Part shown: positions 1 through 64,000 of the stretch, one piece after another
Position numbering within the stretch: position 1 is the stretch's first letter
Layout of the letters: the number at the start of each line of letters is the position of its first letter
Assembly (NCBI GenBank): GCA_965207885.1
Contig: OZ242311.1
Coordinates: forward strand, 1,920,001 to 1,984,000
Origin: Candidatus Latescibacterota bacterium
Lineage (GTDB): Bacteria; Latescibacterota; UBA2968
Length of the DNA: 64,000 nucleotides
Direction of reading: 5' to 3'
The notes under the pieces: model-generated
What the model was told of the DNA's origin: nothing
Database searches by the model: none
The model's input: only the letters and a program-made list of their open reading frames with translations
Program-made: the position numbers and the translations under genes

Positions 1-2
1 AT

Positions 3-974
3 CAGTTTGGAGCGCGTCAGGGCGATGGGAGATATGACGCGAAGTATGATCTGGACAGCGATGGTGCGGTTGGCTTTGGCGATTTTCTGAGTTTCACCAG
101 CTACTTCGGCTCGGTTGCCATTCGTGATGCGAACCTGCGTGCGGTAATCGCAGACAGCCTGGACAAGGCGAGTAGTGCGCCGATCAGCAGAGAAGAGATG
201 GCGAGCTTGACCAGGCTTGCAGCGACGCGTAAGAATATCAGCGACTTGACCGGGCTTGAGTTTGCAATGGGTCTGACAGACCTGTATCTTTACAGCAACA
301 GCATCTCGGATGTCTCTGCCCTCTCCGGACTGACAAACCTGACAGTGCTGCATCTTCACAACAACAGCATCTCGGATGTCTCTGCCCTCTCCGGACTGAC
401 AAACCTGACAGACCTGTATCTTGGCACCAACAGCATCTCGGATGTCTCTGCCCTCTCTGGACTGACAAATCTGACAGAGTTGCGTCTTCTCAGCAACAGC
501 ATCTCGGATGTCTCTGCTCTCTCTGGACTGACAAATCTGACATATCTGGATCTTGGCACCAACAGCATCTCGGATATCTCTGCTCTCTCCGGACTGACAA
601 ACCTGACAGTGCTGCGTCTTTACAGCAACAGCATCTCGGATATCTCTGCCCTCTCTGGACTGACAAACCTGACAAGGCTGCATCTTTACAGCAACAGCAT
701 CTCGGATATCTCTGCCCTCTCCGGACTGACAAACCTGACAGACCTGTATCTTCTCAGCAACAGCATCTCGGATATCTCTGCCCTCTCCGAACTGACAAAC
801 CTGACAGACCTGTATCTTCTCAGCAACAGCATCTCGGATCTTTCACCTCTAATTGCAAACACGGGATTGGGCAGTGGAGATGTGGTTGAGGTACGGAATA
901 ACCCACTGAGTGACACATCGCTCAATACGCACATTCCAGCCCTTCAAGGCAGAGGTGTGCGGGTGCAGTTTTGA
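3..974 (+). CDS. Internalin-like LRR protein with upstream dockerin/EF-hand-like motif (5' truncated by window edge)
   Basis: Frame is open from base 3 (QFGARQGDGRYDAKYDLDSDGAVGFGDFLSF...), then a cap (IRDANLRAVIADSL), 22-aa LRRs (LTxLxLxxNSISDVSALSGLTN) and a C-terminal cap. Confidence 0.9.
   Translation, partial: QFGARQGDGRYDAKYDLDSDGAVGFGDFLSFTSYFGSVAIRDANLRAVIADSLDKASSAPISREEMASLTRLAATRKNISDLTGLEFAMGLTDLYLYSNSISDVSALSGLTNLTVLHLHNNSISDVSALSGLTNLTDLYLGTNSISDVSALSGLTNLTELRLLSNSISDVSALSGLTNLTYLDLGTNSISDISALSGLTNLTVLRLYSNSISDISALSGLTNLTRLHLYSNSISDISALSGLTNLTDLYLLSNSISDISALSELTNLTDLYLLSNSISDLSPLIANTGLGSGDVVEVRNNPLSDTSLNTHIPALQGRGVRVQF
273..839 (+). repeat. Tandem array of 8 full + 1 partial 66-nt LRR-coding repeats
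   Basis: Units start at 273, 339, 405, 471, 537, 603, 669, 735 and 801; near-identical DNA except at a few codons. Confidence 0.95.
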
Positions 975-1014
975 GGACCTGCAGCATCTGCCCGTTTCGA
1001 TCAGGAAAGCATTT

Positions 1015-1881
1015 TCATCCAATCGCTGATCGCTTTGGCAGCGCGGCTCTAAACGCCGCCACACTCTCCCAATCGGGACCCAGTGCGTGCCGCGAGAATA
1101 TCGGATCTGGCTGCCGATACATCAAATGCGCCGTGCGCCGAATCCGCTGCGTCTGCCGGACAGTCCCGCAGTGATAACTGGCAATATTGAACATCACAGC
1201 AGACCCCGCAGACGCGTGAACATCGACCCGACCGATCCGTCGAGGATTTGTGCGACCAAAAGAATCTGTCCAGATCGGCTTATCCGGATCTACATACGCC
1301 GTCTCACTATCGGCAATCCGCAAAGCACCCTCGCCCCATCCGCTTTTGCCATCCCGCGTCTTGGGCAATTGACGCTTGGTCTCGGCACTCTCTGGAATAA
1401 GACTCGTACAGTGGGACCCGGCATCCACATCGTCCAGATAGTAAATCACCTGTATCGCCGGGGCAAAAAACGCATTCTTATCAGCACCCTCCACAATACC
1501 GTTGTATTCCCGGTGCCACTGCCGCGAGAGACAGAGCGGATCGCCGCCGTCAATATCCTCTGGCGGATCGGCGGCACACACCTCGCGCCGCAAAAAACTC
1601 AGACTGCTAAACTGAACACCCGCTCCGAGAATGCGATGCACCAGTGGCGCAACCGACGGATGGTGAACCAGGCCATCCAGCGCCTCTGTCCTGTGCATTA
1701 ACTCCGGCGCCCTGCAGCCCACTGCTACGTGCCCCGGACGCGGTCCAGGCTCCCATTCCTTCGGGTTCGCGGCCACATCGGCGTCAATCCCATCGTTAAT
1801 CGCCGCCACCTCCTCGGGTGAAAGCGCCCCCTCCACCACGGCATACCCGTTCTCATCAAAACATCTCAGTATCTCGTCCAT
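1015..1881 (-). CDS. Phytanoyl-CoA dioxygenase (PhyH) family Fe(II)/2OG oxygenase
   Basis: FDENGYAVVEGALS start, WHRE and YHCG metal ligands, IYYLDDV; ATG at 1881 preceded by AAGGAG. Confidence 0.8.
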   Translation of the reverse strand: MDEILRCFDENGYAVVEGALSPEEVAAINDGIDADVAANPKEWEPGPRPGHVAVGCRAPELMHRTEALDGLVHHPSVAPLVHRILGAGVQFSSLSFLRREVCAADPPEDIDGGDPLCLSRQWHREYNGIVEGADKNAFFAPAIQVIYYLDDVDAGSHCTSLIPESAETKRQLPKTRDGKSGWGEGALRIADSETAYVDPDKPIWTDSFGRTNPRRIGRVDVHASAGSAVMFNIASYHCGTVRQTQRIRRTAHLMYRQPDPIFSRHALGPDWESVAAFRAALPKRSAIG

Positions 1882-1910
1882 CGCATCGCTCCTTAGAAAA
1901 AGACGTCGCG

Positions 1911-3008
1911 TCAAACCGAATATTTTTCAAGAACATCCCGGTCAATCTCAATCCCCAGCCCGGGACCCTGGGGAACCGCGAGAAAACCATCCACGGGCAA
2001 AATAGGCTCTTTAGACAACGCTGTCCGAAGCCCATTTTCTGTCATATCGCATTCAAAAAAAGAAGGAACTGGATTCACAGAACCGGACGCATCTGGCATC
2101 GACGCCTGCCAGTGCAGAGTAGCGGCAAGACCAACGACTGCCCCCCACATATGCGGCATAACCGGAATATAATTGGCACTGGCCATTGCCACAACCTTTC
2201 TCGCCTCTGTAAACCCGCCGACAATCGCGATATCCGGCTGCACAATATCCACCGCCCGCCGCTGGATAAACTCTCGAAATGCCCAGCGACCCTGCGAACC
2301 CTCGCATCCTGCAATCCGCATCCCGAGCGCCCTTTTAATTTCTACATACCCGGCCACATCATCCCTCGAAGTCGGTTCTTCATACCAGAACAGATCGTAC
2401 GCTTCCATCCTGCGCCCCACATCAATCGCCGTACCCACATCATAGGCCAAATTTGCATCCACGCACAAAAGAATATCATCGCCAATCGCTTTTCGCACAG
2501 CAGCCACATTCTGCTCATCATAAACCTTCCCAAGCCCAACCTTCATCTTCATCGCGGGAAAACCCTGATCCACATATCCTCTGGCCTCATCCATCAACGC
2601 CTGTGTATTATCCGGCCTGTCCTTCCTGAACAACCCGCTGGCATAGCACGGGATACGGTCCCGAAATGCACCCCCCAAAAGGCGATAAATCGGCACATCA
2701 AGCGCCTTACCCATAATATCCCACAACGCAATATCCACGCCGCTGGTCGCGCCCACATTCCTCAAACTCCCCGAATTGTTCAGCGCGTTCCAGATCACTT
2801 CGCAATCGAACGGATCCTTCCCCATCACATGCCGCTGAATATCCGACTCCCCAAGCGACCCCGCCCCTTGCCCCCATCCCGTAATACCCGTATCGGTAGA
2901 AATCTCCAATAGGATAGATGACCGCTCCGTAATCCACGTAAAAGAATTTCCGAACTTCTCGGTCACGGGATAGCGCAAACGATGATATTTAACATCCGTA
3001 ATCTTCAT
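1911..3008 (-). CDS. Mandelate racemase/muconate lactonizing enzyme family (enolase superfamily)
   Basis: GVDIALWDIMGKALDVPIYRLLGG, KMKVG, VDAN, WYEEP, VQPD, PQGPGLGIEID. Confidence 0.9.
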   Translation of the reverse strand: MKITDVKYHRLRYPVTEKFGNSFTWITERSSILLEISTDTGITGWGQGAGSLGESDIQRHVMGKDPFDCEVIWNALNNSGSLRNVGATSGVDIALWDIMGKALDVPIYRLLGGAFRDRIPCYASGLFRKDRPDNTQALMDEARGYVDQGFPAMKMKVGLGKVYDEQNVAAVRKAIGDDILLCVDANLAYDVGTAIDVGRRMEAYDLFWYEEPTSRDDVAGYVEIKRALGMRIAGCEGSQGRWAFREFIQRRAVDIVQPDIAIVGGFTEARKVVAMASANYIPVMPHMWGAVVGLAATLHWQASMPDASGSVNPVPSFFECDMTENGLRTALSKEPILPVDGFLAVPQGPGLGIEIDRDVLEKYSV

Positions 3009-3206
3009 AATCCCTCCCATACATTGATCCAAACATCTGGCACCCGAAAATACAACCCCATTTTACCAAAGTCAACCAGCACCGAACTTCAGAATATCAT
3101 CTTTCCCATCTGGACTTGCAATCCATTCCAACCTTGCCCATATTTTAATGGACAGACTGATCCAGAAATTTCCGTTGTTCATCCCTCTTTACACAGGAAT
3201 AGTAAA

Positions 3207-3506
3207 ATGGCTTCTTGGCAAATTAAGCAACTCGAAAAAATGAGCGAAACGGACCCCGATTTGATAGATGATGTACTCCATCATCTACACCAATCAAACC
3301 CTGTACTCCTTGAAAAACTTGTAATAGGTGCCTATCTCGATCGCGATATTAACCTCGGTAAGGCAGCGGAACTTCTCGGTCTCCATCGAGAAGAACTGAG
3401 ACAACGTTTCCTCAAACAGGGCATTCCGCTGAGAGAAGGGAGTCAATCCGTCGATGAATTAAAAGCTGAAATTGCTGCTGCTGATCAAATGGGACGTTCA
3501 AAGTGA
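3207..3506 (+). CDS. UPF0175-family protein (putative antitoxin)
   Basis: AYLDRDINLGKAAELLGLHREEL...GIPL motif; overlaps the start of a PIN-type gene. Confidence 0.75.
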   Translation: MASWQIKQLEKMSETDPDLIDDVLHHLHQSNPVLLEKLVIGAYLDRDINLGKAAELLGLHREELRQRFLKQGIPLREGSQSVDELKAEIAAADQMGRSK

Positions 3507-3755
3507 TCATTATTGACAATACCGTATTGTCTAATTTTGCACGCACAAACCACCTTCAACTATTAGAACTATTCTGCCGAAGTCGTGGATTGATCGTTCA
3601 GGCAGTCAGGGAAGAGTTTCAACGGGGTATCAATAGAGGATTATTTCCTGAGACAGACTTATCGTGGATGAATCAAATCGATATCACAGATCCCAAAGAA
3701 ATCTATCTTTCACAACGTTATAGATTGGAGTTGGGAAACGGTGAATCTGATAGCC
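3503..3755 (+). pseudogene. PIN-domain (DUF3368-like) toxin N-terminus, truncated by IS3 insertion
   Basis: IIIDNTVLSNF...VREEF...LGNGESDS typical of PIN/DUF3368; sequence switches to the IS inverted repeat at 3756. Confidence 0.8.
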
Positions 3756-3810
3756 TGGACTTGACCCGTTTTAGTGGACAACTTATCTCTTTCAGAGAAA
3801 GGAGTCCGCA

Positions 3811-4122
3811 ATGGGAAGAAAAAGATCATATCCATCAGCATTTCGCCAGCAAATGGTCGCGCTGGTCAGATCAGGCCGTAGTGCCAGCGATTTGGCCAAA
3901 GAGTTTGAGCCGACCGCTCAGACGATCAGTGCCTGGGTGCGTCAAGCAGACCGCGATGAAGGCCGTCGGGACGATGGGTTGACCAGTCGTGAGCGAGAAG
4001 AACTTCAGCGGCTTCGCAAAGAAAATAAACGCTTGCGTCAAGAGCGTGAGATCCTTGCAAAAGCCGCGGCCTGGTTCGCAGCGGAGACCGATGCGATACC
4101 CCCAAAATCTTCAGATACATAA
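3811..4122 (+). CDS. IS3 transposase OrfA (HTH + leucine zipper)
   Basis: YPSAFRQQMVALVRSGRS...EREELQRLRKENKRLRQEREILAKAAAWFA. Confidence 0.92.
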   Translation: MGRKRSYPSAFRQQMVALVRSGRSASDLAKEFEPTAQTISAWVRQADRDEGRRDDGLTSREREELQRLRKENKRLRQEREILAKAAAWFAAETDAIPPKSSDT

Positions 4123-5003
4123 AGGCGCATCAGGCCATCCATCCGATCACCATGCTATGCCGCGTGCTGGGTGTCTCCACCAGTGGGTATTATGCCTGGT
4201 GTAATAGACCTTTATCTAAACGGGCAAAGGACGATGAAAAGTTAACAGAACAAATAAGCACCTTTCATCAGCGTTCTAATGGAACCTATGGCGCACCGCG
4301 TATCTTTCAGGATCTGCGCGAAGTAGGTGTCCACATCAGCAAGAAACGGGTCGCAAGACTGATGCGACAAGCCAATATATGTGGTGTGAGCCGAAGAAAA
4401 GGTATCCTGACTACATACCGGTCTATCACAGACGAGAAAGCCCCTGATCTGGTTAAGCGAGACTTTAGGGTTGATAAGCCCAACAAGCTGTGGGTCGCTG
4501 ATATTACCTACATAAAAACCTGGTCTGGCTTTTTGTATCTCTCTGTTGTTCTCGACGCCTTCTCCAGACGCGTAGTTGGTTGGGCAATGGCCTCGCATCT
4601 GAAGACCCAACTGGTCTTAGATGCCTTGGATATGGCACTTTGGAACCGACGACCAGATGGGGTCATCCATCATTCAGATCAAGGCGCTCAATATACCTCT
4701 TATGCCTTTGGTCAACGCTGTGCAAGAATGGGGGTCAAACCCTCTGTCGGATCGGTTGGCGATTGCTTTGACAATGCCTTGTGTGAAAGCTTCTTTGCTA
4801 CCCTTGAATGCGAGTTGATAGACCGGCATAGCTTCCCCAATCATAATCAGGCCAAACTGTCTATCTTCGAGTATATTGAAGGGTGGTATAACCCACACCG
4901 CAGACACTCTGCGATCAGGTACCAATCGCCCATCACCTATGAAAAACTGATGGCAAAAGGTGACGGGGTTGAAAGTTCTACACTATCCACTAAAACGGGG
5001 TAA
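4101..5003 (+). CDS. IS3 transposase OrfB (DDE core), reached by -1 frameshift
   Basis: WVADITYI, IHHSDQGAQY, DNALCESFFATLE; the -1 frame is open from the CCCAAAA heptamer at 4101. Confidence 0.92.
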   Translation, partial: PKIFRYIKAHQAIHPITMLCRVLGVSTSGYYAWCNRPLSKRAKDDEKLTEQISTFHQRSNGTYGAPRIFQDLREVGVHISKKRVARLMRQANICGVSRRKGILTTYRSITDEKAPDLVKRDFRVDKPNKLWVADITYIKTWSGFLYLSVVLDAFSRRVVGWAMASHLKTQLVLDALDMALWNRRPDGVIHHSDQGAQYTSYAFGQRCARMGVKPSVGSVGDCFDNALCESFFATLECELIDRHSFPNHNQAKLSIFEYIEGWYNPHRRHSAIRYQSPITYEKLMAKGDGVESSTLSTKTG

Positions 5004-5008
5004 CTCCA

Positions 5009-6129
5009 CAAGGCTAGATTTAGATTACTTCTTTCGCACGTTTTTTCGGGCCAAGTTCGCTGAAACGGAGAATGACTACGATAGATTCGAGGGTGCCTAC
5101 CATTACGAAATATACCGTAATGAGAAGATTCGTAGTTATTTTGGGGATTTTACAGATACCGACCTCCTGTATAAACGGATCGTTGAGGATATCAAGTATT
5201 TTGCTGATCTATATCTTCATCTTCGCACGAGCTACGAATACGAATATCTGATATACAATAAGTTTCTTGACCAAAACCAGCAATATCTCCTCATACTCTC
5301 TTGCATAGATGCCGCAGATGACGATCGAGTTCGTAAGGAAAAAATTACGGGTATCGCTCGCAAATTCGATCAACTCCACTCTATTATGCGCTTACTCAAC
5401 GTGTATGATAGCAATGACTTTCAAACAATCATCTACCCGATAAATAGGGCTATTAGAGACGGATCACTTGATGATGCTGAAGCCGTATTTGACAAGGCAC
5501 TCATTACAAAATTAGAAGAAAAAGAGGTTCTGCGAGAGGGAGAGATCAAAACGGTTTCGAATCTATTTAGATACGAGCTCTTCAAGGGAGCGCAAAATAG
5601 TTGGAAGAACTTCAGCAAGTATGTGCTTATGCGCATTGACCGATACCTTTCTCGGCTACTAGACAAGCCATCTTACGCAGGTAGCACGCTCAAGGAACTG
5701 GAAGAATATTTCAACAAGTCTAATCAGCGTAGATATGGCATGCATTTGGAGCATATATATGCCTACAATGATTCGAATATAAAGCTATTCACTGACAACA
5801 ATGTATTCGATGAACAGCAGTTTAAGTCCGTTAGAGATCGGCTCGGGATGGTTCTGCTTCTGAAGGATAGGCAAAATCTCAGTAGCGGTAATGAGATATA
5901 CACAAATAAGGTAAAGACTTATAAGACAAGTAACTTTATTTGGAATGAGTTACTCGTTGGGCATTTGCCGAAAGTGGATGTAGAGTGTTTGCCTGAGGAA
6001 CTCCAGAGTGAGCCAGTTGCGCCGGACGGCACGGGTGCTTTTCCAAAAGATAAAGTCGATGAAAGACAGCGATTGCTTTTCAGTGTTATCAAACAAATTT
6101 GGTGTGACTCTATTTCTTCATCAACCTGA
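5009..6129 (+). pseudogene. C-terminal part of a GmrSD-like (DUF262/DUF1524) restriction endonuclease, N-terminus lost at the IS boundary
   Basis: LEHIYA...RLGMVLLL...NLSSGN resembles the DUF1524 His-Me nuclease motif; AT-rich; no native start after the IRR. Confidence 0.65.
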
Positions 6130-6382
6130 GTAAGGTTCAGGTGTGGAGAATGTCTATAGGACGAATAAGCGCCGCTTTCCTTAAGGCGGGATATTGACCA
6201 ATCATTTCATTGATAGCAAGTTCTGTATCGCCATAAATTTTTGATATTACTTGCTATTCTTGGCAAAAAATCCTCTTTCCATTATTCTCTAATCCCAGTA
6301 TTCCCTGAGGTAAATGAACTACAAAGCAAAGTTCGGATAACCGGCTTTTGGCAAGTATTTTGATTTATTGAAAGGTATCACA

Positions 6383-7810
6383 ATGGCAAATTATTGTCCC
6401 AATATTGTGCTTGTGATGTGCGACCAGATGCGCTGGGATGCTGCTGGTTTTGCGGGTAGTTCTGTTGTTCAAACGCCCCATCTGGACCGTTTATCCGAGG
6501 GTGGTGTGTGTTTTGAAAATGCCTATTGCGCTTCTCCTGTTTGTTCGCCCGCTCGGGCGAGTTGGTTGACCGGGTGCTATCCCCACGCCCACTTGCAATT
6601 GCGAAATTACGGGCCAAAACGAGGAAAAGACTGGGGGAGTTATCTGCCGCAGGACCGCGTTACGATGGGCGATGTTTTGAAACGCGCGGGATATCGCTGT
6701 GGCATGGTAGGCCCGTGGCATCTGGGCGATGACCATGCACCACAGCACGGGTTTGAGGATTTCTGGCAGACCTATCGATATCTGGACGACGAATATACAG
6801 ATCCCCTTTTCGATTATTTTGAACGCGAGGGGGTACCCAATCTCTACAGCGATAAGGATGCCGTCACGCAATACGGAAATATACTGGCTTTTACGACACT
6901 TACAGATCCGCGACAGCAGCGTACGACCTGGACGGTTGACCGCGCGATTGATTTTTTGCGCCGGCAAGAAGATGACCCGTTTTTTCTTTTTGTGAGCGTT
7001 AAGGATCCGCATCCCCTCATCGTTATCCCACCAGAATTGCTCGAGCTCTATCCGGTAGATCAAATGCCCTTGCCGGATTCTCTGCGAGATCCACTTGAGG
7101 GTAAACCGCATTTTCAAACCCGCACAAAATTTCGCATGCCCAATACAGTGATAGATCGGCAGTTCTGCGAGATGATTGCGTACTATTACGCTCTGATTAC
7201 CCATATTGACGCGCAGGTCGGGCGTCTGGTCGGCGTTCTTGAAGAACAGAATATGCGCGATAATACGATCGTAGTTTTTATGAGCGACCACGGCGAACTG
7301 CTCGGCGATCACGGTTGCACAGAAAAGTGTCTCATGTACGAGGCCTCGGTCAGAGTTCCTTGCCTGCTTTCGTGGCCGCGTGCGCTCCCAATGGGTTTGC
7401 GCGTGACGACCCCGCTTGCCGGTGTTGATTTAATGCCGACTTTGCTCGATCTGGCAGGCGAGATACTGCCCAAGAAAATCGATGGTCGTTCCGTTGCAGA
7501 TGCGATCCTGAATGGTCGGCAACCCGAACCGCAGCCCATTTTTGCAGAGATCGCCAGCCAGGAGGCCGTTTATTGGGGGTCAACAGAAAGAGAGCAGTTT
7601 GCCGCGCATGTGATGAATCTCGATGGTCGCTGGAAGTATATTCGCAATCGTTTTGATATCGACGAGTTGTACGATTTGGAGACAGATCCGGGCGAAATGC
7701 AAAATCTCGCGCAGCTTTCCAAATATCAACCGCGCATTACAGCTATGCGCCAGCAAATCGCCGAGATGATTTGCCATACGGGTCCCGGTCCTTACGATTG
7801 GTGTTTGTAA
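6383..7810 (+). CDS. Formylglycine-dependent sulfatase
   Basis: PNIVLVMCDQMR, CSPAR (CxPxR), SDHG, ELYDLETDPGE. Confidence 0.92.
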   Translation: MANYCPNIVLVMCDQMRWDAAGFAGSSVVQTPHLDRLSEGGVCFENAYCASPVCSPARASWLTGCYPHAHLQLRNYGPKRGKDWGSYLPQDRVTMGDVLKRAGYRCGMVGPWHLGDDHAPQHGFEDFWQTYRYLDDEYTDPLFDYFEREGVPNLYSDKDAVTQYGNILAFTTLTDPRQQRTTWTVDRAIDFLRRQEDDPFFLFVSVKDPHPLIVIPPELLELYPVDQMPLPDSLRDPLEGKPHFQTRTKFRMPNTVIDRQFCEMIAYYYALITHIDAQVGRLVGVLEEQNMRDNTIVVFMSDHGELLGDHGCTEKCLMYEASVRVPCLLSWPRALPMGLRVTTPLAGVDLMPTLLDLAGEILPKKIDGRSVADAILNGRQPEPQPIFAEIASQEAVYWGSTEREQFAAHVMNLDGRWKYIRNRFDIDELYDLETDPGEMQNLAQLSKYQPRITAMRQQIAEMICHTGPGPYDWCL

Positions 7811-7844
7811 GTGCAGGTAGCGCGCAAAAAGGAGAACTGACAAG

Positions 7845-8792
7845 ATGAGAGAATCAACAGGTTTTGCCCAGAAAGATCCCATTCCATTTGAGGTGTTTGC
7901 GGGTTTCGAGCGGCTTGAGAGTGTCAATCCCATTATTGCCTGCGAGCCGCCAGAGTGGGCCGCTGCAGCCCATGCATTTGTGATGGATGATACGGTTCAC
8001 TATTTGTGGGGGAGGAGAAAAGAGGGCAATTATTGGGTTTTGATGCATAGCACGGCTCCGGTGAAAGATCCGGCAAAGATCGCGCACGATCCTCGCAATC
8101 CCGTGCTTTTGCCTTCGAGCGAGGGGTTTGACGATTATACAATCGAATATCCTTTTCCGTTTTGGAATCCCGCCGATGGCAGGTTCTATGTTTATTATTT
8201 GGGACGACGACAAAAGCCGCCAAAGCAGACGGGTCTATTGGTCGGGGATGGTGATTTTGGCAAATGGACGCGCGTTTGTCAGACGCCTGTGATTGCCTCA
8301 GATACCGCGCACGAGCGACAGGGGTCGTCGCATCCCTCGGTTGTGGTTGTAGATGATACCATACATATCATTTATACGGGGGAGTCGGCAGATCCGCCGA
8401 CCTTATGCCACGCGACTGCGCCGACGAGCGACCCCGAGGCTGTTACCAAAGATCCCGCCAATCCCATTTTTAAAGGCAGTGGAGAAATGTGGGATAGTTG
8501 TGGTGTCCGGGAGGCTGAGATTTTTAAGGGTCCACAGTATTTCCATCTCTTTTACGGGGGTTCCGATGGTGAGACCTGGCGGATTGGACATGTTCGGACG
8601 CGCGATTTTTGCACCTTTGAACCCAATCCGCACAATCCAATTTTTTCGCCCTCGCCAGATCCCGATGCATGGGACTGCGATGGGATACTAACGCCTCAGG
8701 TGATTGAAATCGACAACCGCTACTACATGGTTTATGCGGGTATGAGAGGGAGGGAGTGGCAGACGGGGCTCGCGGTAATGCGATCTCTATGA
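7845..8792 (+). CDS. Five-bladed beta-propeller glycoside hydrolase-like protein (GH32/43/130-like)
   Basis: Repeated NPVL/NPIF...WD...P blades (KDPANPIF, PHNPIFSP..WDCDG, YYMVYAG). Confidence 0.6.
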   Translation: MRESTGFAQKDPIPFEVFAGFERLESVNPIIACEPPEWAAAAHAFVMDDTVHYLWGRRKEGNYWVLMHSTAPVKDPAKIAHDPRNPVLLPSSEGFDDYTIEYPFPFWNPADGRFYVYYLGRRQKPPKQTGLLVGDGDFGKWTRVCQTPVIASDTAHERQGSSHPSVVVVDDTIHIIYTGESADPPTLCHATAPTSDPEAVTKDPANPIFKGSGEMWDSCGVREAEIFKGPQYFHLFYGGSDGETWRIGHVRTRDFCTFEPNPHNPIFSPSPDPDAWDCDGILTPQVIEIDNRYYMVYAGMRGREWQTGLAVMRSL

Positions 8793-8793
8793 C

Positions 8794-9897
8794 TCAGTCT
8801 TTCAGAACGCGGTTGGGCGTGTACTGGTTTGTATAGTGACGCATGTTTCCTGTGGCGTTGTTCTGTTTGATGGCGTCGGCGGGGAAGGTATGGAGAAACC
8901 AGTTGTTGTAGATTTCAGCACTTTCCTGGGGGATACCCCGAATGACTACGGCGGGTACACTGGTGGCGTGAAAGGTATTGTGGTGGATTAACATGAGATC
9001 GCCGGCGATGTGCGTATCGTCACCTCGATCTCGGCCGCCGTGCATGTCAAAGCTGTGGCTGTTGGCGTTTTCCAGAATCAGATTGTAACGAGCCTCATAG
9101 CTGGTGCCGGGCCTGCCAGTGCCTGCAATGTGGTGGCGGCACCAGTCGAACAAATTGGCTTCGATAAGGGCGTTGGACTGGTCCAGCACCACGCCGTAGC
9201 CCAGGCCATAGCGCTGGTTGTGGTGAAAGTAGTTGTGATGGATGTGGTTGTCCGTCGAGCCAGCTCGCAGGAAGATCGCGGCGTGGCTCCAGCCCCAGAG
9301 TTCGCAGTTATCGACTTCGAGGTTGGGGTATTCGGTCTGGATGGCGCGAGAGTTGGGGATGCTGTAGTAGCGCCCTTCTGCGTGGAGTTGTCTCATCTGC
9401 TCGGTGCGCCTGAGGGTGTCCGGTCCCTGGAAGCGAAGGCCAGTGATACGGACGTTGGGTCCGGCGGCGATAAAGAGAGGTATGGTTTCGAGTTGTTTGG
9501 AGTAGAGCAAGGCACCCTGGGAGCCGGGTTTGCCCCGGCCGCTGGCGAGCGTGACGCCTCCGCGTATGGCGATGTTCTGGTGTCCGGTCAGGTCGATTCT
9601 GACGGTATCTACTATATAGACTATCTGGTTGGTACCGGCGAACTCGAGGGCGTCGAGCAGTTCCATGCGGTTTGTGACCAGGTATTCGGATGGGTCAAGC
9701 AGGCGGTTGTAGCCCTCGCCGCCGCCTATGGGATTGCCGGTGGGGTTGATGTCGGCACCGAATTTGTCATCTGACAGCAGGGGTTTTTCCTGCTGATCGT
9801 TGCCGTCTGAGGAAGGATCGGGGGTGAGTGACTTTTCTTTGTCAGAACAGGCGAGTAAAAGGAGGAGTGCGGTGAGATATCTAAGCATTCCCGACAT
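8794..9897 (-). CDS. Lipoprotein with right-handed beta-helix (pectin lyase-like) domain
   Basis: Lipobox LLLLAC; VRITGLRFQG, HIHHNYFHHN and IEANLF beta-helix repeats. Confidence 0.7.
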   Translation of the reverse strand: MSGMLRYLTALLLLLACSDKEKSLTPDPSSDGNDQQEKPLLSDDKFGADINPTGNPIGGGEGYNRLLDPSEYLVTNRMELLDALEFAGTNQIVYIVDTVRIDLTGHQNIAIRGGVTLASGRGKPGSQGALLYSKQLETIPLFIAAGPNVRITGLRFQGPDTLRRTEQMRQLHAEGRYYSIPNSRAIQTEYPNLEVDNCELWGWSHAAIFLRAGSTDNHIHHNYFHHNQRYGLGYGVVLDQSNALIEANLFDWCRHHIAGTGRPGTSYEARYNLILENANSHSFDMHGGRDRGDDTHIAGDLMLIHHNTFHATSVPAVVIRGIPQESAEIYNNWFLHTFPADAIKQNNATGNMRHYTNQYTPNRVLKD

Positions 9898-9965
9898 GTT
9901 AATATCCTTCTCTGAACCACTCACAACACGAAGAGAAATTTTAAGCTTAACTTTGTAATAAAATT

Positions 9966-10226
9966 CTATTGCAAAGGTGCTAATTTGCTCAATGATTCAT
10001 GATTTCGCGCTCGTCGCCACAGATTTCTCAAGTCGTTCTGATGTAATGATGCCCACTCAATTGTCAAACCCAATGCTCGTGAAGGTAGGTCGCCTGCGAT
10101 TACCGCCAATGTCTCAATATTTATCAAGGCTTCATATTCTGCATATTCCGCATGGAAATGTGGAGGAGGATGATCATTTACATGTATTCTGATAATGATT
10201 CCATAAAACCGACATATCTCAGGCAT
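9966..10226 (-). CDS. DUF4160 protein (putative toxin)
   Basis: MPEICRFYGIII...DHPPPHFHAEY...EWASLHQNDL. Confidence 0.88.
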   Translation of the reverse strand: MPEICRFYGIIIRIHVNDHPPPHFHAEYAEYEALINIETLAVIAGDLPSRALGLTIEWASLHQNDLRNLWRRARNHESLSKLAPLQ

Positions 10227-10506
10227 TTACATTTTCCATCCTTAACCTGGGAAAAATATCCTCGGGCGTTTCTCCCGTAATTTCCAAATAGAGCGAATCT
10301 GCACATAGATCTATTTCATCTGTCCAGATAATAAATCTGCCGTTTTTAACTTGAAAATTTCGAAACACGCTTGCATCTTTCCAGGCCGAGAATATACCTT
10401 TTCCAACGAGATGGGATAGATCTACTTCGCCTTCAACGCCATCTGAATATTGAATCCAAATTTTATAATCAGCGCACGCTTTTGCAGATATGATTTTAAT
10501 CATCAA
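10219..10506 (-). CDS. DUF2442 protein (putative antitoxin)
   Basis: DYKIWIQYSDGVEGEVDL...WTDEIDLCADSLY. Confidence 0.85.
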   Translation of the reverse strand: MMIKIISAKACADYKIWIQYSDGVEGEVDLSHLVGKGIFSAWKDASVFRNFQVKNGRFIIWTDEIDLCADSLYLEITGETPEDIFPRLRMENVNA

Positions 10507-10638
10507 TAAATCTCCTATGCCAGACTGTGATCCGTTTCAGAATGGTTTATCAACCAAAAACTACGGCAATTTAGTTGATTGATCAAGTCGAATACAAGTC
10601 CAACCAACACGGGACCATTCACGAGAAAGGAGTTCGCA

Positions 10639-11607
10639 ATGCGCGATATTGTGGTCTTTAGCGGGAACGCACATCGTCAATTGGCAGAGCATATATGCCA
10701 GTATCTGAGCGTGCCTCTTAGGCAGAGTACGATTAACCGCTTCAGTAACGATTGCATTCAGGTGCAGTTAAACGCCAATTGTCGGGAGGCTGATGTCTTC
10801 CTGATTCAACCTCTTGTGCCACCTGTCCAGGACCATCTCATGGAACTCCTGCAGATGCTGGACGCGGCGCGCGGGGCATCGGCTGCCCGTACGACGGCCG
10901 TTATTCCATATTACAGTTACGCGCGATCTGATAAAAAAGATGCGCCTCGCATTTCTATTGCAGGGAGACTGGTGGCAGATTTGATTGATACGGCAGGTGC
11001 TAATCGGGTGCTTACGATGGCCCTTCACGCGCCGCAGGTACATGGATTTTTTCGCATTCCCGTCGATCATCTCAATGCTCTCCATGTGTTGGCGAGATAT
11101 TTCCGGGGCAAAGACCTTGCGGATACGGTCGTTGTTTCGCCCGATCTTGGAGGCGCAAAGGAGGCAACGCATTTTGCCCGTCTGCTCAAGTTGCCCGTAG
11201 CTGCTGGAACCAAGCGCCGCATCAGCGATGAAAAAGTCGTGATTGATTCAATCGTTGGCGATGTAGAGGGGAAGAAGGTGATTGTTCTGGACGAAGAGAT
11301 AGCCACGGGGGGAACACTTGTGGAACTTATTGATCGCCTTCGGGAGCGCGGCGTTAATCACATCACGGTATCCTGCACACACGGACTTTTTACTGGACAG
11401 GCTCTGCCGCGTTTGGGTGCAATTGCAGAGGTGAAGGAATTGGTGACGACAGATACAGTTCCACTTTCTTCGCAGAGCCAATGTCCTCCCAATCTGACCA
11501 GTCTATCCGTGGCACCTCTCCTGGGTGAGGCAATCCGCAGGATACACCACGGGGAATCGGTTAGTAGTCTATTCACGGCTCCAGATTGGATCGTCGATAC
11601 AGAATAG
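10639..11607 (+). CDS. prs: Ribose-phosphate pyrophosphokinase
   Basis: IPYYSYARSDKKDAPR, LHAPQVHGFF, VVSPDLGG, DEEIATGGT, CTHGLF; AAAGGAG RBS. Confidence 0.9.
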   Translation: MRDIVVFSGNAHRQLAEHICQYLSVPLRQSTINRFSNDCIQVQLNANCREADVFLIQPLVPPVQDHLMELLQMLDAARGASAARTTAVIPYYSYARSDKKDAPRISIAGRLVADLIDTAGANRVLTMALHAPQVHGFFRIPVDHLNALHVLARYFRGKDLADTVVVSPDLGGAKEATHFARLLKLPVAAGTKRRISDEKVVIDSIVGDVEGKKVIVLDEEIATGGTLVELIDRLRERGVNHITVSCTHGLFTGQALPRLGAIAEVKELVTTDTVPLSSQSQCPPNLTSLSVAPLLGEAIRRIHHGESVSSLFTAPDWIVDTE

Positions 11608-11621
11608 AGGCTTTTGGGCAA

Positions 11622-11927
11622 TTAAGTCGCAGGGGTGGTATCAGTTAATGGCTCAATTTGAAGATCGCCGATCTTTTGTTGCGCGTGCCAGAGGTCGTAT
11701 TGCAGTTGCAAATTCATCCAGAAAACGGGTGTTGTCCGAAATGCTTTGCTCAACCGAATCGCCATTTCTGGACTTACTCCAGCTTTGCCATTGACAAGCT
11801 CAGAAACGGTCTTTCGCGCCACGCCAAGTGTATGGGCTACTTCTGTCACTGTCAGGTTTAGTGGGATTAAACAAAGTTCTTTCAAAATTTCACCTGGATG
11901 AGCCGGATTGTACATTTCCATAAACAT
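11622..11927 (-). CDS. higA: HigA-family antitoxin
   Basis: [10 protein letters not shown]...[28 protein letters not shown]. Confidence 0.92.
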
Positions 11928-11932
11928 GTTCC

Positions 11933-11989
11933 TCAGTGATAGTCCACGAGATCCACATCAAATACGACGCCATCTTTAAAATAGGTTAA
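11933..11989 (-). pseudogene. higB: C-terminal remnant of HigB toxin
   Basis: Minus strand reads [18 protein letters not shown] immediately upstream of higA, like the conserved HigB end (..DVxxxDYH). Confidence 0.75.
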
Positions 11990-11994
11990 AGATA

Positions 11995-12678
11995 ATGAAA
12001 AAGAAAGCTGTTGTCTTGCTCAGTGGTGGGTTGGATTCTACTACAACTTTGGCTATTGCCACAAATCGAGGTCATGCCTGTTACGCGATCACATTTCGCT
12101 ATGGACAGCGACACGAAATCGAATTCGAATGTGCGAAAAAAATTGCCGCTCATTTTGGCGTTCGGGATCACGTTATTGCCAATATTGATTCGCGCGCTTT
12201 TGGTGGTTCGGCATTAACCGACGATATCGATGTGCCCAAAAATCGAGATGAGAGCGAAATGTCCGACGGTATCCCGGTCACTTATGTACCCGCTCGCAAT
12301 ACGATTTTTCTTTCTTACGCGCTTGCACTGGCCGAATCTCTCGATATCCGCGATATTTTTATTGGTGTCAACGCCATTGATTACAGCGGTTATCCCGATT
12401 GCCGCCCCGAATATATCGCCGCCTTTCAAGATATGGCGAATCTCGCCACTAAAGCTGGTGTTGAAGGGGATGCGTTCACGATTCACACGCCGCTTATTGA
12501 TCTGACCAAAGTCGAGATTATCAAACGCGGCGTAGAACTCGGCGTTGATTACGCTATGACCTGTACCTGTTACGATCCCGACATAGAAGGCCGCGCGTGC
12601 GGGCAGTGCGACGCCTGTCTGTTGCGCTTGCAGGGGTTTGCCCAAAATGGTATGAAAGATCCGGTGGCCTATCGGTGA
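11995..12678 (+). CDS. queC: 7-cyano-7-deazaguanine synthase
   Basis: [33 protein letters not shown]. Confidence 0.96.
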
Positions 12679-12779
12679 GAGGTGGTTTTTCATTGCCGCA
12701 ATGTACGCTTGCTAAATTTATGCGGATTTACGATCTTACGGGCAGTTATTGGTACATTCACCTTTAAAGAATTGTGTTT

Positions 12780-14117
12780 ATGTCTGCTCTTTCTCTCGAC
12801 CAACTCATTGCCGACTATTGCGATCAAAACGCATACTCGCAACGCCTTTTTAAACGCGCACAAGAAGTTTTGCCCGGCGGCAATACGCGCACCGGTGTTT
12901 TTGTCAATCCCTTCCCGATTTACGCGGACCAGGGTGAGGGTGTTCATATAGATGATGTCGATGGCAACCGCCGTCTCGACTTCGTCAACAACGCCACCGC
13001 CCTCATCCTCGGTCACGCCCATCCCGCTGTGAGCGATGCCCTGCGCGAACGCATCAATAGTGGCACGGCCTTTTTTGGCCCTACCCAACTCGAAATCGAA
13101 TGGGCAGAACTCCTGCGCGAGCGCGTCCCTTCCCTCGAACATCTGCGCTTTTGCAGTTCGGGGACTGAGTCTGTAGGTAATGCCTTGCGCGTTGCCCGCG
13201 CTTTTACGGGGCGTCAAAAAATTGCCAAATTTGAAGGTGCGTATCACGGTATTGACGATCCGGCTCTCATAAGCTATGTGCCACCTGTTACTCCCGACCT
13301 CGGTCCCGAAGACGCGCCTCATTCGGTGCTTTCTTCTGCCGGTCTGGCACCCGCGACTGCTGAAAATGTCCTCGTTTTGCCCTTTAACAATGCGCGCGCT
13401 TGTGAACATCTCATTCGCCAACACGCCGAAGAACTCGCCTGCGTCATTATTGATCCGCTTTCTACGGCTGCTGGTATGGCTTTGCCGGATTCCGAATTTC
13501 TCGCGCTCTTGCGCGATGTGACGCGGGAACTCGGTATTCTCCTTATTTTTGATGAAATTGTCAGTTTTCGAATGACGTCGGGCGGTACACAGGCGGCGTA
13601 CAATATTACGCCCGATTTGACCTGTCTGGCGAAGGTCATTGCTGGCGGTACCCCGGCAGGTGCTTTTGGCGGTCGCAAAGATGTGATGGCTCTGTATGAT
13701 CCCACTTCTGGTTCGCCTGCGATTCCTCAATCTGGTACGTACAATGGCAATCCGCTCGTGGCTATCGCTGGTCTTATGACTCTTAAAACAATGACTCCCG
13801 ATGCATATCGTCACATTGATTCCCTCACAGAGTACATTGCCGCTGGTCTCAAAGACGCTTTTAAGAGTGCCGATATTCCGGCGACTATTGTCACTGCTGG
13901 CTCGCTTTTTCGCATCTACTTTCTCGACTATACACCTGCCAACTATCGCCAGGCCGCACGAGATAGTGGCGAAAAACACCGCTGGCTCTATTTTTATCTT
14001 TTGAACCACGGTATTGTCATCCGTCAAGGTGGCTGCGTTTCTCTTCCCATGACGAGCAAACACGCCGATGATTTGATCAACTGCGTGCGTGAGGGATTGC
14101 GCGTTTGGCCCTATTAA
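12780..14117 (+). CDS. Class III aminotransferase (GSA aminomutase-like paralog)
   Basis: DVDGN, SGTES, KFEGAYHG, LLIFDEI, AKVIAGG, SGTYNGNP; lacks the canonical HemL PGGVNSPVR start. Confidence 0.85.
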   Translation: MSALSLDQLIADYCDQNAYSQRLFKRAQEVLPGGNTRTGVFVNPFPIYADQGEGVHIDDVDGNRRLDFVNNATALILGHAHPAVSDALRERINSGTAFFGPTQLEIEWAELLRERVPSLEHLRFCSSGTESVGNALRVARAFTGRQKIAKFEGAYHGIDDPALISYVPPVTPDLGPEDAPHSVLSSAGLAPATAENVLVLPFNNARACEHLIRQHAEELACVIIDPLSTAAGMALPDSEFLALLRDVTRELGILLIFDEIVSFRMTSGGTQAAYNITPDLTCLAKVIAGGTPAGAFGGRKDVMALYDPTSGSPAIPQSGTYNGNPLVAIAGLMTLKTMTPDAYRHIDSLTEYIAAGLKDAFKSADIPATIVTAGSLFRIYFLDYTPANYRQAARDSGEKHRWLYFYLLNHGIVIRQGGCVSLPMTSKHADDLINCVREGLRVWPY

Positions 14118-14128
14118 TTTCAAAATAA

Positions 14129-14851
14129 ATGTCTGTATCTATACCAGATGGCCTCGTTGTCCTTACCTTTGATGACGGTGTCAAATCGCAACATACCTTT
14201 GCCGCACCCATCTTGCGCGAATGCGGTTTCAACGCCACTTTCTATATCACCGAGGGCTTGAACTTTCTCACGGATAAAACGCGCTATCTCACCTGGGAAG
14301 AAGTGCGAGAATTACACGATCTGGGCTTTGAAATTGGGAATCACACGCGGCAACACAAAAGCGTTGCCAACCAATCAAGAGAGGAACTTTTATCCGATAT
14401 CCGCTATATTGATCGGCAATGCAACCACTACGGTATCCCGATTCCCACCACATTTTGTTATCCTGGCTACACCAATACCCCCGAAGCTGTTGATGTACTC
14501 AAAGAACGCGGTTTTACTTATGCCCGACGTGGCACTGTACCCGAATATCCTTATGATAGGGAAGGTGGTCGCGGCCCAGCCTATAATCCCGAGCAACACG
14601 ATCCGCTTCTCATTCCAACTACGGGCGCGTCGGGACCGCACTGGAACTTCGACGATTTCTTGTGGTCGCTTGATCAGGCTCAAAACAGTTGTGCCACGGT
14701 CCTCACCTTTCACGGGGTGCCCGATCTCGATCATCCATGGGTGCATACCGAACCCGCATTTTTTGAACGCTGTATGCAACATCTCACAGATAATGGACAC
14801 CGAGTAATCGCCCTGCGCGATCTCACAAACTACATCGCTATGGAGTCCTGA
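14129..14851 (+). CDS. Polysaccharide deacetylase (NodB homology) family
   Basis: LTFDDG, EIGNHTRQH, FCYPG, LTFHG. Confidence 0.88.
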   Translation: MSVSIPDGLVVLTFDDGVKSQHTFAAPILRECGFNATFYITEGLNFLTDKTRYLTWEEVRELHDLGFEIGNHTRQHKSVANQSREELLSDIRYIDRQCNHYGIPIPTTFCYPGYTNTPEAVDVLKERGFTYARRGTVPEYPYDREGGRGPAYNPEQHDPLLIPTTGASGPHWNFDDFLWSLDQAQNSCATVLTFHGVPDLDHPWVHTEPAFFERCMQHLTDNGHRVIALRDLTNYIAMES

Positions 14852-14852
14852 T

Positions 14853-15653
14853 ATGGTCGATCCTCTTCCCCTTATTGCCTACGACACGCTTGCAGATCAA
14901 ACTGAAGCTCTGTACCGCGATGGCTATGCGTATCTGCCAGGTGTATTGACGTCCGATCAAGTGGCAAAACTCCGCGACCATATGGACGCGCTCACACCGA
15001 TCTCGGAAAGTTTTGACAAAAACGGGCGCCCTGAAGATGTCGGTTTTATAAATAAACACATCAACAATGCGTTTAACCGGCACGCTCATTTTTTACAATT
15101 TCTCGACTGTCCCGGTGTGATTGAGCTCGCTGAAGCTATACACGGCGATGATTGCCACTGCATTGGTATGACCGCATGGATGACGGGTCCCGGTCGTCCC
15201 GATCAGAATCTCCATACTGACTGGCTTCCCCTGAGTCTGCCTGCAGATATACTTGAGGATTCTCGGGTGCGTATCCCCATTTTTATTACTACGGCGCATT
15301 TCTATCTCGACGATATCAGCGAAGCCCTTGGTCCTACTAATTTTATCCCAGGTAGCCATCTTTCGGGCAGAAGCCCCAATGGCGATACAACGTGGAAAGG
15401 GCAGACTGAAAAATCCATCATGTGCAATGCCGGTGATGTGGTCATTTTCCGCAGTGAGGTCTGGCATCGCGGTACGGCCAATACCAGTGATAAAACGCGT
15501 TTTTTGCTTCAAGTCCACTATGCGAAACGCATGATTACGCAAAAATATCCACCCTATCTCAACCGGTTTCAGTTCGATCCCGAGATTATTGAGCAGGCGA
15601 CGCCGCGCCAGCGCCGCCTGATGGGTGATCACAAAAGCAGTAACTACGACTGA
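14853..15653 (+). CDS. PhyH-family dioxygenase
   Basis: QNLHTD, FYLDD, GPTNFIPGSH, AGDVVIFRSEVWHRGTAN. Confidence 0.88.
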   Translation: MVDPLPLIAYDTLADQTEALYRDGYAYLPGVLTSDQVAKLRDHMDALTPISESFDKNGRPEDVGFINKHINNAFNRHAHFLQFLDCPGVIELAEAIHGDDCHCIGMTAWMTGPGRPDQNLHTDWLPLSLPADILEDSRVRIPIFITTAHFYLDDISEALGPTNFIPGSHLSGRSPNGDTTWKGQTEKSIMCNAGDVVIFRSEVWHRGTANTSDKTRFLLQVHYAKRMITQKYPPYLNRFQFDPEIIEQATPRQRRLMGDHKSSNYD

Positions 15654-15663
15654 GGAGTACACT

Positions 15664-16098
15664 GTGAGTTTCTTGATAGGATATTATCTTTGGCTAAAAG
15701 TTGTACATCTCATCGCTATCATCGGCTGGATGGTCGGCATTTTGTATTTGCCGCGGCTATTTGCCTATCACGCCGATGCCTCTGCTGATACAGATGTGGT
15801 GTTTCAACAGATGGAATACAATCTTATGCGGCTTCTGCTTATGCCCTGTATAATTGTGGTTTTTATTACGGGCATTCTTTTAATTGTTGCAACGGAGAGC
15901 CTGGCGAGCGGGTGGCTTCATACCAAAATTCTACTCGTGCTCATGCTCGCCGGTTTGCACGGCATGATGTCGCGCCAGCGCAAGAATTTTCAACGCGGCG
16001 AAAATACCAGAAGCGCGGCTTATTTTCGCACTTTTAGCCACGTTACAACGCTTATTGTGATCCTCGTTGTCGCGCTGGCTGTTTTGAAACCTTTTTAG
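15664..16098 (+). CDS. hemJ: Protoporphyrinogen oxidase HemJ (CopD/DUF420 family)
   Basis: YLWLKVVHLIAIIGWMVGILYLPRLFAYH, GWLHTK, LAVLKPF; GTG start after GAGGAG. Confidence 0.88.
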   Translation: MSFLIGYYLWLKVVHLIAIIGWMVGILYLPRLFAYHADASADTDVVFQQMEYNLMRLLLMPCIIVVFITGILLIVATESLASGWLHTKILLVLMLAGLHGMMSRQRKNFQRGENTRSAAYFRTFSHVTTLIVILVVALAVLKPF

Positions 16099-16122
16099 TA
16101 TCCTTTTAAGTGGGAGTGAAGC

Positions 16123-16872
16123 ATGGCAAACGACGAATTTATGATTCCGCGACGATTGATCAATTCGGACCGGGAAGAAACACCGAGGTCCTTGCTGGAC
16201 CTGATTGAACAAGGGCCATTCGATTTGGATACGGCGGCGTGGTGGATGTCGCATGTGACGAATGGAGCATCGTGGATCGTGGGGTCGGGACCGGGCGGAA
16301 TCGGGAAATCGACGACGATGCGTTCCTTTCTGAGCGTTGTACCCAGGGACCGAGCATTTGCGATTGCGATGCCGGGGGAGATCCCGCCGCTCGCGGATCA
16401 GAAACGCTGCACGATTGCGCTCGAATTAAGCGATCATCGGCCGCCCGGCTACCTTTGGAACCAGGACCTGCGTGACTTCTTCGACCTATCGAAGGCGGGA
16501 CATCAGCTTGTGGGGAACGTCCACGCGGATACGGTGGAAGAGACGCGCGAACAGATCGTCGGGGCGTGCAGCGTTCCCGAGGAGCAGTTCCATCACATCA
16601 ATATCATTGCATTCGTCTGGCTGGAAGGTTATGAACGCGGAAACAGCCGGCGGATCAGGGATCAGACGTCGCGGCGGTTTCTCACAAGTGTGCACTACAC
16701 CGATGGTTCAGGTGCCCACGAGCAAGTCTATTCGGAAGGATCGGGACTTTCGCCCAACGCACCGAGGGATGTGGCGCACGAAGCAAAGTGCCGAACTTTT
16801 TTGGAGGAGGCGTTGGAAGAAGCGTCGCGGGATATAGATGAACTGAGAGAGCGATATCTGGCCTGGCATTAG
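16123..16872 (+). CDS. Stand-alone P-loop ATPase, VirB11/PilT/FlaI-like C-terminal domain
   Basis: GSGPGGIGKSTT Walker A; LVGNVHAD resembles the His box. Confidence 0.55.
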   Translation: MANDEFMIPRRLINSDREETPRSLLDLIEQGPFDLDTAAWWMSHVTNGASWIVGSGPGGIGKSTTMRSFLSVVPRDRAFAIAMPGEIPPLADQKRCTIALELSDHRPPGYLWNQDLRDFFDLSKAGHQLVGNVHADTVEETREQIVGACSVPEEQFHHINIIAFVWLEGYERGNSRRIRDQTSRRFLTSVHYTDGSGAHEQVYSEGSGLSPNAPRDVAHEAKCRTFLEEALEEASRDIDELRERYLAWH

Positions 16873-16921
16873 GATCGGTGGGTCCCCTTCGACTGGTAGC
16901 AGTCTCACAGACCTTTTTCGA

Positions 16922-18052
16922 TCAGGCTTGGATCTGATCCAGCCAGCCTTCCAGGGTGTAGCGCGGATCGCCTATTTCCTCCGGGCGGAGGCATGCCAGG
17001 TCGGTGCGGTGTATGGGCCGGATGCCGAGGTCGGGGAGGGTGGCGCCGCGCTGGTGGAGGTCGGTGCCGTAGAGTTTTTCCAGGACGATGCCATTGGCGT
17101 CGCACCAGTCGCCCGAGTTGAGGGTGGGCAGGCTCTCTTCGGGGTCGAAACCGGGGGCGCCGAGGTGGCGGTGGATCCATTTTAGGGCGACGGTGTAGCC
17201 GAAGTAGGGTCGATGCCCTCCCGCCGGTTCGAACCAGCAAGCGATGTGGCCGTCCGGGAAATTCGGAGCCGCGCAGGCCACGGCGTTCCGGGTACCTTCC
17301 CACGCGGCACTGTCTCCCTCTGTGTCGATGATGACATCGGCGTCGCCGTTGAGAATGAGGACGGCGCAGTGGGGCGCAGCCAGGGAGAGGAATTCCGGCC
17401 AGGTACAGAGGGTGCGCAGGCGCTGATTCGGGACGCGGGTGCAGAACTTGCCGGTGACTGTCATGGTGTCGCACAGCGCCCAACCGGAGACCAGGGCCAG
17501 CTTGAGGCGGGTGTCGAGGGCCAGCATCCAGGAGGCCTTGGCGCCGCCGAGGGAGTTTCCCGCCACACCGACGCGCTCCCGGTCGATGTCGTTCCGGGTA
17601 AAGAGGAAATCGATGCCCCGCATCGTGTCGAAGACGAGCTTGCCCATGATGAGCCGGCCGGCGCCATCGGCACAGGTGTGGACTTCTTCGGGGTCGTGCG
17701 CCCGGGTACCCAGGTCGCCGTAGATGTGCCGCTCTTCTTCTCCGACCGGGTCCAGAACCAGGCAGGCCAGCCCGAGTTTGGCGTAGAGTTGGGGGATGTA
17801 GGTGTACTGCCACTGGCTTTTGCTGCCGCCGTGGCCGCAGGTGATTACGATGGACGGCATGGGTGCGGTGGGGTGTGCGGGTCGATAGAGTACGGAGGGG
17901 ACGCGGGAACCGGGTTCGCTCGTCCAGATCCATTTTTCGACGACGATTCCATCCCGTTTGATCTGTCCGCGGGACTCCGGAGCCAGGTCGCAGCGGACCG
18001 TGGGGATGCCCAGAAGGTCGTGCAGAGCGCGGCGCAGGGATTCTGTCTGCAT
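16922..18052 (-). CDS. Alpha/beta hydrolase (acetylxylan esterase/dienelactone hydrolase-like)
   Basis: CGHGGSK, DPVGEEER, IDRERVGVAGNSLGG nucleophile elbow; real start placed at MQTESL because the longer ORF overlaps tmRNA. Confidence 0.8.
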   Translation of the reverse strand: MQTESLRRALHDLLGIPTVRCDLAPESRGQIKRDGIVVEKWIWTSEPGSRVPSVLYRPAHPTAPMPSIVITCGHGGSKSQWQYTYIPQLYAKLGLACLVLDPVGEEERHIYGDLGTRAHDPEEVHTCADGAGRLIMGKLVFDTMRGIDFLFTRNDIDRERVGVAGNSLGGAKASWMLALDTRLKLALVSGWALCDTMTVTGKFCTRVPNQRLRTLCTWPEFLSLAAPHCAVLILNGDADVIIDTEGDSAAWEGTRNAVACAAPNFPDGHIACWFEPAGGHRPYFGYTVALKWIHRHLGAPGFDPEESLPTLNSGDWCDANGIVLEKLYGTDLHQRGATLPDLGIRPIHRTDLACLRPEEIGDPRYTLEGWLDQIQA

Positions 18053-18139
18053 GGGAATGTTCTTTGGAAGGGCAGCGGGATGGTAGCGTGCCGTGAGACG
18101 ATGAAGGGCCAGCCCGTAGATCGGCTCGCCCGAAAAGAA

Positions 18140-18524
18140 TGGTGGAGGCGGCGGGAATCGAACCCGCGTCCGAAAGCAGTTTGATAACGGCATCTACGTG
18201 TGTAGTCTATTCACTTAGGATCTCACATCTCGCGCCCCAACAGACAGGGTCGCTGAGATGCCAGCTCGATGGTTGGGGCTGTGGCCCACTCTCATCCGGA
18301 GGCCCTCGAGCGGAAACCCCCGCACCAGCCTGCTCTCGTCGGCGCTCTGCCCAGACCACGCAGGCAAGGTCTGAGAGAACGGACTGCGTAACGGTTAGTT
18401 AGGCAGCCATTGCGTACGTGTTATCGTCCGCAGTTGCGTTTTTTCCCAATTGTTTTACGAGGTGATTGGGTACCTCGACACGCAGCTATTATCTCCCCAC
18501 CCCCGTCGAAGCCGTGTCGCCCCC
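18140..18524 (-). ncRNA. ssrA: tmRNA; tag peptide (A)ADDNTYAMAA
   Basis: 5' GGGGGCGACACGGCTTCGAC and 3' GGTTCGATTCCCGCCGCCTCCACCA form an Ala acceptor stem with G3.U; tag ORF at 18431..18399. Confidence 0.96.
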
Positions 18525-18536
18525 AGCACGTTCAAA

Positions 18537-18565
18537 AATATATCTAAGTTAATCCTTTCCGTCAA
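18537..18565 (-). promoter_or_regulatory. Sigma70 promoter of ssrA
   Basis: TTGACG-17 bp-TATATT. Confidence 0.75.
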
Positions 18566-18574
18566 GCGGTCAGC

Positions 18575-19510
18575 CTAATTCTCCTTAAACCACTCTATTG
18601 TCTGTCGCAATCCCTGATCTGGCGTCACCTGAGGTTCCCATCCCAGGAGTTTTTTGGCCAGGGTGATATCGGGTTGTCGCATTTGGGGATCGTCGCCGAT
18701 TTGTGCATTGGGCATCAGTGCGATTTCGCTTTTGCTCTCGGTTAGTTCAATAATTTTTTTTGCCAGATCTAACATTGAGGTCTCACTCGATGGATTGCCG
18801 ATGTTTACGGGGGCGTGATAATCCGTGTGCATCAATCGATAGATCCCTTCAATCAGGTCTGAAACATAACAGATACTGCGCGTTTGACTACCATCGCCAT
18901 ATACTTTCAATGGTTCATCTGCCAGTGCCCGATTGACAAAATTGGGAATGGCCCGTCCATCGTTTTTGCGCATGCGGGGCCCATAGGTATTAAAAATCCG
19001 CACAATCCGCGTATCGACCCCGCTTTCGCGGTGATAGGCCATTGTCATGGCTTCGGCAAAGCGCTTGGCTTCGTCATAGACGCCACGCACGCCCAGTGTA
19101 TTGACATTGCCCAAATACGATTCTGGCTGCGGATGTACCAGCGGATCGCCGTAAATTTCGGATGTTGAGGCCAAAAAAAACTTCGCTTTTTTTGCACGCG
19201 CCACACCGAGTGCGTTGTACGTGCCGTGCGCGCCCACTTTCAGGATGCGAATGGGATAGCGCGAAAAATCATCGGGGCTGGCGGGGCTGGCAAAATGCAA
19301 TACATAATCCAATGGCCCTTTCACATAGATGTATTGCGTTACATCGTGTTTGATAAATGTAAAACCGTCCTGACCAAACAGGTGTGTGATATTTTTTGCG
19401 CGTCCGGTTAATAGGTTATCCATGACAATTAGTTCGTGCCCTTCATCCAGCAATCGGTCGCACAAATGCGACCCCAAAAACCCCGCGCCACCTGTTAGTA
19501 AAATACGCAT
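18575..19510 (-). CDS. UDP-glucuronate decarboxylase-like NAD-dependent epimerase/dehydratase
   Basis: [44 protein letters not shown]. Confidence 0.92.
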
Positions 19511-19520
19511 ATAGTTCCTG

Positions 19521-20867
19521 TTACAGTTTAAAGACGTGATCTTTCTTTCCAGATACGGCCTGCGTGGCATTGCGCGTATCGACAATACAACGCGCGTGTT
19601 TTACAATCCATTCATAATCCCAATCGCTGTGATGTGTCACAATGACCACACAATGGGCTTCTGTTAAATGTTTTTTATTTAAAGAAGTACTCTTCAAGTC
19701 CAAACTTTCTGTCTGCAAGTGATCCACAAACGGATCGCAATACGAGACCTTCGCCCCTTTCTCCTGAAGCATTTCTATAATATCCAATGCTGGTGACTCG
19801 CGAATATCGCGTACATCGGGTTTGTACGTCACGCCCAATATCAGGATGTTCGCGCCTTTCAAACACCGCTCGTATTCGTTGAGTGCGTCGGTGATTTTAT
19901 CGACCACATACCCTGGCATGCTGCGCGTCACTTCGCTGGCTAATTCGATAAAGCGCGCATTGTAATTCAAGGTCTTGAGCTTCCAGGCCAGAAAGTGCGG
20001 ATCAACCGGGATACAATGCCCGCCCAGCCCTGGACCGGGATAAAATGGCATGAATCCAAACGGCTTGGTCGCTGCGGCATCGATTACTTCCCAAACATCC
20101 ACCCCCAGGCGGTCACACATCAGGGCCACTTCATTGACAAGACCAATATTTACACTGCGAAAAGTATTTTCCAGCAACTTGGTCATTTCTGCGGCCTGGG
20201 TTGATGAGACCGGTACAACTTCGCCGATCGATTGTCGGTAAAAATACGTGCCTATTTCTGTGCAAGACGGGGTAATACCACCCACGACCTTGGGCGTGTT
20301 GGTGATGGTATAAACCCTGTTGCCCGGATCGACGCGCTCTGGGGAAAATACCAGAAAAAAATCTCGACCGACCTTCAAGCCACTTTCTTCGAGCAGGGGC
20401 AATACCAGTTCATGGGTCGTACCTGGATACGTCGTGCTCTCCAAAATCACCAGTTGTCCACGGCGCAGTCGGTCTTTGATTGCACCACATGCCTGCAAAA
20501 TAAACGAGACATCCGGATCGCGTGTTTTATTTAAGGGTGTGGGCACACATACCACGACCACATCGGCCTCATCGAGCACATCGCATTCTCGAGTTGCCGT
20601 CAATTTTCCCACAGCTTTGAGACCCGCTACTTCAAATTCCGATACACCCTGCACATCGGACTTTCCCGATTCTACCAGATCTACTTTGCGCGCCGATGTA
20701 TCGATTCCCGTGACAGAAAATCCCACCTTGCCCAATTCCACGGATAGGGTCAATCCCACATACCCCAATCCCATCACCGCTATCCGTGCTTCGTGCGATG
20801 CGATTTTTTCCTCCAGCATCTGTCTGGGGTTGGCAATTTCTCGAGGTAATCTTTCCGGTATAGCCAT
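19521..20867 (-). CDS. UDP-N-acetyl-hexosamine/nucleotide-sugar dehydrogenase (WbpA/WecC-like)
   Basis: [40 protein letters not shown]. Confidence 0.92.
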
Positions 20868-21796
20868 TATGTTATCCGCTCTGGTCCGATCATTTGAATC
20901 AATACGGCCTTTTGAATATGCATGCGATTCTCTGCTTGATCCACAGCAATGCATCGCTCGCTTGCCATGACCTCATCCGTTACTTCATATCCCTTGTGTG
21001 CAGGTAAGCAGTGCATGACATAAGCATCTGTCTTTTTGAGCAATTCGCTATTGATCTGATATGGCATGAATACTTTGGTGCGTCGCTTCTTTTCTTCTGA
21101 AAATTCTGGATTGTTAAAAAATTCCATATCAATCCACGTATCGGTATAAACAAAATCTGCATCGGCAACAGCGGCTTCCAGATCCAGCGTTTCTTCAAAC
21201 AACCCGGTTGCACGCGCTGCTTTGACCAGTTCGGGGTCTGCCGATGGCTTGTTGATCTCTGGCGTCACAGCCGTTATGCGTACGCCTGCTTTTGTGCACG
21301 CTGTCACCAGCGAATTGCACACATTGTTCCAGATGCCCACATAAACTACATGCGTTCCCGCCAACTTGCCTCGCACTTCCAGGATCGATAGCAGATCGCC
21401 CAGGGCTTGACAGGGGTGATAGCGGTCACAACATCCGTTGATCACAGGGACTTCGGAGCCGAGAGTCAGCCGCAGCAGATCTTCGTGTTTGAGCATGCGC
21501 GCCATAATCACATCGGCATATCGCGACAGGACCTGTGCTTCATCGCGCACATCGGCCAATCCAAAATTGGTGGTCATCCAGTCCAAAAATACGGCCTGAC
21601 CTCCCAATTGATGCATGCCCACTTCAAAAGATACGCGGGTGCGCGTCGATGTTTTCTGAAATAACATCGCCAAAGTTTGTCCCTTTAGCAAACCTTCATA
21701 GCGCTCGGGATTCTTTTTGATCACCAGACCCATTTCTACCGCATGCAAAATATCATCTGGCGACCACGTCTTCAGTGTCAAAAGATCCATATCCAT
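20867..21796 (-). CDS. argF: Ornithine carbamoyltransferase
   Basis: FQKTSTRTRVSFE, HPCQALGD, YTDTW, MHCLPAH, QAENRMH. Confidence 0.93.
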   Translation of the reverse strand: MDMDLLTLKTWSPDDILHAVEMGLVIKKNPERYEGLLKGQTLAMLFQKTSTRTRVSFEVGMHQLGGQAVFLDWMTTNFGLADVRDEAQVLSRYADVIMARMLKHEDLLRLTLGSEVPVINGCCDRYHPCQALGDLLSILEVRGKLAGTHVVYVGIWNNVCNSLVTACTKAGVRITAVTPEINKPSADPELVKAARATGLFEETLDLEAAVADADFVYTDTWIDMEFFNNPEFSEEKKRRTKVFMPYQINSELLKKTDAYVMHCLPAHKGYEVTDEVMASERCIAVDQAENRMHIQKAVLIQMIGPERIT

Positions 21797-21879
21797 TTCC
21801 TTTCTATTGAACCGCTGCTACAGCCTGTCCCTGCAGGAATCAAAGCAGGGGTTGCCAGGTCAGGGGGAGTTTCACCGAT

Positions 21880-22839
21880 TCACAATTGTTCGCGCACAAC
21901 AGATAGCAAACGCGCTTGCACTTCGTCAACAGTGCCTTTAATCTCGCATCCCGATGCGCGGATGTGACCGCCACCACCAAATTGACGGGCAATGCGATTG
22001 ACATCCACCTTTTTCCGCGACCGCAAACTCACGCGCTGTTGTCCAGGCTCCTGTTCTTTGAAAAATAGTGCGACTTCAACCCCGTCAATCGACATCGCGT
22101 GATCGACCACGCCATCCAGATCACCATTCATCGCGTGGATTTTGTGATCGACGTACAATGTGCTGATCTGTCCATTTTCGTGTAGCGTTAGATTCGACAG
22201 CGCGAATCCCAGGGTTTTCACCGTTTGGTACGTTTGATGCGAAAACATGTTCTCTGCAATCTGTTGCGGGTCAGCGCCGTGCGTAACGAGTTCTGCGGCA
22301 ACGCGGAGTGCGCGTTCTGGATGCGAATGTTTAAATAGCTTTGTGTCAAAAACAATTCCGGCATATAAACACGTTGCGATCTCAAATGTAAATCCCGAAT
22401 TACTACGACGGGCGTGCCAGTTTATGAGCAAATAGATCAATTCACTGACAGAACTGGCATCTGGATCAATCACCCGTACATCGACCTTCTCATCTGCATC
22501 TACATGGTGATCAATCACCAGCGTTTTTGTCGCAGGCCCAATCAGATCCGCGACATCCCCAATGCGTTTTTTCGATGTCGTCGTATCCACCACCACGAGG
22601 CGCGGTACTACTGGAATTGAGCGGTACACCGATTCTATGCGATCATAGCCCGGCAAGAACCGATATTTGCGATCCGGCGTCTCGTCCGCCACCACAATGC
22701 GGTGCTTCTGGTTCTGGCGCATCAACCAGTGGCTCAACCCCAATAACGCACCGAGGCCATCGCCATCGGCATTCACATGCGTTGTCAGCACGAGTTCCTC
22801 GCCTGCCAACAAAAAATTCAGAGCCGCTTGAAAGTCCAT
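21880..22839 (-). CDS. nrnA: DHH-family phosphoesterase (NrnA oligoribonuclease/PAP phosphatase)
   Basis: THVNADGDGLG, IDHH, GIVFDT, VSLRS, FGGGGH. Confidence 0.88.
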   Translation of the reverse strand: MDFQAALNFLLAGEELVLTTHVNADGDGLGALLGLSHWLMRQNQKHRIVVADETPDRKYRFLPGYDRIESVYRSIPVVPRLVVVDTTTSKKRIGDVADLIGPATKTLVIDHHVDADEKVDVRVIDPDASSVSELIYLLINWHARRSNSGFTFEIATCLYAGIVFDTKLFKHSHPERALRVAAELVTHGADPQQIAENMFSHQTYQTVKTLGFALSNLTLHENGQISTLYVDHKIHAMNGDLDGVVDHAMSIDGVEVALFFKEQEPGQQRVSLRSRKKVDVNRIARQFGGGGHIRASGCEIKGTVDEVQARLLSVVREQL

Positions 22840-22884
22840 TTTTATATCCAAATGTACATATCAATGCAAGAGGATAGCTATTCG

Positions 22885-23448
22885 TCAACGTTTTAAAATC
22901 TGCTCGTGCCGACGTTTTAGAATTTGCTGTCGCCGCTTCTGAGAACTGAGTATGGTGAACAGAATATTTCCCCGTTTGCGCGCCGCCTGCAATGCCTGGA
23001 CATCCCGCTGGTCCTGGTCTTTTAACCGGGACAAATACAGCATGCGTTGTGCCGCATCTCGTAGCGACTTTGCCGAAAACAACACTGAGAGTGTTCCCTG
23101 TCGTCCTATTTTGTATATTTCACGCGCACGTTGCGCTATATTCTGCTCGCGATTTTTGAGTTGTGACTCAGCCAGTCTAAGCAGTTGCTCAGTACGGTTG
23201 ATTTCAATCTCCAGATTATTGATTTCCTCAGTCAAATTCAGAGATGTGTCCTGAGTCTTTTCACCTGGTTGAGCCGATACTTCAGACGAGGCTTGAGGCG
23301 TTTGCAGATCACGCGCTTTTAAGCTGTCCATCGCCGCTTGCTCGGCTTTCAGGCGTGCTTCCAGAACTTTTATTGTCTGCGCACTTCCGTTGGGAGATAA
23401 TGCGAGTAGAAGAGCTATTATACACAATATGTACGCTGGTTTTTGCAC
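22885..23448 (-). CDS. EnvC/PcsB-like coiled-coil protein lacking the C-terminal LytM/M23 domain
   Basis: Signal peptide, then coiled coil with IAQRAREIYKIGR..LSVLFSAKSLRDAAQRMLYL; lies downstream of ftsX; GTG start after GAGG. Confidence 0.7.
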   Translation of the reverse strand: MQKPAYILCIIALLLALSPNGSAQTIKVLEARLKAEQAAMDSLKARDLQTPQASSEVSAQPGEKTQDTSLNLTEEINNLEIEINRTEQLLRLAESQLKNREQNIAQRAREIYKIGRQGTLSVLFSAKSLRDAAQRMLYLSRLKDQDQRDVQALQAARKRGNILFTILSSQKRRQQILKRRHEQILKR

Positions 23449-23465
23449 GCTATACCTCAACCATC

Positions 23466-24329
23466 CTACGCGATTTCTTTCAACACGTGGTTCAGGGATG
23501 CCCAACTGCCTATCGCGCCCAGTACGATGCCCAATGCCACCAGGCAGAATGACAGTTCAATCGTTGGTGTGACTGTCAAATCCGGTACGCGAACAGCCCA
23601 CCACGGTGATATATAAGCCAACATCAGGGGGGCTAAAAATCCACCGATAAAGCCCAATAGTGCCCCTCCAACCCCAAAGATCATCCACACAGTTATATTC
23701 GTTGCGCCGACCAACCGCATAATCCCAATGGCATCGCGCTGCGCGAGTACCATCAACTTGGTCGCATGGCTCACTGCAAATGCACATGCAAAACACAACA
23801 TACACCCAAGCGCGAGTCCAATGCCGGTGATTACTGTAATAAAGTGCTCTAAAGAATCCGCCCAAGCTTCTCCCACATTTACACCTTCTACAGCACTGTG
23901 ACCAGTTACAGATCTTGCAACAGTTCGAGCTCGGCGCGGCATATTCTCTCCGGGCGAGATATGTACTCTGAGCGAAGCGGGCAATGGATTGCGCGAAAGC
24001 GCATCAACCGTACCCAGGCCAAATCGTGACCGAAATTCTCTGGCCGCCTCGTCCTGATCCACATACACAATTCCGGCTACCTCGGACCTTGCTTCTAACG
24101 TGCGCCGCAATGCGAATATGCGCTGAGGTGAAATGCCATCTTTTAAGTAAATGTCTATCTCCACCCGTGCGCGCAATCGGTCAACCAGCGCGTTCCCACC
24201 CTCGATGACCTTCCAGAAGAATCCCAATACCAGCAGCGATGCCCCAATGGTCGCCACAGAAATTACACCTGCGATTCTCGTACACACAACTCCTTGCCAT
24301 GCCTCGCGCAATACCAGCGACCATTTCAT
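23466..24329 (-). CDS. ftsX: Cell division permease FtsX (divergent)
   Basis: VEIDIYLKD, NPLPASL, IMRLVGAT; 4-TM layout; follows ftsE. Confidence 0.85.
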   Translation of the reverse strand: MKWSLVLREAWQGVVCTRIAGVISVATIGASLLVLGFFWKVIEGGNALVDRLRARVEIDIYLKDGISPQRIFALRRTLEARSEVAGIVYVDQDEAAREFRSRFGLGTVDALSRNPLPASLRVHISPGENMPRRARTVARSVTGHSAVEGVNVGEAWADSLEHFITVITGIGLALGCMLCFACAFAVSHATKLMVLAQRDAIGIMRLVGATNITVWMIFGVGGALLGFIGGFLAPLMLAYISPWWAVRVPDLTVTPTIELSFCLVALGIVLGAIGSWASLNHVLKEIA

Positions 24330-24346
24330 TTTACTTTTCCATTTTC

Positions 24347-25012
24347 TCAATTTGTGACTTGCTCAATGATGCCATTTTCCAACTGCAATATTCGCCAGGG
24401 ATATCGGTTTTCCTGCACTGCATCACGTGTCGCTATGACTACAGCTATTCCGCGTGCATTTATCTTTTTAAAAATAGCCATCACCTGCTCTGTTGCCTCG
24501 GAATCCAAATTGGCTGTTGGTTCATCTGCCAACAAGATAAGGGGATCATTCACCAGTGCCCGCGCAATTGCCACTCGTAGCCGTTCATAACCCGACAACT
24601 CATCTGGATACACATTGCGTTTGTGCAACAAATCCACATCCGACAATATTGCCTGTGTTTTGCGCTTGATCCAGCGTCGCGAAACACCTGTTACTTCAAG
24701 CGCGAAGGCCACATTTTCATAAACTGTGCGATGGTGTAATAGTTTGAAGTCTTGAAATACCACGCCCACTTGTCGTCGCAATCGAGGGATATCCGTTTTT
24801 CGAATTTGCCGCGAGTCGTACTCTCCCACAGATACCACGCCCGAACTGGGCAATTCCGCAAATATAACCAGCCCGAGTATCGCGCGCTTTTCCGCTTCGG
24901 TCTGTCCAATCAGATAGACAAATTCGCCCTGATTGATCTCTAAATTGGCGTCGATCAATATCGGTTGTCCCTGCTGCTCGACACCCACGTTTTGTAATTT
25001 AATCACAGGCAT
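24347..25012 (-). CDS. ftsE: FtsE-like ABC ATPase with degenerate catalytic motifs
   Basis: IPRLRRQVGVVFQDFKLL, TVYENVAFAL, ARALVNDP..LADEPTANLD; Walker A is GQTEAEKR, signature LSGYE, H-loop ATRD. Confidence 0.88.
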   Translation of the reverse strand: MPVIKLQNVGVEQQGQPILIDANLEINQGEFVYLIGQTEAEKRAILGLVIFAELPSSGVVSVGEYDSRQIRKTDIPRLRRQVGVVFQDFKLLHHRTVYENVAFALEVTGVSRRWIKRKTQAILSDVDLLHKRNVYPDELSGYERLRVAIARALVNDPLILLADEPTANLDSEATEQVMAIFKKINARGIAVVIATRDAVQENRYPWRILQLENGIIEQVTN

Positions 25013-25044
25013 GATGTACGACTGCTTCAGTAGTTCCCATTGAA

Positions 25045-25788
25045 CTATTTTTTTAGAACAAAATGCACCCGGTCCGAAAATTCTGTCGGTGGTGCATACC
25101 CAAATCCACCGTATGCGCCCACTATATCAAAAGGCGATTTATCTACAATTTCTTCAATCGCCGACAAGGAATAGATGCGCTGTTGATGCACTTCTTTGAC
25201 CACTTCATCCGTGTCTTCAAAGTGAATATCAAATTTGTTGTATTGCACACCCTTCTCGTAATAGCTGTGTCGCCGATATGAAAAACCATCCCCCGAATCT
25301 TCTGACTGCATATTGCTAAAGTATTGCCTCGAATTACTCTCTGTACAGATATCGACCACAAAAATACCGTTGAAATTTACAATGCAGTGTACTTCTTCCA
25401 GAGCACGTGCGATCAGTTCGGGTGACATCAAATAGTTGATGCTATCGTACAAACACAATACTGCATCACATGGAGGCAAATCGCTCAAATCGAGCAGATT
25501 GCGATGGTAAAATGGAATGGGATAGCGCAACTTGCGCGCCTTTTCTATAGCCATATCCAGCATTTCCCGGCAACCATCCGCACCCATCACATCGAACTTC
25601 TGACGGTATAACTGAATTGCCAGACTACCCGTGCCACAGGCCAGGTCCAATACGCGGTTGGGTTTGACTTTGTGTCGTGCGAGCAATGACGACACATAAT
25701 GCGCCCAATGTACGTAATCCACGTGTCGCATCACCTGGTCGTAAATGGTCGCTAAGCGACTATAAGGTGTTGCCTCAGTAGTCGGCAT
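25045..25788 (-). CDS. Class I SAM-dependent methyltransferase
   Basis: VLDLACGTG, CLYDSINYL. Confidence 0.88.
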   Translation of the reverse strand: MPTTEATPYSRLATIYDQVMRHVDYVHWAHYVSSLLARHKVKPNRVLDLACGTGSLAIQLYRQKFDVMGADGCREMLDMAIEKARKLRYPIPFYHRNLLDLSDLPPCDAVLCLYDSINYLMSPELIARALEEVHCIVNFNGIFVVDICTESNSRQYFSNMQSEDSGDGFSYRRHSYYEKGVQYNKFDIHFEDTDEVVKEVHQQRIYSLSAIEEIVDKSPFDIVGAYGGFGYAPPTEFSDRVHFVLKK

Positions 25789-25860
25789 AAAATGAAAAAC
25801 GGCCAGCCCGTGCCGGCCTTGACCTTTCTACTTTGCGGAGTGGTGAGGGGAGCGCGCGTC

Positions 25861-26133
25861 TCAAAAAAATTCTGGTGCCCGTGCCTCATTTCGAATAACG
25901 CGATAATATTCTGGTGCTCGTTTCCGCGACACATTGCCCCGTGGAATCGCCAATACTTCAAACTCTAACAGGCGATCGGAAAACGCAATGCGCACTCTCT
26001 GGCCGACACGCAAAACGCGACTCGCCTTGGCTTCCTGCCCATCTACTGTCACAATCCCATTGCCACACGCTCGCTTGGCCTCTGATCGACGCCGCACCAG
26101 ACAACACGTATTTAGATAGATATCTAATCTCAT
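25861..26133 (-). CDS. S4-domain RNA-binding protein (RqcP/YabO-Hsp15 family)
   Basis: MRLDIYL...RRRSEAKRAC..G.V.VDGQEAKAS; about 90 aa. Confidence 0.85.
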   Translation of the reverse strand: MRLDIYLNTCCLVRRRSEAKRACGNGIVTVDGQEAKASRVLRVGQRVRIAFSDRLLEFEVLAIPRGNVSRKRAPEYYRVIRNEARAPEFF

Positions 26134-26140
26134 ACTATCC

Positions 26141-27382
26141 CTATTCCAGCCGCACATCCACATATAATTTCGCTCGCGTTTCCGCCAGTTTCTCGCGGAA
26201 TAATGCTTGCAAGCGTTCCTCTTTGGCAATTTGCTCTAATGCAGTGGCCTCGTCATTGATGCGGAATAGGTTCCAGCCGCCTTCCACTTCTACGGGCAAA
26301 CTCACATCGCCCGGCTTGAGTGCTCGCACCACCTCTGCATATTGGGGTGGAAGGTCAGTTCTGGGAAAACTTCCCAGAAATCCGCCGCGCGATGCTGTTT
26401 CTTCAAAGTCGGAATGTTCGCGCGCAAGTTCGGCAAAATCCGCCCCGTCTTTAATTTGTTGGTACAATGCCATTGCCTTTTGCTGCGAGGCTTTTTCGTC
26501 TTTTTGCAACAAAAACAAAATGTGACGCGCCCGCACCTGATCGCCCGAGATTTCCTCAACGCGAATAATGTGAAAGCCAAATTGCGATTGCACGAGGTCG
26601 CTCACTTCGCCGACTTTGAGACTAAAGGCAACGTCTTCAAATGCAGGTACCATGGTACCGCGTCCAAAAAAGCCGAGATCCCCACCTTGAGACGCGCTGC
26701 CAGGGTCTTGTGAGTATTCTTTTGCCAGTGCTGCAAAATCTTCACCTGCTCGAATGCGTTCTAAGACTGCTTCTGCCTGGGGGCGAATTTTGTCCTGTTG
26801 TTCTGTCGATGCAACAGGTTCAACAAATATATGGCTCAAAGACACGACATTCGACTCGCCGCGCCGGTATTTTTCTTGAAATTCCTTTATATCCCGGGGC
26901 GATACGCTGACCTGCTGCGCCAGTATTTCATACATACTGCGTTCCAAATACTGATTGCGAAATTGCTCCCTGAATTTATCTCGCATCTGTCGCTCGGTCA
27001 ACCCCGCTTTTTTTAATTCTTCGGCAAAAGCCGCTGTGCCAAATTGTTCCTTAAACTGGCGAACCTGCGCCCGCACCATTTCTTCCACGCGCTCGTCATC
27101 TACCTCTATGCTGTCTTCTCGCGCTCTGACCAGTAATAAGTTGCGCTGAATTTCATTTTCCAGCACCTTATTGAACATATTCTCAAGCTCTGCCTGCGGT
27201 ACGGTTCGCACATCAATTCCTCGACCGATCAATTCCATCCGCAGTTTGTTTTCCACATCGGATCGCAGCACAATTTTGTCATCTACCACTGCTATAATTT
27301 TATCCAATAAGACAGGCTGTGCACGCGCTGTGCACGCGAGCAGAAATACTCCAATCAGCAAGTTGATAAGCAGCGTTTTCAT
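26141..27382 (-). CDS. surA: SurA-like chaperone/peptidyl-prolyl isomerase (two parvulin domains)
   Basis: [17 protein letters not shown]; [25 protein letters not shown]; SQFGFHII. Confidence 0.85.
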
Positions 27383-27419
27383 GTCGATAAATTCCTTGTA
27401 TTAGTAGTCGGTTCAGTCC

Positions 27420-28277
27420 TCACTTTGCACTATTCAATTGCTTCCAATCCACTGACCATTCAATCCGTTCTTTGAGTTCGGCAAGCAATTTGGCGCGTTG
27501 CGCACGTCGGCGCTCGGTCAGGATGCGTTGCTGAATCTCGCTGCGCACATCGACCAGGTCGCGTATTGAACCCGTGTCGTTTCGATCCATTACTTCGATG
27601 ATATGGTAACCCAACTCGGTACGCGTGCGTATCCGGTGTCCCAATTTGGCATCCCAACATGCCGCCCAAAAAGAAGGGTTGACCATATCTTCGGTAAAGT
27701 ACCCCAGATCGCCACCATTTACAGCCGACTGATCGATTGAGACTTCGCGTGCTACCTGTTCAAAAAACTCGCCCTTTTGCAGCCGGTTCCACGCCCGAGT
27801 CTGTGCATTTCGGTCTGCCACAATGAGGTGCCGCACCCTGAGTTCGAGTTGATCGCGCTCGAAATCTGCACGATGTTCTTCGTAATAGGTGAGAATTTCA
27901 TCCTCTGAGACTTCGGCATCGCGTGCGTGCGTGCGTGCCATCAATTCGCTCGCCAACAGTTGCCGAACAGCGCGATCAATGCGATCTGATATTTCGGGGT
28001 CCTGGTCGAGTTGTTGTCTTATGGCTTCTCGATAGAGGAGTTCTTCCGCGATCCAATTTTCGACCAATATTTGTTTTTCTTTTGGCGAGATTGTGCCTGC
28101 AAACGGAGGGGGAATACGCCTCTCCAATGCTTCTTTGGTCAGATGGCGATTCCCCACTTGCGCCACGATGGAAACTTTTTGTGGCCTCTCGCATCCCCAC
28201 ATGCCAATCAGGCAGATTAGCAGGCCAATTTTCAAATACCGCGCTCGCTTCAAAACGCGATCTCCCATTGCGATCAT
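27420..28277 (-). CDS. PpiC-type peptidyl-prolyl isomerase, probable lipoprotein
   Basis: MWGC lipobox; FEQVAREVSID..NGGDLGYF; TELGYHII. Confidence 0.82.
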   Translation of the reverse strand: MIAMGDRVLKRARYLKIGLLICLIGMWGCERPQKVSIVAQVGNRHLTKEALERRIPPPFAGTISPKEKQILVENWIAEELLYREAIRQQLDQDPEISDRIDRAVRQLLASELMARTHARDAEVSEDEILTYYEEHRADFERDQLELRVRHLIVADRNAQTRAWNRLQKGEFFEQVAREVSIDQSAVNGGDLGYFTEDMVNPSFWAACWDAKLGHRIRTRTELGYHIIEVMDRNDTGSIRDLVDVRSEIQQRILTERRRAQRAKLLAELKERIEWSVDWKQLNSAK

Positions 28278-28341
28278 ATCCCCGCATGTGGCTCTAAACT
28301 ATTGGCAATAAAAAAGGTTCCAAGTAATCGAATATACGCCT

Positions 28342-31300
28342 TCAAATTAGGCTCTGCAACACATTTTTAGCCGATTCTAACCGCGATTGCGGTCCCTTTC
28401 CAATTAGTGCGACTTCGATTTTTGGCGGCTCTCCCAGGGCAAATTCCAGGGGGATTGGTGACTGTGTCACCATCCGTTCGATATCTGTTCGCATCAGGGG
28501 TTTGTCTGGCGACAGGGTCATTGTCATGGTCTGTCCGATTTGCAACTGGGACAACCTGAGTTGGCGGGCCAAAATTTTGACCTGTAAGATGTCTAATAAT
28601 GCGGACGTGGGGTCGGGCAAAGGTCCAAAGCGGTCCGCGAGTTCTTCCTCTATTGCCAGGACTTCCACTGTTCGCCTTATCTGGCCCAATCTCTGATAAA
28701 ACTGCATTTTTTGATCTGCATCTGGAATATAGTCGTCTGGAATATACGACGAGACGGACACCTGTACATCTGGCTCAATCGCAGGTTCAGTCTCATCGCC
28801 TTTAATTTGCCGCACGGCTTCGTCCAAAAGGCGCGTGTACAAATCAAATCCCACGGCTGCTATATGTCCGTGTTGTTGCGCGCCGAGCAAGTTGCCCGTG
28901 CCCCTGATTTCCATGTCTCGCATTGAAATGTGAAAACCCGATCCCAAATCCGAAAATTCTTCGATGGCGCGCAATCGCCGTACCGCTGGTTTTTTGAGTG
29001 CTTGCCACGACGGCACGAATAAATACGCATACGCTCGCTTATTCGATCGCCCCACTCGACCGCGCAATTGATACAACTGCGCCAATCCCAGGCGATCTGC
29101 CCGATTTACGATTAGCGTGTTCGCGTTGGGAATGTCCAGTCCGGATTCCACGATCATGGTCGAGACCAGAACATCGTATTTGTGCTCAAAAAAGTCCATC
29201 ATCACTTTTTCGAGTTGTCGCTCGGGCATTTGTCCATGTCCCATGCCAAAACGCACCTGCGGTAGCAAGCGCGTGAGAAAGCCCATCATCGCGTGCATGG
29301 ATTGAACCCGATTGTGGACAAAATAAATCTGTCCACCGCGATCTACTTCCCGTAAGACCGCTTCGGCAATGCGGTCTTCTTCAAAAGCCAGCACTTCGGT
29401 CTGAATTGGCAAGCGGTCTTTGGGTGGGGTTTGTATGACAGACATATCGCGTGCGCCCATCAGCGACATGTGCAGGGTGCGCGGAATAGGTGTGGCGGTA
29501 AGTGTCAACACATCTACCAGGCGTCGCATTTCTTTTAACCGCTCTTTGTGCCGCACCCCAAAGCGGTGTTCTTCGTCTATGACCAGAAGGCCGAGGGATT
29601 TGAAGTTGACATCTTTTGACAACAACCGATGCGTGCCCACCACGATATCTACGGTGCCTTTCTTCATTGCTTCGAGGGTTCGCGTCTGTTCGGCCCGCGT
29701 TCGGAAGCGGCTCAAGACCGCTACATGAACGGGAAATTCGGAAAACCGTTCGCAAAATGTGCGATAATGTTGTTGCGCCAATATGGTCGTGGGGGCGAGC
29801 ACTGCTACTTGTTTGCCATCTAAAATTGCCTTAAACGCCCCGCGAATCGCCACTTCTGTTTTGCCATATCCCACATCGCCACAAATCAAGCGGTCCATGG
29901 CAGACTGCGCTTCCATATCTTTTCGCACGGCGTCAATCGCTTCTTGTTGATCCCGGGTTTCGCGATAGGGAAACGAGGCTTCAAGTGCATTCATTTCTGA
30001 CCCGTCAGACGAAAATGCCATGCCCGGTTGCGCCTTGCGTTCGGCGTATAATGACACGAGCTCTGCCGCCATTTTGAATATGGCTTTACGCGTCTTTTCC
30101 TTTAGCCGCTCCCATGCTACTGTGCCCAATTTGCTCAATACGGGTACTACGCCATCTTGGCTTGAATATTTTTGCACCTGATCCATCTGATCCACGGGCA
30201 CAAAAACCCGATCCCCATCTCGATATCCAATGGTCAGACAATCGCTGGACATGCGGCCTATTTCAATTCGCTTCACGCCTTCAAACCGACCGATTCCGTG
30301 ATCTACGTGTACGACAAAATCGCCGCGCTGAAGTGCGGTCACGGTCTTGATGGGCTGCGCGTCTTGAAAACGTCGATACCGCCGCCTGCGATGTACGCGA
30401 CTGTAAATTTCGTGGTCGTTGATCAAAAAGACTTTGCCGGGGCGGTATGTAAATCCGGATTGTAGTGTGCCCACGTACAGGGAGACCACATCAGCACTTT
30501 CTTCCAAAATTTCTTCCAATCGCGCTTTTTGTCCATCACTTTCACACAGAATGACCACTTCATAAGCGTCCAACCAGTGCTTTCGCAAATCCTCTTTTAA
30601 CAGTTGCACATGGCCTTCGTAGTGTCGCCCACTCTGTCCACCCAAATCCACCACTTCCTCAGATGCCCCTCCCAGTGCGCGATTCAAGACCCGGGGCATG
30701 CGTTCCAATTGCCGAAGCACGGTTTCCGGTTGTCGGAGTACACACCGCGCTGGCAAGGGTTCTGTTTCCGCCCGCCGTTTTTTTTGTCGCTGTGCGATTT
30801 GCTCACACGCGTGCCAGGCGTTATCCGCGGCATTAGCGATGCCATCCGGGTCATCGAGGACGAGCCAGCATCCTTCGGGCACGTAATCCAGCAATCCCGT
30901 TCGTTCGCCATATAACACACTCAAATAGTGTTCCTGTCCTTCAAAAATGCCTTCGCGTTCCAGTAAGTTTCGCACCTCGGGCAATTCAATACCTTGATCC
31001 CGTTCTGCTATTTCCAGATTTTCCAAATAAATATCTGCCATTGTCAACGGAAGTACGCTTTCTCGACAGGGCAAAATGCGCGTTTTCTCCATTTGCTCGA
31101 TAGACCGCTGCGTGCTAAAGTCAAATGCCCGGATGGATGAAATTTCATCGCCCCAAAACTCCAGTCTGATCGGATGCGCGTTGCCAAACGAACAAATATC
31201 CAGGATGCCGCCGCGCATCCCAAATTGTCCCACACCCTCCACGGTTGTTACCCGTTCATATCCAATTTCCACCAGATGATCCGCCAGTTGTAGGGGCGAT

Positions 31301-31749
31301 GTTTCCTGTTCCAGACGAAGCGTTTTTACACTCAAGTCAAAGAGGTCTGGAGGTATCGTGTGTCCCATTAGAGCTTCGATGGGTGTGACCACAATGCCGC
31401 TGGCCTCCCGGCGTAGCTGGTCCAATGCTTCCATCCGCAAGCCCACGACATCGAGGTGCGGCGAACGCCCGTCAAAATGGGCTACATCCCAACCCGGAAA
31501 GTAGCCCACATGGTCTTCGTCTAATAGCCGCTCCAAATCATTGCGCAATAACTCGGCGCGGTCCTCATCTGCACATACGACTACCACGGGGCCAGGTACG
31601 GTTTCTTCAATCCACGCGATGGCAAATGCCGATAGCGATCCGGATCCTCCGCGCATGGTTATGACCCGCTCTCCCGATTCCAGTTTTTGCGACAAGTCCT
31701 TAAATGACGTCGAGTTTTTGATTCTGTTGTACAATCTGTCAACGGACAT
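28342..31749 (-). CDS. mfd: Transcription-repair coupling factor
   Basis: GDFVVHVDHGIG, MDRLICGDVGYGKTEVA, IDEEHRFGV, QLRGRVGRS, TRCF domain. Confidence 0.97.
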   Translation of the reverse strand: MSVDRLYNRIKNSTSFKDLSQKLESGERVITMRGGSGSLSAFAIAWIEETVPGPVVVVCADEDRAELLRNDLERLLDEDHVGYFPGWDVAHFDGRSPHLDVVGLRMEALDQLRREASGIVVTPIEALMGHTIPPDLFDLSVKTLRLEQETSPLQLADHLVEIGYERVTTVEGVGQFGMRGGILDICSFGNAHPIRLEFWGDEISSIRAFDFSTQRSIEQMEKTRILPCRESVLPLTMADIYLENLEIAERDQGIELPEVRNLLEREGIFEGQEHYLSVLYGERTGLLDYVPEGCWLVLDDPDGIANAADNAWHACEQIAQRQKKRRAETEPLPARCVLRQPETVLRQLERMPRVLNRALGGASEEVVDLGGQSGRHYEGHVQLLKEDLRKHWLDAYEVVILCESDGQKARLEEILEESADVVSLYVGTLQSGFTYRPGKVFLINDHEIYSRVHRRRRYRRFQDAQPIKTVTALQRGDFVVHVDHGIGRFEGVKRIEIGRMSSDCLTIGYRDGDRVFVPVDQMDQVQKYSSQDGVVPVLSKLGTVAWERLKEKTRKAIFKMAAELVSLYAERKAQPGMAFSSDGSEMNALEASFPYRETRDQQEAIDAVRKDMEAQSAMDRLICGDVGYGKTEVAIRGAFKAILDGKQVAVLAPTTILAQQHYRTFCERFSEFPVHVAVLSRFRTRAEQTRTLEAMKKGTVDIVVGTHRLLSKDVNFKSLGLLVIDEEHRFGVRHKERLKEMRRLVDVLTLTATPIPRTLHMSLMGARDMSVIQTPPKDRLPIQTEVLAFEEDRIAEAVLREVDRGGQIYFVHNRVQSMHAMMGFLTRLLPQVRFGMGHGQMPERQLEKVMMDFFEHKYDVLVSTMIVESGLDIPNANTLIVNRADRLGLAQLYQLRGRVGRSNKRAYAYLFVPSWQALKKPAVRRLRAIEEFSDLGSGFHISMRDMEIRGTGNLLGAQQHGHIAAVGFDLYTRLLDEAVRQIKGDETEPAIEPDVQVSVSSYIPDDYIPDADQKMQFYQRLGQIRRTVEVLAIEEELADRFGPLPDPTSALLDILQVKILARQLRLSQLQIGQTMTMTLSPDKPLMRTDIERMVTQSPIPLEFALGEPPKIEVALIGKGPQSRLESAKNVLQSLI

Positions 31750-31780
31750 AAATTTTAACTTTTCCTCCCAAACAGTACAC

Positions 31781-31821
31781 GCCAAAAAGCTCGACACATG
31801 ATATGCGTCGAGCTTTTTGGC
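31781..31821. terminator. Hairpin/terminator downstream of tRNA-Asp
   Basis: GCCAAAAAGCTCGAC-loop-GTCGAGCTTTTTGGC, 15-bp perfect arms. Confidence 0.75.
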
Positions 31822-31824
31822 AAA

Positions 31825-31902
31825 TGGCGGGGTAGACGGGGCTCGAACCCGCGACCACCGGCGTGACAGGCCGGTACTCTAACCAGACTGAGCTACTACC
31901 CC
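31825..31902 (-). tRNA. tRNA-Asp(GTC)
   Basis: GGGGTAGTAGCTCAGTCTGGTTAGAGTACCGGCCT-GTC-ACGCCGG...GGTTCGAGCCCCGTCTACCCCGCCA. Confidence 0.97.
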
Positions 31903-31948
31903 AAGTTCAATTATAAAAATGATCTTCAAAATTCCATGAAGGTCCGAA

Positions 31949-31977
31949 AATTTAACAAGGTGTCTTTTTGGTGTCAA
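31949..31977 (-). promoter_or_regulatory. Sigma70 promoter of tRNA-Asp
   Basis: TTGACA-17 bp-TAAATT. Confidence 0.7.
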
Positions 31978-32056
31978 GCAAATTTAATACATCATACCCC
32001 TTGTTTTTGGCATCTCATCTCGTTATGTTAGGGCAAAACTCTCAAAGGAGGATTCT

Positions 32057-35000
32057 ATGACCCGACGCGATGCCTTATGGATCGTTTGCTTCCTGATCGC
32101 AGGTGCGCTCGGTCTAACCTGTTATATACAGTTTTTTGACCGCGCGCTTCCAGTTGCTTCGCTCAATTTTCGCGTTGATCGCGAACAAGCACATCAGGCT
32201 GCCGAAGCGTATCTTAACCACCTGGGTTACGATCTCACAGATTATGAAAGTGCTCAGGTCTTTTCATACTCCAGCCTGCCCCAGGTGTTTCTCGAACGCA
32301 CCCTGGGTCTTGAGGAAACCAACCGTCTCGTGCGTGAGTGGGTCTCGGTATGGTATTGGAACATCCGCTGGTTTAAGCCGCTGCAAAAAGAAGAATTGCG
32401 CGTGCGTATTGATCCCGGCGGACGCATCGTAGGGTTTACGCATAGTATTCTGGAGTCTGACGAAGGCGCGAGTCTTTCAGAAGAAGATGCCCGCGTTATT
32501 GCGGAAGTCTTTCTAACCAATGTGCAGGGCTTTCAACTCGACGATTACGAATCTATCGAAGCGTCGAGTATTGAGCGCCCCAATCGAATGGATCACACTT
32601 TTACTTACCGCAAAAAAGATTTTGTTGTGGGCGATGATGGGCACTACCGTTTGCGCGTTACGGTTAAGGGCGACAAAGCGGGTTATTTTGCCGAATATCT
32701 CAAAGTGCCCGAAACTTTTTCGCGCAATTATCGAGAAATTCGCTCGCGTGCGGGCCTGCTCACCAATATTGCTTCGGTTTTCTTTTTTGCGCTGGGTATC
32801 GCAATGGTTGTCGTGCTCGTGCGTAAATATCGCCAGCACACATTGATATGGCATGCTGCTCTTGGCGTGGGTATTCTCGTGGCTGCTACCAGTTTCCTCG
32901 GTGCCGTCAATGGGTATCCGCTCACGCGCTTCGGTTACGATACCACGCAGTCATTTGTTTCTTTTATTCTCACCTTTATCTTCGGCGGTCTGTTGAGTGC
33001 AGTGCTGAGCGGGGTTATTATCGCGTTGTCCGGTACAGCCGGGGGGGCTGCCGCTCAGGATGTGGAAGGCTGGAAAAATCCGCTCGCGCGTCTGTCTCTG
33101 CGGGGCTGGCGATCTGCGAATTTTGCGCATGTCACCCTTGTCGGTTATGGGCTTGCATTTGCCCATCTGGGATACGTCACCATCTTTTACATTTTGGGCA
33201 ATGATTATCTGGGGGTCTGGTCTCCCGCGGCGATGACACAGTACAGCAATACGTATAGTACTTACTTGCCGTGGATTTATCCCCTGCTTATCGGTCTTCT
33301 CGCTGCGACGATGGAAGAATTTTTCTTCCGCCTACTCGCCATTTCCCTGCTCATTAGGTATCTAAAAAAGACCTGGTTGGCCGTGCTCATTCCCGCGATT
33401 GTGTGGGCCTTTTTGCACGCGAATTATCCGCAGGAGCCTATTTATATTCGCGGTCTTGAACTCACAGTAGTCGGCGTTATCTTTGGCATTGTGTTTTTGC
33501 GCTACGGTGTTTGGGCAACGATTATTTCGCATTATGTGTACAATTGCTTTCTCGGCATTTATCCTATGGTGCAGTCCGATAGTCTCTACTTCAAGGTCTC
33601 GGGTATTCTGGCGGTTGCGATTATCTTTATTCCTGCCATTCCCGCTATTTTTGGCGTGATTACGGGGCGCTATAAAGAGATTGAGGAACCCGAGGAGGTT
33701 TCGCCCCCTGAACCGCCAGAGGCGCCAGTATCCGAAACACCGATTTCCGAACCCGAACCACCCGCTGAACCCGAGGTCGAACGCAAAACCCTTTCGGATT
33801 ATCTCATTCCCAAAAGTGGTCTCGTCGTTTTTGGCGTTCTGGGGCTGATCGGTTGGTCCGTGTATTTTATATCCGACCTCCCGGGATTTGCCAAATACGC
33901 CCGCGAGTCCATGATCACACGGGCCGAGGCGATTGAGAAGGCAGAGGACATCCGGCGTCAACTCGGGCTCGATCTCGAAAGTTATCAACGCACCACGTCA
34001 TTTTCCAGTGGTTTTGGATCTGGCCATTTTACACATCTTATCCGAAATGTCGATCTGGCGCGTGCGGACACGCTCGCTGCTGAGCATACAGCTTCGTGGC
34101 GCTGGAGGGTGCGCTGGTTCAAACCTCTGGAAAAGGAAGAACTCACCATCAGTATTGATGGCAATGGCGATTTATGTCGCATATCGCATTATGTCCCCGA
34201 AAATCGGGAAGGCGCAGAACTCAGTACGGAAGAAGCGCAAAAGATCGCCGAGGTCTTTCTATCCGAATATTTACAGCGCGATGTGACAGATACTGCTCTT
34301 TACAAACGCCTTGAAGCTCGTTCGCAAAAACGCGAAAACAGAATGGACCACAGTTTTGTGTGGGAGCGCACGGATATCAAAGTTGAAGAGGGAGAATTTC
34401 GCATTATTGCCTCTGTACAGGGCGATCAAATCGGTCAGACAAACGCATACTACAAAGCACCCGAAGAGTTTTTGCGCAAATTGCGCGAACGCACGGCCAA
34501 AATTACCATTGTCTCTACTGTCTCGACAATCGCAGTTATTGTTACGGCTGTGCTCGCCATTATTTTCTTTTTACGCGCCTATCGCGATGGACATGTCAAC
34601 TGGCAGTTGCCCATTCGCGTTGGCATTCTATCTGGTGTGTGCTTTGTACTCGCAACACTCAATAATCTGCCTGCGTTCTACGCAGGTTATAATACCAGTG
34701 AAGCAATGAGTACTTTTCTCGGAGATAAACTCATTGGCTTCGTCATAGGACTTGTTACTGCTGCGATCATGGTTTTTTTACTTTGTGCGTTTGGCGATAC
34801 GATGTATCGCCGTGAACGCCCCCGTGAGATGCAAATTTCCGATTGGATCAATGTGCTCCGCCTTAAGATAAATAGCGGGGCACTCTGGTGGCAGGTTGCC
34901 TTTCTGGTCGTATGCTGTTTGGGTATTGCCAGGGGGAATGGCATTTTTTCGTCTTATATCAATTTCACCTATCTCGGCGATTATCTCGTCGCAGGTGGTG

Positions 35001-35455
35001 GTAGGCCCCCTGAAATCAATAGCTATTTCCCCGCATTTGGGGAACTAATCGACGAAGTCAACGGTATGCTCATAGCTCCCTTTGCCATTCTGGGTATTCT
35101 GTTTGTCTGGTGGCGCGTGATAGGCAAGATAAATCTGGTTATTCTCGGCGTATTGCTCGTGCTTATCTTTCAATCGGTGATCTCGCCAGCAAAAGACTTT
35201 TACCACGCGGGCATTCTTCTCGCCAAAAGCATCCCATATTGGGTGATTATGGCTTTCCTCATTTTGAAGTATATTCGCTTCAATCTGCTCTTTTATGCCG
35301 TGATGGCCTGGTGTTCAATTATTTTTGTTGGCATTCGCTATCTCAAATACGATCCCGGTATTTACCAGATCAATGGCACTCTCATGATCCTCTTTGGCCT
35401 CGTTCCCCTCATTCTCGCCGTTCTCGCATGGTACAAAGCGCGATCCTCTGTGTAG
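32057..35455 (+). CDS. Large membrane protein with CPBP (CAAX/Abi) intramembrane protease domain and duplicated extracytoplasmic domain
   Basis: MEEFFFR, WAFLHANY, SHYVYN motifs; WNIRWFKPLQKEEL / WRVRWFKPLEKEEL and RPNRMDHTF / RENRMDHSF duplications. Confidence 0.8.
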   Translation: MTRRDALWIVCFLIAGALGLTCYIQFFDRALPVASLNFRVDREQAHQAAEAYLNHLGYDLTDYESAQVFSYSSLPQVFLERTLGLEETNRLVREWVSVWYWNIRWFKPLQKEELRVRIDPGGRIVGFTHSILESDEGASLSEEDARVIAEVFLTNVQGFQLDDYESIEASSIERPNRMDHTFTYRKKDFVVGDDGHYRLRVTVKGDKAGYFAEYLKVPETFSRNYREIRSRAGLLTNIASVFFFALGIAMVVVLVRKYRQHTLIWHAALGVGILVAATSFLGAVNGYPLTRFGYDTTQSFVSFILTFIFGGLLSAVLSGVIIALSGTAGGAAAQDVEGWKNPLARLSLRGWRSANFAHVTLVGYGLAFAHLGYVTIFYILGNDYLGVWSPAAMTQYSNTYSTYLPWIYPLLIGLLAATMEEFFFRLLAISLLIRYLKKTWLAVLIPAIVWAFLHANYPQEPIYIRGLELTVVGVIFGIVFLRYGVWATIISHYVYNCFLGIYPMVQSDSLYFKVSGILAVAIIFIPAIPAIFGVITGRYKEIEEPEEVSPPEPPEAPVSETPISEPEPPAEPEVERKTLSDYLIPKSGLVVFGVLGLIGWSVYFISDLPGFAKYARESMITRAEAIEKAEDIRRQLGLDLESYQRTTSFSSGFGSGHFTHLIRNVDLARADTLAAEHTASWRWRVRWFKPLEKEELTISIDGNGDLCRISHYVPENREGAELSTEEAQKIAEVFLSEYLQRDVTDTALYKRLEARSQKRENRMDHSFVWERTDIKVEEGEFRIIASVQGDQIGQTNAYYKAPEEFLRKLRERTAKITIVSTVSTIAVIVTAVLAIIFFLRAYRDGHVNWQLPIRVGILSGVCFVLATLNNLPAFYAGYNTSEAMSTFLGDKLIGFVIGLVTAAIMVFLLCAFGDTMYRRERPREMQISDWINVLRLKINSGALWWQVAFLVVCCLGIARGNGIFSSYINFTYLGDYLVAGGGRPPEINSYFPAFGELIDEVNGMLIAPFAILGILFVWWRVIGKINLVILGVLLVLIFQSVISPAKDFYHAGILLAKSIPYWVIMAFLILKYIRFNLLFYAVMAWCSIIFVGIRYLKYDPGIYQINGTLMILFGLVPLILAVLAWYKARSSV

Positions 35456-35458
35456 GAG

Positions 35459-36682
35459 GTGTCTGTGACCCCTATCCGCACGGCCTGGCCGACTTCGGTA
35501 GCGGAGGAGGCTTACTGGCAGTCGATTCGCAAGGAGTACATGATTGCGCCGGATGAAGTTTATCTCAATACTGGCTCTTTTGGTTCACAGCCCAGACCCG
35601 TGTTTGAGAAGATGTTGGAAATATTGGAGGATGTTGAACGCAACCCTACGCGACATCGGGCGGAATATAACAGCGTAGTAGATAACTCTCGTGCCCACCT
35701 GGCAGCGTTTATCAATGCGCCAGCAGAGGATATTGCTTTTGCCACCAATGTTACTATGGCTATCAACATGGTGGTGCATGGGCTGGATTGGCGGCCAGGC
35801 GATGAAATTCTGGCTTCAAATCAGGAGTACGGCGCGATTGACAACTGTCTGCATCTGGCAGAGCACCGCTATGGCGTGGTGGTCAAGCGCGCCCAGATTC
35901 CTATACCTCCCGAGCACCCAGAAGATATTCTGAATGCTTTTGAAAGTGAATTTACAGACCGCACCAGACTGGTTTTTTGCAGCCATATCACCACCCGCAC
36001 GGGGCTGATCACTCCGATTAGAGCACTGACCCGACTGGCACACGATCGCGGTGCGCTGATTGCAGTAGATGGCGCGCACGCTCCTGGGATGATTCCACTG
36101 AACTTGCGGGATCTCGGTTGTGATTTTTACGGCGGCAATTGTCACAAATGGCTTTGTGCGCCCAAAGGCACTGGTTTTCTTTATGCATCATCGTCAATGC
36201 AAGAACGACTCAATCACGTTGTTGTGAGTTGGGGATATAGCCAGGAAGGCGCGAGGAGGGGGACAGACGGCATTTTGCGGATTAATGACCGTCCGTTTAT
36301 GTGGGGTATTGAAAACTGGGGCACTCGAGACCAGGCCTGTTTTGCATCGGTGAGCGCAGCGGTTGAATTTCAAGAGGCGGTTGGCAAAAAGCGGATTCGA
36401 GAACGGGGGCAGCAACTGGCGGCGTACTTGCGGGATCGTTTGGCTACAACTGGTTGGGCAAAATTGCTTACGCCTTCTGTGCCAGATCTATCTGGATTGA
36501 TCTCGGCTTTTCATCTTTCTGGATTTGACGACCTGGATCTTCTTTATGAGCGATATCGGATTACTGTGCCGACTGCAAAGAGCGATGGTGTTTACTGGAT
36601 GCGCGTTTCTACCCATATCTGCAATGGCTTTGATCATGTAGATCGTTTGATAGATGCGTTATATGAAGAAAGAGATGCCTGA
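35459..36682 (+). CDS. Class V PLP aminotransferase (isopenicillin N epimerase/cysteine lyase-like)
   Basis: YLNTGSFG, VDGAHAPG, DFYGGNCHKWLCAPKGTGFL. Confidence 0.88.
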   Translation: MSVTPIRTAWPTSVAEEAYWQSIRKEYMIAPDEVYLNTGSFGSQPRPVFEKMLEILEDVERNPTRHRAEYNSVVDNSRAHLAAFINAPAEDIAFATNVTMAINMVVHGLDWRPGDEILASNQEYGAIDNCLHLAEHRYGVVVKRAQIPIPPEHPEDILNAFESEFTDRTRLVFCSHITTRTGLITPIRALTRLAHDRGALIAVDGAHAPGMIPLNLRDLGCDFYGGNCHKWLCAPKGTGFLYASSSMQERLNHVVVSWGYSQEGARRGTDGILRINDRPFMWGIENWGTRDQACFASVSAAVEFQEAVGKKRIRERGQQLAAYLRDRLATTGWAKLLTPSVPDLSGLISAFHLSGFDDLDLLYERYRITVPTAKSDGVYWMRVSTHICNGFDHVDRLIDALYEERDA

Positions 36683-36692
36683 ATTGTTGTGT

Positions 36693-38486
36693 TTAAGAAT
36701 TTACTTCATGAAATCCTCTGGGCAAATCTTCTCCCTTTACAAGTGCGGCTTTCAATGCGCGTGAGTGCTGACAATTACCTCTGTATTGAAATCCGCGGCA
36801 TGCACAGGACACGTCGTTTCCATCTACTTCTAATTCGTAAAAAGCCCCCGGCCGTGATGAACTCTCCGCGCGATACTTTGTAATTTTGGGTCCACTCAAT
36901 ACCCGCGCCAAAATCTCAATGGCTTCTTGCGATGGTTGTTGGCGTTCAACCGGTTCACCTGTGCCAAATGCCTCTGCATGCGCTTCCCGGAAGGTTGCGC
37001 TTGCCTCGCGCAACACTTCGCCCACTTGTGCGCTGTCTATGTCCCTGAGCAAGGCATCTACTCTGGGTTGTAACACGTTCATAATGCGTCGCATTTCACC
37101 CATTACATCGCGATGGAAGTCTTCGGGCAGTGCGCGGCCTTCTACCATTTGATCAATCAAATCCGCTTTTGTTTCCAGTACTGTGCGTACAAATGTATCG
37201 ACTGTATCACGTCCAACCATGTACGTCACATTTACCATACCCGTCTGCCCAATGCGATAAGCCCGATCTTCGGCTTGCCAGTGATTGACGGGTACCCAGT
37301 CCAGATCGTTAAAAATGACCTGGCGAGCCGCTGTCAGGTTTAGCCCCACGCCGCCTGCTGTGATATTTGCCAGCAATAATCGCACGTCATCGTCTTCCTG
37401 AAACCGATCCGCCCTTTCTTGTCGTTGTGCTACCGGCACTTCACCTGTGATGACCACGGCCTGGTCGCCGAATTTTGTTTTTAAAATTTCCAGTGGGCGC
37501 AAGAAGCACGAAAATACTATCGCTTTTTCTCCTTGATCCACCACATTCTCTACAAAGGGCAATGTCGTTCGCACTTTGGAAGTTGCCAATCGAAGTCTTG
37601 CCCTTGTCAACTGTCCCAGCGCGCGTCCCCGGTCTTCAGATGACGAGGATTCCTCCAAAGCCTCTCGCACTCCTCGCCGAGAGTATTTTTGTAGCAGTTC
37701 CAGGACGGCTGTGCTCATTCGATGCGCGACTCTACTCGATACATCTACATCCAACCACGTCCGTATCTTGGGTGGCAAATCCAGGACCTGATTCTTTGTC
37801 CGCCGCAGCATAATTCCGTGTAAATGTACAGTTAATTCTTCGATATTACTCGCGCCATCTGTTACCCATCCGTATTCCCCTTTATACGCATCGCAATACC
37901 GTTTTGCAAATCCCATAAAACTGCGTCCCAGGGCGTGTCGAGCAAGTTGTAGCAATGGAAAAAGATCTCTTGGCCGACTTGTCAAGGGCGTGCCCGTCAA
38001 GATATGCACTACTGTCTCTTCGGGCAATTGCCTCACCAGTTGCATAGAAAATTTGTGCCGCTGACTGCGGTGGTTTTTCAAATAATGCGCCTCGTCAAAG
38101 ACAACGCCTTTCCATTCCAGTGTACATAACGCATTGATGTGTTTGCCCAGGATATCGTAATTGACAATCGCCCAGCCCTCAAACCCAGCCTCGGGGGGAT
38201 CGTCCGGTCCAATAATCCATGTCTGTACACGGGGTAGAACAACCGCAATTTCTCTCGCCCAATTGCGCTTCACTGTTGCCGGGCAAATCACCAGATACGG
38301 TCCCTGAGGTTCGGTTTGTGACATCGCTATTACGGACTGTCGCGTTTTGCCCAGTCCCATGTCATCGGCTAAGATCGACCGCCGACGCCCCATCAAAAAC
38401 GCTATCCCCTCTACCTGATGTGGATATAGTCCTTTGGCAATATCTGTTGCGCGGTTGAGTATTCCTGTGTCGAATGTTTCAGCCAT
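36693..38486 (-). CDS. SNF2-family (SMARCAL1/HARP-like) helicase with C-terminal SWIM zinc finger
   Basis: LADDMGLGKT, FDEAHYLKN, LTGTP, GVGLNLT, QAEDRAYRIGQ; C-terminal SCACRGFQYRGNCQH. Confidence 0.88.
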   Translation of the reverse strand: MAETFDTGILNRATDIAKGLYPHQVEGIAFLMGRRRSILADDMGLGKTRQSVIAMSQTEPQGPYLVICPATVKRNWAREIAVVLPRVQTWIIGPDDPPEAGFEGWAIVNYDILGKHINALCTLEWKGVVFDEAHYLKNHRSQRHKFSMQLVRQLPEETVVHILTGTPLTSRPRDLFPLLQLARHALGRSFMGFAKRYCDAYKGEYGWVTDGASNIEELTVHLHGIMLRRTKNQVLDLPPKIRTWLDVDVSSRVAHRMSTAVLELLQKYSRRGVREALEESSSSEDRGRALGQLTRARLRLATSKVRTTLPFVENVVDQGEKAIVFSCFLRPLEILKTKFGDQAVVITGEVPVAQRQERADRFQEDDDVRLLLANITAGGVGLNLTAARQVIFNDLDWVPVNHWQAEDRAYRIGQTGMVNVTYMVGRDTVDTFVRTVLETKADLIDQMVEGRALPEDFHRDVMGEMRRIMNVLQPRVDALLRDIDSAQVGEVLREASATFREAHAEAFGTGEPVERQQPSQEAIEILARVLSGPKITKYRAESSSRPGAFYELEVDGNDVSCACRGFQYRGNCQHSRALKAALVKGEDLPRGFHEVNS

Positions 38487-38512
38487 AGAGACGACCTGTT
38501 TGGTGAATTTAG

Positions 38513-40084
<1,572 letters not shown>

Positions 40085-40106
40085 GCTATCTGTTTTAGTA
40101 CATGAC

Positions 40107-40144
40107 AAAGCGCTGTGCAGAAGTGATCTGCACAGCGCTTTTTT
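40107..40144 (+). terminator. Intrinsic terminator after ilvC (possibly bidirectional)
   Basis: AAAGCGCTGTGCAGA-AGTGA-TCTGCACAGCGCTTT followed by further T. Confidence 0.85.
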
Positions 40145-40166
40145 GTTAGGTGTTGGTGCGATTCAG

Positions 40167-43100
40167 TCAGGCCCTTTTTGCCACGGCTACAATCCGCTTT
40201 GTATATCCCGACAGGTCGTCCATGAGCGAATATATGGTGGGCAAGATGACGAGCGTGAGGATGGTAGAGATCGAGAGGCCAGAGATAATGACCAGACCAA
40301 TTGGTCCCCAGCGCCTGGCATTGCCTTCGGCATTGCCGTAAATCATCGGGATAACCAGCGGCGTAAGCCCCAGGATGGTCGTGGTTGCTGTCATCAAAAT
40401 GGGACGCAGGCGATCCTGTCCGCCGCGCAAGATCGCATCTCTGCGATATAGCCCTTGTTTGCGATAGCGATTGATGTGGTCGATTAATACAATGCCGTTG
40501 TTGACCACAATGCCAAACAAGATGAGCAATCCATAGGTCGCATTGCTGTCCAGCGCTATGCCAAATATGTAAAGTCCCAATGCGACACCTATAAACGCAA
40601 AACTGATCGAAAACATGATGGTAAATGGATGGATGTACGATTCAAATAGCGATGCCATGATCAGATAAATGAGTAGTGCCGCGAAAATCATAGTGAAATT
40701 CGTTTCGCCCTCTTCTGAAGCCATATAGCGGAATCGTCGATCCATCTGCCAACTATACCCCTGGGGCAATGGGATGGCATCCATGCGGTCGCGCATTTCA
40801 TAACCGACCGTTTGGACTTCGGATGCTTCCGTGTTTGCGAACACGGTTACGGTTGACATCCGATCCTGGCGTTCAATGGATCGGGGACCTTTGGTCAATT
40901 CAAAATCGGCCAGGCTGGCAAATGCAATCATATTGCCCCGGTTGTTTTCAAAAGAGAGGGTTTTGAGTTGATCCAGCGTGGCGCGGTCCTCTTCTCGCAA
41001 TTGCAGCGCAATATCGATTTCTCCATCCGGCGTTTTGAATTTGCTATTTCCGCGCGCTCCCAATGCCGTGGCAACAGTTGTAGCTATTTGCTGCGGTGAC
41101 AGGCCGTATTGTTGCGCGCGTTCTCTCCTCACCGAGACCCTGATTTCTTCTGTGCCACTTTCCAGGCTGGTTTCCACGTCGTGAATGCCCTCGATATCGT
41201 CCATTCGCAGCCGAATATCTTCAGCCAGGATAGCCAGTACTTCGGGATTTCGCCCTTTGATTTCTACCCCGACGCCCGTGCCACTGCTACCACCACGCCT
41301 GAAGCCCGCCTTAAAACGCACGCCCGGGATGTCTTTGGGCAGCAAAGCACTTACCTTTTTTTTCACATCATCTGTGCTCAATGGGCTTTCTTCGACGGGT
41401 TTTAAGTACAAATAGATCGTATTGCCGCGTCGGGTGCTAAATCGCGTTTTTATCGCTTCGATATCCAGTTCTTCCTTTTGCGGGATGATAATGGCTTCGA
41501 TTTGTTTGAAAAGCGCGAGTGCGTCGTCGATATCGTACGTTCGCGGCATTTCCACCATATAGCCCACCATTCGGTCGGGTTGATAGCGATAGCGCTGTAC
41601 TTCAATTTTGGTGAAAATGTATATGCCGCCAAATAGGATAAATATAGCGACGACAACGGTGGTCCAGCGATAGTGCAGGGTTGTGCTAATTACGCGCGTG
41701 TAAACACCTTTGAGACCAAGATGTCGAAAGCGAAAATAGAAATAGCCGGTTGTGGCGACGAATGCGCCCAGCACGATCCACACGGCTATTGGCACGGTTG
41801 AAAGCCCGCCTAAAACCCACAGAGTACTATCTTTGAGCCAGTTGGCCGATTCGACAATGCCTTCCTGGTAAATGAGATACGCAGCGCCTGTGGCGAATAA
41901 AGTGCCCAATCCAATTTTTAAGAAGAGATCAACGCGATTACCCGCATTTGAAAATGCCCGAGAGCAGGCCAGGGGTATGAGTGTTAAAGCCACGCATAGT
42001 GCGGCTACGACTGCAATGCACACGGTGATGGCAAAATCGCGCATCCACATTGTATTGTACGATCCAGAAATAAAGATGAGGGGTACAAATACACATATTG
42101 TCGTCAGTGCCGCCGCCAGTACGGGTATGCCGATTTCGCGGCTGCCCTCAATTGCTGCGGTTCGCGTGCCATCGCCGACATCAAAACGCCTGCGATAAAT
42201 ATTTTCCAGAGCCACGACCGCTGGATCGACCAGCATCCCAATGGCGACCATCAGACCCATCATCGAGATCATGTTCAGCGTAATAGTCGATCCAAATACT
42301 TGCCGCATCAGATACATGATCATAAAAACGCACAATACCGAAATGGGAATGGCCGACCCCACAATGAGCGTGCTGCGGAAGTTTCGCAAAAACACAAAAA
42401 TGATGCCAATAGCCAGCATGCCTCCCAACATGGCGGATTGCCCCAGGCTGGTAATGCCCCTTACCACTGCTTCTGATTGGTCTCGACGTAAGTGCAATCG
42501 CAATTTGTCGCGCCCAATTTCATCTTGAAGAGCGTCTAACTCTGCCCGAACCAGCCGGCAGGTTTCTACCAGATTGGCTGTCGAGGTTTTGCGAATTTCC
42601 ATAGAGACCACATCGCGCCCGTCCATGCGTTCAAAATATCGCTTTTCAGGATAGTCGTAACTCACCTGCGCCACATCTTTTATTTCCAGACCATTGGGAA
42701 GCGTGAGATCGCGTATTTGATCCACTTCGTCAAATTCGCCCACTGTCCGAACAGCGAGGCGTTTGTCGCCTTCGGTGACGTAACCGCCAGAAATATTGAT
42801 GTTGTTGAAGCGAATCGTTCTGTTGAGGGTGCGGATATCTAAGCCATGGGCATGCATGCGATTTTTATCGACATCGACTCGGAGTATTCTTTCATCGGCA
42901 CCTTCCATTTCGACATTGCCCACCCCGGGGATGCGTTGCAAGCGCGGTAAGATTGTGTTTTTATACACTGTGACGAGTTCAGATTGATTATCGCCCAGCC
43001 AGATCATATTGTAGTCCAGAATTTCCCAATCCGACGAGTCCCATCTGCGCATCTCAATGCGTTCGAGGTCTTCGGGAAGTCTGCCGCGAACTTGATCGAC

Positions 43101-43433
43101 GCGATCTCGCACCTGAATAGATTTGAGATCCATATCGGTACCGTAGTCAAATTCCATGAACACATAACCCCGACTGTCATAGGATCGCGCGCGGAGTGAC
43201 TCAATGCCGGGAATCGTGCCCAGCATCTCTTCCATTGGCTTGGTAATTTTCTTTTGGATCTCTTCGGGCGATGACGAGGGATATGTATAGCTCACATACA
43301 TCCTGGGATACTGCAAGTCGGGCGCGTATTCGAGCGGCAATCTGAATAGGGAAATAAAACCCATGACTATGAGACTGAGCGCTATCATTACAGCAGTAAT
43401 GGGTTTTTTGATCGCGTATTCCGAGAGTTTCAT
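40167..43433 (-). CDS. RND efflux transporter permease (AcrB/AcrD/AcrF family)
   Basis: SSPEEIQKKITKPME, AIGMLVDPAVVALENI, GIVVNNGIVLID, RLRPILMT. Confidence 0.92.
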   Translation of the reverse strand: MKLSEYAIKKPITAVMIALSLIVMGFISLFRLPLEYAPDLQYPRMYVSYTYPSSSPEEIQKKITKPMEEMLGTIPGIESLRARSYDSRGYVFMEFDYGTDMDLKSIQVRDRVDQVRGRLPEDLERIEMRRWDSSDWEILDYNMIWLGDNQSELVTVYKNTILPRLQRIPGVGNVEMEGADERILRVDVDKNRMHAHGLDIRTLNRTIRFNNINISGGYVTEGDKRLAVRTVGEFDEVDQIRDLTLPNGLEIKDVAQVSYDYPEKRYFERMDGRDVVSMEIRKTSTANLVETCRLVRAELDALQDEIGRDKLRLHLRRDQSEAVVRGITSLGQSAMLGGMLAIGIIFVFLRNFRSTLIVGSAIPISVLCVFMIMYLMRQVFGSTITLNMISMMGLMVAIGMLVDPAVVALENIYRRRFDVGDGTRTAAIEGSREIGIPVLAAALTTICVFVPLIFISGSYNTMWMRDFAITVCIAVVAALCVALTLIPLACSRAFSNAGNRVDLFLKIGLGTLFATGAAYLIYQEGIVESANWLKDSTLWVLGGLSTVPIAVWIVLGAFVATTGYFYFRFRHLGLKGVYTRVISTTLHYRWTTVVVAIFILFGGIYIFTKIEVQRYRYQPDRMVGYMVEMPRTYDIDDALALFKQIEAIIIPQKEELDIEAIKTRFSTRRGNTIYLYLKPVEESPLSTDDVKKKVSALLPKDIPGVRFKAGFRRGGSSGTGVGVEIKGRNPEVLAILAEDIRLRMDDIEGIHDVETSLESGTEEIRVSVRRERAQQYGLSPQQIATTVATALGARGNSKFKTPDGEIDIALQLREEDRATLDQLKTLSFENNRGNMIAFASLADFELTKGPRSIERQDRMSTVTVFANTEASEVQTVGYEMRDRMDAIPLPQGYSWQMDRRFRYMASEEGETNFTMIFAALLIYLIMASLFESYIHPFTIMFSISFAFIGVALGLYIFGIALDSNATYGLLILFGIVVNNGIVLIDHINRYRKQGLYRRDAILRGGQDRLRPILMTATTTILGLTPLVIPMIYGNAEGNARRWGPIGLVIISGLSISTILTLVILPTIYSLMDDLSGYTKRIVAVAKRA

Positions 43434-43527
43434 AAATGGGCCTCAAAGGGGCAAAAATTGAAGGTTGAAGTAAGATGTGAGACGCGATTCGCAGGGTGCG
43501 TCTATCAGAGACTGAGACAGATTTCGC

Positions 43528-43545
43528 TAAGTAACCATTTACTTA
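43528..43545. promoter_or_regulatory. Palindromic operator-like site upstream of RND gene
   Basis: TAAGTAA-CCAT-TTACTTA just downstream of a minus-strand TGnTATATT -10 element (43555-43563). Confidence 0.5.
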
Positions 43546-43698
43546 CTTACGGATAATATACCACATTTCGCCGCAAAAGCAACCATAGTTTTTTAAAAAT
43601 TTTACCGTTACAGAAAAGACTTGCGATTTTGTTTTAATAGATATTTCATGCTGAAGTCTGGGTCATAATCACACATTCACTTTCCAAAGGAGACTTCC

Positions 43699-44580
43699 AT
43701 GGGCAATCGCGTCAATCGCGCAGTTGAGTTGCTTTCACAAGATCAACCTATCTATTACACGGGCGCACACACGGGGCATGTGCTTACGTTTGAACAGGGT
43801 CAGAATGACGCCAGTACCTGGGCGGATTATATCAATGTGGGTATGGAACACGGGGCTTTTAATCTGGGAGGGCTTGACGACTATATGCGCGGTCTGGTCA
43901 GCGGGGGACCTACAAATAGCGGGCACAGGACGCCAGCCGTTATTGTTGAAGCCCCTGTGGAGGGCGCGTCGGAAAATATTGTGCGCTATAATGCCTGGCA
44001 ATTTCGGCAGATTCTCGCGCGCGGTGTACACGGCGTGTTGCTCTGTCAGGCGGAATCGCCCGATGCGATACGCGCTTTTGTCGAGTCATGTCGCTATCCC
44101 ATTAACAAGATCGGCGTTGGACACGGCCTCAGTACAGGTACGCGAGGCGTGGGCTCCGAATCATCGGCAGCAGCGATATGGGGTGTTAATCGCGATGAGT
44201 ACATCCAGAAAGCCGATCCCTATCCGCTGAATCCCGATGGCGAGTTGCTGTTGGGCATCAAGATTGAGAATGTGCGCGGCGCATCCAATATCGAACAGAT
44301 TCTCAAGGTGCCCGGCATTGGGTTTGCCGAAATGGGACCGGGCGATTTGAGTATGTCGATGGGATATTTGCACCGTCCAACGCCTTTTTCTCCCGAAATG
44401 CAAGAGGTGAGAGATCGCGTGAAGGCCGCGTGTGCAGAAAACGGCGTTGCTTTTCTCGAGGGGGGTAGTCCCGAGACGGTTACCGCAAAAATAGACGAGG
44501 GCGTGCGCGTGGTTTCTGGGGGCAGGGAAGAGATCGCGCGTATTGGACGTGAATATTCAGGCCGTCGCATGCCGGTTTAA
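43699..44580 (+). CDS. HpcH/HpaI aldolase/citrate lyase family protein
   Basis: GMEHG, FVESCRYP, KIEN, VPGIGFAEMGPGDLSMSMG. Confidence 0.82.
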   Translation: MGNRVNRAVELLSQDQPIYYTGAHTGHVLTFEQGQNDASTWADYINVGMEHGAFNLGGLDDYMRGLVSGGPTNSGHRTPAVIVEAPVEGASENIVRYNAWQFRQILARGVHGVLLCQAESPDAIRAFVESCRYPINKIGVGHGLSTGTRGVGSESSAAAIWGVNRDEYIQKADPYPLNPDGELLLGIKIENVRGASNIEQILKVPGIGFAEMGPGDLSMSMGYLHRPTPFSPEMQEVRDRVKAACAENGVAFLEGGSPETVTAKIDEGVRVVSGGREEIARIGREYSGRRMPV

Positions 44581-44581
44581 T

Positions 44582-44616
44582 AAAAAAATAGGGCTGTGCG
44601 ATGTTTGCACAGCCCT
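44582..44616 (-). terminator. Intrinsic terminator between convergent genes
   Basis: AGGGCTGTGC...GCACAGCCCT hairpin with an A7 run on the + side (U tract on the minus strand). Confidence 0.75.
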
Positions 44617-44638
44617 GGAGGTCCGATTTAATACTCGC

Positions 44639-45112
44639 TTAAAATGGATTGCCCTGGCGGGCCAGCTCAAATTTGCGCCAGCCGACTTGTTTGTCATTTT
44701 CAAATACTTTTTGTATGGCGTAAAAGGAGGACGGGTCGTATTCTCGCCAGACGCCTGTTTTCTTTCCCTCCAGGTATCGGCCTTCTTCTTTTTTTACACC
44801 GTTTCTAAAATAAGATATCCAATACCCATCCTTCACGCCATTGGTCCAGTTGCCTTCTGTTTTTTTCTGTCCGTTGCTGTAAAATGTGATTTCAAGTCCG
44901 TCTTGCATGACGCCATTTTTGTATGTACCCTGCCCGCGCACGTTGCCCGCGGCATCGTAATATGTCCAAACCCCAGCGCGGGCACCACTGTCGTATTGCC
45001 CTTCTGCGAGTACGCGGCCGTATTGTTTTATTTGTGTCTGTCCTTCAAATAGCGCGGGCATCTGACACCCGGCTGTGAGGATTCCTACGAGAAGAATTAA
45101 AACTCTGATCAT
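44639..45112 (-). CDS. MORN-variant repeat (YwqK-like) lipoprotein
   Basis: LTAGC lipobox; repeats FYSNGQKKTEGNWTNGVKDGYWISYFRNG. Confidence 0.8.
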   Translation of the reverse strand: MIRVLILLVGILTAGCQMPALFEGQTQIKQYGRVLAEGQYDSGARAGVWTYYDAAGNVRGQGTYKNGVMQDGLEITFYSNGQKKTEGNWTNGVKDGYWISYFRNGVKKEEGRYLEGKKTGVWREYDPSSFYAIQKVFENDKQVGWRKFELARQGNPF

Positions 45113-45250
45113 TTATTTTCTCCTGTGTTGTTCTTTGATGAATATTTTACTACAATAGAACTAATATACATAACTGCTTTCATAAGGCAAGATGAAATGA
45201 CAAATGACTTGTTTAATACGTGCGTGTGCTCATACATATTATACCAGACC

Positions 45251-45310
45251 TCAACCGAAAAGCGATTGTACTCAACGATCTCTTTATTGTCACAATCGTC
45301 TTCTCATTGT
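45251..45310. promoter_or_regulatory. Three tandem 19-bp operator-like boxes, WCAAY-N9-ATTGT
   Basis: TCAACcgaaaagcgATTGT (45251), TCAACgatctctttATTGT (45272), ACAATcgtcttctcATTGT (45292). Confidence 0.7.
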
Positions 45311-45337
45311 AATTTTTTATAAAATAAAGAATCCAAT

Positions 45338-46063
45338 ATGCTACTCATCGAACTCGGTCAACGCCTTCGCGCTCAACGGGAACGCCTTGGTCTCAAGCAA
45401 AACGATATTGCCAATGCCCTGCAGGTAAGCCCACAGGCTGTCTCCAAGTGGGAAAGGGGTGAAAACGGTCCCGATATTGCCACTTTGGGACCGCTTGCCA
45501 GATTGCTCGGCGTTTCTACGGACTGGCTTTTGGATGCACATAGCGAAAATCAAGATGTTTTTGATGCTACTATCTTTACCTCTACAGTTGTCGGTGCATA
45601 CCAAAAATCATTGCAAATGGAAGCGCGGGAGTTTGCAGCCTGGGCAAATGGTATTTTGTTTCAACTGACCGAAGCTGTTTTGCGCCACGATGGCGTTCCG
45701 CTCAGATATATGGGAGACGCATTTTTGTGTTTTTTTTCTGGCGTTCACCATCAGCTTCGCGCTGTCCAGGCAGCGGCATTTTCTCAGCGGCTCATCAGCG
45801 AGGACCTGGTCATCGGCTTGAGTAGCGGTGAGATTTATTTGGGCGCGATGGGGCATCCCGATTACGCCCATCCCGATGTGACAGGCGAAGTGGTCAACAT
45901 CGCATTTATTGTCCGAGAATGGGCAGAAACAAATGTCCGCAAAGGAATTGCAGCAACGACATCCGTATTGAACAATCTCGATGAAGTTTTTGATATTTCC
46001 CAACCCACAGAAATCAATTTTCGCGGCATCAAAACGCCCATCTCACTGGTCAGAATCAGATAG
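45338..46063 (+). CDS. XRE-family HTH regulator fused to a degenerate class III nucleotide-cyclase-like domain
   Basis: LQVSPQAVSKWERGENGPD HTH; C-terminal HDGVPLRYMGDAFLCFF, IGLSSGEIYLGAMG, DVTGEVVNIAF. Confidence 0.8.
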   Translation: MLLIELGQRLRAQRERLGLKQNDIANALQVSPQAVSKWERGENGPDIATLGPLARLLGVSTDWLLDAHSENQDVFDATIFTSTVVGAYQKSLQMEAREFAAWANGILFQLTEAVLRHDGVPLRYMGDAFLCFFSGVHHQLRAVQAAAFSQRLISEDLVIGLSSGEIYLGAMGHPDYAHPDVTGEVVNIAFIVREWAETNVRKGIAATTSVLNNLDEVFDISQPTEINFRGIKTPISLVRIR

Positions 46064-46107
46064 GGGTGTTCCCTGCCGCGTATGCCAACCGAGAGAAAGG
46101 ATGAAAT

Positions 46108-47559
46108 ATGGCCGATATAGTGTTGCCCGATAGCGCGACTGATATTCAAATTCCCGATTATTCGCATCTGCCCTATAAAGTCGCCGATATGTCTCAGGCA
46201 GATTTTGGACGGAAAGAGATCACAATTGCCGAGCGCGAAATGCCCGGGTTGATGGCTGTGCGCGAAAAATACGCAGACCAGAAACCTCTGAAGGATGCCC
46301 GCATAATGGGATCTCTGCACATGACGATTCAAACGGCTGTGTTGATCGAGTCGCTCAAAGTGTTGGGGGCCGATGTGCGCTGGGCGTCGTGCAATATTTT
46401 TTCTACGCAGGATCACGCCGCTGCCGCTATTGCGGAAACGGGTACGCCGGTTTATGCGTGGAAGGGCGAGTCGCTGGAAGAATATTGGGAATGTACTTTG
46501 CAGGCACTCAATTTTGTGGAGGGTGGACCGACACTTATTGTCGATGATGGCGGGGATGCGACGCTGCTGGTTCACCGGGGGTATCAGGCTGAAGACGATC
46601 CTTCGATTCTCGATGAGCCGACAAATAATCGCGAATTGGAGATTGTCAATGCCGTGCTCAGGCGGCAACTCGAACGCAATCCGCGTTTTTGGCACAATAT
46701 GGCCGCGGATATTCAGGGTGTGTCAGAGGAGACTACAACGGGGGTTCACCGTCTGTATCAGATGAGGGATGAAGGCAAGCTTCTCTTTCCCGCGATCAAT
46801 GTCAATGATTCGGTGACCAAATCGAAATTCGATAATCTCTATGGCTGCCGCGAGTCGCTCGCCGATGGTATTAAGCGCGCGACAGATGTTATGGTCGCCG
46901 GGAAGGTTGTGTGTGTGTGCGGTTATGGCGATGTGGGCAAGGGTTGTGCCCAATCTATGCGCGGATTTGGTGCGCGCGTGTTGGTGACAGAAATCGATCC
47001 GATATGTGCTTTGCAGGCGGCGATGGAGGGGTTTGAAGTGACGACTGTGGAAGATGCTCTTTCCGAAGCCAATATTTTTGTTACGACGACGGGCAATACG
47101 GATATTATCCGCATTGAGCACATGGAAAATATGCTCGATCAATCCATTGTGTGCAATATCGGGCATTTTGACAATGAGATTCAGGTCGATAAGCTGGGCG
47201 ATTATCCGGGTATTATGCACGAAAATATCAAGCCGCAGGTCGATAAATACACGTTTCCAGATGGGCGTGCGATCTTTTTGCTCGCAGAAGGCCGTCTGGT
47301 CAATCTCGGCTGTGCGACCGGGCATCCTTCTTTTGTGATGTCCAATTCGTTTACCAATCAGGTGCTGGCGCAAATCGACCTGTGGGCACAGCAGCGCGAA
47401 ATTGGCGTTTATACTCTGCCCAAACACCTCGATGAGGAGGTTGCGCGGCTTCACCTCGAAAAACTCGGTGTAAAGTTGACCGAACTCACGCAGAAGCAGG
47501 CCGATTATATTGGCGTGTCCGTCGAAGGTCCGTATAAACCCGATCATTATCGGTATTGA
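46108..47559 (+). CDS. ahcY: Adenosylhomocysteinase
   Basis: [53 protein letters not shown]. Confidence 0.98.
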
Positions 47560-47603
47560 TTAGGGCTTATTCCGCCAGTTCCTGATCCCCAGTCCCCTTT
47601 TTT

Positions 47604-48482
47604 ATGCGATTTTTAGACTATTTTACCGGTAATCAGCCGGTCATTTCTTTTGAGATTTATCCGCCGCAGACGCAGGGTGGTATGCGCGCCCTCAAAGCGC
47701 GGGTTATACCCAATTTGCTCAAGCTGAATCCCAGTTATATGACGGTTACGTATGGTGCAGGTGGTTCTACCCGCGCCAAAACACTGGAGATTGCCTCGCT
47801 TATCCAGAACGAATTTGGTCTGACTGCGGCGTGTCATCTCACCTGTGTGGGGTCGTCCCGAACGGATATCGATGATATTCTGAAGGCGATTCGCACAGAG
47901 GGTATTCGCAATATTGTCGCGCTTCGCGGCGATCCCCCGCGCGGCGAAGATACTTTTGTGCCCGCGAAGGATGGATTTGCATACGGCAATGAGCTTGTGG
48001 CGCATATTCGCAGTACTGAACCGAAAGACGATGGGTTTGGGTTGGCTGTTGCAGGGTATCCCGAGAAACACCTCGAAGCACCCGATTTTGATACGGATAT
48101 TGAAAATCTCAAGCGCAAGGTCGAGTCAGGTGGGGATATTATTATTACGCAGCTTTTTTACAATAACGATTATTTTTTTCGCTTTGTCGATCGCGTGCGT
48201 GCAGCCAATATTACAGCACCTGTTGTCCCGGGTTTGATGCCGATTCTCGCGGCGGGACAGATACAGCGCATCGCGTCTTTGTGCGGGTCTGAGATTCCGG
48301 AGGATTTGCGGGATCAACTCAAGGGGGCTGTGGATGATGAAGATAAGGCGATGAGAATCGGTATTGATCAGTGCATTGGGCAAGCAACTGAGTTGCTCGA
48401 GCAGGGCGTGCCGGGTATTCACTTTTACGTGCTCAACAAATCCACCCACATGCGTCGGATTATCAGTGCGCTTCCTCTCTGA
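47604..48482 (+). CDS. metF: 5,10-methylenetetrahydrofolate reductase
   Basis: ISFEIYPP, VTYGAGGST, HLTCV, ALRGDPP, AGYPEKH, ITQLF, GIHFYVLN. Confidence 0.96.
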   Translation: MRFLDYFTGNQPVISFEIYPPQTQGGMRALKARVIPNLLKLNPSYMTVTYGAGGSTRAKTLEIASLIQNEFGLTAACHLTCVGSSRTDIDDILKAIRTEGIRNIVALRGDPPRGEDTFVPAKDGFAYGNELVAHIRSTEPKDDGFGLAVAGYPEKHLEAPDFDTDIENLKRKVESGGDIIITQLFYNNDYFFRFVDRVRAANITAPVVPGLMPILAAGQIQRIASLCGSEIPEDLRDQLKGAVDDEDKAMRIGIDQCIGQATELLEQGVPGIHFYVLNKSTHMRRIISALPL

Positions 48483-49080
48483 GAGGAAATTTCTCAGTGA
48501 TTAACAGGATTGGCTTTTTATTGGCGAATACCCTGTAGGTGCGGCTGAGTAGTGGTTCCCCTTCAAGATGTGCAATGGCTTCCGGCAGATCCCGTGCGGT
48601 TTCAACGCAGCACCACAACAATTCACGGCGGGTTTCCAGTCCGCTGTTTTGCAGAATTCCTCCCAATCCCGAAGGATCTGATTCCAATCCGTCCAAAATG
48701 CCTTTTGGCAAGTGTTGTGGTACAATGAGGGATGTGGCATACGCCTGAGTTTTCGGCGTTTCGTTGCCGATTGAGGGTGTTTGTAATGCTACTTGTCGCG
48801 CGATGACTGGTGCTCCTGATGGCAACTCGAGCCAAATATGCTCTGTGCAGAGTGTCTGTTCCGCCTGATGGAGGAGTACGACTTCCACAGGTGTGAGTGT
48901 ATAGGCTTCGATGAGTCTTGTGACGGTGCCGTCGGTGACGATCAATGCCCGCTGGAATGGCGTTAATTGCGCGATGTTGATTTCTCCAGACATTGCTGGC
49001 CTTTCGGCTTGTGCGACAAATATATTTTTTATATGTGTGTCAGCAAAGGTTGTCGAATTGAAAATTGAATCTGTCTTCAT
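48463..49080 (-). CDS. Chorismate pyruvate-lyase-like (UbiC/DUF98) protein
   Basis: FQRALIVTDGTVTRLIEA, AYATSLI, LGGILQ..LETRRE, SRTY..LLITEKFP. Confidence 0.78.
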   Translation of the reverse strand: MKTDSIFNSTTFADTHIKNIFVAQAERPAMSGEINIAQLTPFQRALIVTDGTVTRLIEAYTLTPVEVVLLHQAEQTLCTEHIWLELPSGAPVIARQVALQTPSIGNETPKTQAYATSLIVPQHLPKGILDGLESDPSGLGGILQNSGLETRRELLWCCVETARDLPEAIAHLEGEPLLSRTYRVFANKKPILLITEKFPLREEAH

Positions 49081-49208
49081 CGAGCTATTGTCCTTTCATA
49101 TATACAGTTGTTGTGTAACGCAGGTGCACTTTAGACACATAAGGACAAAAAAAGTTCTGAAACATTGCATGTGTGATTCTAATCAGTTATTTTGATGGAA
49201 AGGACAGC

Positions 49209-49973
49209 ATGCGTATCATAACCTGGAATGTAAACGGATTGCGGGCGGCGCTTCGCAAGGGGTTTATGGATCATATTAAAATGCTAAATCCCGATGTGAT
49301 CCTTTTGCAAGAAATTCGGGTTTTGCCCGAGCAACTATCTGTGAGCGAGCGCAATCCCGAGGGATGGCATGTTATCTGGCATCCGGCCGAGCGCAAGGGC
49401 TATGCGGGTACAGCGGTATGGTCTCGCACGCCTTTAAATGAGGAAGAACGCGGCGTGGGTGGGGCCGATTCTGAAGGCCGGATTTTGCGGGTGAGTACTC
49501 TGGGGATTCAATTTGTCAGCGTGTACCTGCCTTCGGGATCTTCAGGTGATGAGCGCCAGGCGATCAAGGAGTGCTGGATGGATCGCTTTCGCCTCTGGGC
49601 TGATGGCATGGTGAAAAAACGGGTTCCCACGATTATGGGCGGTGATTTTAATATCGCGCATACCGAACGCGATATTTTTTATGCCAGGAGCAACGAAAAA
49701 AATTCGGGTTTTTTGCCGCATGAACGCGCGTGGATGGGCGATCTCATCTCATCGGGCTGGCGCGATTTTACACGGGAACAATACGGCGATATCCAGGGGC
49801 CGTATTCGTGGTGGTCCAATCGGGGAAGAGCCAGAGAGTTGGACCGCGGCTGGCGTATCGACTATTTGTTGGGCAATGCAGCCGCCGCAAAGCGTGTTCA
49901 ATTTGCCCGTGTTGATCGCGAAGGCGGTTTGACCATATCTGATCATGCACCGGTTGTTGTAGATTTGAAATAG
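49209..49973 (+). CDS. xth: Exodeoxyribonuclease III / AP endonuclease
   Basis: ITWNVNGLRA, LQE, KGYAG, GDFNIAH, YSWWSNR, GWRIDY, SDHAP. Confidence 0.95.
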   Translation: MRIITWNVNGLRAALRKGFMDHIKMLNPDVILLQEIRVLPEQLSVSERNPEGWHVIWHPAERKGYAGTAVWSRTPLNEEERGVGGADSEGRILRVSTLGIQFVSVYLPSGSSGDERQAIKECWMDRFRLWADGMVKKRVPTIMGGDFNIAHTERDIFYARSNEKNSGFLPHERAWMGDLISSGWRDFTREQYGDIQGPYSWWSNRGRARELDRGWRIDYLLGNAAAAKRVQFARVDREGGLTISDHAPVVVDLK

Positions 49974-49995
49974 CTCATACACACAGGAGATTTCC

Positions 49996-51426
49996 ATGCA
50001 CAATCTTGAAACACATCCTTTTGCAGCGTTATTCGGCGTTGATGAAAGCGTGGCTGCGCAGGCATTGTCCGAAGCGATGTCCCGAGGTGCCGAATTTGCC
50101 GATCTGTATTTTCAGCATGTGCGTACCACTTCTCTCAGTTTGGAAGATGGCATTATTTCCAGTGCCAATACAGGCGTTGATCAGGGTGTGGGGATTCGCG
50201 CGGTGATTGGAGATCAGGTTGGCTATGCTTTTTCCGAGAGTTTAGAGGCAGATGCGATTTATGCGGCTGCCCGGACAGCGGCTGCGATAGCAGAGGGCAC
50301 AAAAAATGTGCCGCCGCAACACCTGCAGGGCAGAGAGGTTGACAATTACTACGCGATTGACCGCGACTGGGATGAGGTCAATATTACCGAACGCCTGCCA
50401 CTGGTGCAGAATGCGGAAACTCTGACCCGCGCAATGGATCCCGCAATAGAAAAGGTGTCTGTGGGGTGGATGGATAGAGATGAGTGCGTGCTCATTGTGA
50501 CCAGCGATGGTGTTTTCAATACGGATCGGCGGCCTATGGCGACGCTGTATTGTTCGGTGACTGCCAATAAGAATGGCGTGCGGCAGAGCAATGGGGCTTC
50601 GGTTTCCCGGCGCGAGGGGATTGGCTATTTTACCGAAGAGAATATCAAAGCGGTCTGTCAAAAGGCGGTTGATCGCACGATGATTCTCTTTGAGGCGCAG
50701 CGCCCACCCGCTGGCGAGATGCCGGTGGTGCTTGCAGCAGGTGCTTCGGGTATTTTGCTCCACGAGGCGATTGGGCACGGTCTGGAAGCGGATTTTAACC
50801 GCAAGGGGACTTCTATTTACGCGACGATGATAAACGAGAAAGTCGCCCCGGATTTTGTAACGATTGTCGATGATGGCTTGCAGGAAAATGATCGCGGAGC
50901 GCTCAATGTAGATGACGAGGGTCAGGCTACTGCGTGTACGACGCTTATTGAAAACGGCGTCTTAAAAAGCTATTTACACGATCGCATTTCGGCCAGGCAC
51001 TACGGGGTTGCACCCACGGGGTCGGGACGGCGTGAGAGTTTTCGGCATGTTCCTATGCCGCGTATGCGATCTACGTATATGCTCGACGGTCCCCACTCCC
51101 GCGACGAGATTATTGGCGCTGTCGATTACGGCATTATTGCCGATACGTTTACCAATGGGCAGGTGCAAATAGGCGCGGGAGATTTTACTTTTTATATCAA
51201 GAATGGATGGCTTATCGAAGGCGGCAAAATCACCGCGCCGATCAAGGATGTCAATATTATTGGCAATGGTCCCGAGGCTTTGAAAAATGTGGTTATGGCA
51301 GCAGGCGATGCCGTGTTGGATGATGGTAGCTGGACGTGTGGAAAAAATGGACAGGGTGTGCCCGTTTCGATGGGTGTTCCGACGATGCTGGTGGAAAAGA
51401 GTATGACTGTGGGTGGGGTGAACTAA
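49996..51426 (+). CDS. tldD: TldD metalloprotease subunit
   Basis: LLHEAIGHGLEADFNRKG, PMPRM, CGKNGQGVPV. Confidence 0.93.
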   Translation: MHNLETHPFAALFGVDESVAAQALSEAMSRGAEFADLYFQHVRTTSLSLEDGIISSANTGVDQGVGIRAVIGDQVGYAFSESLEADAIYAAARTAAAIAEGTKNVPPQHLQGREVDNYYAIDRDWDEVNITERLPLVQNAETLTRAMDPAIEKVSVGWMDRDECVLIVTSDGVFNTDRRPMATLYCSVTANKNGVRQSNGASVSRREGIGYFTEENIKAVCQKAVDRTMILFEAQRPPAGEMPVVLAAGASGILLHEAIGHGLEADFNRKGTSIYATMINEKVAPDFVTIVDDGLQENDRGALNVDDEGQATACTTLIENGVLKSYLHDRISARHYGVAPTGSGRRESFRHVPMPRMRSTYMLDGPHSRDEIIGAVDYGIIADTFTNGQVQIGAGDFTFYIKNGWLIEGGKITAPIKDVNIIGNGPEALKNVVMAAGDAVLDDGSWTCGKNGQGVPVSMGVPTMLVEKSMTVGGVN

Positions 51427-52743
51427 ATGGAACGAGAACTACTTCAACAGGCAGAGCAGGCGATTGAGCAAGCGCGAAGAGCAGGTGCGAATGATGCGAT
51501 AGCGCGGGTGCGGGATGAAAACAGCACGGAGTACACGTATCGCGATGGTAATATTGAGCAGGTTCAACAAAGTGCTACCCGCGGCTTGAGCATTCAATTG
51601 TATGTCAATGGGCGGTATTCAACACACCAGACCTCGGATTTGCGCGCGGCGTCAGTTGCCCGGTTTATCGAAGATGCGGTTGCGCTGACGCAGCATCTGG
51701 CCGAAGATCCGCATCGCGTTATTCCCGATGCCGCGCTGTATGAAGGTCGGCCGGATACCGATCTTCAATCCGACGATGTTGTGGTGCGCGATTTGCCCCG
51801 CGAGGCGTGTATTGATTGGCTAAAAAAAATGGATGCTGTCACCCATACAGATTACCGCGTGGTGAGTGCTACCGCTGATGCCTACTATGGCTGGAATACG
51901 TCGGCTCGGGTGAGTTCAAATGGATTTTCGGGGATACAGAGCGGGACTTCGATAGGCTATGGCGCGAGTGTGACGCTAAAAGAGGGCGAGCATGGGCGTC
52001 CCGAAGATCATCGCTATGTGCGGGCGCATCATTTGTCGGATTTGCCCGATCCGGAGGTGGTTGCGCGCGAGGGACTCGACCGCGCACTTTCCCGATTGGG
52101 TAGCGAAAAAGCACCGAGTGGACAGGCGACTATGGTGGTTGATCCCGAAGCGGGCGGGCGTTTGATTGGGGCGATATGGGGGGCGTTGCAGGCGCGCAGC
52201 GTTCAGCAGAACCGGTCTTTTTTGAGAAATAAAAAGGACGCGCAAATTGCCAGTTCGCTCCTGACGGTGGCAGATGATCCCCTGATGGTGCGCGGTCTCG
52301 CATCTCGGCATTACGATGGCGAGGGCATTTCGGCAAAGCGCAGGTGTGTCGTCGATCAGGGCGTTTTGCAAATGTATTACGTCGATACGTATTACGGGCG
52401 CAAACTCGGCTGGGATCCTACAACTGGAATGTCGTCTAATCTCGTTTTTGCACCGGGTGAGAAAGATCTCAATGGTCTGATTGCAGAGATCGAGGATGGC
52501 TTTCACGTCACGTCGTGGCTCGGTGGCAATGCCGATACGACGACTGGGGATTTTTCTTATGGTTTTCGCGGCTTTCGCATTGCCAATGGGCAGAGAACAG
52601 GTGCGGTATCGGAAATGAATATCGCTGGCAATTTTCTCGATCTGTTGCAAAATCTCGTCGCCGTGGGCAATGATCCCAATGTCTATTCCAGCGTGCAAAC
52701 GCCTACTCTAATTTTTGACAATGTGGCGTTTAGCGGGAAGTAG
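51427..52743 (+). CDS. pmbA: PmbA/TldE subunit
   Basis: DDPL..GLASRHYDGEG, TTGDFS, VSEMNIAGN; no HExxH; adjacent to tldD. Confidence 0.88.
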   Translation: MERELLQQAEQAIEQARRAGANDAIARVRDENSTEYTYRDGNIEQVQQSATRGLSIQLYVNGRYSTHQTSDLRAASVARFIEDAVALTQHLAEDPHRVIPDAALYEGRPDTDLQSDDVVVRDLPREACIDWLKKMDAVTHTDYRVVSATADAYYGWNTSARVSSNGFSGIQSGTSIGYGASVTLKEGEHGRPEDHRYVRAHHLSDLPDPEVVAREGLDRALSRLGSEKAPSGQATMVVDPEAGGRLIGAIWGALQARSVQQNRSFLRNKKDAQIASSLLTVADDPLMVRGLASRHYDGEGISAKRRCVVDQGVLQMYYVDTYYGRKLGWDPTTGMSSNLVFAPGEKDLNGLIAEIEDGFHVTSWLGGNADTTTGDFSYGFRGFRIANGQRTGAVSEMNIAGNFLDLLQNLVAVGNDPNVYSSVQTPTLIFDNVAFSGK

Positions 52744-52770
52744 AATGAGTGGCATTAGAGAGGGTACATA

Positions 52771-54054
52771 ATGTCTGCCGCGTCAAAAACGCTGCGCCAT
52801 ATTGCATTGGATATCCTCTGCCGCGTTGAACGGGGCGCGTATCTCGACCGTTTGCTCGACGCGCAGCGCGAACATATTCGCGGTCCCGATGGCGATTTGC
52901 TTCAGCATCTCGTTCGGGGTACGCTGACCTATCGGGCGCGGCTCGATCATATCTTGACGCCCTATCTCAAAAAACCCCTGTCCAGACAGCACGCCAAACT
53001 CCGCAATCTCCTGCGCCTCGGTGTTTATCAACTCCAGTATCTCGACCGCGTGCCGCCTTATGCGGTTGTTTCTGAATCCGTTATTCTCGCCCGTCACATT
53101 CTCGGGGAGCCGATTGCGAAATTGGTCAATGCTGTGTTGCGCAGTGTGGCCGAAGATCGCAGACCTGTTGTTTTTCCCGATTTTGATAGCGATCCCGTCG
53201 AATATCTCGCTATTACGACATCACATCCCCAATGGCTCGTTGCGCGGTGGATCAAACGCTACGGTGTGGATGAGACACGCGCCCTGTGTGAATTTGACAA
53301 CGCCCAACCCACCCTGACCATTCGCCCCAATGCGTTGCGAACGACGTCCAATGCCCTGCGCGAGCAACTCGCTCTCGAAGGGATTGACACAGAATTTGCA
53401 GCATCCAACCTTCTCGCCGTATCCCATGTGGGCCACCTTTTTCAGAGCAGGGCTTATTGCGCTGGTCTCTTTAGCGTTCAAGGCGCAGGGGCTGCGATGG
53501 TTGTTCCCCTGCTCGATCCGCAACCTGGCGAGGCTGTTCTGGATCTGTGCAGTGCGCCCGGCGGCAAAACCACTGCTATGGCCGAGCGCATGAAAAATCG
53601 GGGTTTTATTCTCGCCACAGATCTCTATCCGCGCCGTCTCGAAATGCTAAAAAAAAACACGCACCGACTCGGGGTTACATGTGTTTATCCTCTCGCTGCC
53701 GATGCGCGTTATCTGGCTGTCAATCGCTTATTTGACCGCGTTCTGGTCGATGCGCCCTGTTCCTCGCTGGGTATTCTGAATCACCATCCCGATCTGCGCT
53801 GGCGGAAATTCGATATTCACGGTCTTGCACATTTGCAGCGGACGCTTCTCGATAGCGCTGCGGATTACGTCTGTCCAGGTGGTGTTCTCGTCTATAGCAC
53901 TTGTACCCTCGAACCCGAAGAAAATGAGCGCGTTGTCGAAGGCTTTTTAAGCGATCATCCGGGCTTTCAAATCACCCATCCCTATCTGCAATTGCTGCCC
54001 CATCAAACTGGTAACGACGGTGTTTTTGCCGCGCGGTTGAAGTGCTCCGTTTAG
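52771..54054 (+). CDS. rsmB: 16S rRNA m5C967 methyltransferase
   Basis: NusB-like N-terminus; SHPQWLV, LDLCSAPGGKT, VDAPCS, YSTCT. Confidence 0.92.
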   Translation: MSAASKTLRHIALDILCRVERGAYLDRLLDAQREHIRGPDGDLLQHLVRGTLTYRARLDHILTPYLKKPLSRQHAKLRNLLRLGVYQLQYLDRVPPYAVVSESVILARHILGEPIAKLVNAVLRSVAEDRRPVVFPDFDSDPVEYLAITTSHPQWLVARWIKRYGVDETRALCEFDNAQPTLTIRPNALRTTSNALREQLALEGIDTEFAASNLLAVSHVGHLFQSRAYCAGLFSVQGAGAAMVVPLLDPQPGEAVLDLCSAPGGKTTAMAERMKNRGFILATDLYPRRLEMLKKNTHRLGVTCVYPLAADARYLAVNRLFDRVLVDAPCSSLGILNHHPDLRWRKFDIHGLAHLQRTLLDSAADYVCPGGVLVYSTCTLEPEENERVVEGFLSDHPGFQITHPYLQLLPHQTGNDGVFAARLKCSV

Positions 54055-55535
54055 GCCAACTCGTAGTGTCTGGGGTCAGGTAGTGGCACTGGCCGGGCAT
54101 CTTCGGTGTTGATGCTCCAGTCGGCCAGTCGCAGACGCATGGCGGCGAGGGCGTCGCGATGTTGATCTTCGTCGATCACATTGACCAACTCGCCTGGGTC
54201 GGCGACGAGGTCGTAGAGTTCGTCGCGGTCCCCCATGGGGTCGTGGACGTATTTCCACTGGCGGGTGCGGACCATCTTGCACCGACCAGCTGCCTCGCGC
54301 CACTGCAAGGTGTCAATCAAGGTCTTGCGGCCCCAGGGTTGAGGTAGCTTTTCCAGGTCGGCCATAGTAAAGAGCGGTCCTCCGCTTCCGTATTCGGAAA
54401 AAGTCGCGTCCCGGGGTGCGGTTGCGGTTACAGTGGGTAGCGGTATTCCGTGCATGGAATGCGGTTGGGCCATTCCTTGCAAGTGCAACAGCGTGGGTAC
54501 CACGTCAATCAGATTGGCCATGCTCTGATCGCGCACCCCGGCGGTGACCTGCCCGGGCCAGGAGACGATCAGCGGCACCCGCGTCAGGCTGTCGTAGAAG
54601 ACGCCGCCCTTGCACTGCATGGCGTGTTCTCCCATAAAGTCGCCGTGGTCCGAACAAAAGACGACAATTGTCTGTTCTCGTAGCCCCAGTGCCTCGAGTT
54701 TGTCGAGTATTTGACCGAGTGCGTCGTCGATAAAGCGCACCATGCCAAAATACGAGGCCATAACGCCGTAAACGTCTTCAATTGGATCGCGGTGCATCCC
54801 CAGCATCTGGTAGAGCACGCGGTTGCGCTCGGGCGCTCGCTCGTCGTCAAATTCCCCGTCGCGCCAGGGGGGAAGGTCAATATTTTCGGGTGGAAACAAG
54901 GCCGCGTACTCGGCCGGACATAGCCAGGGCTCGTGTGGATCGGGAAAGGAGACCCACAGGGCAAAGGGTTGGTCTTGGTACTTTTCGATAAAGCGCGTCG
55001 TCTGTCCGGCGATCAGGCCGGTGGAGTGATCCTCCAGGGGCAACTCGGAGGTGCCGTAGCTGAAGCGGGGGTTCTGATGGGCGAGCTGGCGATTTTCGGC
55101 GGCGACCTTGCGGCGGCCTTCTGCCGGGCGGAACCAGTCCATGCCCCGCGTCTCTTCGCCGCTACCGCCGTGGGTACCGGGGTTCCACACGTCGAAGAGG
55201 GCCAAATCCTCCTCCTGTTCGAAGCAGTGGTTTTTGCCGATTAGACCCGTGGCGTAGCCCGCTGCTTTCCAGAGTTGCCAGGCGTGTTCGGCACCGGCTG
55301 GCATCAAGGTCTGGTTGCGTCGGCCCCCGTGCGAGTGGGGAAACTGCGAGGTCCAAAATGAGATGCGTGCCGGCACGCAGAGGGGGTGCGGGGTGATGGC
55401 GTTTTCAAAGAGGACTCCGCTGTCTGCCAGGCGTTCCATCGACGGGGTTTGACAAAAGGTGTTGCCGTAGAGATGGCTGGCTGTGGCGCGCTGTTGGTCG
55501 GTCATGATTACCAGGATGTTGGGGCGGTCAGTCAT
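54051..55535 (-). CDS. Formylglycine-dependent sulfatase
   Basis: PNILVIMTDQQR, CVPAR, GKNH, SDHGD, ELYDLVADPGE. Confidence 0.92.
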   Translation of the reverse strand: MTDRPNILVIMTDQQRATASHLYGNTFCQTPSMERLADSGVLFENAITPHPLCVPARISFWTSQFPHSHGGRRNQTLMPAGAEHAWQLWKAAGYATGLIGKNHCFEQEEDLALFDVWNPGTHGGSGEETRGMDWFRPAEGRRKVAAENRQLAHQNPRFSYGTSELPLEDHSTGLIAGQTTRFIEKYQDQPFALWVSFPDPHEPWLCPAEYAALFPPENIDLPPWRDGEFDDERAPERNRVLYQMLGMHRDPIEDVYGVMASYFGMVRFIDDALGQILDKLEALGLREQTIVVFCSDHGDFMGEHAMQCKGGVFYDSLTRVPLIVSWPGQVTAGVRDQSMANLIDVVPTLLHLQGMAQPHSMHGIPLPTVTATAPRDATFSEYGSGGPLFTMADLEKLPQPWGRKTLIDTLQWREAAGRCKMVRTRQWKYVHDPMGDRDELYDLVADPGELVNVIDEDQHRDALAAMRLRLADWSINTEDARPVPLPDPRHYELA

Positions 55536-55554
55536 GGTGTTCTGCCTCGTTTTT

Positions 55555-56817
55555 TTATGCGGTTGCCGACATGGCTTTGCTCAATATTTCCGATGTGCTG
55601 GGGCGCATGATTCGGGGATCGACTTGTTCGCCGTTGCTGAGTGTGTCGCGCACTTGAGAGCCTGAGATAAAGACCGGTTGTTCATCGGGGTGATTTTCCA
55701 TCAAATCCACGCGTCCAAGTGATTCGTAATAGGCGGCAAATCCCACGTTCACGGGCTGAATTTGGAGGTCGCCATTCAGGTGCTCAAAAATTTCCTGTGC
55801 ATCGAAGTCTCCCCAGATCGCGCTGCCGTCGTGATAGGGGGCATCGGCGTGTTTGCGGCCGATGATGATGTCGGTGAATCCAAAGTTCTGGCGGTAAATG
55901 GCGTGCATGACGGCTTCTTTGGGTCCGGCGTAGAACATTTTGATGTCCAGCCCGAGCAAGATCACCCTGTTCGGTACAGATTCACCGCGTTTTTGCCACA
56001 GGTCCGCATCGCTATCCCCTTCGCCCAGTCCCCGAGATGCGATGAGTGCTTCGTAAGTTTGCATGCGAATCTCTGCGTTCACGTCGTCCGATTTGGTTTC
56101 GCCCACCAGGGGATTTAAGCACGCGCCTGCGTTGTGTCCCTGGTGCAGGAGGGTTTCCAAACCATATACCAGCGCGTATTCGTGTGCCCGATGCAGGGCA
56201 TTGCGCGTTTGAAATGCCACAACGCGGTTCCAGCCTTTTTGTGTCAGGAGAGGTCTGACTTCACGCGGGCTGAGGACGTATTGTCCAAAATGTGGATTTT
56301 TGGGTTGGGGTAGTACCTGAATTTCGCCGCCTATGAGATGGGTTTTGTCGGCATCGTCCTTCAGGACCATATCGGCACCGGGATGGTCTGTGCGGTCTGT
56401 TAAATATACGCGCTGGAGATATTTGGTTTTGTCCCATTCAAAGATGTCGCTGATGTCCAGTACCGCCACAGTTTCGCCAGATGTGTTTTCCAGCGCAACT
56501 TTTTGCCCAATCGAAAGGGTTTTGGCGAGATCGGAACTTACGGGTAGTGATATTGGGATCGTCCAGGCATAGCGCTTGCCGCCCACTTCGATGACGGATT
56601 CGTCGAGTACCCGATGATATGTTTGTGCATCCATTGGTCCTGTGAGCGGACTCAGCCCGCCGTCGCCGAAACGATAGACCGAGGATAGGTCTGCATCGCT
56701 GACCGGGACACGCGTCAGCCCGTTTGCTCTGGACAAAAATGTTTCAATATCTACTACCATGCGATTGACCGGTTCGGATAGACCACCGTGGGGTGCTATC
56801 AGGGGTGTATCGGACAT
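55555..56817 (-). CDS. sat: Sulfate adenylyltransferase (ATP sulfurylase)
   Basis: [53 protein letters not shown]. Confidence 0.92.
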
Positions 56818-56923
56818 TTGGATAAACCTCCTATTATTATGATATTCTTGATTTACTAAGTAATGAATATATCTTTGGCCTGTTTTCTGTCAAGAAAGAA
56901 AGCGGTTTTGGGCTTCTGCTGCT

Positions 56924-57979
56924 TCAACGCAATTCATCCCATTTGAATTCCAGGCGGATGAGATCCGGAGGCGATTCACGGAGGTGGAGAGATTTATAGG
57001 TTATGACATTGAAATACACTTTTTCTGCGCGCGTTGTGAAATAGGGCATCGCATAGTATCCGTCGGGTACAATCGCGCCTTCGTAATTGTCCAGTATGGC
57101 GTAGGAGAGGATGTCGAGTGATTCGGGATCAAATTTGAATAGGCATAGTTTCATACCGCGTATCGATTCCATGTAATTTCGACCGATAAAGTAGTAGCCG
57201 CCATCTCGCTTGAAAAGTCGCGGTCTGCCTATCTGAGCGCGTATGAATTTATAGGTCTCAGTCAGATTCACTTCTCTGATTAAGCGGAACGATCTATCGG
57301 TAACATGCATTCGCTGGATGCCGTCCAGTCCCCGCGTGTTGAAGATGTATCCGTCTTCATATCGCAGGAAGGATGTTTCATTGATGGGGGCGTTGCCAAA
57401 GGCTTTTGTGAGGTTTGCCACAAACTGCCAACTTTTCCCATTGTCATCGGATCGAATCACATCCACATTGGGACTGTTATTGCGATAATGCCGGTAAGGC
57501 GTCAGGAGCATCCAGGTTGTTTCTCTCTCTGTCAGAGATTCAAACGCATAGACATATTCCGTGCCGTTGATGGGGCCGAGTTTTTCTCCGCCTTCAAAAT
57601 GCACGCCATTATCCGAAGACCGATATGCCAGTAGCCCAAATTTGTCTTTGGAATTTGGGAAATGCGGATCTACGTACAGGCCAATATCCCCATTGGCGAA
57701 TCGGACAAATTCTCCGTTTTGAATGGTGAAACCATCCAGATGTGCGACAATTTTCCGATCCGAAATTGTCCCCGTGATGAGATTGTAGCGAAACATCTCC
57801 CAGTCGGCCGCTGGTTCTGTGTTGTGCCGGGTGCCGCGCTTGTAGGCGATCAGGACATTATGCTCGTCCAGAAACAAGAGGTGTGGGGCTTTCACATAAG
57901 GCAGTGTCTTTTGTTCTGCGGCTCGTATCAGGATTTCCTGGGTTTTGTAATGAGGCAGGATGGGGATATGAGGTTTCAT
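56924..57979 (-). CDS. BNR/Asp-box (sialidase-like) beta-propeller protein
   Basis: RSSDNGVHF and RSDDNGKSW Asp-boxes; INETS. Confidence 0.6.
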   Translation of the reverse strand: MKPHIPILPHYKTQEILIRAAEQKTLPYVKAPHLLFLDEHNVLIAYKRGTRHNTEPAADWEMFRYNLITGTISDRKIVAHLDGFTIQNGEFVRFANGDIGLYVDPHFPNSKDKFGLLAYRSSDNGVHFEGGEKLGPINGTEYVYAFESLTERETTWMLLTPYRHYRNNSPNVDVIRSDDNGKSWQFVANLTKAFGNAPINETSFLRYEDGYIFNTRGLDGIQRMHVTDRSFRLIREVNLTETYKFIRAQIGRPRLFKRDGGYYFIGRNYMESIRGMKLCLFKFDPESLDILSYAILDNYEGAIVPDGYYAMPYFTTRAEKVYFNVITYKSLHLRESPPDLIRLEFKWDELR

Positions 57980-57988
57980 GGTATTGTC

Positions 57989-58597
57989 CTACTGACAGTT
58001 GTCGCCCGCAAAAAAGGGAATGCCCTGAAGCCAGGTCTGAAAGGCGGCATTGGGCGGCGCGCATAGCTCCGTGTCTTGAAAGATGAATTCCTTTAGATTC
58101 GTCAGGTTTGTCAGGCTTTGGGGAAGTGGACCTGTCAGGCCATTCTGGTCGAGATACAGTCCCGTGAGGTTGGACAGGTTACTCAATTCAGAGGGGATTG
58201 ATCCGCTCAATGCATTTTTGGAAAGATACAGGTCCGTGAGGTTGGCCAGATTGCCCAATCCGGATGGGATAGGGCCATGCAACTGGTTATTGGAAAGGTT
58301 CAGTGTTTTGAGGTCGGACAGGTTGCCCAATACCCCGGGAAGCTCGCCCGTCAGGTTATTGTTGGCGAGTTCCAGGGATATGACCCGTTCATTAGAAACC
58401 GTGACGCCATGCCAGGTCGAAAGGTCGCTATCGCTCAGCCAATTTGTCTCGTTCGTCCAGTTTGCTCCATCAGTGGCATTGTACAGAGCCACCAGTACAT
58501 CGCGGTCTGCCTCCAGTGACTGTTCTGGTCCCGTGCTGTTATTCCCACAACTGAAAAGGAGAAATACCAGCATAATGTAAATGGGAAATGGTCGCAT
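57989..58597 (-). CDS. Lipoprotein with plant-receptor-type LRRs
   Basis: LFSC lipobox; DRDVLVALYNATDGANW cap; 24-aa LxxLxLxxNxLxGxIP repeats. Confidence 0.88.
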   Translation of the reverse strand: MRPFPIYIMLVFLLFSCGNNSTGPEQSLEADRDVLVALYNATDGANWTNETNWLSDSDLSTWHGVTVSNERVISLELANNNLTGELPGVLGNLSDLKTLNLSNNQLHGPIPSGLGNLANLTDLYLSKNALSGSIPSELSNLSNLTGLYLDQNGLTGPLPQSLTNLTNLKEFIFQDTELCAPPNAAFQTWLQGIPFFAGDNCQ

Positions 58598-58617
58598 TAT
58601 GCCATCCTAATATAAGA

Positions 58618-58655
58618 AAACAGGCACTTGCGAGAATATGCGTAAGTGCCTGTTT
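58618..58655. terminator. Hairpin/terminator downstream of tRNA-Lys
   Basis: AAACAGGCACTT...AAGTGCCTGTTT, 12-bp perfect arms. Confidence 0.72.
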
Positions 58656-58661
58656 AGATTA

Positions 58662-58737
<76 letters not shown>

Positions 58738-58756
58738 GTTTTTTCAGGTGATTGGA

Positions 58757-58785
58757 AATGTAAAGAAGCCACTATGCCTTGTCAA
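58757..58785 (-). promoter_or_regulatory. Sigma70 promoter of tRNA-Lys
   Basis: TTGACA-17 bp-TACATT. Confidence 0.72.
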
Positions 58786-58852
58786 GCATCTTGACTTTGA
58801 CTGCGATGGAGAGCAGGTCAACCGATCAGTTTATTGAGAGGTGTTGAAAATT

Positions 58853-59323
58853 TTACACTCCGGGGAGCTTAGGCTGGTAAGATAAATTCGGATGGCCGAT
58901 CCTGAGACCGGGATCGCCAATATTGCCATTCAGCTTTATCAAATCTTCATCAAATGTGTCGAGAGACGCCACTTGATACTCGACTGCCGTAGCTGCATGG
59001 ATGGAATCCTTCGGCTGAAGGTGGGAATATTCCCAGATCAAATTTCTGGCCGCCAAACCTATTGAAGTGTCAACTGGGCGGATGATGATAAATTCCTGTT
59101 CAAAAAATTTCTGAATCGTCTCTTCGTGTTCTTGACCGAGTGGCTGTTCTCCTCTTAGCTTGATCACTTCAACCAGTGTGATCGCCGAAGTGACAATGTG
59201 GACTTCATTGCGTTCCGCAGCCTCTATGACCCCCTGACACACATTTACCCTACCTGGTTCGTCGTTAAGCAGACCAAGAAAAACCGACGAATCCCAGTAC
59301 CTCAATTGACGTTTCTTGTTCAT
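58853..59323 (-). CDS. PIN-domain (VapC-like) ribonuclease
   Basis: YWDSSVFL, TSAITLVEV, PKDSIHAATA, TFDEDL acidic tetrad. Confidence 0.88.
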   Translation of the reverse strand: MNKKRQLRYWDSSVFLGLLNDEPGRVNVCQGVIEAAERNEVHIVTSAITLVEVIKLRGEQPLGQEHEETIQKFFEQEFIIIRPVDTSIGLAARNLIWEYSHLQPKDSIHAATAVEYQVASLDTFDEDLIKLNGNIGDPGLRIGHPNLSYQPKLPGV

Positions 59324-60084
59324 AGATTTTTGTAGATGCCAATAATGTCGGAAAAAGATGGGAGTTCATCGGAAGAAGCAAAAACTTTAAAATCTTCTAC
59401 ATGGATACTGGAAGGCTTTCCTTCTTTTCTATAGTTCACCATCCCATAAGCCTGTACGCGTTTGTCAAACGCCTTCAAGACTTCCTGTTTTAATTCGTTA
59501 GGAAAAAAACAGGTCACAGGATGATCTGTTAACCGGTCATAAATACGGAATTTATACTTCCCGCGACTCGTAATGGCTTGTAAGTAGCCTTCAACAGAAC
59601 CCAAAGTAGCGCGATGGACCTGAAACATTGCATCTACTGTTGCGACCGCACGTTTAGAAAGTGTTTGTCTGTGCTCGGAAAAATCAACACGCACGCGATT
59701 GAGTTCGTCATGCCCAACTTTTACCAAGTTTGCCAGAGATTTGGCAGACTTTAGGGCATCGTCATTGAAATAGCTGGGGCGATCTTCTCGCCCATCCTCA
59801 AGATGCGCTAAGCCATCAGAGATGAACTTGATCGCCTTGGGGACATCATCTTTGTGGGCAGTTTCTGGTTCAGGATCAAAATGAACAACAACACTTCCAG
59901 GTTCGACTGATACAACCCAGTCAACAGCCTTCCGCGTATCCATCACCTCATCAGAAACGGCATTTATGAGCTTGAATAGAGCATTAATCCCTTTGACGAA
60001 TTGTGTCCCTGGGATTTTGGGTCCCTCAAGCGTCAAAGTGATCCGATTTTGAGAACGATCTATATCCATTTCTTTTTGCTCCAT
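59320..60084 (-). CDS. Hypothetical 254-aa protein translationally coupled to the PIN gene (possible C-terminal OB-like fold)
   Basis: 4-nt overlap with the PIN gene; beta-rich C-terminus GSVEGYL..FRIYDRL..VTCFF..KRVQAYGMV. Confidence 0.7.
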   Translation of the reverse strand: MEQKEMDIDRSQNRITLTLEGPKIPGTQFVKGINALFKLINAVSDEVMDTRKAVDWVVSVEPGSVVVHFDPEPETAHKDDVPKAIKFISDGLAHLEDGREDRPSYFNDDALKSAKSLANLVKVGHDELNRVRVDFSEHRQTLSKRAVATVDAMFQVHRATLGSVEGYLQAITSRGKYKFRIYDRLTDHPVTCFFPNELKQEVLKAFDKRVQAYGMVNYRKEGKPSSIHVEDFKVFASSDELPSFSDIIGIYKNL

Positions 60085-60155
60085 TTGGTCTTACTCCGAT
60101 TTTGCTTCTCTCCGAGAGTGAGATAATAGCAAATTAAAGAAGCCCTTATACGATG

Positions 60156-60629
60156 TCAAGTCTTGCGAATATAAGTCCCGCTGCGTCCACCGCTTTTTTG
60201 CAAGAGACAGATTTCTCCGATGACCATGTTGCGATCTACTGCTTTACACATGTCGTATATGGTCAACAGGCCGACACTTACCGCGGTGAGCGCTTCCATT
60301 TCGACACCTGTGCGGTCGGGTACGCGCACGGTTGCACGCGCGATAATGCTTGCGTTTTCGATTTCAAAATTGAGTTCAACGCCCGTAATGCCCAGCGGGT
60401 GACACATTGGGATGAGGTCAGAGGTGCGCTTGGCAGCCATGATGCCCGCAATGCGCGCGGTTTCCAGCACATTGCCTTTGGGGATGTTTCCCCCAGTGAC
60501 GAGTTGCAGGGTTTCGGGTTGCATTTCAATTTTGCCCGATGCGATTGCCTCGCGGTCTGTCACAGCTTTATCTGTGACATCCACCATCTTCACGGATCCC
60601 TGTTCGTCAATATGTGTCAATTTAGCCAT
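60156..60629 (-). CDS. moaC: Cyclic pyranopterin monophosphate synthase
   Basis: LTHIDEQG..MVDV, ARIAGIMAAKRTSDLIPMCHP, TGVEMEAL, IYDMCKAVD. Confidence 0.97.
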   Translation of the reverse strand: MAKLTHIDEQGSVKMVDVTDKAVTDREAIASGKIEMQPETLQLVTGGNIPKGNVLETARIAGIMAAKRTSDLIPMCHPLGITGVELNFEIENASIIARATVRVPDRTGVEMEALTAVSVGLLTIYDMCKAVDRNMVIGEICLLQKSGGRSGTYIRKT

Positions 60630-60635
60630 GATCTG

Positions 60636-61859
60636 TTACCAACTGTTTAGTAAAATGAGGTCTAATTCAGTGCCCGCATGCACATGGGCATCTTCGGCAT
60701 TGACCACGAATAAGCTGTTTGCGCGGGCCATTGAAAATAGATCCGCCGAGCCGTGGTGCCCGACCCAGGTGCTTTTCCATACGCCGTTTTTGCCCTGAAC
60801 ACTGTGCGCGGGTACAAATTGCTTTCGTCCGGGTGTTTGTCGAAAGTCGGCGTTGAGCACTGTGCGGACCGTGGGAAGGTGCAGATCTGTCAGGCACTGC
60901 ATTTTTCTGATCGCAGGGCGCATGAGCAGTTCCAGGCCGACCACAGAGGATACCGGATTGCCGGGCAGTCCAAATACCTGTCGCGCACCTTTTACGCCAA
61001 ATGTTAGGGGTTTGCCGGGTTTCATGCGGATGCGGTCAAATAGCACTTCGACACCCAGATCTCGCATGCCGTCTTGTACCAGGTCGTATTCACCAGCAGA
61101 GACGCCGCCCGAAAGGGCGACTATATCACAGGTCTCCAGGCCTTTGCCGATGGTTTGTATCAACGCATGGATGTCGTCTTCTACAATGCCGAGATAACGC
61201 GCCTGCGCCCCCGAGCGCAGGACTTGGGCTACCATCGAGTACCCATTGCTGTTTCGAATTTGTCCGGGTTTGGGTTTGTGGTGTGGTTCCACTACTTCGC
61301 TGCCGGTTGCCACAATGCCGACTATTGGTTGGCGATAGACCTCGACATGGACATGTCCCACAGCGGCGAGAATGCCGACTTCGGGGGGGCGTATGACTGT
61401 GTTGGCCTGTAATACCACCTGTTTGACGCGCACATCTTCGCCGAGGCGGGCGATATTTCTGCCTGTTTCCGTGGTGTCGAGCACGCGCACTTTTTGGGCA
61501 TCTGCGTGTGGTTCTGTATCTTCGACCATAATTACCGTGTCTGCGCCATCGGGTACAGGTGCGCCTGTCATAATTTGAGAGGCTTGCCCGCATTCCACGC
61601 GTTTTTGCGGTACTGTGCCCGCTGGAATCTCTTCGATTACATCGAGTATGACCGGTGTATTACTGGATGCGGATGCGATATCTGCTCCCTGAAGGGCATA
61701 ACCATCCATAAGGGCTTTGTCAAAGGGGGGCATGTCGATATCTGAGCATACGTCTTCGGATAAAACGCGCCCGAGCACATCGTTCAATCCAACGTGGGTT
61801 TTGTCAATTGTCCGGGTATTTTCCAGTACTATGCGAATGGCGTCGTCCATTTCAATCAT
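60636..61859 (-). CDS. moeA: Molybdopterin molybdotransferase
   Basis: PPFDKALMDGYA, IMTGAPVP, GQIRNSN, SGGVSAG, MKPGKP, LPGNPVS. Confidence 0.96.
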   Translation of the reverse strand: MIEMDDAIRIVLENTRTIDKTHVGLNDVLGRVLSEDVCSDIDMPPFDKALMDGYALQGADIASASSNTPVILDVIEEIPAGTVPQKRVECGQASQIMTGAPVPDGADTVIMVEDTEPHADAQKVRVLDTTETGRNIARLGEDVRVKQVVLQANTVIRPPEVGILAAVGHVHVEVYRQPIVGIVATGSEVVEPHHKPKPGQIRNSNGYSMVAQVLRSGAQARYLGIVEDDIHALIQTIGKGLETCDIVALSGGVSAGEYDLVQDGMRDLGVEVLFDRIRMKPGKPLTFGVKGARQVFGLPGNPVSSVVGLELLMRPAIRKMQCLTDLHLPTVRTVLNADFRQTPGRKQFVPAHSVQGKNGVWKSTWVGHHGSADLFSMARANSLFVVNAEDAHVHAGTELDLILLNSW

Positions 61860-61990
61860 AACTTTACTCCTTGTTTTATTTTCATTAATCGCGCATAATA
61901 TACGTAAACTTGCCCGAAGTATCTGAGATTTTTTTGTATTTTTTTATGGGAAAATCGTGATAGAGTGTATCTTAAACTATGAGGAGCAAT

Positions 61991-62710
61991 ATGTCCAAGA
62001 CAGCAATTATTACTGGCGCAGGCACCGGAATTGGTGCGAGTATTGCCATTGCATTTGCCGAAGCGGGCTATAATCTCGCGCTCGTGGGACGGCGCGTAGA
62101 ACCCCTTGAAGAAACGGCAAGGCAATGCGGCTCTGCCAATATCGAGATCTGCGCTGCCGATGTTGCCGACCGCCAGGCGGTTCAATTGCTTGCCGAACAA
62201 ACGGTCGCGGCATTTGGTCGCATCGATATTTTAGTGAACAACGCGGGTATCAATACCAAAAAACGCCACTTGAACGATATTGCGGATGAAGACTGGGACC
62301 GCGTTATGGAGATCAATCTCACGGGTGCTTTTAATGCGTTTCGCGCTGTTTTGCCACACATGAAAGTGCAAAATGACGGTCTGGTTATCAATATTTCATC
62401 TATGGCTGGCAAAAGAGCGGGTATGATCAGTGGTGTGGCTTATTGCGCGTCCAAATTTGGCATGGCCGCGCTGAATCAATCAATCAATGTCGAGTTTCGA
62501 GAGGAGGGCATTCGCGCCTGCTGTATTTATCCCGGCGAAGTCGATACTCCTATCTTAGACCACCGCCCCAATCCCGTTTCAGATGAAAAACGCGCCGCCG
62601 CTCTTTTGCCCGAAGACATTGCCGCCGCCGCATTTATGGTCGCCCAGATGCCAGACCGCGTCATTGTCGAAGAAATTACCATTTTCCCACGCCATGTGGT
62701 CAGTAGATAG
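61991..62710 (+). CDS. Short-chain dehydrogenase/reductase
   Basis: TGAGTGIG, LVNNAG, YCASKFG. Confidence 0.92.
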   Translation: MSKTAIITGAGTGIGASIAIAFAEAGYNLALVGRRVEPLEETARQCGSANIEICAADVADRQAVQLLAEQTVAAFGRIDILVNNAGINTKKRHLNDIADEDWDRVMEINLTGAFNAFRAVLPHMKVQNDGLVINISSMAGKRAGMISGVAYCASKFGMAALNQSINVEFREEGIRACCIYPGEVDTPILDHRPNPVSDEKRAAALLPEDIAAAAFMVAQMPDRVIVEEITIFPRHVVSR

Positions 62711-62820
62711 ACGGAGCGGTGTATGATGGCGAGTAAATCGAGCATGACTAGCCGTATCTCAGAGTCTGCCCCACAAGTGGGTAATGTGGGGCCAGTTCAT
62801 ATCAGTAAGGATAAAATAAA

Positions 62821-64000
62821 ATGAAAACCGAAATTATTATTAATGTCGCTTCACACGAGTCGCGAATTGCCATCCTCGAAGATGGTCGGCTCGCAGAAAT
62901 TCTCGTTGAACGCGCTGAAAAAGAACGCATGGTTGGCGATATTTATCAGGGGGTTGTAACCGCTGTTCTGCCTGGCTTACAGGCAGGTTTTGTCGATATT
63001 GGGCAGGAAAAAGCGGCTTTTTTACACGTTTCTGATATGCCTGGCTCGCCCGGCTCAATGGTCGAACTCGACTCGGAAATTCTCGAGGATATCCGGGATC
63101 AGAGCAATGGGCAGGGCAAGTTCAATATTGATGAGCTTTTGTCCAGGGGGCAGGAAGTCATTGTGCAGATTAAAAAAGAGTCCATCAACACAAAAGGACC
63201 GCGCATTTCTGCTGTGCCGTCGCTTGCCGGTCGGTTTATGGTGCTTGTGCCCGATGGCGATAAAGTAGGCGTGTCTCGCAAAATTACCAATTGGCGTGAA
63301 AAGCGGCGCCTTCGAGATCTCGCGGGCAAGCTCAAGCCCGAGGGCTTTGGCCTTATCGTGCGCACCGAAGCCAATGGCAAAGGTGATCGGGAACTCGGGC
63401 GGGACCTCAAGCAGCTTTTGTCAACGTGGAAACGGCTTCAAAAACAGGGTAAAAAAAGCAGCGGCCCCAAATTGCTTTACAAAGAAGTGGGCATGACGTC
63501 TGGTCTCATCCGCGATTTGTTCACGGAGGATGTTCACCGCCTTGTCGTTGATTCAAAGCGCGAATACAAGCAAATTCAGGCATATCTCAAAGGGGTTTCA
63601 CCCGAGTTGCGCCGAACCGTCGAATACTACGGCGATACGCGACCGATTTTTGACGCTTTTGGCATTGAGGCTGAAATTGAAAAGCTCACCGAACGCAAAG
63701 TCTGGTTCAAAGGCGGTGGTTATCTGGTTATTGATCCGACAGAAGCGCTGGTTGCCATCGATGTCAACAGCGGGCGCAGCGTGGGCAAAGGGCGTGCCAA
63801 GCAGGATGAGACCGTGTTGAAGACCAATTTGGAGGCTGCCCGAGAGGTTGCCCGCCAACTCCGTTTGCGCGATATGGGCGGGCTTGTGGTTGTCGATTTT
63901 ATCGATATGGACCATGCGCGAGATCGCAAGCGCGTTGAAGATGAAATGCGTCAGGCTATTCGCCGTGACCGGTCCAAGATCCGGTATTCGCGGATTACAC
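62821..64000 (+). CDS. Rne/Rng-family ribonuclease (3' truncated; missing from the ORF track)
   Basis: MKTEIIINV..RIAILEDG, GDIYQGVVTAVLPGLQAGFVDIG, IDVNSG, TNLEAAREVARQLRLRDMGGLVVVDFIDM. Confidence 0.95.
   Translation, partial: MKTEIIINVASHESRIAILEDGRLAEILVERAEKERMVGDIYQGVVTAVLPGLQAGFVDIGQEKAAFLHVSDMPGSPGSMVELDSEILEDIRDQSNGQGKFNIDELLSRGQEVIVQIKKESINTKGPRISAVPSLAGRFMVLVPDGDKVGVSRKITNWREKRRLRDLAGKLKPEGFGLIVRTEANGKGDRELGRDLKQLLSTWKRLQKQGKKSSGPKLLYKEVGMTSGLIRDLFTEDVHRLVVDSKREYKQIQAYLKGVSPELRRTVEYYGDTRPIFDAFGIEAEIEKLTERKVWFKGGGYLVIDPTEALVAIDVNSGRSVGKGRAKQDETVLKTNLEAAREVARQLRLRDMGGLVVVDFIDMDHARDRKRVEDEMRQAIRRDRSKIRYSRIT

Follow-up and report, generated by a model that had tools for sequence, protein, structure and literature searches.

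Organization of the putative regulator-ahcY-metF locus

The window, a stretch of 64,000 nt from Candidatus Latescibacterota bacterium (contig OZ242311.1, positions 1,920,001 to 1,984,000), contains three consecutive genes, of which the first encodes a two-domain protein, here called the regulator. The following features were assigned (positions are those of the window):

45338..46063, + strand: regulator ORF, 241 aa
45338..45535, + strand: N-terminal XRE/Cro-C1 helix-turn-helix (HTH) of the regulator, residues 1-66 (Pfam HTH_3, E 7.2e-16)
45554..46063, + strand: C-terminal degenerate class III cyclase-homology domain of the regulator, residues 73-241, and stop codon (profile, AlphaFold and Foldseek fold; residue map)
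46108..47559, + strand: ahcY, S-adenosylhomocysteine (SAH) hydrolase, 483 aa (TIGR00936, 626.6 bits)
47604..48482, + strand: metF, methylenetetrahydrofolate reductase, 292 aa (TIGR00676, 316.1 bits)

These coordinates agree with the sequence-only reading, in which the three genes had been placed on the same strand with 44 nt in front of both ahcY and metF (gaps at 46064-46107 and 47560-47603). Besides the NCBIfam models TIGR00936 and TIGR00676, both matched above their cut-offs, ahcY and metF matched the Pfam families AdoHcyase (E 3.3e-150) and MTHFR (E 7.7e-89), respectively. No terminator-like hairpin was detected in the 44-nt gap between the regulator gene and ahcY. RNA cover of the locus consisted of assembled contigs from one study, in which the flanking genes on the opposite strand were covered too; these contigs hint that the three genes may be transcribed as a single unit. 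Over positions 45248-45371 the RNA cover was absent in runs X1 and X4 and low in X2 and X3, a pattern that does not qualify as a transcript start.

The putative regulator family and its gene neighbourhood

The N-terminal part of the regulator is an XRE-type HTH. Pfam HTH_3 matched residues 10-64 with 58.4 bits against a cut-off of 23, and the family profile of this part matched the P22 C2 repressor (1adr) with E 7.2e-12. The HTH is nearly invariant among phyla. Pfam and NCBIfam scans revealed no ArsR or methyltransferase domain in the regulator, which instead combines the XRE HTH with a cyclase fold.

The family is uniform, with 52 clusters at 50% identity and an architecture of 240-250 aa, and the titles of its records cover at least nine phylum-level groups; no cultured organism was found among the annotation names of the cluster members. 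The genome of the window carries a single copy. For the survey of gene linkage 104 loci with a match of more than 200 aa were collected, of which 95 were evaluable. ahcY was the next gene in 60 of these 95 loci; counted by clusters at 70% identity, this holds for 20 of 44. In a further 17 loci the next gene was another methyl-cycle, one-carbon or adenosine gene, namely metH, metE, a pterin methyltransferase gene, an adenosine deaminase gene, purA, thrC, rlmN or a small ORF that in most cases precedes thyX, and 18 loci had no recognisable methyl-cycle neighbour. The linkage to methionine-cycle genes, on which the sequence-only reading had made its proposal depend, is thus conserved among homologs. 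The gene order ahcY-metF was seen at L089 as well as at L001-L004 and L030, which are Latescibacterota loci; at L018 the regulator gene forms an operon with metH. Among neighbouring ORFs, Pfam and NCBIfam searches gave no match for a 123-aa ORF, for the ORFs of L142 or for the downstream ORFs of L024 and L025.

A degenerate class III cyclase domain

The C-terminal half (residues 70-241) had been read as a class III cyclase fold. Searched with the regulator alone, Guanylate_cyc (PF00211) aligned residues 78-232 to profile positions 10-173 of 183 with E 0.0044 and a score of 17.1 bits, below the cut-off of 21.9 bits. The assignment is nevertheless firm, because family profiles strengthen this weak single-sequence match: the C-terminal family profile A2 matched the PDB entries Cya2 2w01 (E 1.6e-15) and CyaB 3r5g (E 3.6e-14). 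In structural comparisons with an AlphaFold model of the regulator (mean pLDDT 87.1), Foldseek retrieved 2w01_C with E 9.9e-13 and TM 0.76 and 1wc1 with TM 0.79-0.81 at an rmsd of 1.7 Å, the range over cyclases being TM 0.76-0.82.

All of the cyclase motifs quoted in the sequence-only reading were found in the translation (RYMGDA at residues 123-128, IGLSSGE at 159-165, DVTGEVVN at 180-187, IFTSTVVG at 79-86 and VNIAFIV at 186-192). Its statement that the first metal Asp and the catalytic Arg are missing was borne out by alignment to solved cyclases, which puts T83 and I191 at the respective positions. In the alignment to 5oyh, K497 corresponds to residue 123, D566 to residue 180, D501 to D127 and N573 to N187; T83 takes the place of the metal ligand D457, and I191 that of the NxxxR Arg. 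In the work describing 5oyh, K497 and D566 hydrogen-bond adenine N1 and N6, D501 serves metal and ribose, and D457 serves metal (PMC5967339).

Conservation was counted over 204 distinct family members. The adenine- and ribose-facing positions are retained: column 123 holds Lys in 185 and Arg in 8 members, the window protein being among the latter (R123), and D180, D127 (the second metal Asp) and N187 are kept in 203, 198 and 197 members, respectively. At column 123 the guanylyl cyclase 2w01 has Glu and its adenylate-converted derivative 6fht has Lys. In contrast, more than 90% of the members lack the first metal-binding Asp, and likewise the transition-state Arg: column 83 holds Asp in only 16/204, and column 191 holds Arg in 1/204 and Leu in 180/204. 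Four invariant residues, N104, T111, H173 and Y176, are family-specific. Judged by these residues, the domain appears not to be a working cyclase, as had been proposed.

Prediction of two copies of the C-terminal domain with SAH gave a score of 0.92, against 0.00 for the best control. This mark was reached by 20 of 30 solved one-chain pairs and by one of 23 solved single chains, and passing it may reflect likeness alone, because class III cyclase homodimers have already been solved. The runs shared at least 96% of contacts, with a partner pLDDT of at least 93. The predicted dimer is head-to-tail, with an interface comprising residues 104, 111, 123-126, 171-178, 180 and 182-187, and the model would place the kept residues together with N104, T111, H173 and Y176 at an interface pocket.

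A tandem operator adjoining the predicted promoter

Upstream of the regulator gene the following elements were assigned:

45251..45265, + strand: distal operator unit of the type TCAAC-N5-xxxxA, centre at about -64 from the predicted transcription start (39-nt tandem matrix)
45272..45286, + strand: proximal operator unit abutting the -35 element, centre at about -43 (18-mer score, spacing)
45287..45292, + strand: predicted -35 hexamer TTGTCA (spacing between the operator, TTG and TANNNT)
45310..45315, + strand: predicted -10 hexamer TAATTT, 17 nt past the -35 hexamer (sequence reading, spacing statistic)

The consensus derived from 62 distinct sites consists of two 15-nt TCAAC-N5-CGTCA units 21 nt apart, and this spacing recurs at loci from many phyla. 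The unit is only weakly palindromic, an unusual feature for the operator of an XRE dimer. A first operator matrix was dropped as evidence, having been trained on the same loci that it scored. With a cross-phylum matrix built from 13 loci, none of them from Latescibacterota, the 39-nt site of the window ranked first of 12,457,366 genome positions (25.6 bits; runner-up 23.8 bits). Of 67 loci in an independent metagenome set whose upstream sequence was long enough, 51 scored above 15 bits with the matrix; the genome-wide rate, 63 positions above that score, predicts about 0.1. The proximal unit was the top intergenic, gene-oriented 18-mer of the genome in two scans (18.6 and 23.1 bits). The tandem operator is absent upstream of the regulator gene in 6 of 27 genome loci, with only the proximal unit at L006 and no unit at L008, L015, L016, L021 and L026. 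Binding of the operator by the regulator protein is what these sequence patterns suggest.

The distance from the TTG at the end of the operator to TANNNT was exactly 17 nt in 43 of the 62 sites and 18 nt in 11 (54 together), compared with 0-9 sites at other offsets, and the -35 TTG is conserved at 0.92-0.97. A strict promoter-consensus scan listed 5 sites, against 4.7 in shuffled sequence, and missed the proposed promoter because its -10 hexamer matches TATAAT at only three of six positions. The 15-nt units stop before the -35 hexamer, and the regulator probably does not read the TTG, because conservation is poor at the three corresponding positions that follow the distal unit.

Distribution of operator sites and search for other regulators

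In the genome of the window, the second-best intergenic, gene-oriented operator site in two scans (17.8 and 18.4 bits) lies upstream of metH, and metK has no operator site. A tandem site of 33.6 bits was found at metH in genome G007 and a single unit of 15.5 bits at metH in G006. For five genomes in which the regulator gene does not adjoin ahcY, an IUPAC pattern search that allowed up to three mismatches to the tandem operator was abandoned, because the hits were mostly coding-like, were sometimes no commoner than in the reversed control and lay near a panel gene at none of 30 fetched loci. Instead, ahcY and the homocysteine-methyltransferase genes were located first and their upstream regions were then scanned. 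Sites were detected upstream of ahcY in G002 (39-mer, 14.0 bits) and G003 (18-mer, 16.6 bits) and not in the other three of the five genomes, and no site was found near the homocysteine-methyltransferase genes of G008, G009 and G010.

Earlier, SAM and SAH riboswitches had been reported as not seen at the locus, and an Rfam scan of positions 43000-50000 was likewise empty at E <= 1. Across the genome of the window no SAM-I riboswitch was found, nor a SAH riboswitch (RF01057), a search that matched none of 14 control genomes either. MetJ (PF01340) had no match in this genome and matched in the E. coli control.

Comparison with known regulatory systems

Functional parallels are offered by SahR and the SAH riboswitch. 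As is proposed for the regulator, SahR is a one-component factor, and its core regulon is the SAM cycle with ahcY, metH and metF (PMC4239095). It is often encoded beside its targets and autoregulated. SahR differs from the regulator in joining an ArsR-type HTH to a methyltransferase-like SAH-binding domain, both unrelated to the XRE HTH and the cyclase fold, in having a 20-bp palindrome as its operator, where the putative operator here is a tandem of weakly symmetric 15-nt units at the -35 element, and in controlling metK, which has no site here. For the SAH riboswitch (RF01057), the same source gives a core regulon of ahcY and metF, taxon-specific inclusion of metH and, in some taxa, of rRNA methyltransferase genes, and never metK; for riboswitches and SahR/SamR such a pattern is taken there to mean SAH and not SAM (PMC4239095). 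Here these correspond to the ahcY-metF operon, to the site at metH and to rlmN next to the regulator gene at L139. As read from operator sites, the content of the putative regulon (ahcY, metF and metH, without metK) matches that of SAH riboswitches, although those are leader RNA elements and the regulator is a protein.

With the class III cyclases Cya2 2w01, CyaB 3r5g, CyaC 1wc1 and CaAC 5oyh the regulator family shares the fold, the Lys/Asp pair that specifies adenine, the Asn and the second Asp, and it is predicted to form their type of head-to-tail dimer. It differs in the loss, in over 90% of members, of the first metal-binding Asp and of the transition-state Arg, in its N-terminal XRE HTH and in N104, T111, H173 and Y176. 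The solved proteins most closely related to the HTH are the lambdoid repressors P22 C2, 434 cI and lambda cI; they have another C-terminal domain, no metabolite sensing and unrelated operator sequences. Lambdoid repressors bind adjacent operators cooperatively. Degenerate GGDEF domains provide a precedent for a dead nucleotidyl-cyclase-like fold that serves as a nucleotide receptor, and mycobacterial cyclase-ATPase-LuxR HTH proteins one for cyclase domains fused to DNA-binding domains. The former belong to a separate family with c-di-GMP or GTP as ligand, the latter are active cyclases with a C-terminal LuxR HTH, and neither has a link to the methyl cycle.

Proposed mechanism and alternative explanations

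On its sequence features the 241-aa protein is best explained as a one-component transcription factor whose family has not been characterised before, and it very probably governs methyl-cycle genes. Its XRE-type HTH would bind the tandem operator just upstream of the -35 element in sigma-70-type promoters. One operator would head the regulator-ahcY-metF operon and a second copy would precede metH in the same genome, so that the regulator would control both SAH recycling and homocysteine re-methylation. Having lost its first metal Asp and transition-state Arg, the cyclase domain would no longer cyclise nucleotides; the residues that hold adenine and ribose are kept, and the pocket at the dimer interface would bind an adenosyl metabolite, most likely SAH, whose occupancy would turn the promoter on. 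That the ligand is of the adenosyl type is considered probable; its identification as SAH in particular is tentative. The central proposal, that the protein regulates the methyl cycle and uses its dead cyclase domain to sense an adenosyl ligand, we regard as reasonably probable.

As to the direction of control, we lean slightly towards an activator. Activation is favoured because the geometry resembles that of the lambda and P22 repressors, which activate PRM from a site adjoining the -35 element. De-repression is a close alternative, and a site adjacent to the -35 element is compatible with repression as well as with activation. A ligand-free tetramer on the operator might hinder RNA polymerase at the -35 element and be released by the same SAH-type signal, a mode of action that is possible and on balance doubtful. 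Most XRE-family proteins are repressors, and SahR acts as a repressor that SAH releases. The conserved TTG may mean that the promoter is competent unaided, and the Latescibacterota loci carry a weak third unit (5.3 bits) between the -35 and -10 elements. Against repression stand the end of the units before the -35 hexamer, whose TTG the protein probably does not read, and the rigid abutment with 21-nt phasing; rigid abutment to the -35 element is the classical layout of activators that contact sigma region 4. On the other side, SahR, the known SAH-responsive factor, controls the same genes (PMC4239095).

The preferred assignment of SAH as the ligand has to be weighed against another adenine compound, be it SAM as a co-regulator of methyl-donor sufficiency, adenosine or an adenine nucleotide, which we consider rather unlikely. 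The retained contacts concern adenine and ribose, and the data leave the remainder of the ligand unspecified. Among the neighbours of the regulator gene, those for adenosine deaminase (at L008 and L120) and a nucleoside transporter (at L012), like purA (L123, L147), fit an adenosine signal about as well as SAH, and the thrC gene that follows the regulator gene in L010 and L023 would also be consistent with sensing of SAM. Column 229, that of the gamma-phosphate Lys, holds a basic residue in 136 of 204 members; however, the missing first metal Asp and Arg speak against tight binding of a triphosphate. The AhcY reaction is reversible, and adenosine removal is itself required to pull it forward, which counts against another ligand. 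So does the regulon in the genome of the window, with ahcY, metF and metH and without metK, a pattern that for riboswitches and SahR/SamR was read as pointing to SAH and not SAM (PMC4239095).

It is improbable that the cyclase half is a mere dimerisation scaffold, with regulation proceeding without a small molecule or through a partner protein. Most of the invariant residues lie in the predicted interface, and their conservation could serve dimer stability alone; yet base and ribose residues are kept where phosphate and catalysis residues have drifted, a selectivity that a pure scaffold does not need, and comparable metabolic operons are normally controlled by metabolites. That a DNA-binding domain is here joined to a nucleotide cyclase that still works, as implied by the label 'class 3 adenylate cyclase' that JGI gives to many members, is very improbable: Asp83 does occur in 16 members and L011 retains an FVDIGGF-like stretch, but Arg191 is found in a single member, the window protein has T83 and I191, and Pfam Guanylate_cyc stays under its cut-off. 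That the protein is an ordinary phage- or antitoxin-type XRE repressor standing beside ahcY by chance is hardly credible, as the RstR, DicA and HipB-type NCBIfam matches of its HTH are weak, far under their cut-offs and confined to residues 1-80, and the chance reading is contradicted by the neighbour survey, with ahcY linkage in 20/44 clusters, by the single copy in the genome and by the metagenome operator scores.

Implications for methyl-cycle control

Present understanding of how the activated methyl cycle is controlled comes mainly from Proteobacteria (MetJ, MetR, SahR, SAH/SAM riboswitches) and Firmicutes. To our knowledge, no methyl-cycle regulator is known for the mostly uncultured phyla that carry the regulator family, and a literature search for regulators of SAH metabolism of the XRE or cyclase type returned nothing relevant. 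The family looks like a previously undescribed methylation-cycle switch. In its fullest and most speculative form, the proposal would be that the dead cyclase is a SAH receptor, that a dimer-of-dimers activator at -43/-64 switches on SAH hydrolase, methionine synthase and methylenetetrahydrofolate reductase, that this factor is the chief controller of the methyl cycle in phyla without SahR, MetJ and SAH riboswitches, among them Latescibacterota, Hydrogenedentota, Planctomycetota, Nitrospinota and Armatimonadota, and that it is the first metabolite sensor of cyclase-homology fold in a transcription factor.

The public labels of the family, 'class 3 adenylate cyclase' and 'helix-turn-helix domain-containing protein', currently mislead the metabolic reconstruction of the genomes that carry it. 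With an operator, a promoter geometry and a predicted regulon, the family is a testable candidate, and the pattern of lost and retained residues is clean enough to direct mutagenesis. The cyclase-homology fold would thereby gain a new role, that of a non-catalytic ligand sensor.

Gene organization and transcription of the regulator locus

The region 45338-48482 comprises three co-oriented ORFs separated by successive gaps of 44 nt each:

45338-46063, + strand, regulator ORF of 241 aa (ORF call, Pfam domains)
46108-47559, + strand, ahcY (TIGR00936, 626.6 bits)
47604-48482, + strand, metF (TIGR00676, 316.1 bits)

The regulator is present as a single copy in its own genome (Candidatus Latescibacterota, 6.23 Mb, one contig; recovered with 100% identity as locus L001). 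An XRE-type HTH was assigned to residues 10-64 (Pfam HTH_3, E 7.2e-16), and the cyclase model PF00211 aligned to residues 78-232 with E 0.0044 and 17.1 bits, under its cut-off of 21.9. No Rfam family matched within 43000-50000 at E <= 1. Terminator-like hairpins were found in neither 44-nt gap, and a weak hairpin falls within the final codons of ahcY. The 3′ end of metF shares 20 nt (48463-48482) with that of a convergent gene of 205 aa (48463-49080, - strand) carrying a chorismate pyruvate-lyase (Rv2949c-like) domain (E 2.9e-17). The G+C content of the window is about 0.50, apart from the 2-kb bins 16001-18000 (0.61) and 54001-56000 (0.59).

RNA evidence came from contigs assembled in a single study (sponge metagenome, four metatranscriptome runs) that show at least 99% identity to the window. 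The regulator-ahcY junction was bridged by contigs in three of the four runs (31-letter rule), with DNA carry-over being possible, and the ahcY-metF junction likewise in three of four, the flanking opposite-strand genes being covered too. These contigs, which as assemblies are no proof, hint at a single regulator-ahcY-metF transcript.

Family of the regulator and its distribution

A word-indexed protein search with the regulator returned 874 matches at E <= 0.001, the best 120 of which have 240-316 aa and share 55-95% identity over 92-100% of the query; their source names are solely 'class 3 adenylate cyclase', 'transcriptional regulator with XRE-family HTH domain' and 'helix-turn-helix domain-containing protein'. 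When the C-terminal domain alone was used in an exhaustive profile search, 52 cluster representatives (50% identity) were matched at E <= 1e-30, and beyond these the matches run on without a break into long, ordinary cyclases. Since the non-fragment representatives are alike in length (about 240-280 aa) and domain start (near residue 70), the family architecture is considered uniform.

Gene loci were collected in two independent samples. The genome scan yielded 80 loci: 28 full-length (L001-L027, L030), 2 partial and 50 HTH-only, the latter being set aside. The metagenome scan, for which patterns from the cyclase half only were used, yielded 80 loci, and an HTH was located in front in all 80 where the contig permits. 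According to the record titles, the full-length genome matches belong to Latescibacterota, Hydrogenedentota, Nitrospiraceae, Nitrospinaceae/Nitrospinota, Armatimonadia, Planctomycetota (Pirellulales, Thermoguttaceae), Syntrophorhabdaceae, Syntrophus, 'delta proteobacterium', Polyangiaceae, Treponemataceae and 'Zipacnadia'. On an uncultured Ruminococcus contig (L042:5983-6957), an XRE HTH with the QAVSKWERGE signature of the regulator is fused to a class I methyltransferase-like domain (EIGAGPGGG stretch, judged by eye), the sensor domain type of SahR.

The cyclase-fold half

A profile (A2) built from 14 C-terminal domains matched the solved class III cyclases Cya2 (2w01, E 1.6e-15), CyaB (3r5g, 3.6e-14) and CaAC (5oyh, 2.3e-12). 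The AlphaFold model based on family alignment A1 (mean pLDDT 87.1, pTM 0.67) matched 2w01_C with E 9.9e-13 and TM 0.76, 1wc1 with TM 0.79-0.81 (rmsd 1.7 A) and 6sir with TM 0.82.

Passages of PMC5967339 describe that in 5oyh adenine is hydrogen-bonded by K497 (donor to N1) and D566 (acceptor from the amino group), the metal is held by D457 and D501, of which D501 also contacts the ribose, and N573 is the conserved catalytic Asn. By HMMER alignment to these residues, K497 corresponds to residue 123 of the 241-aa protein, D566 to D180, D457 to T83, D501 to D127 and N573 to N187, with I191 at the position of the Arg at Asn+4. Residues were counted over 204 distinct members (103 locus translations and 120 best search matches, identical sequences merged). 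Position 83 is Asp in 16 members, Ser in 96, Thr in 50 and Gly in 30, and position 191 is Leu in 180 and Arg in 1. Position 123 is Lys in 185 and Arg in 8, as in the window protein, while D127 is present in 198, D180 in 203 and N187 in 197. As a cross-check of column 123, the guanylyl cyclase 2w01 has Glu and its adenylate-converted derivative 6fht has Lys. Based on the counts, the residues holding adenine and ribose are under selection and two residues essential for catalysis are gone; the C-terminal half is predicted to be a cyclase fold that is unable to cyclise. Family-specific, near-invariant residues are N104, T111, H173 and Y176 (202 or more of the 204 members in each case).

Co-folding of two C-terminal domains with SAH predicted a homodimer with a score of 0.92 (best control 0.00), which denotes likeness to solved class III homodimers and is not proof; in the calibration, the mark was reached by 20 of 30 proteins solved as same-chain pairs and by 1 of 23 solved as single chains. 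The contact agreement between runs was at least 96% and partner pLDDT at least 93. The predicted interface (residues 104, 111, 123-126, 171-178, 180 and 182-187) takes in the pocket residues.

Conserved linkage to SAH recycling

Neighbouring genes were assigned by a tblastn panel and the remaining ones by Pfam/NCBIfam scans. Among 104 loci with a match of more than 200 aa, 95 were evaluable (at least 300 nt downstream), and the next co-oriented gene within 1 kb was recorded.

Next gene downstream of the regulator in 95 evaluable loci
ahcY: 60
123-aa ORF: 6
metH or homocysteine S-methyltransferase: 2
adenosine deaminase: 2
purA: 2
threonine synthase: 2
metE: 1
methyl-THF:corrinoid methyltransferase: 1
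rlmN: 1
nothing recognisable (panel and Pfam/NCBIfam): 18

Because related loci are not independent, counts were also made by single-linkage clusters at 70% identity; in the 44 evaluable clusters the next gene was ahcY in 20, another panel gene in 14 and none in 10. A nucleoside transporter follows ahcY in L012. In the six loci with the 123-aa ORF, the gene thereafter was thyX (3), a pterin-binding methyltransferase (1), or a contig end or no panel gene (2).

The 123-aa ORF, positioned between the regulator and thyX or the pterin-binding methyltransferase, is conserved in Syntrophus/Syntrophorhabdaceae-like loci (L014, 6784-7152; L019, L022, L156, L157, L159). The encoded protein has two hydrophobic stretches and, towards the C-terminus, a CxxC...CxxC pair; neither Pfam nor NCBIfam gave a match. 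In other Latescibacterota genomes (L010, L023; ~6756-8170) a more distant regulator with 54% identity lies upstream of threonine synthase (TIGR00260, 221.9 bits), not ahcY, with the same kind of tandem operator as in the rest of the family (37.8 bits). In the metagenome locus L104, a metK (62% identical to MetK of the own genome) is encoded divergently on the opposite strand, 285 nt upstream of the regulator, and shares with the regulator-ahcY operon the intergenic region carrying the operator (24.8 bits). From this arrangement, metK may belong to the regulon of some lineages.

Predicted operator and promoter

The upstream regions of the family loci contain a recurring tandem with unit starts 21 nt apart. 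When both strands of the own genome were scanned with a matrix derived solely from 13 non-Latescibacterota loci, the site 45251-45289 ranked first among 12,457,366 positions (25.6 bits vs 23.8 for the next). In the metagenome set, which played no part in matrix building, 51 of the 67 loci offering 120 nt or more of upstream sequence scored above 15 bits, and 48 above 20 bits; by the genome-wide rate (63 positions above 15 bits) about 0.1 would be expected versus the 51 observed. The 62 distinct sites yield the consensus TCAAC-N5-CGTnA, six variable bases and TCAAC-N5-CGTCA, directly followed by TTG; the unit has only weak symmetry. A TANNNT hexamer follows the TTGnnn hexamer with a spacing of 17 nt in 43 of the 62 sites and of 18 nt in 11 (other offsets 0-9), so the TTG is predicted to be the -35 box and the units would be centred near -43 and -64; in the window, transcription is predicted to start near 45320-45325, from these elements:

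45251-45265, + strand, predicted distal operator unit of the tandem site
45272-45286, + strand, predicted proximal operator unit of the tandem site
45287-45292, + strand, predicted -35 box, from the TTG after the operator
45310-45315, + strand, predicted -10 box, from its spacing to the -35 box

A promoter-like site on the minus strand (45265-45293, GTGACA-17-TACAAT, 10/12 positions) overlaps the operator and points to a divergent MORN-repeat gene (44639-45112), whose position upstream of the regulator is conserved in Latescibacterota loci only.

Predicted regulon

Intergenic 18-mer (single-unit) matches pointing at a gene start within 250 nt were collected in the own genome, where the regulator operon ranked first and metH second. 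The metH gene (1218-aa ORF) has its site 71 nt upstream, scoring 17.8 bits by the other-phyla matrix and 18.4 bits by the all-sites matrix; TTGnnn and TANNNT hexamers again follow the site, 17 nt apart. No site was found at metK or at two further homocysteine-methyltransferase-like genes. In other scanned genomes, a full-length metH has a tandem site of 33.6 bits 150 nt before the Pfam match start (G007) and another metH a proximal unit of 15.5 bits (G006); G008, G009 and G010 have no site near homocysteine-methyltransferase genes. In five genomes the regulator does not adjoin ahcY (G001-G005). Upstream of the first aligned ahcY residue, G002 has a tandem site of 14.0 bits (81 nt) and G003 a unit of 16.6 bits (115 nt), with null rates over the 12.46 million positions of the own genome of 15 for the 39-mer at >= 14 bits and 48 for the 18-mer at >= 16.6 bits; no site was found upstream of ahcY in G001, G004 (160 nt of upstream sequence only) or G005. 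The predicted regulon comprises an ahcY and metF core, often metH and once an rRNA methyltransferase, without metK.

Outside the window, the own genome contains about 28 scattered copies of an identical 18-mer in both orientations, 123 nt in front of a 190-aa ORF (e.g. G000:C1:225160, 237033, 521014); these copies look like a multi-copy insertion element.

Proposed mechanism and relation to known systems

In the proposed mechanism, each 15-nt unit would be bound by two HTHs, brought together by dimerization of the cyclase-fold domain, and, because 21 nt equal two helical turns, two dimers would occupy the same DNA face. An adenosyl ligand, most likely SAH, bound in the interface pockets would alter the HTH geometry and raise the expression of genes removing SAH (AhcY), homocysteine (MetH, MetE, MetF) and adenosine (deaminase, transporter, PurA route). 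A unit that stops exactly at -36 and is paired with another at -64 would have the geometry of activators touching sigma region 4. Lambdoid repressors activate at PRM by contacting sigma region 4 from such a geometry, and the regulator HTH has its closest solved relative in P22 C2. Due to this activator-like geometry, the PRM precedent and the P22 C2 kinship, ligand-dependent activation is slightly favoured, with de-repression by the ligand as the less probable alternative.

With regard to the ligand, passages of PMC4239095 decide between SAH and SAM as effector by which SAM-cycle genes a regulon contains or lacks. By that logic, the predicted regulon content would make SAH the signal of the regulator; SAM, adenosine or a nucleotide would be possible ligands instead. 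The predicted regulon matches the reconstructed regulon of the SAH riboswitch (PMC4239095, section 9) and overlaps that of SahR (section 8), which additionally takes metK. The regulator is predicted to work like both but is a member of neither family, and it shares the fold of class III cyclases but lacks two of their defining catalytic features. In the own genome no SAM-I riboswitch and no MetJ were found, and a search for the SAH riboswitch, which had no positive control, matched neither this genome nor the control genomes. Full-text literature searches turned up neither an XRE-cyclase regulator nor any such regulator of ahcY, and the literature on methyl-cycle control returned known systems only.

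Shown here are a uniform protein of HTH and apparently dead cyclase, with selectively kept adenine and ribose contacts and conserved linkage to SAH recycling, and an operator that is shared across phyla and holds a fixed position relative to the putative -35 box in the promoters of ahcY, metH and the regulator gene. The regulator is rated as belonging to a known kind, the metabolite-sensing one-component regulators of the methyl cycle, its novelty residing in a predicted sensor fold without precedent and an equally predicted, well-defined operator.
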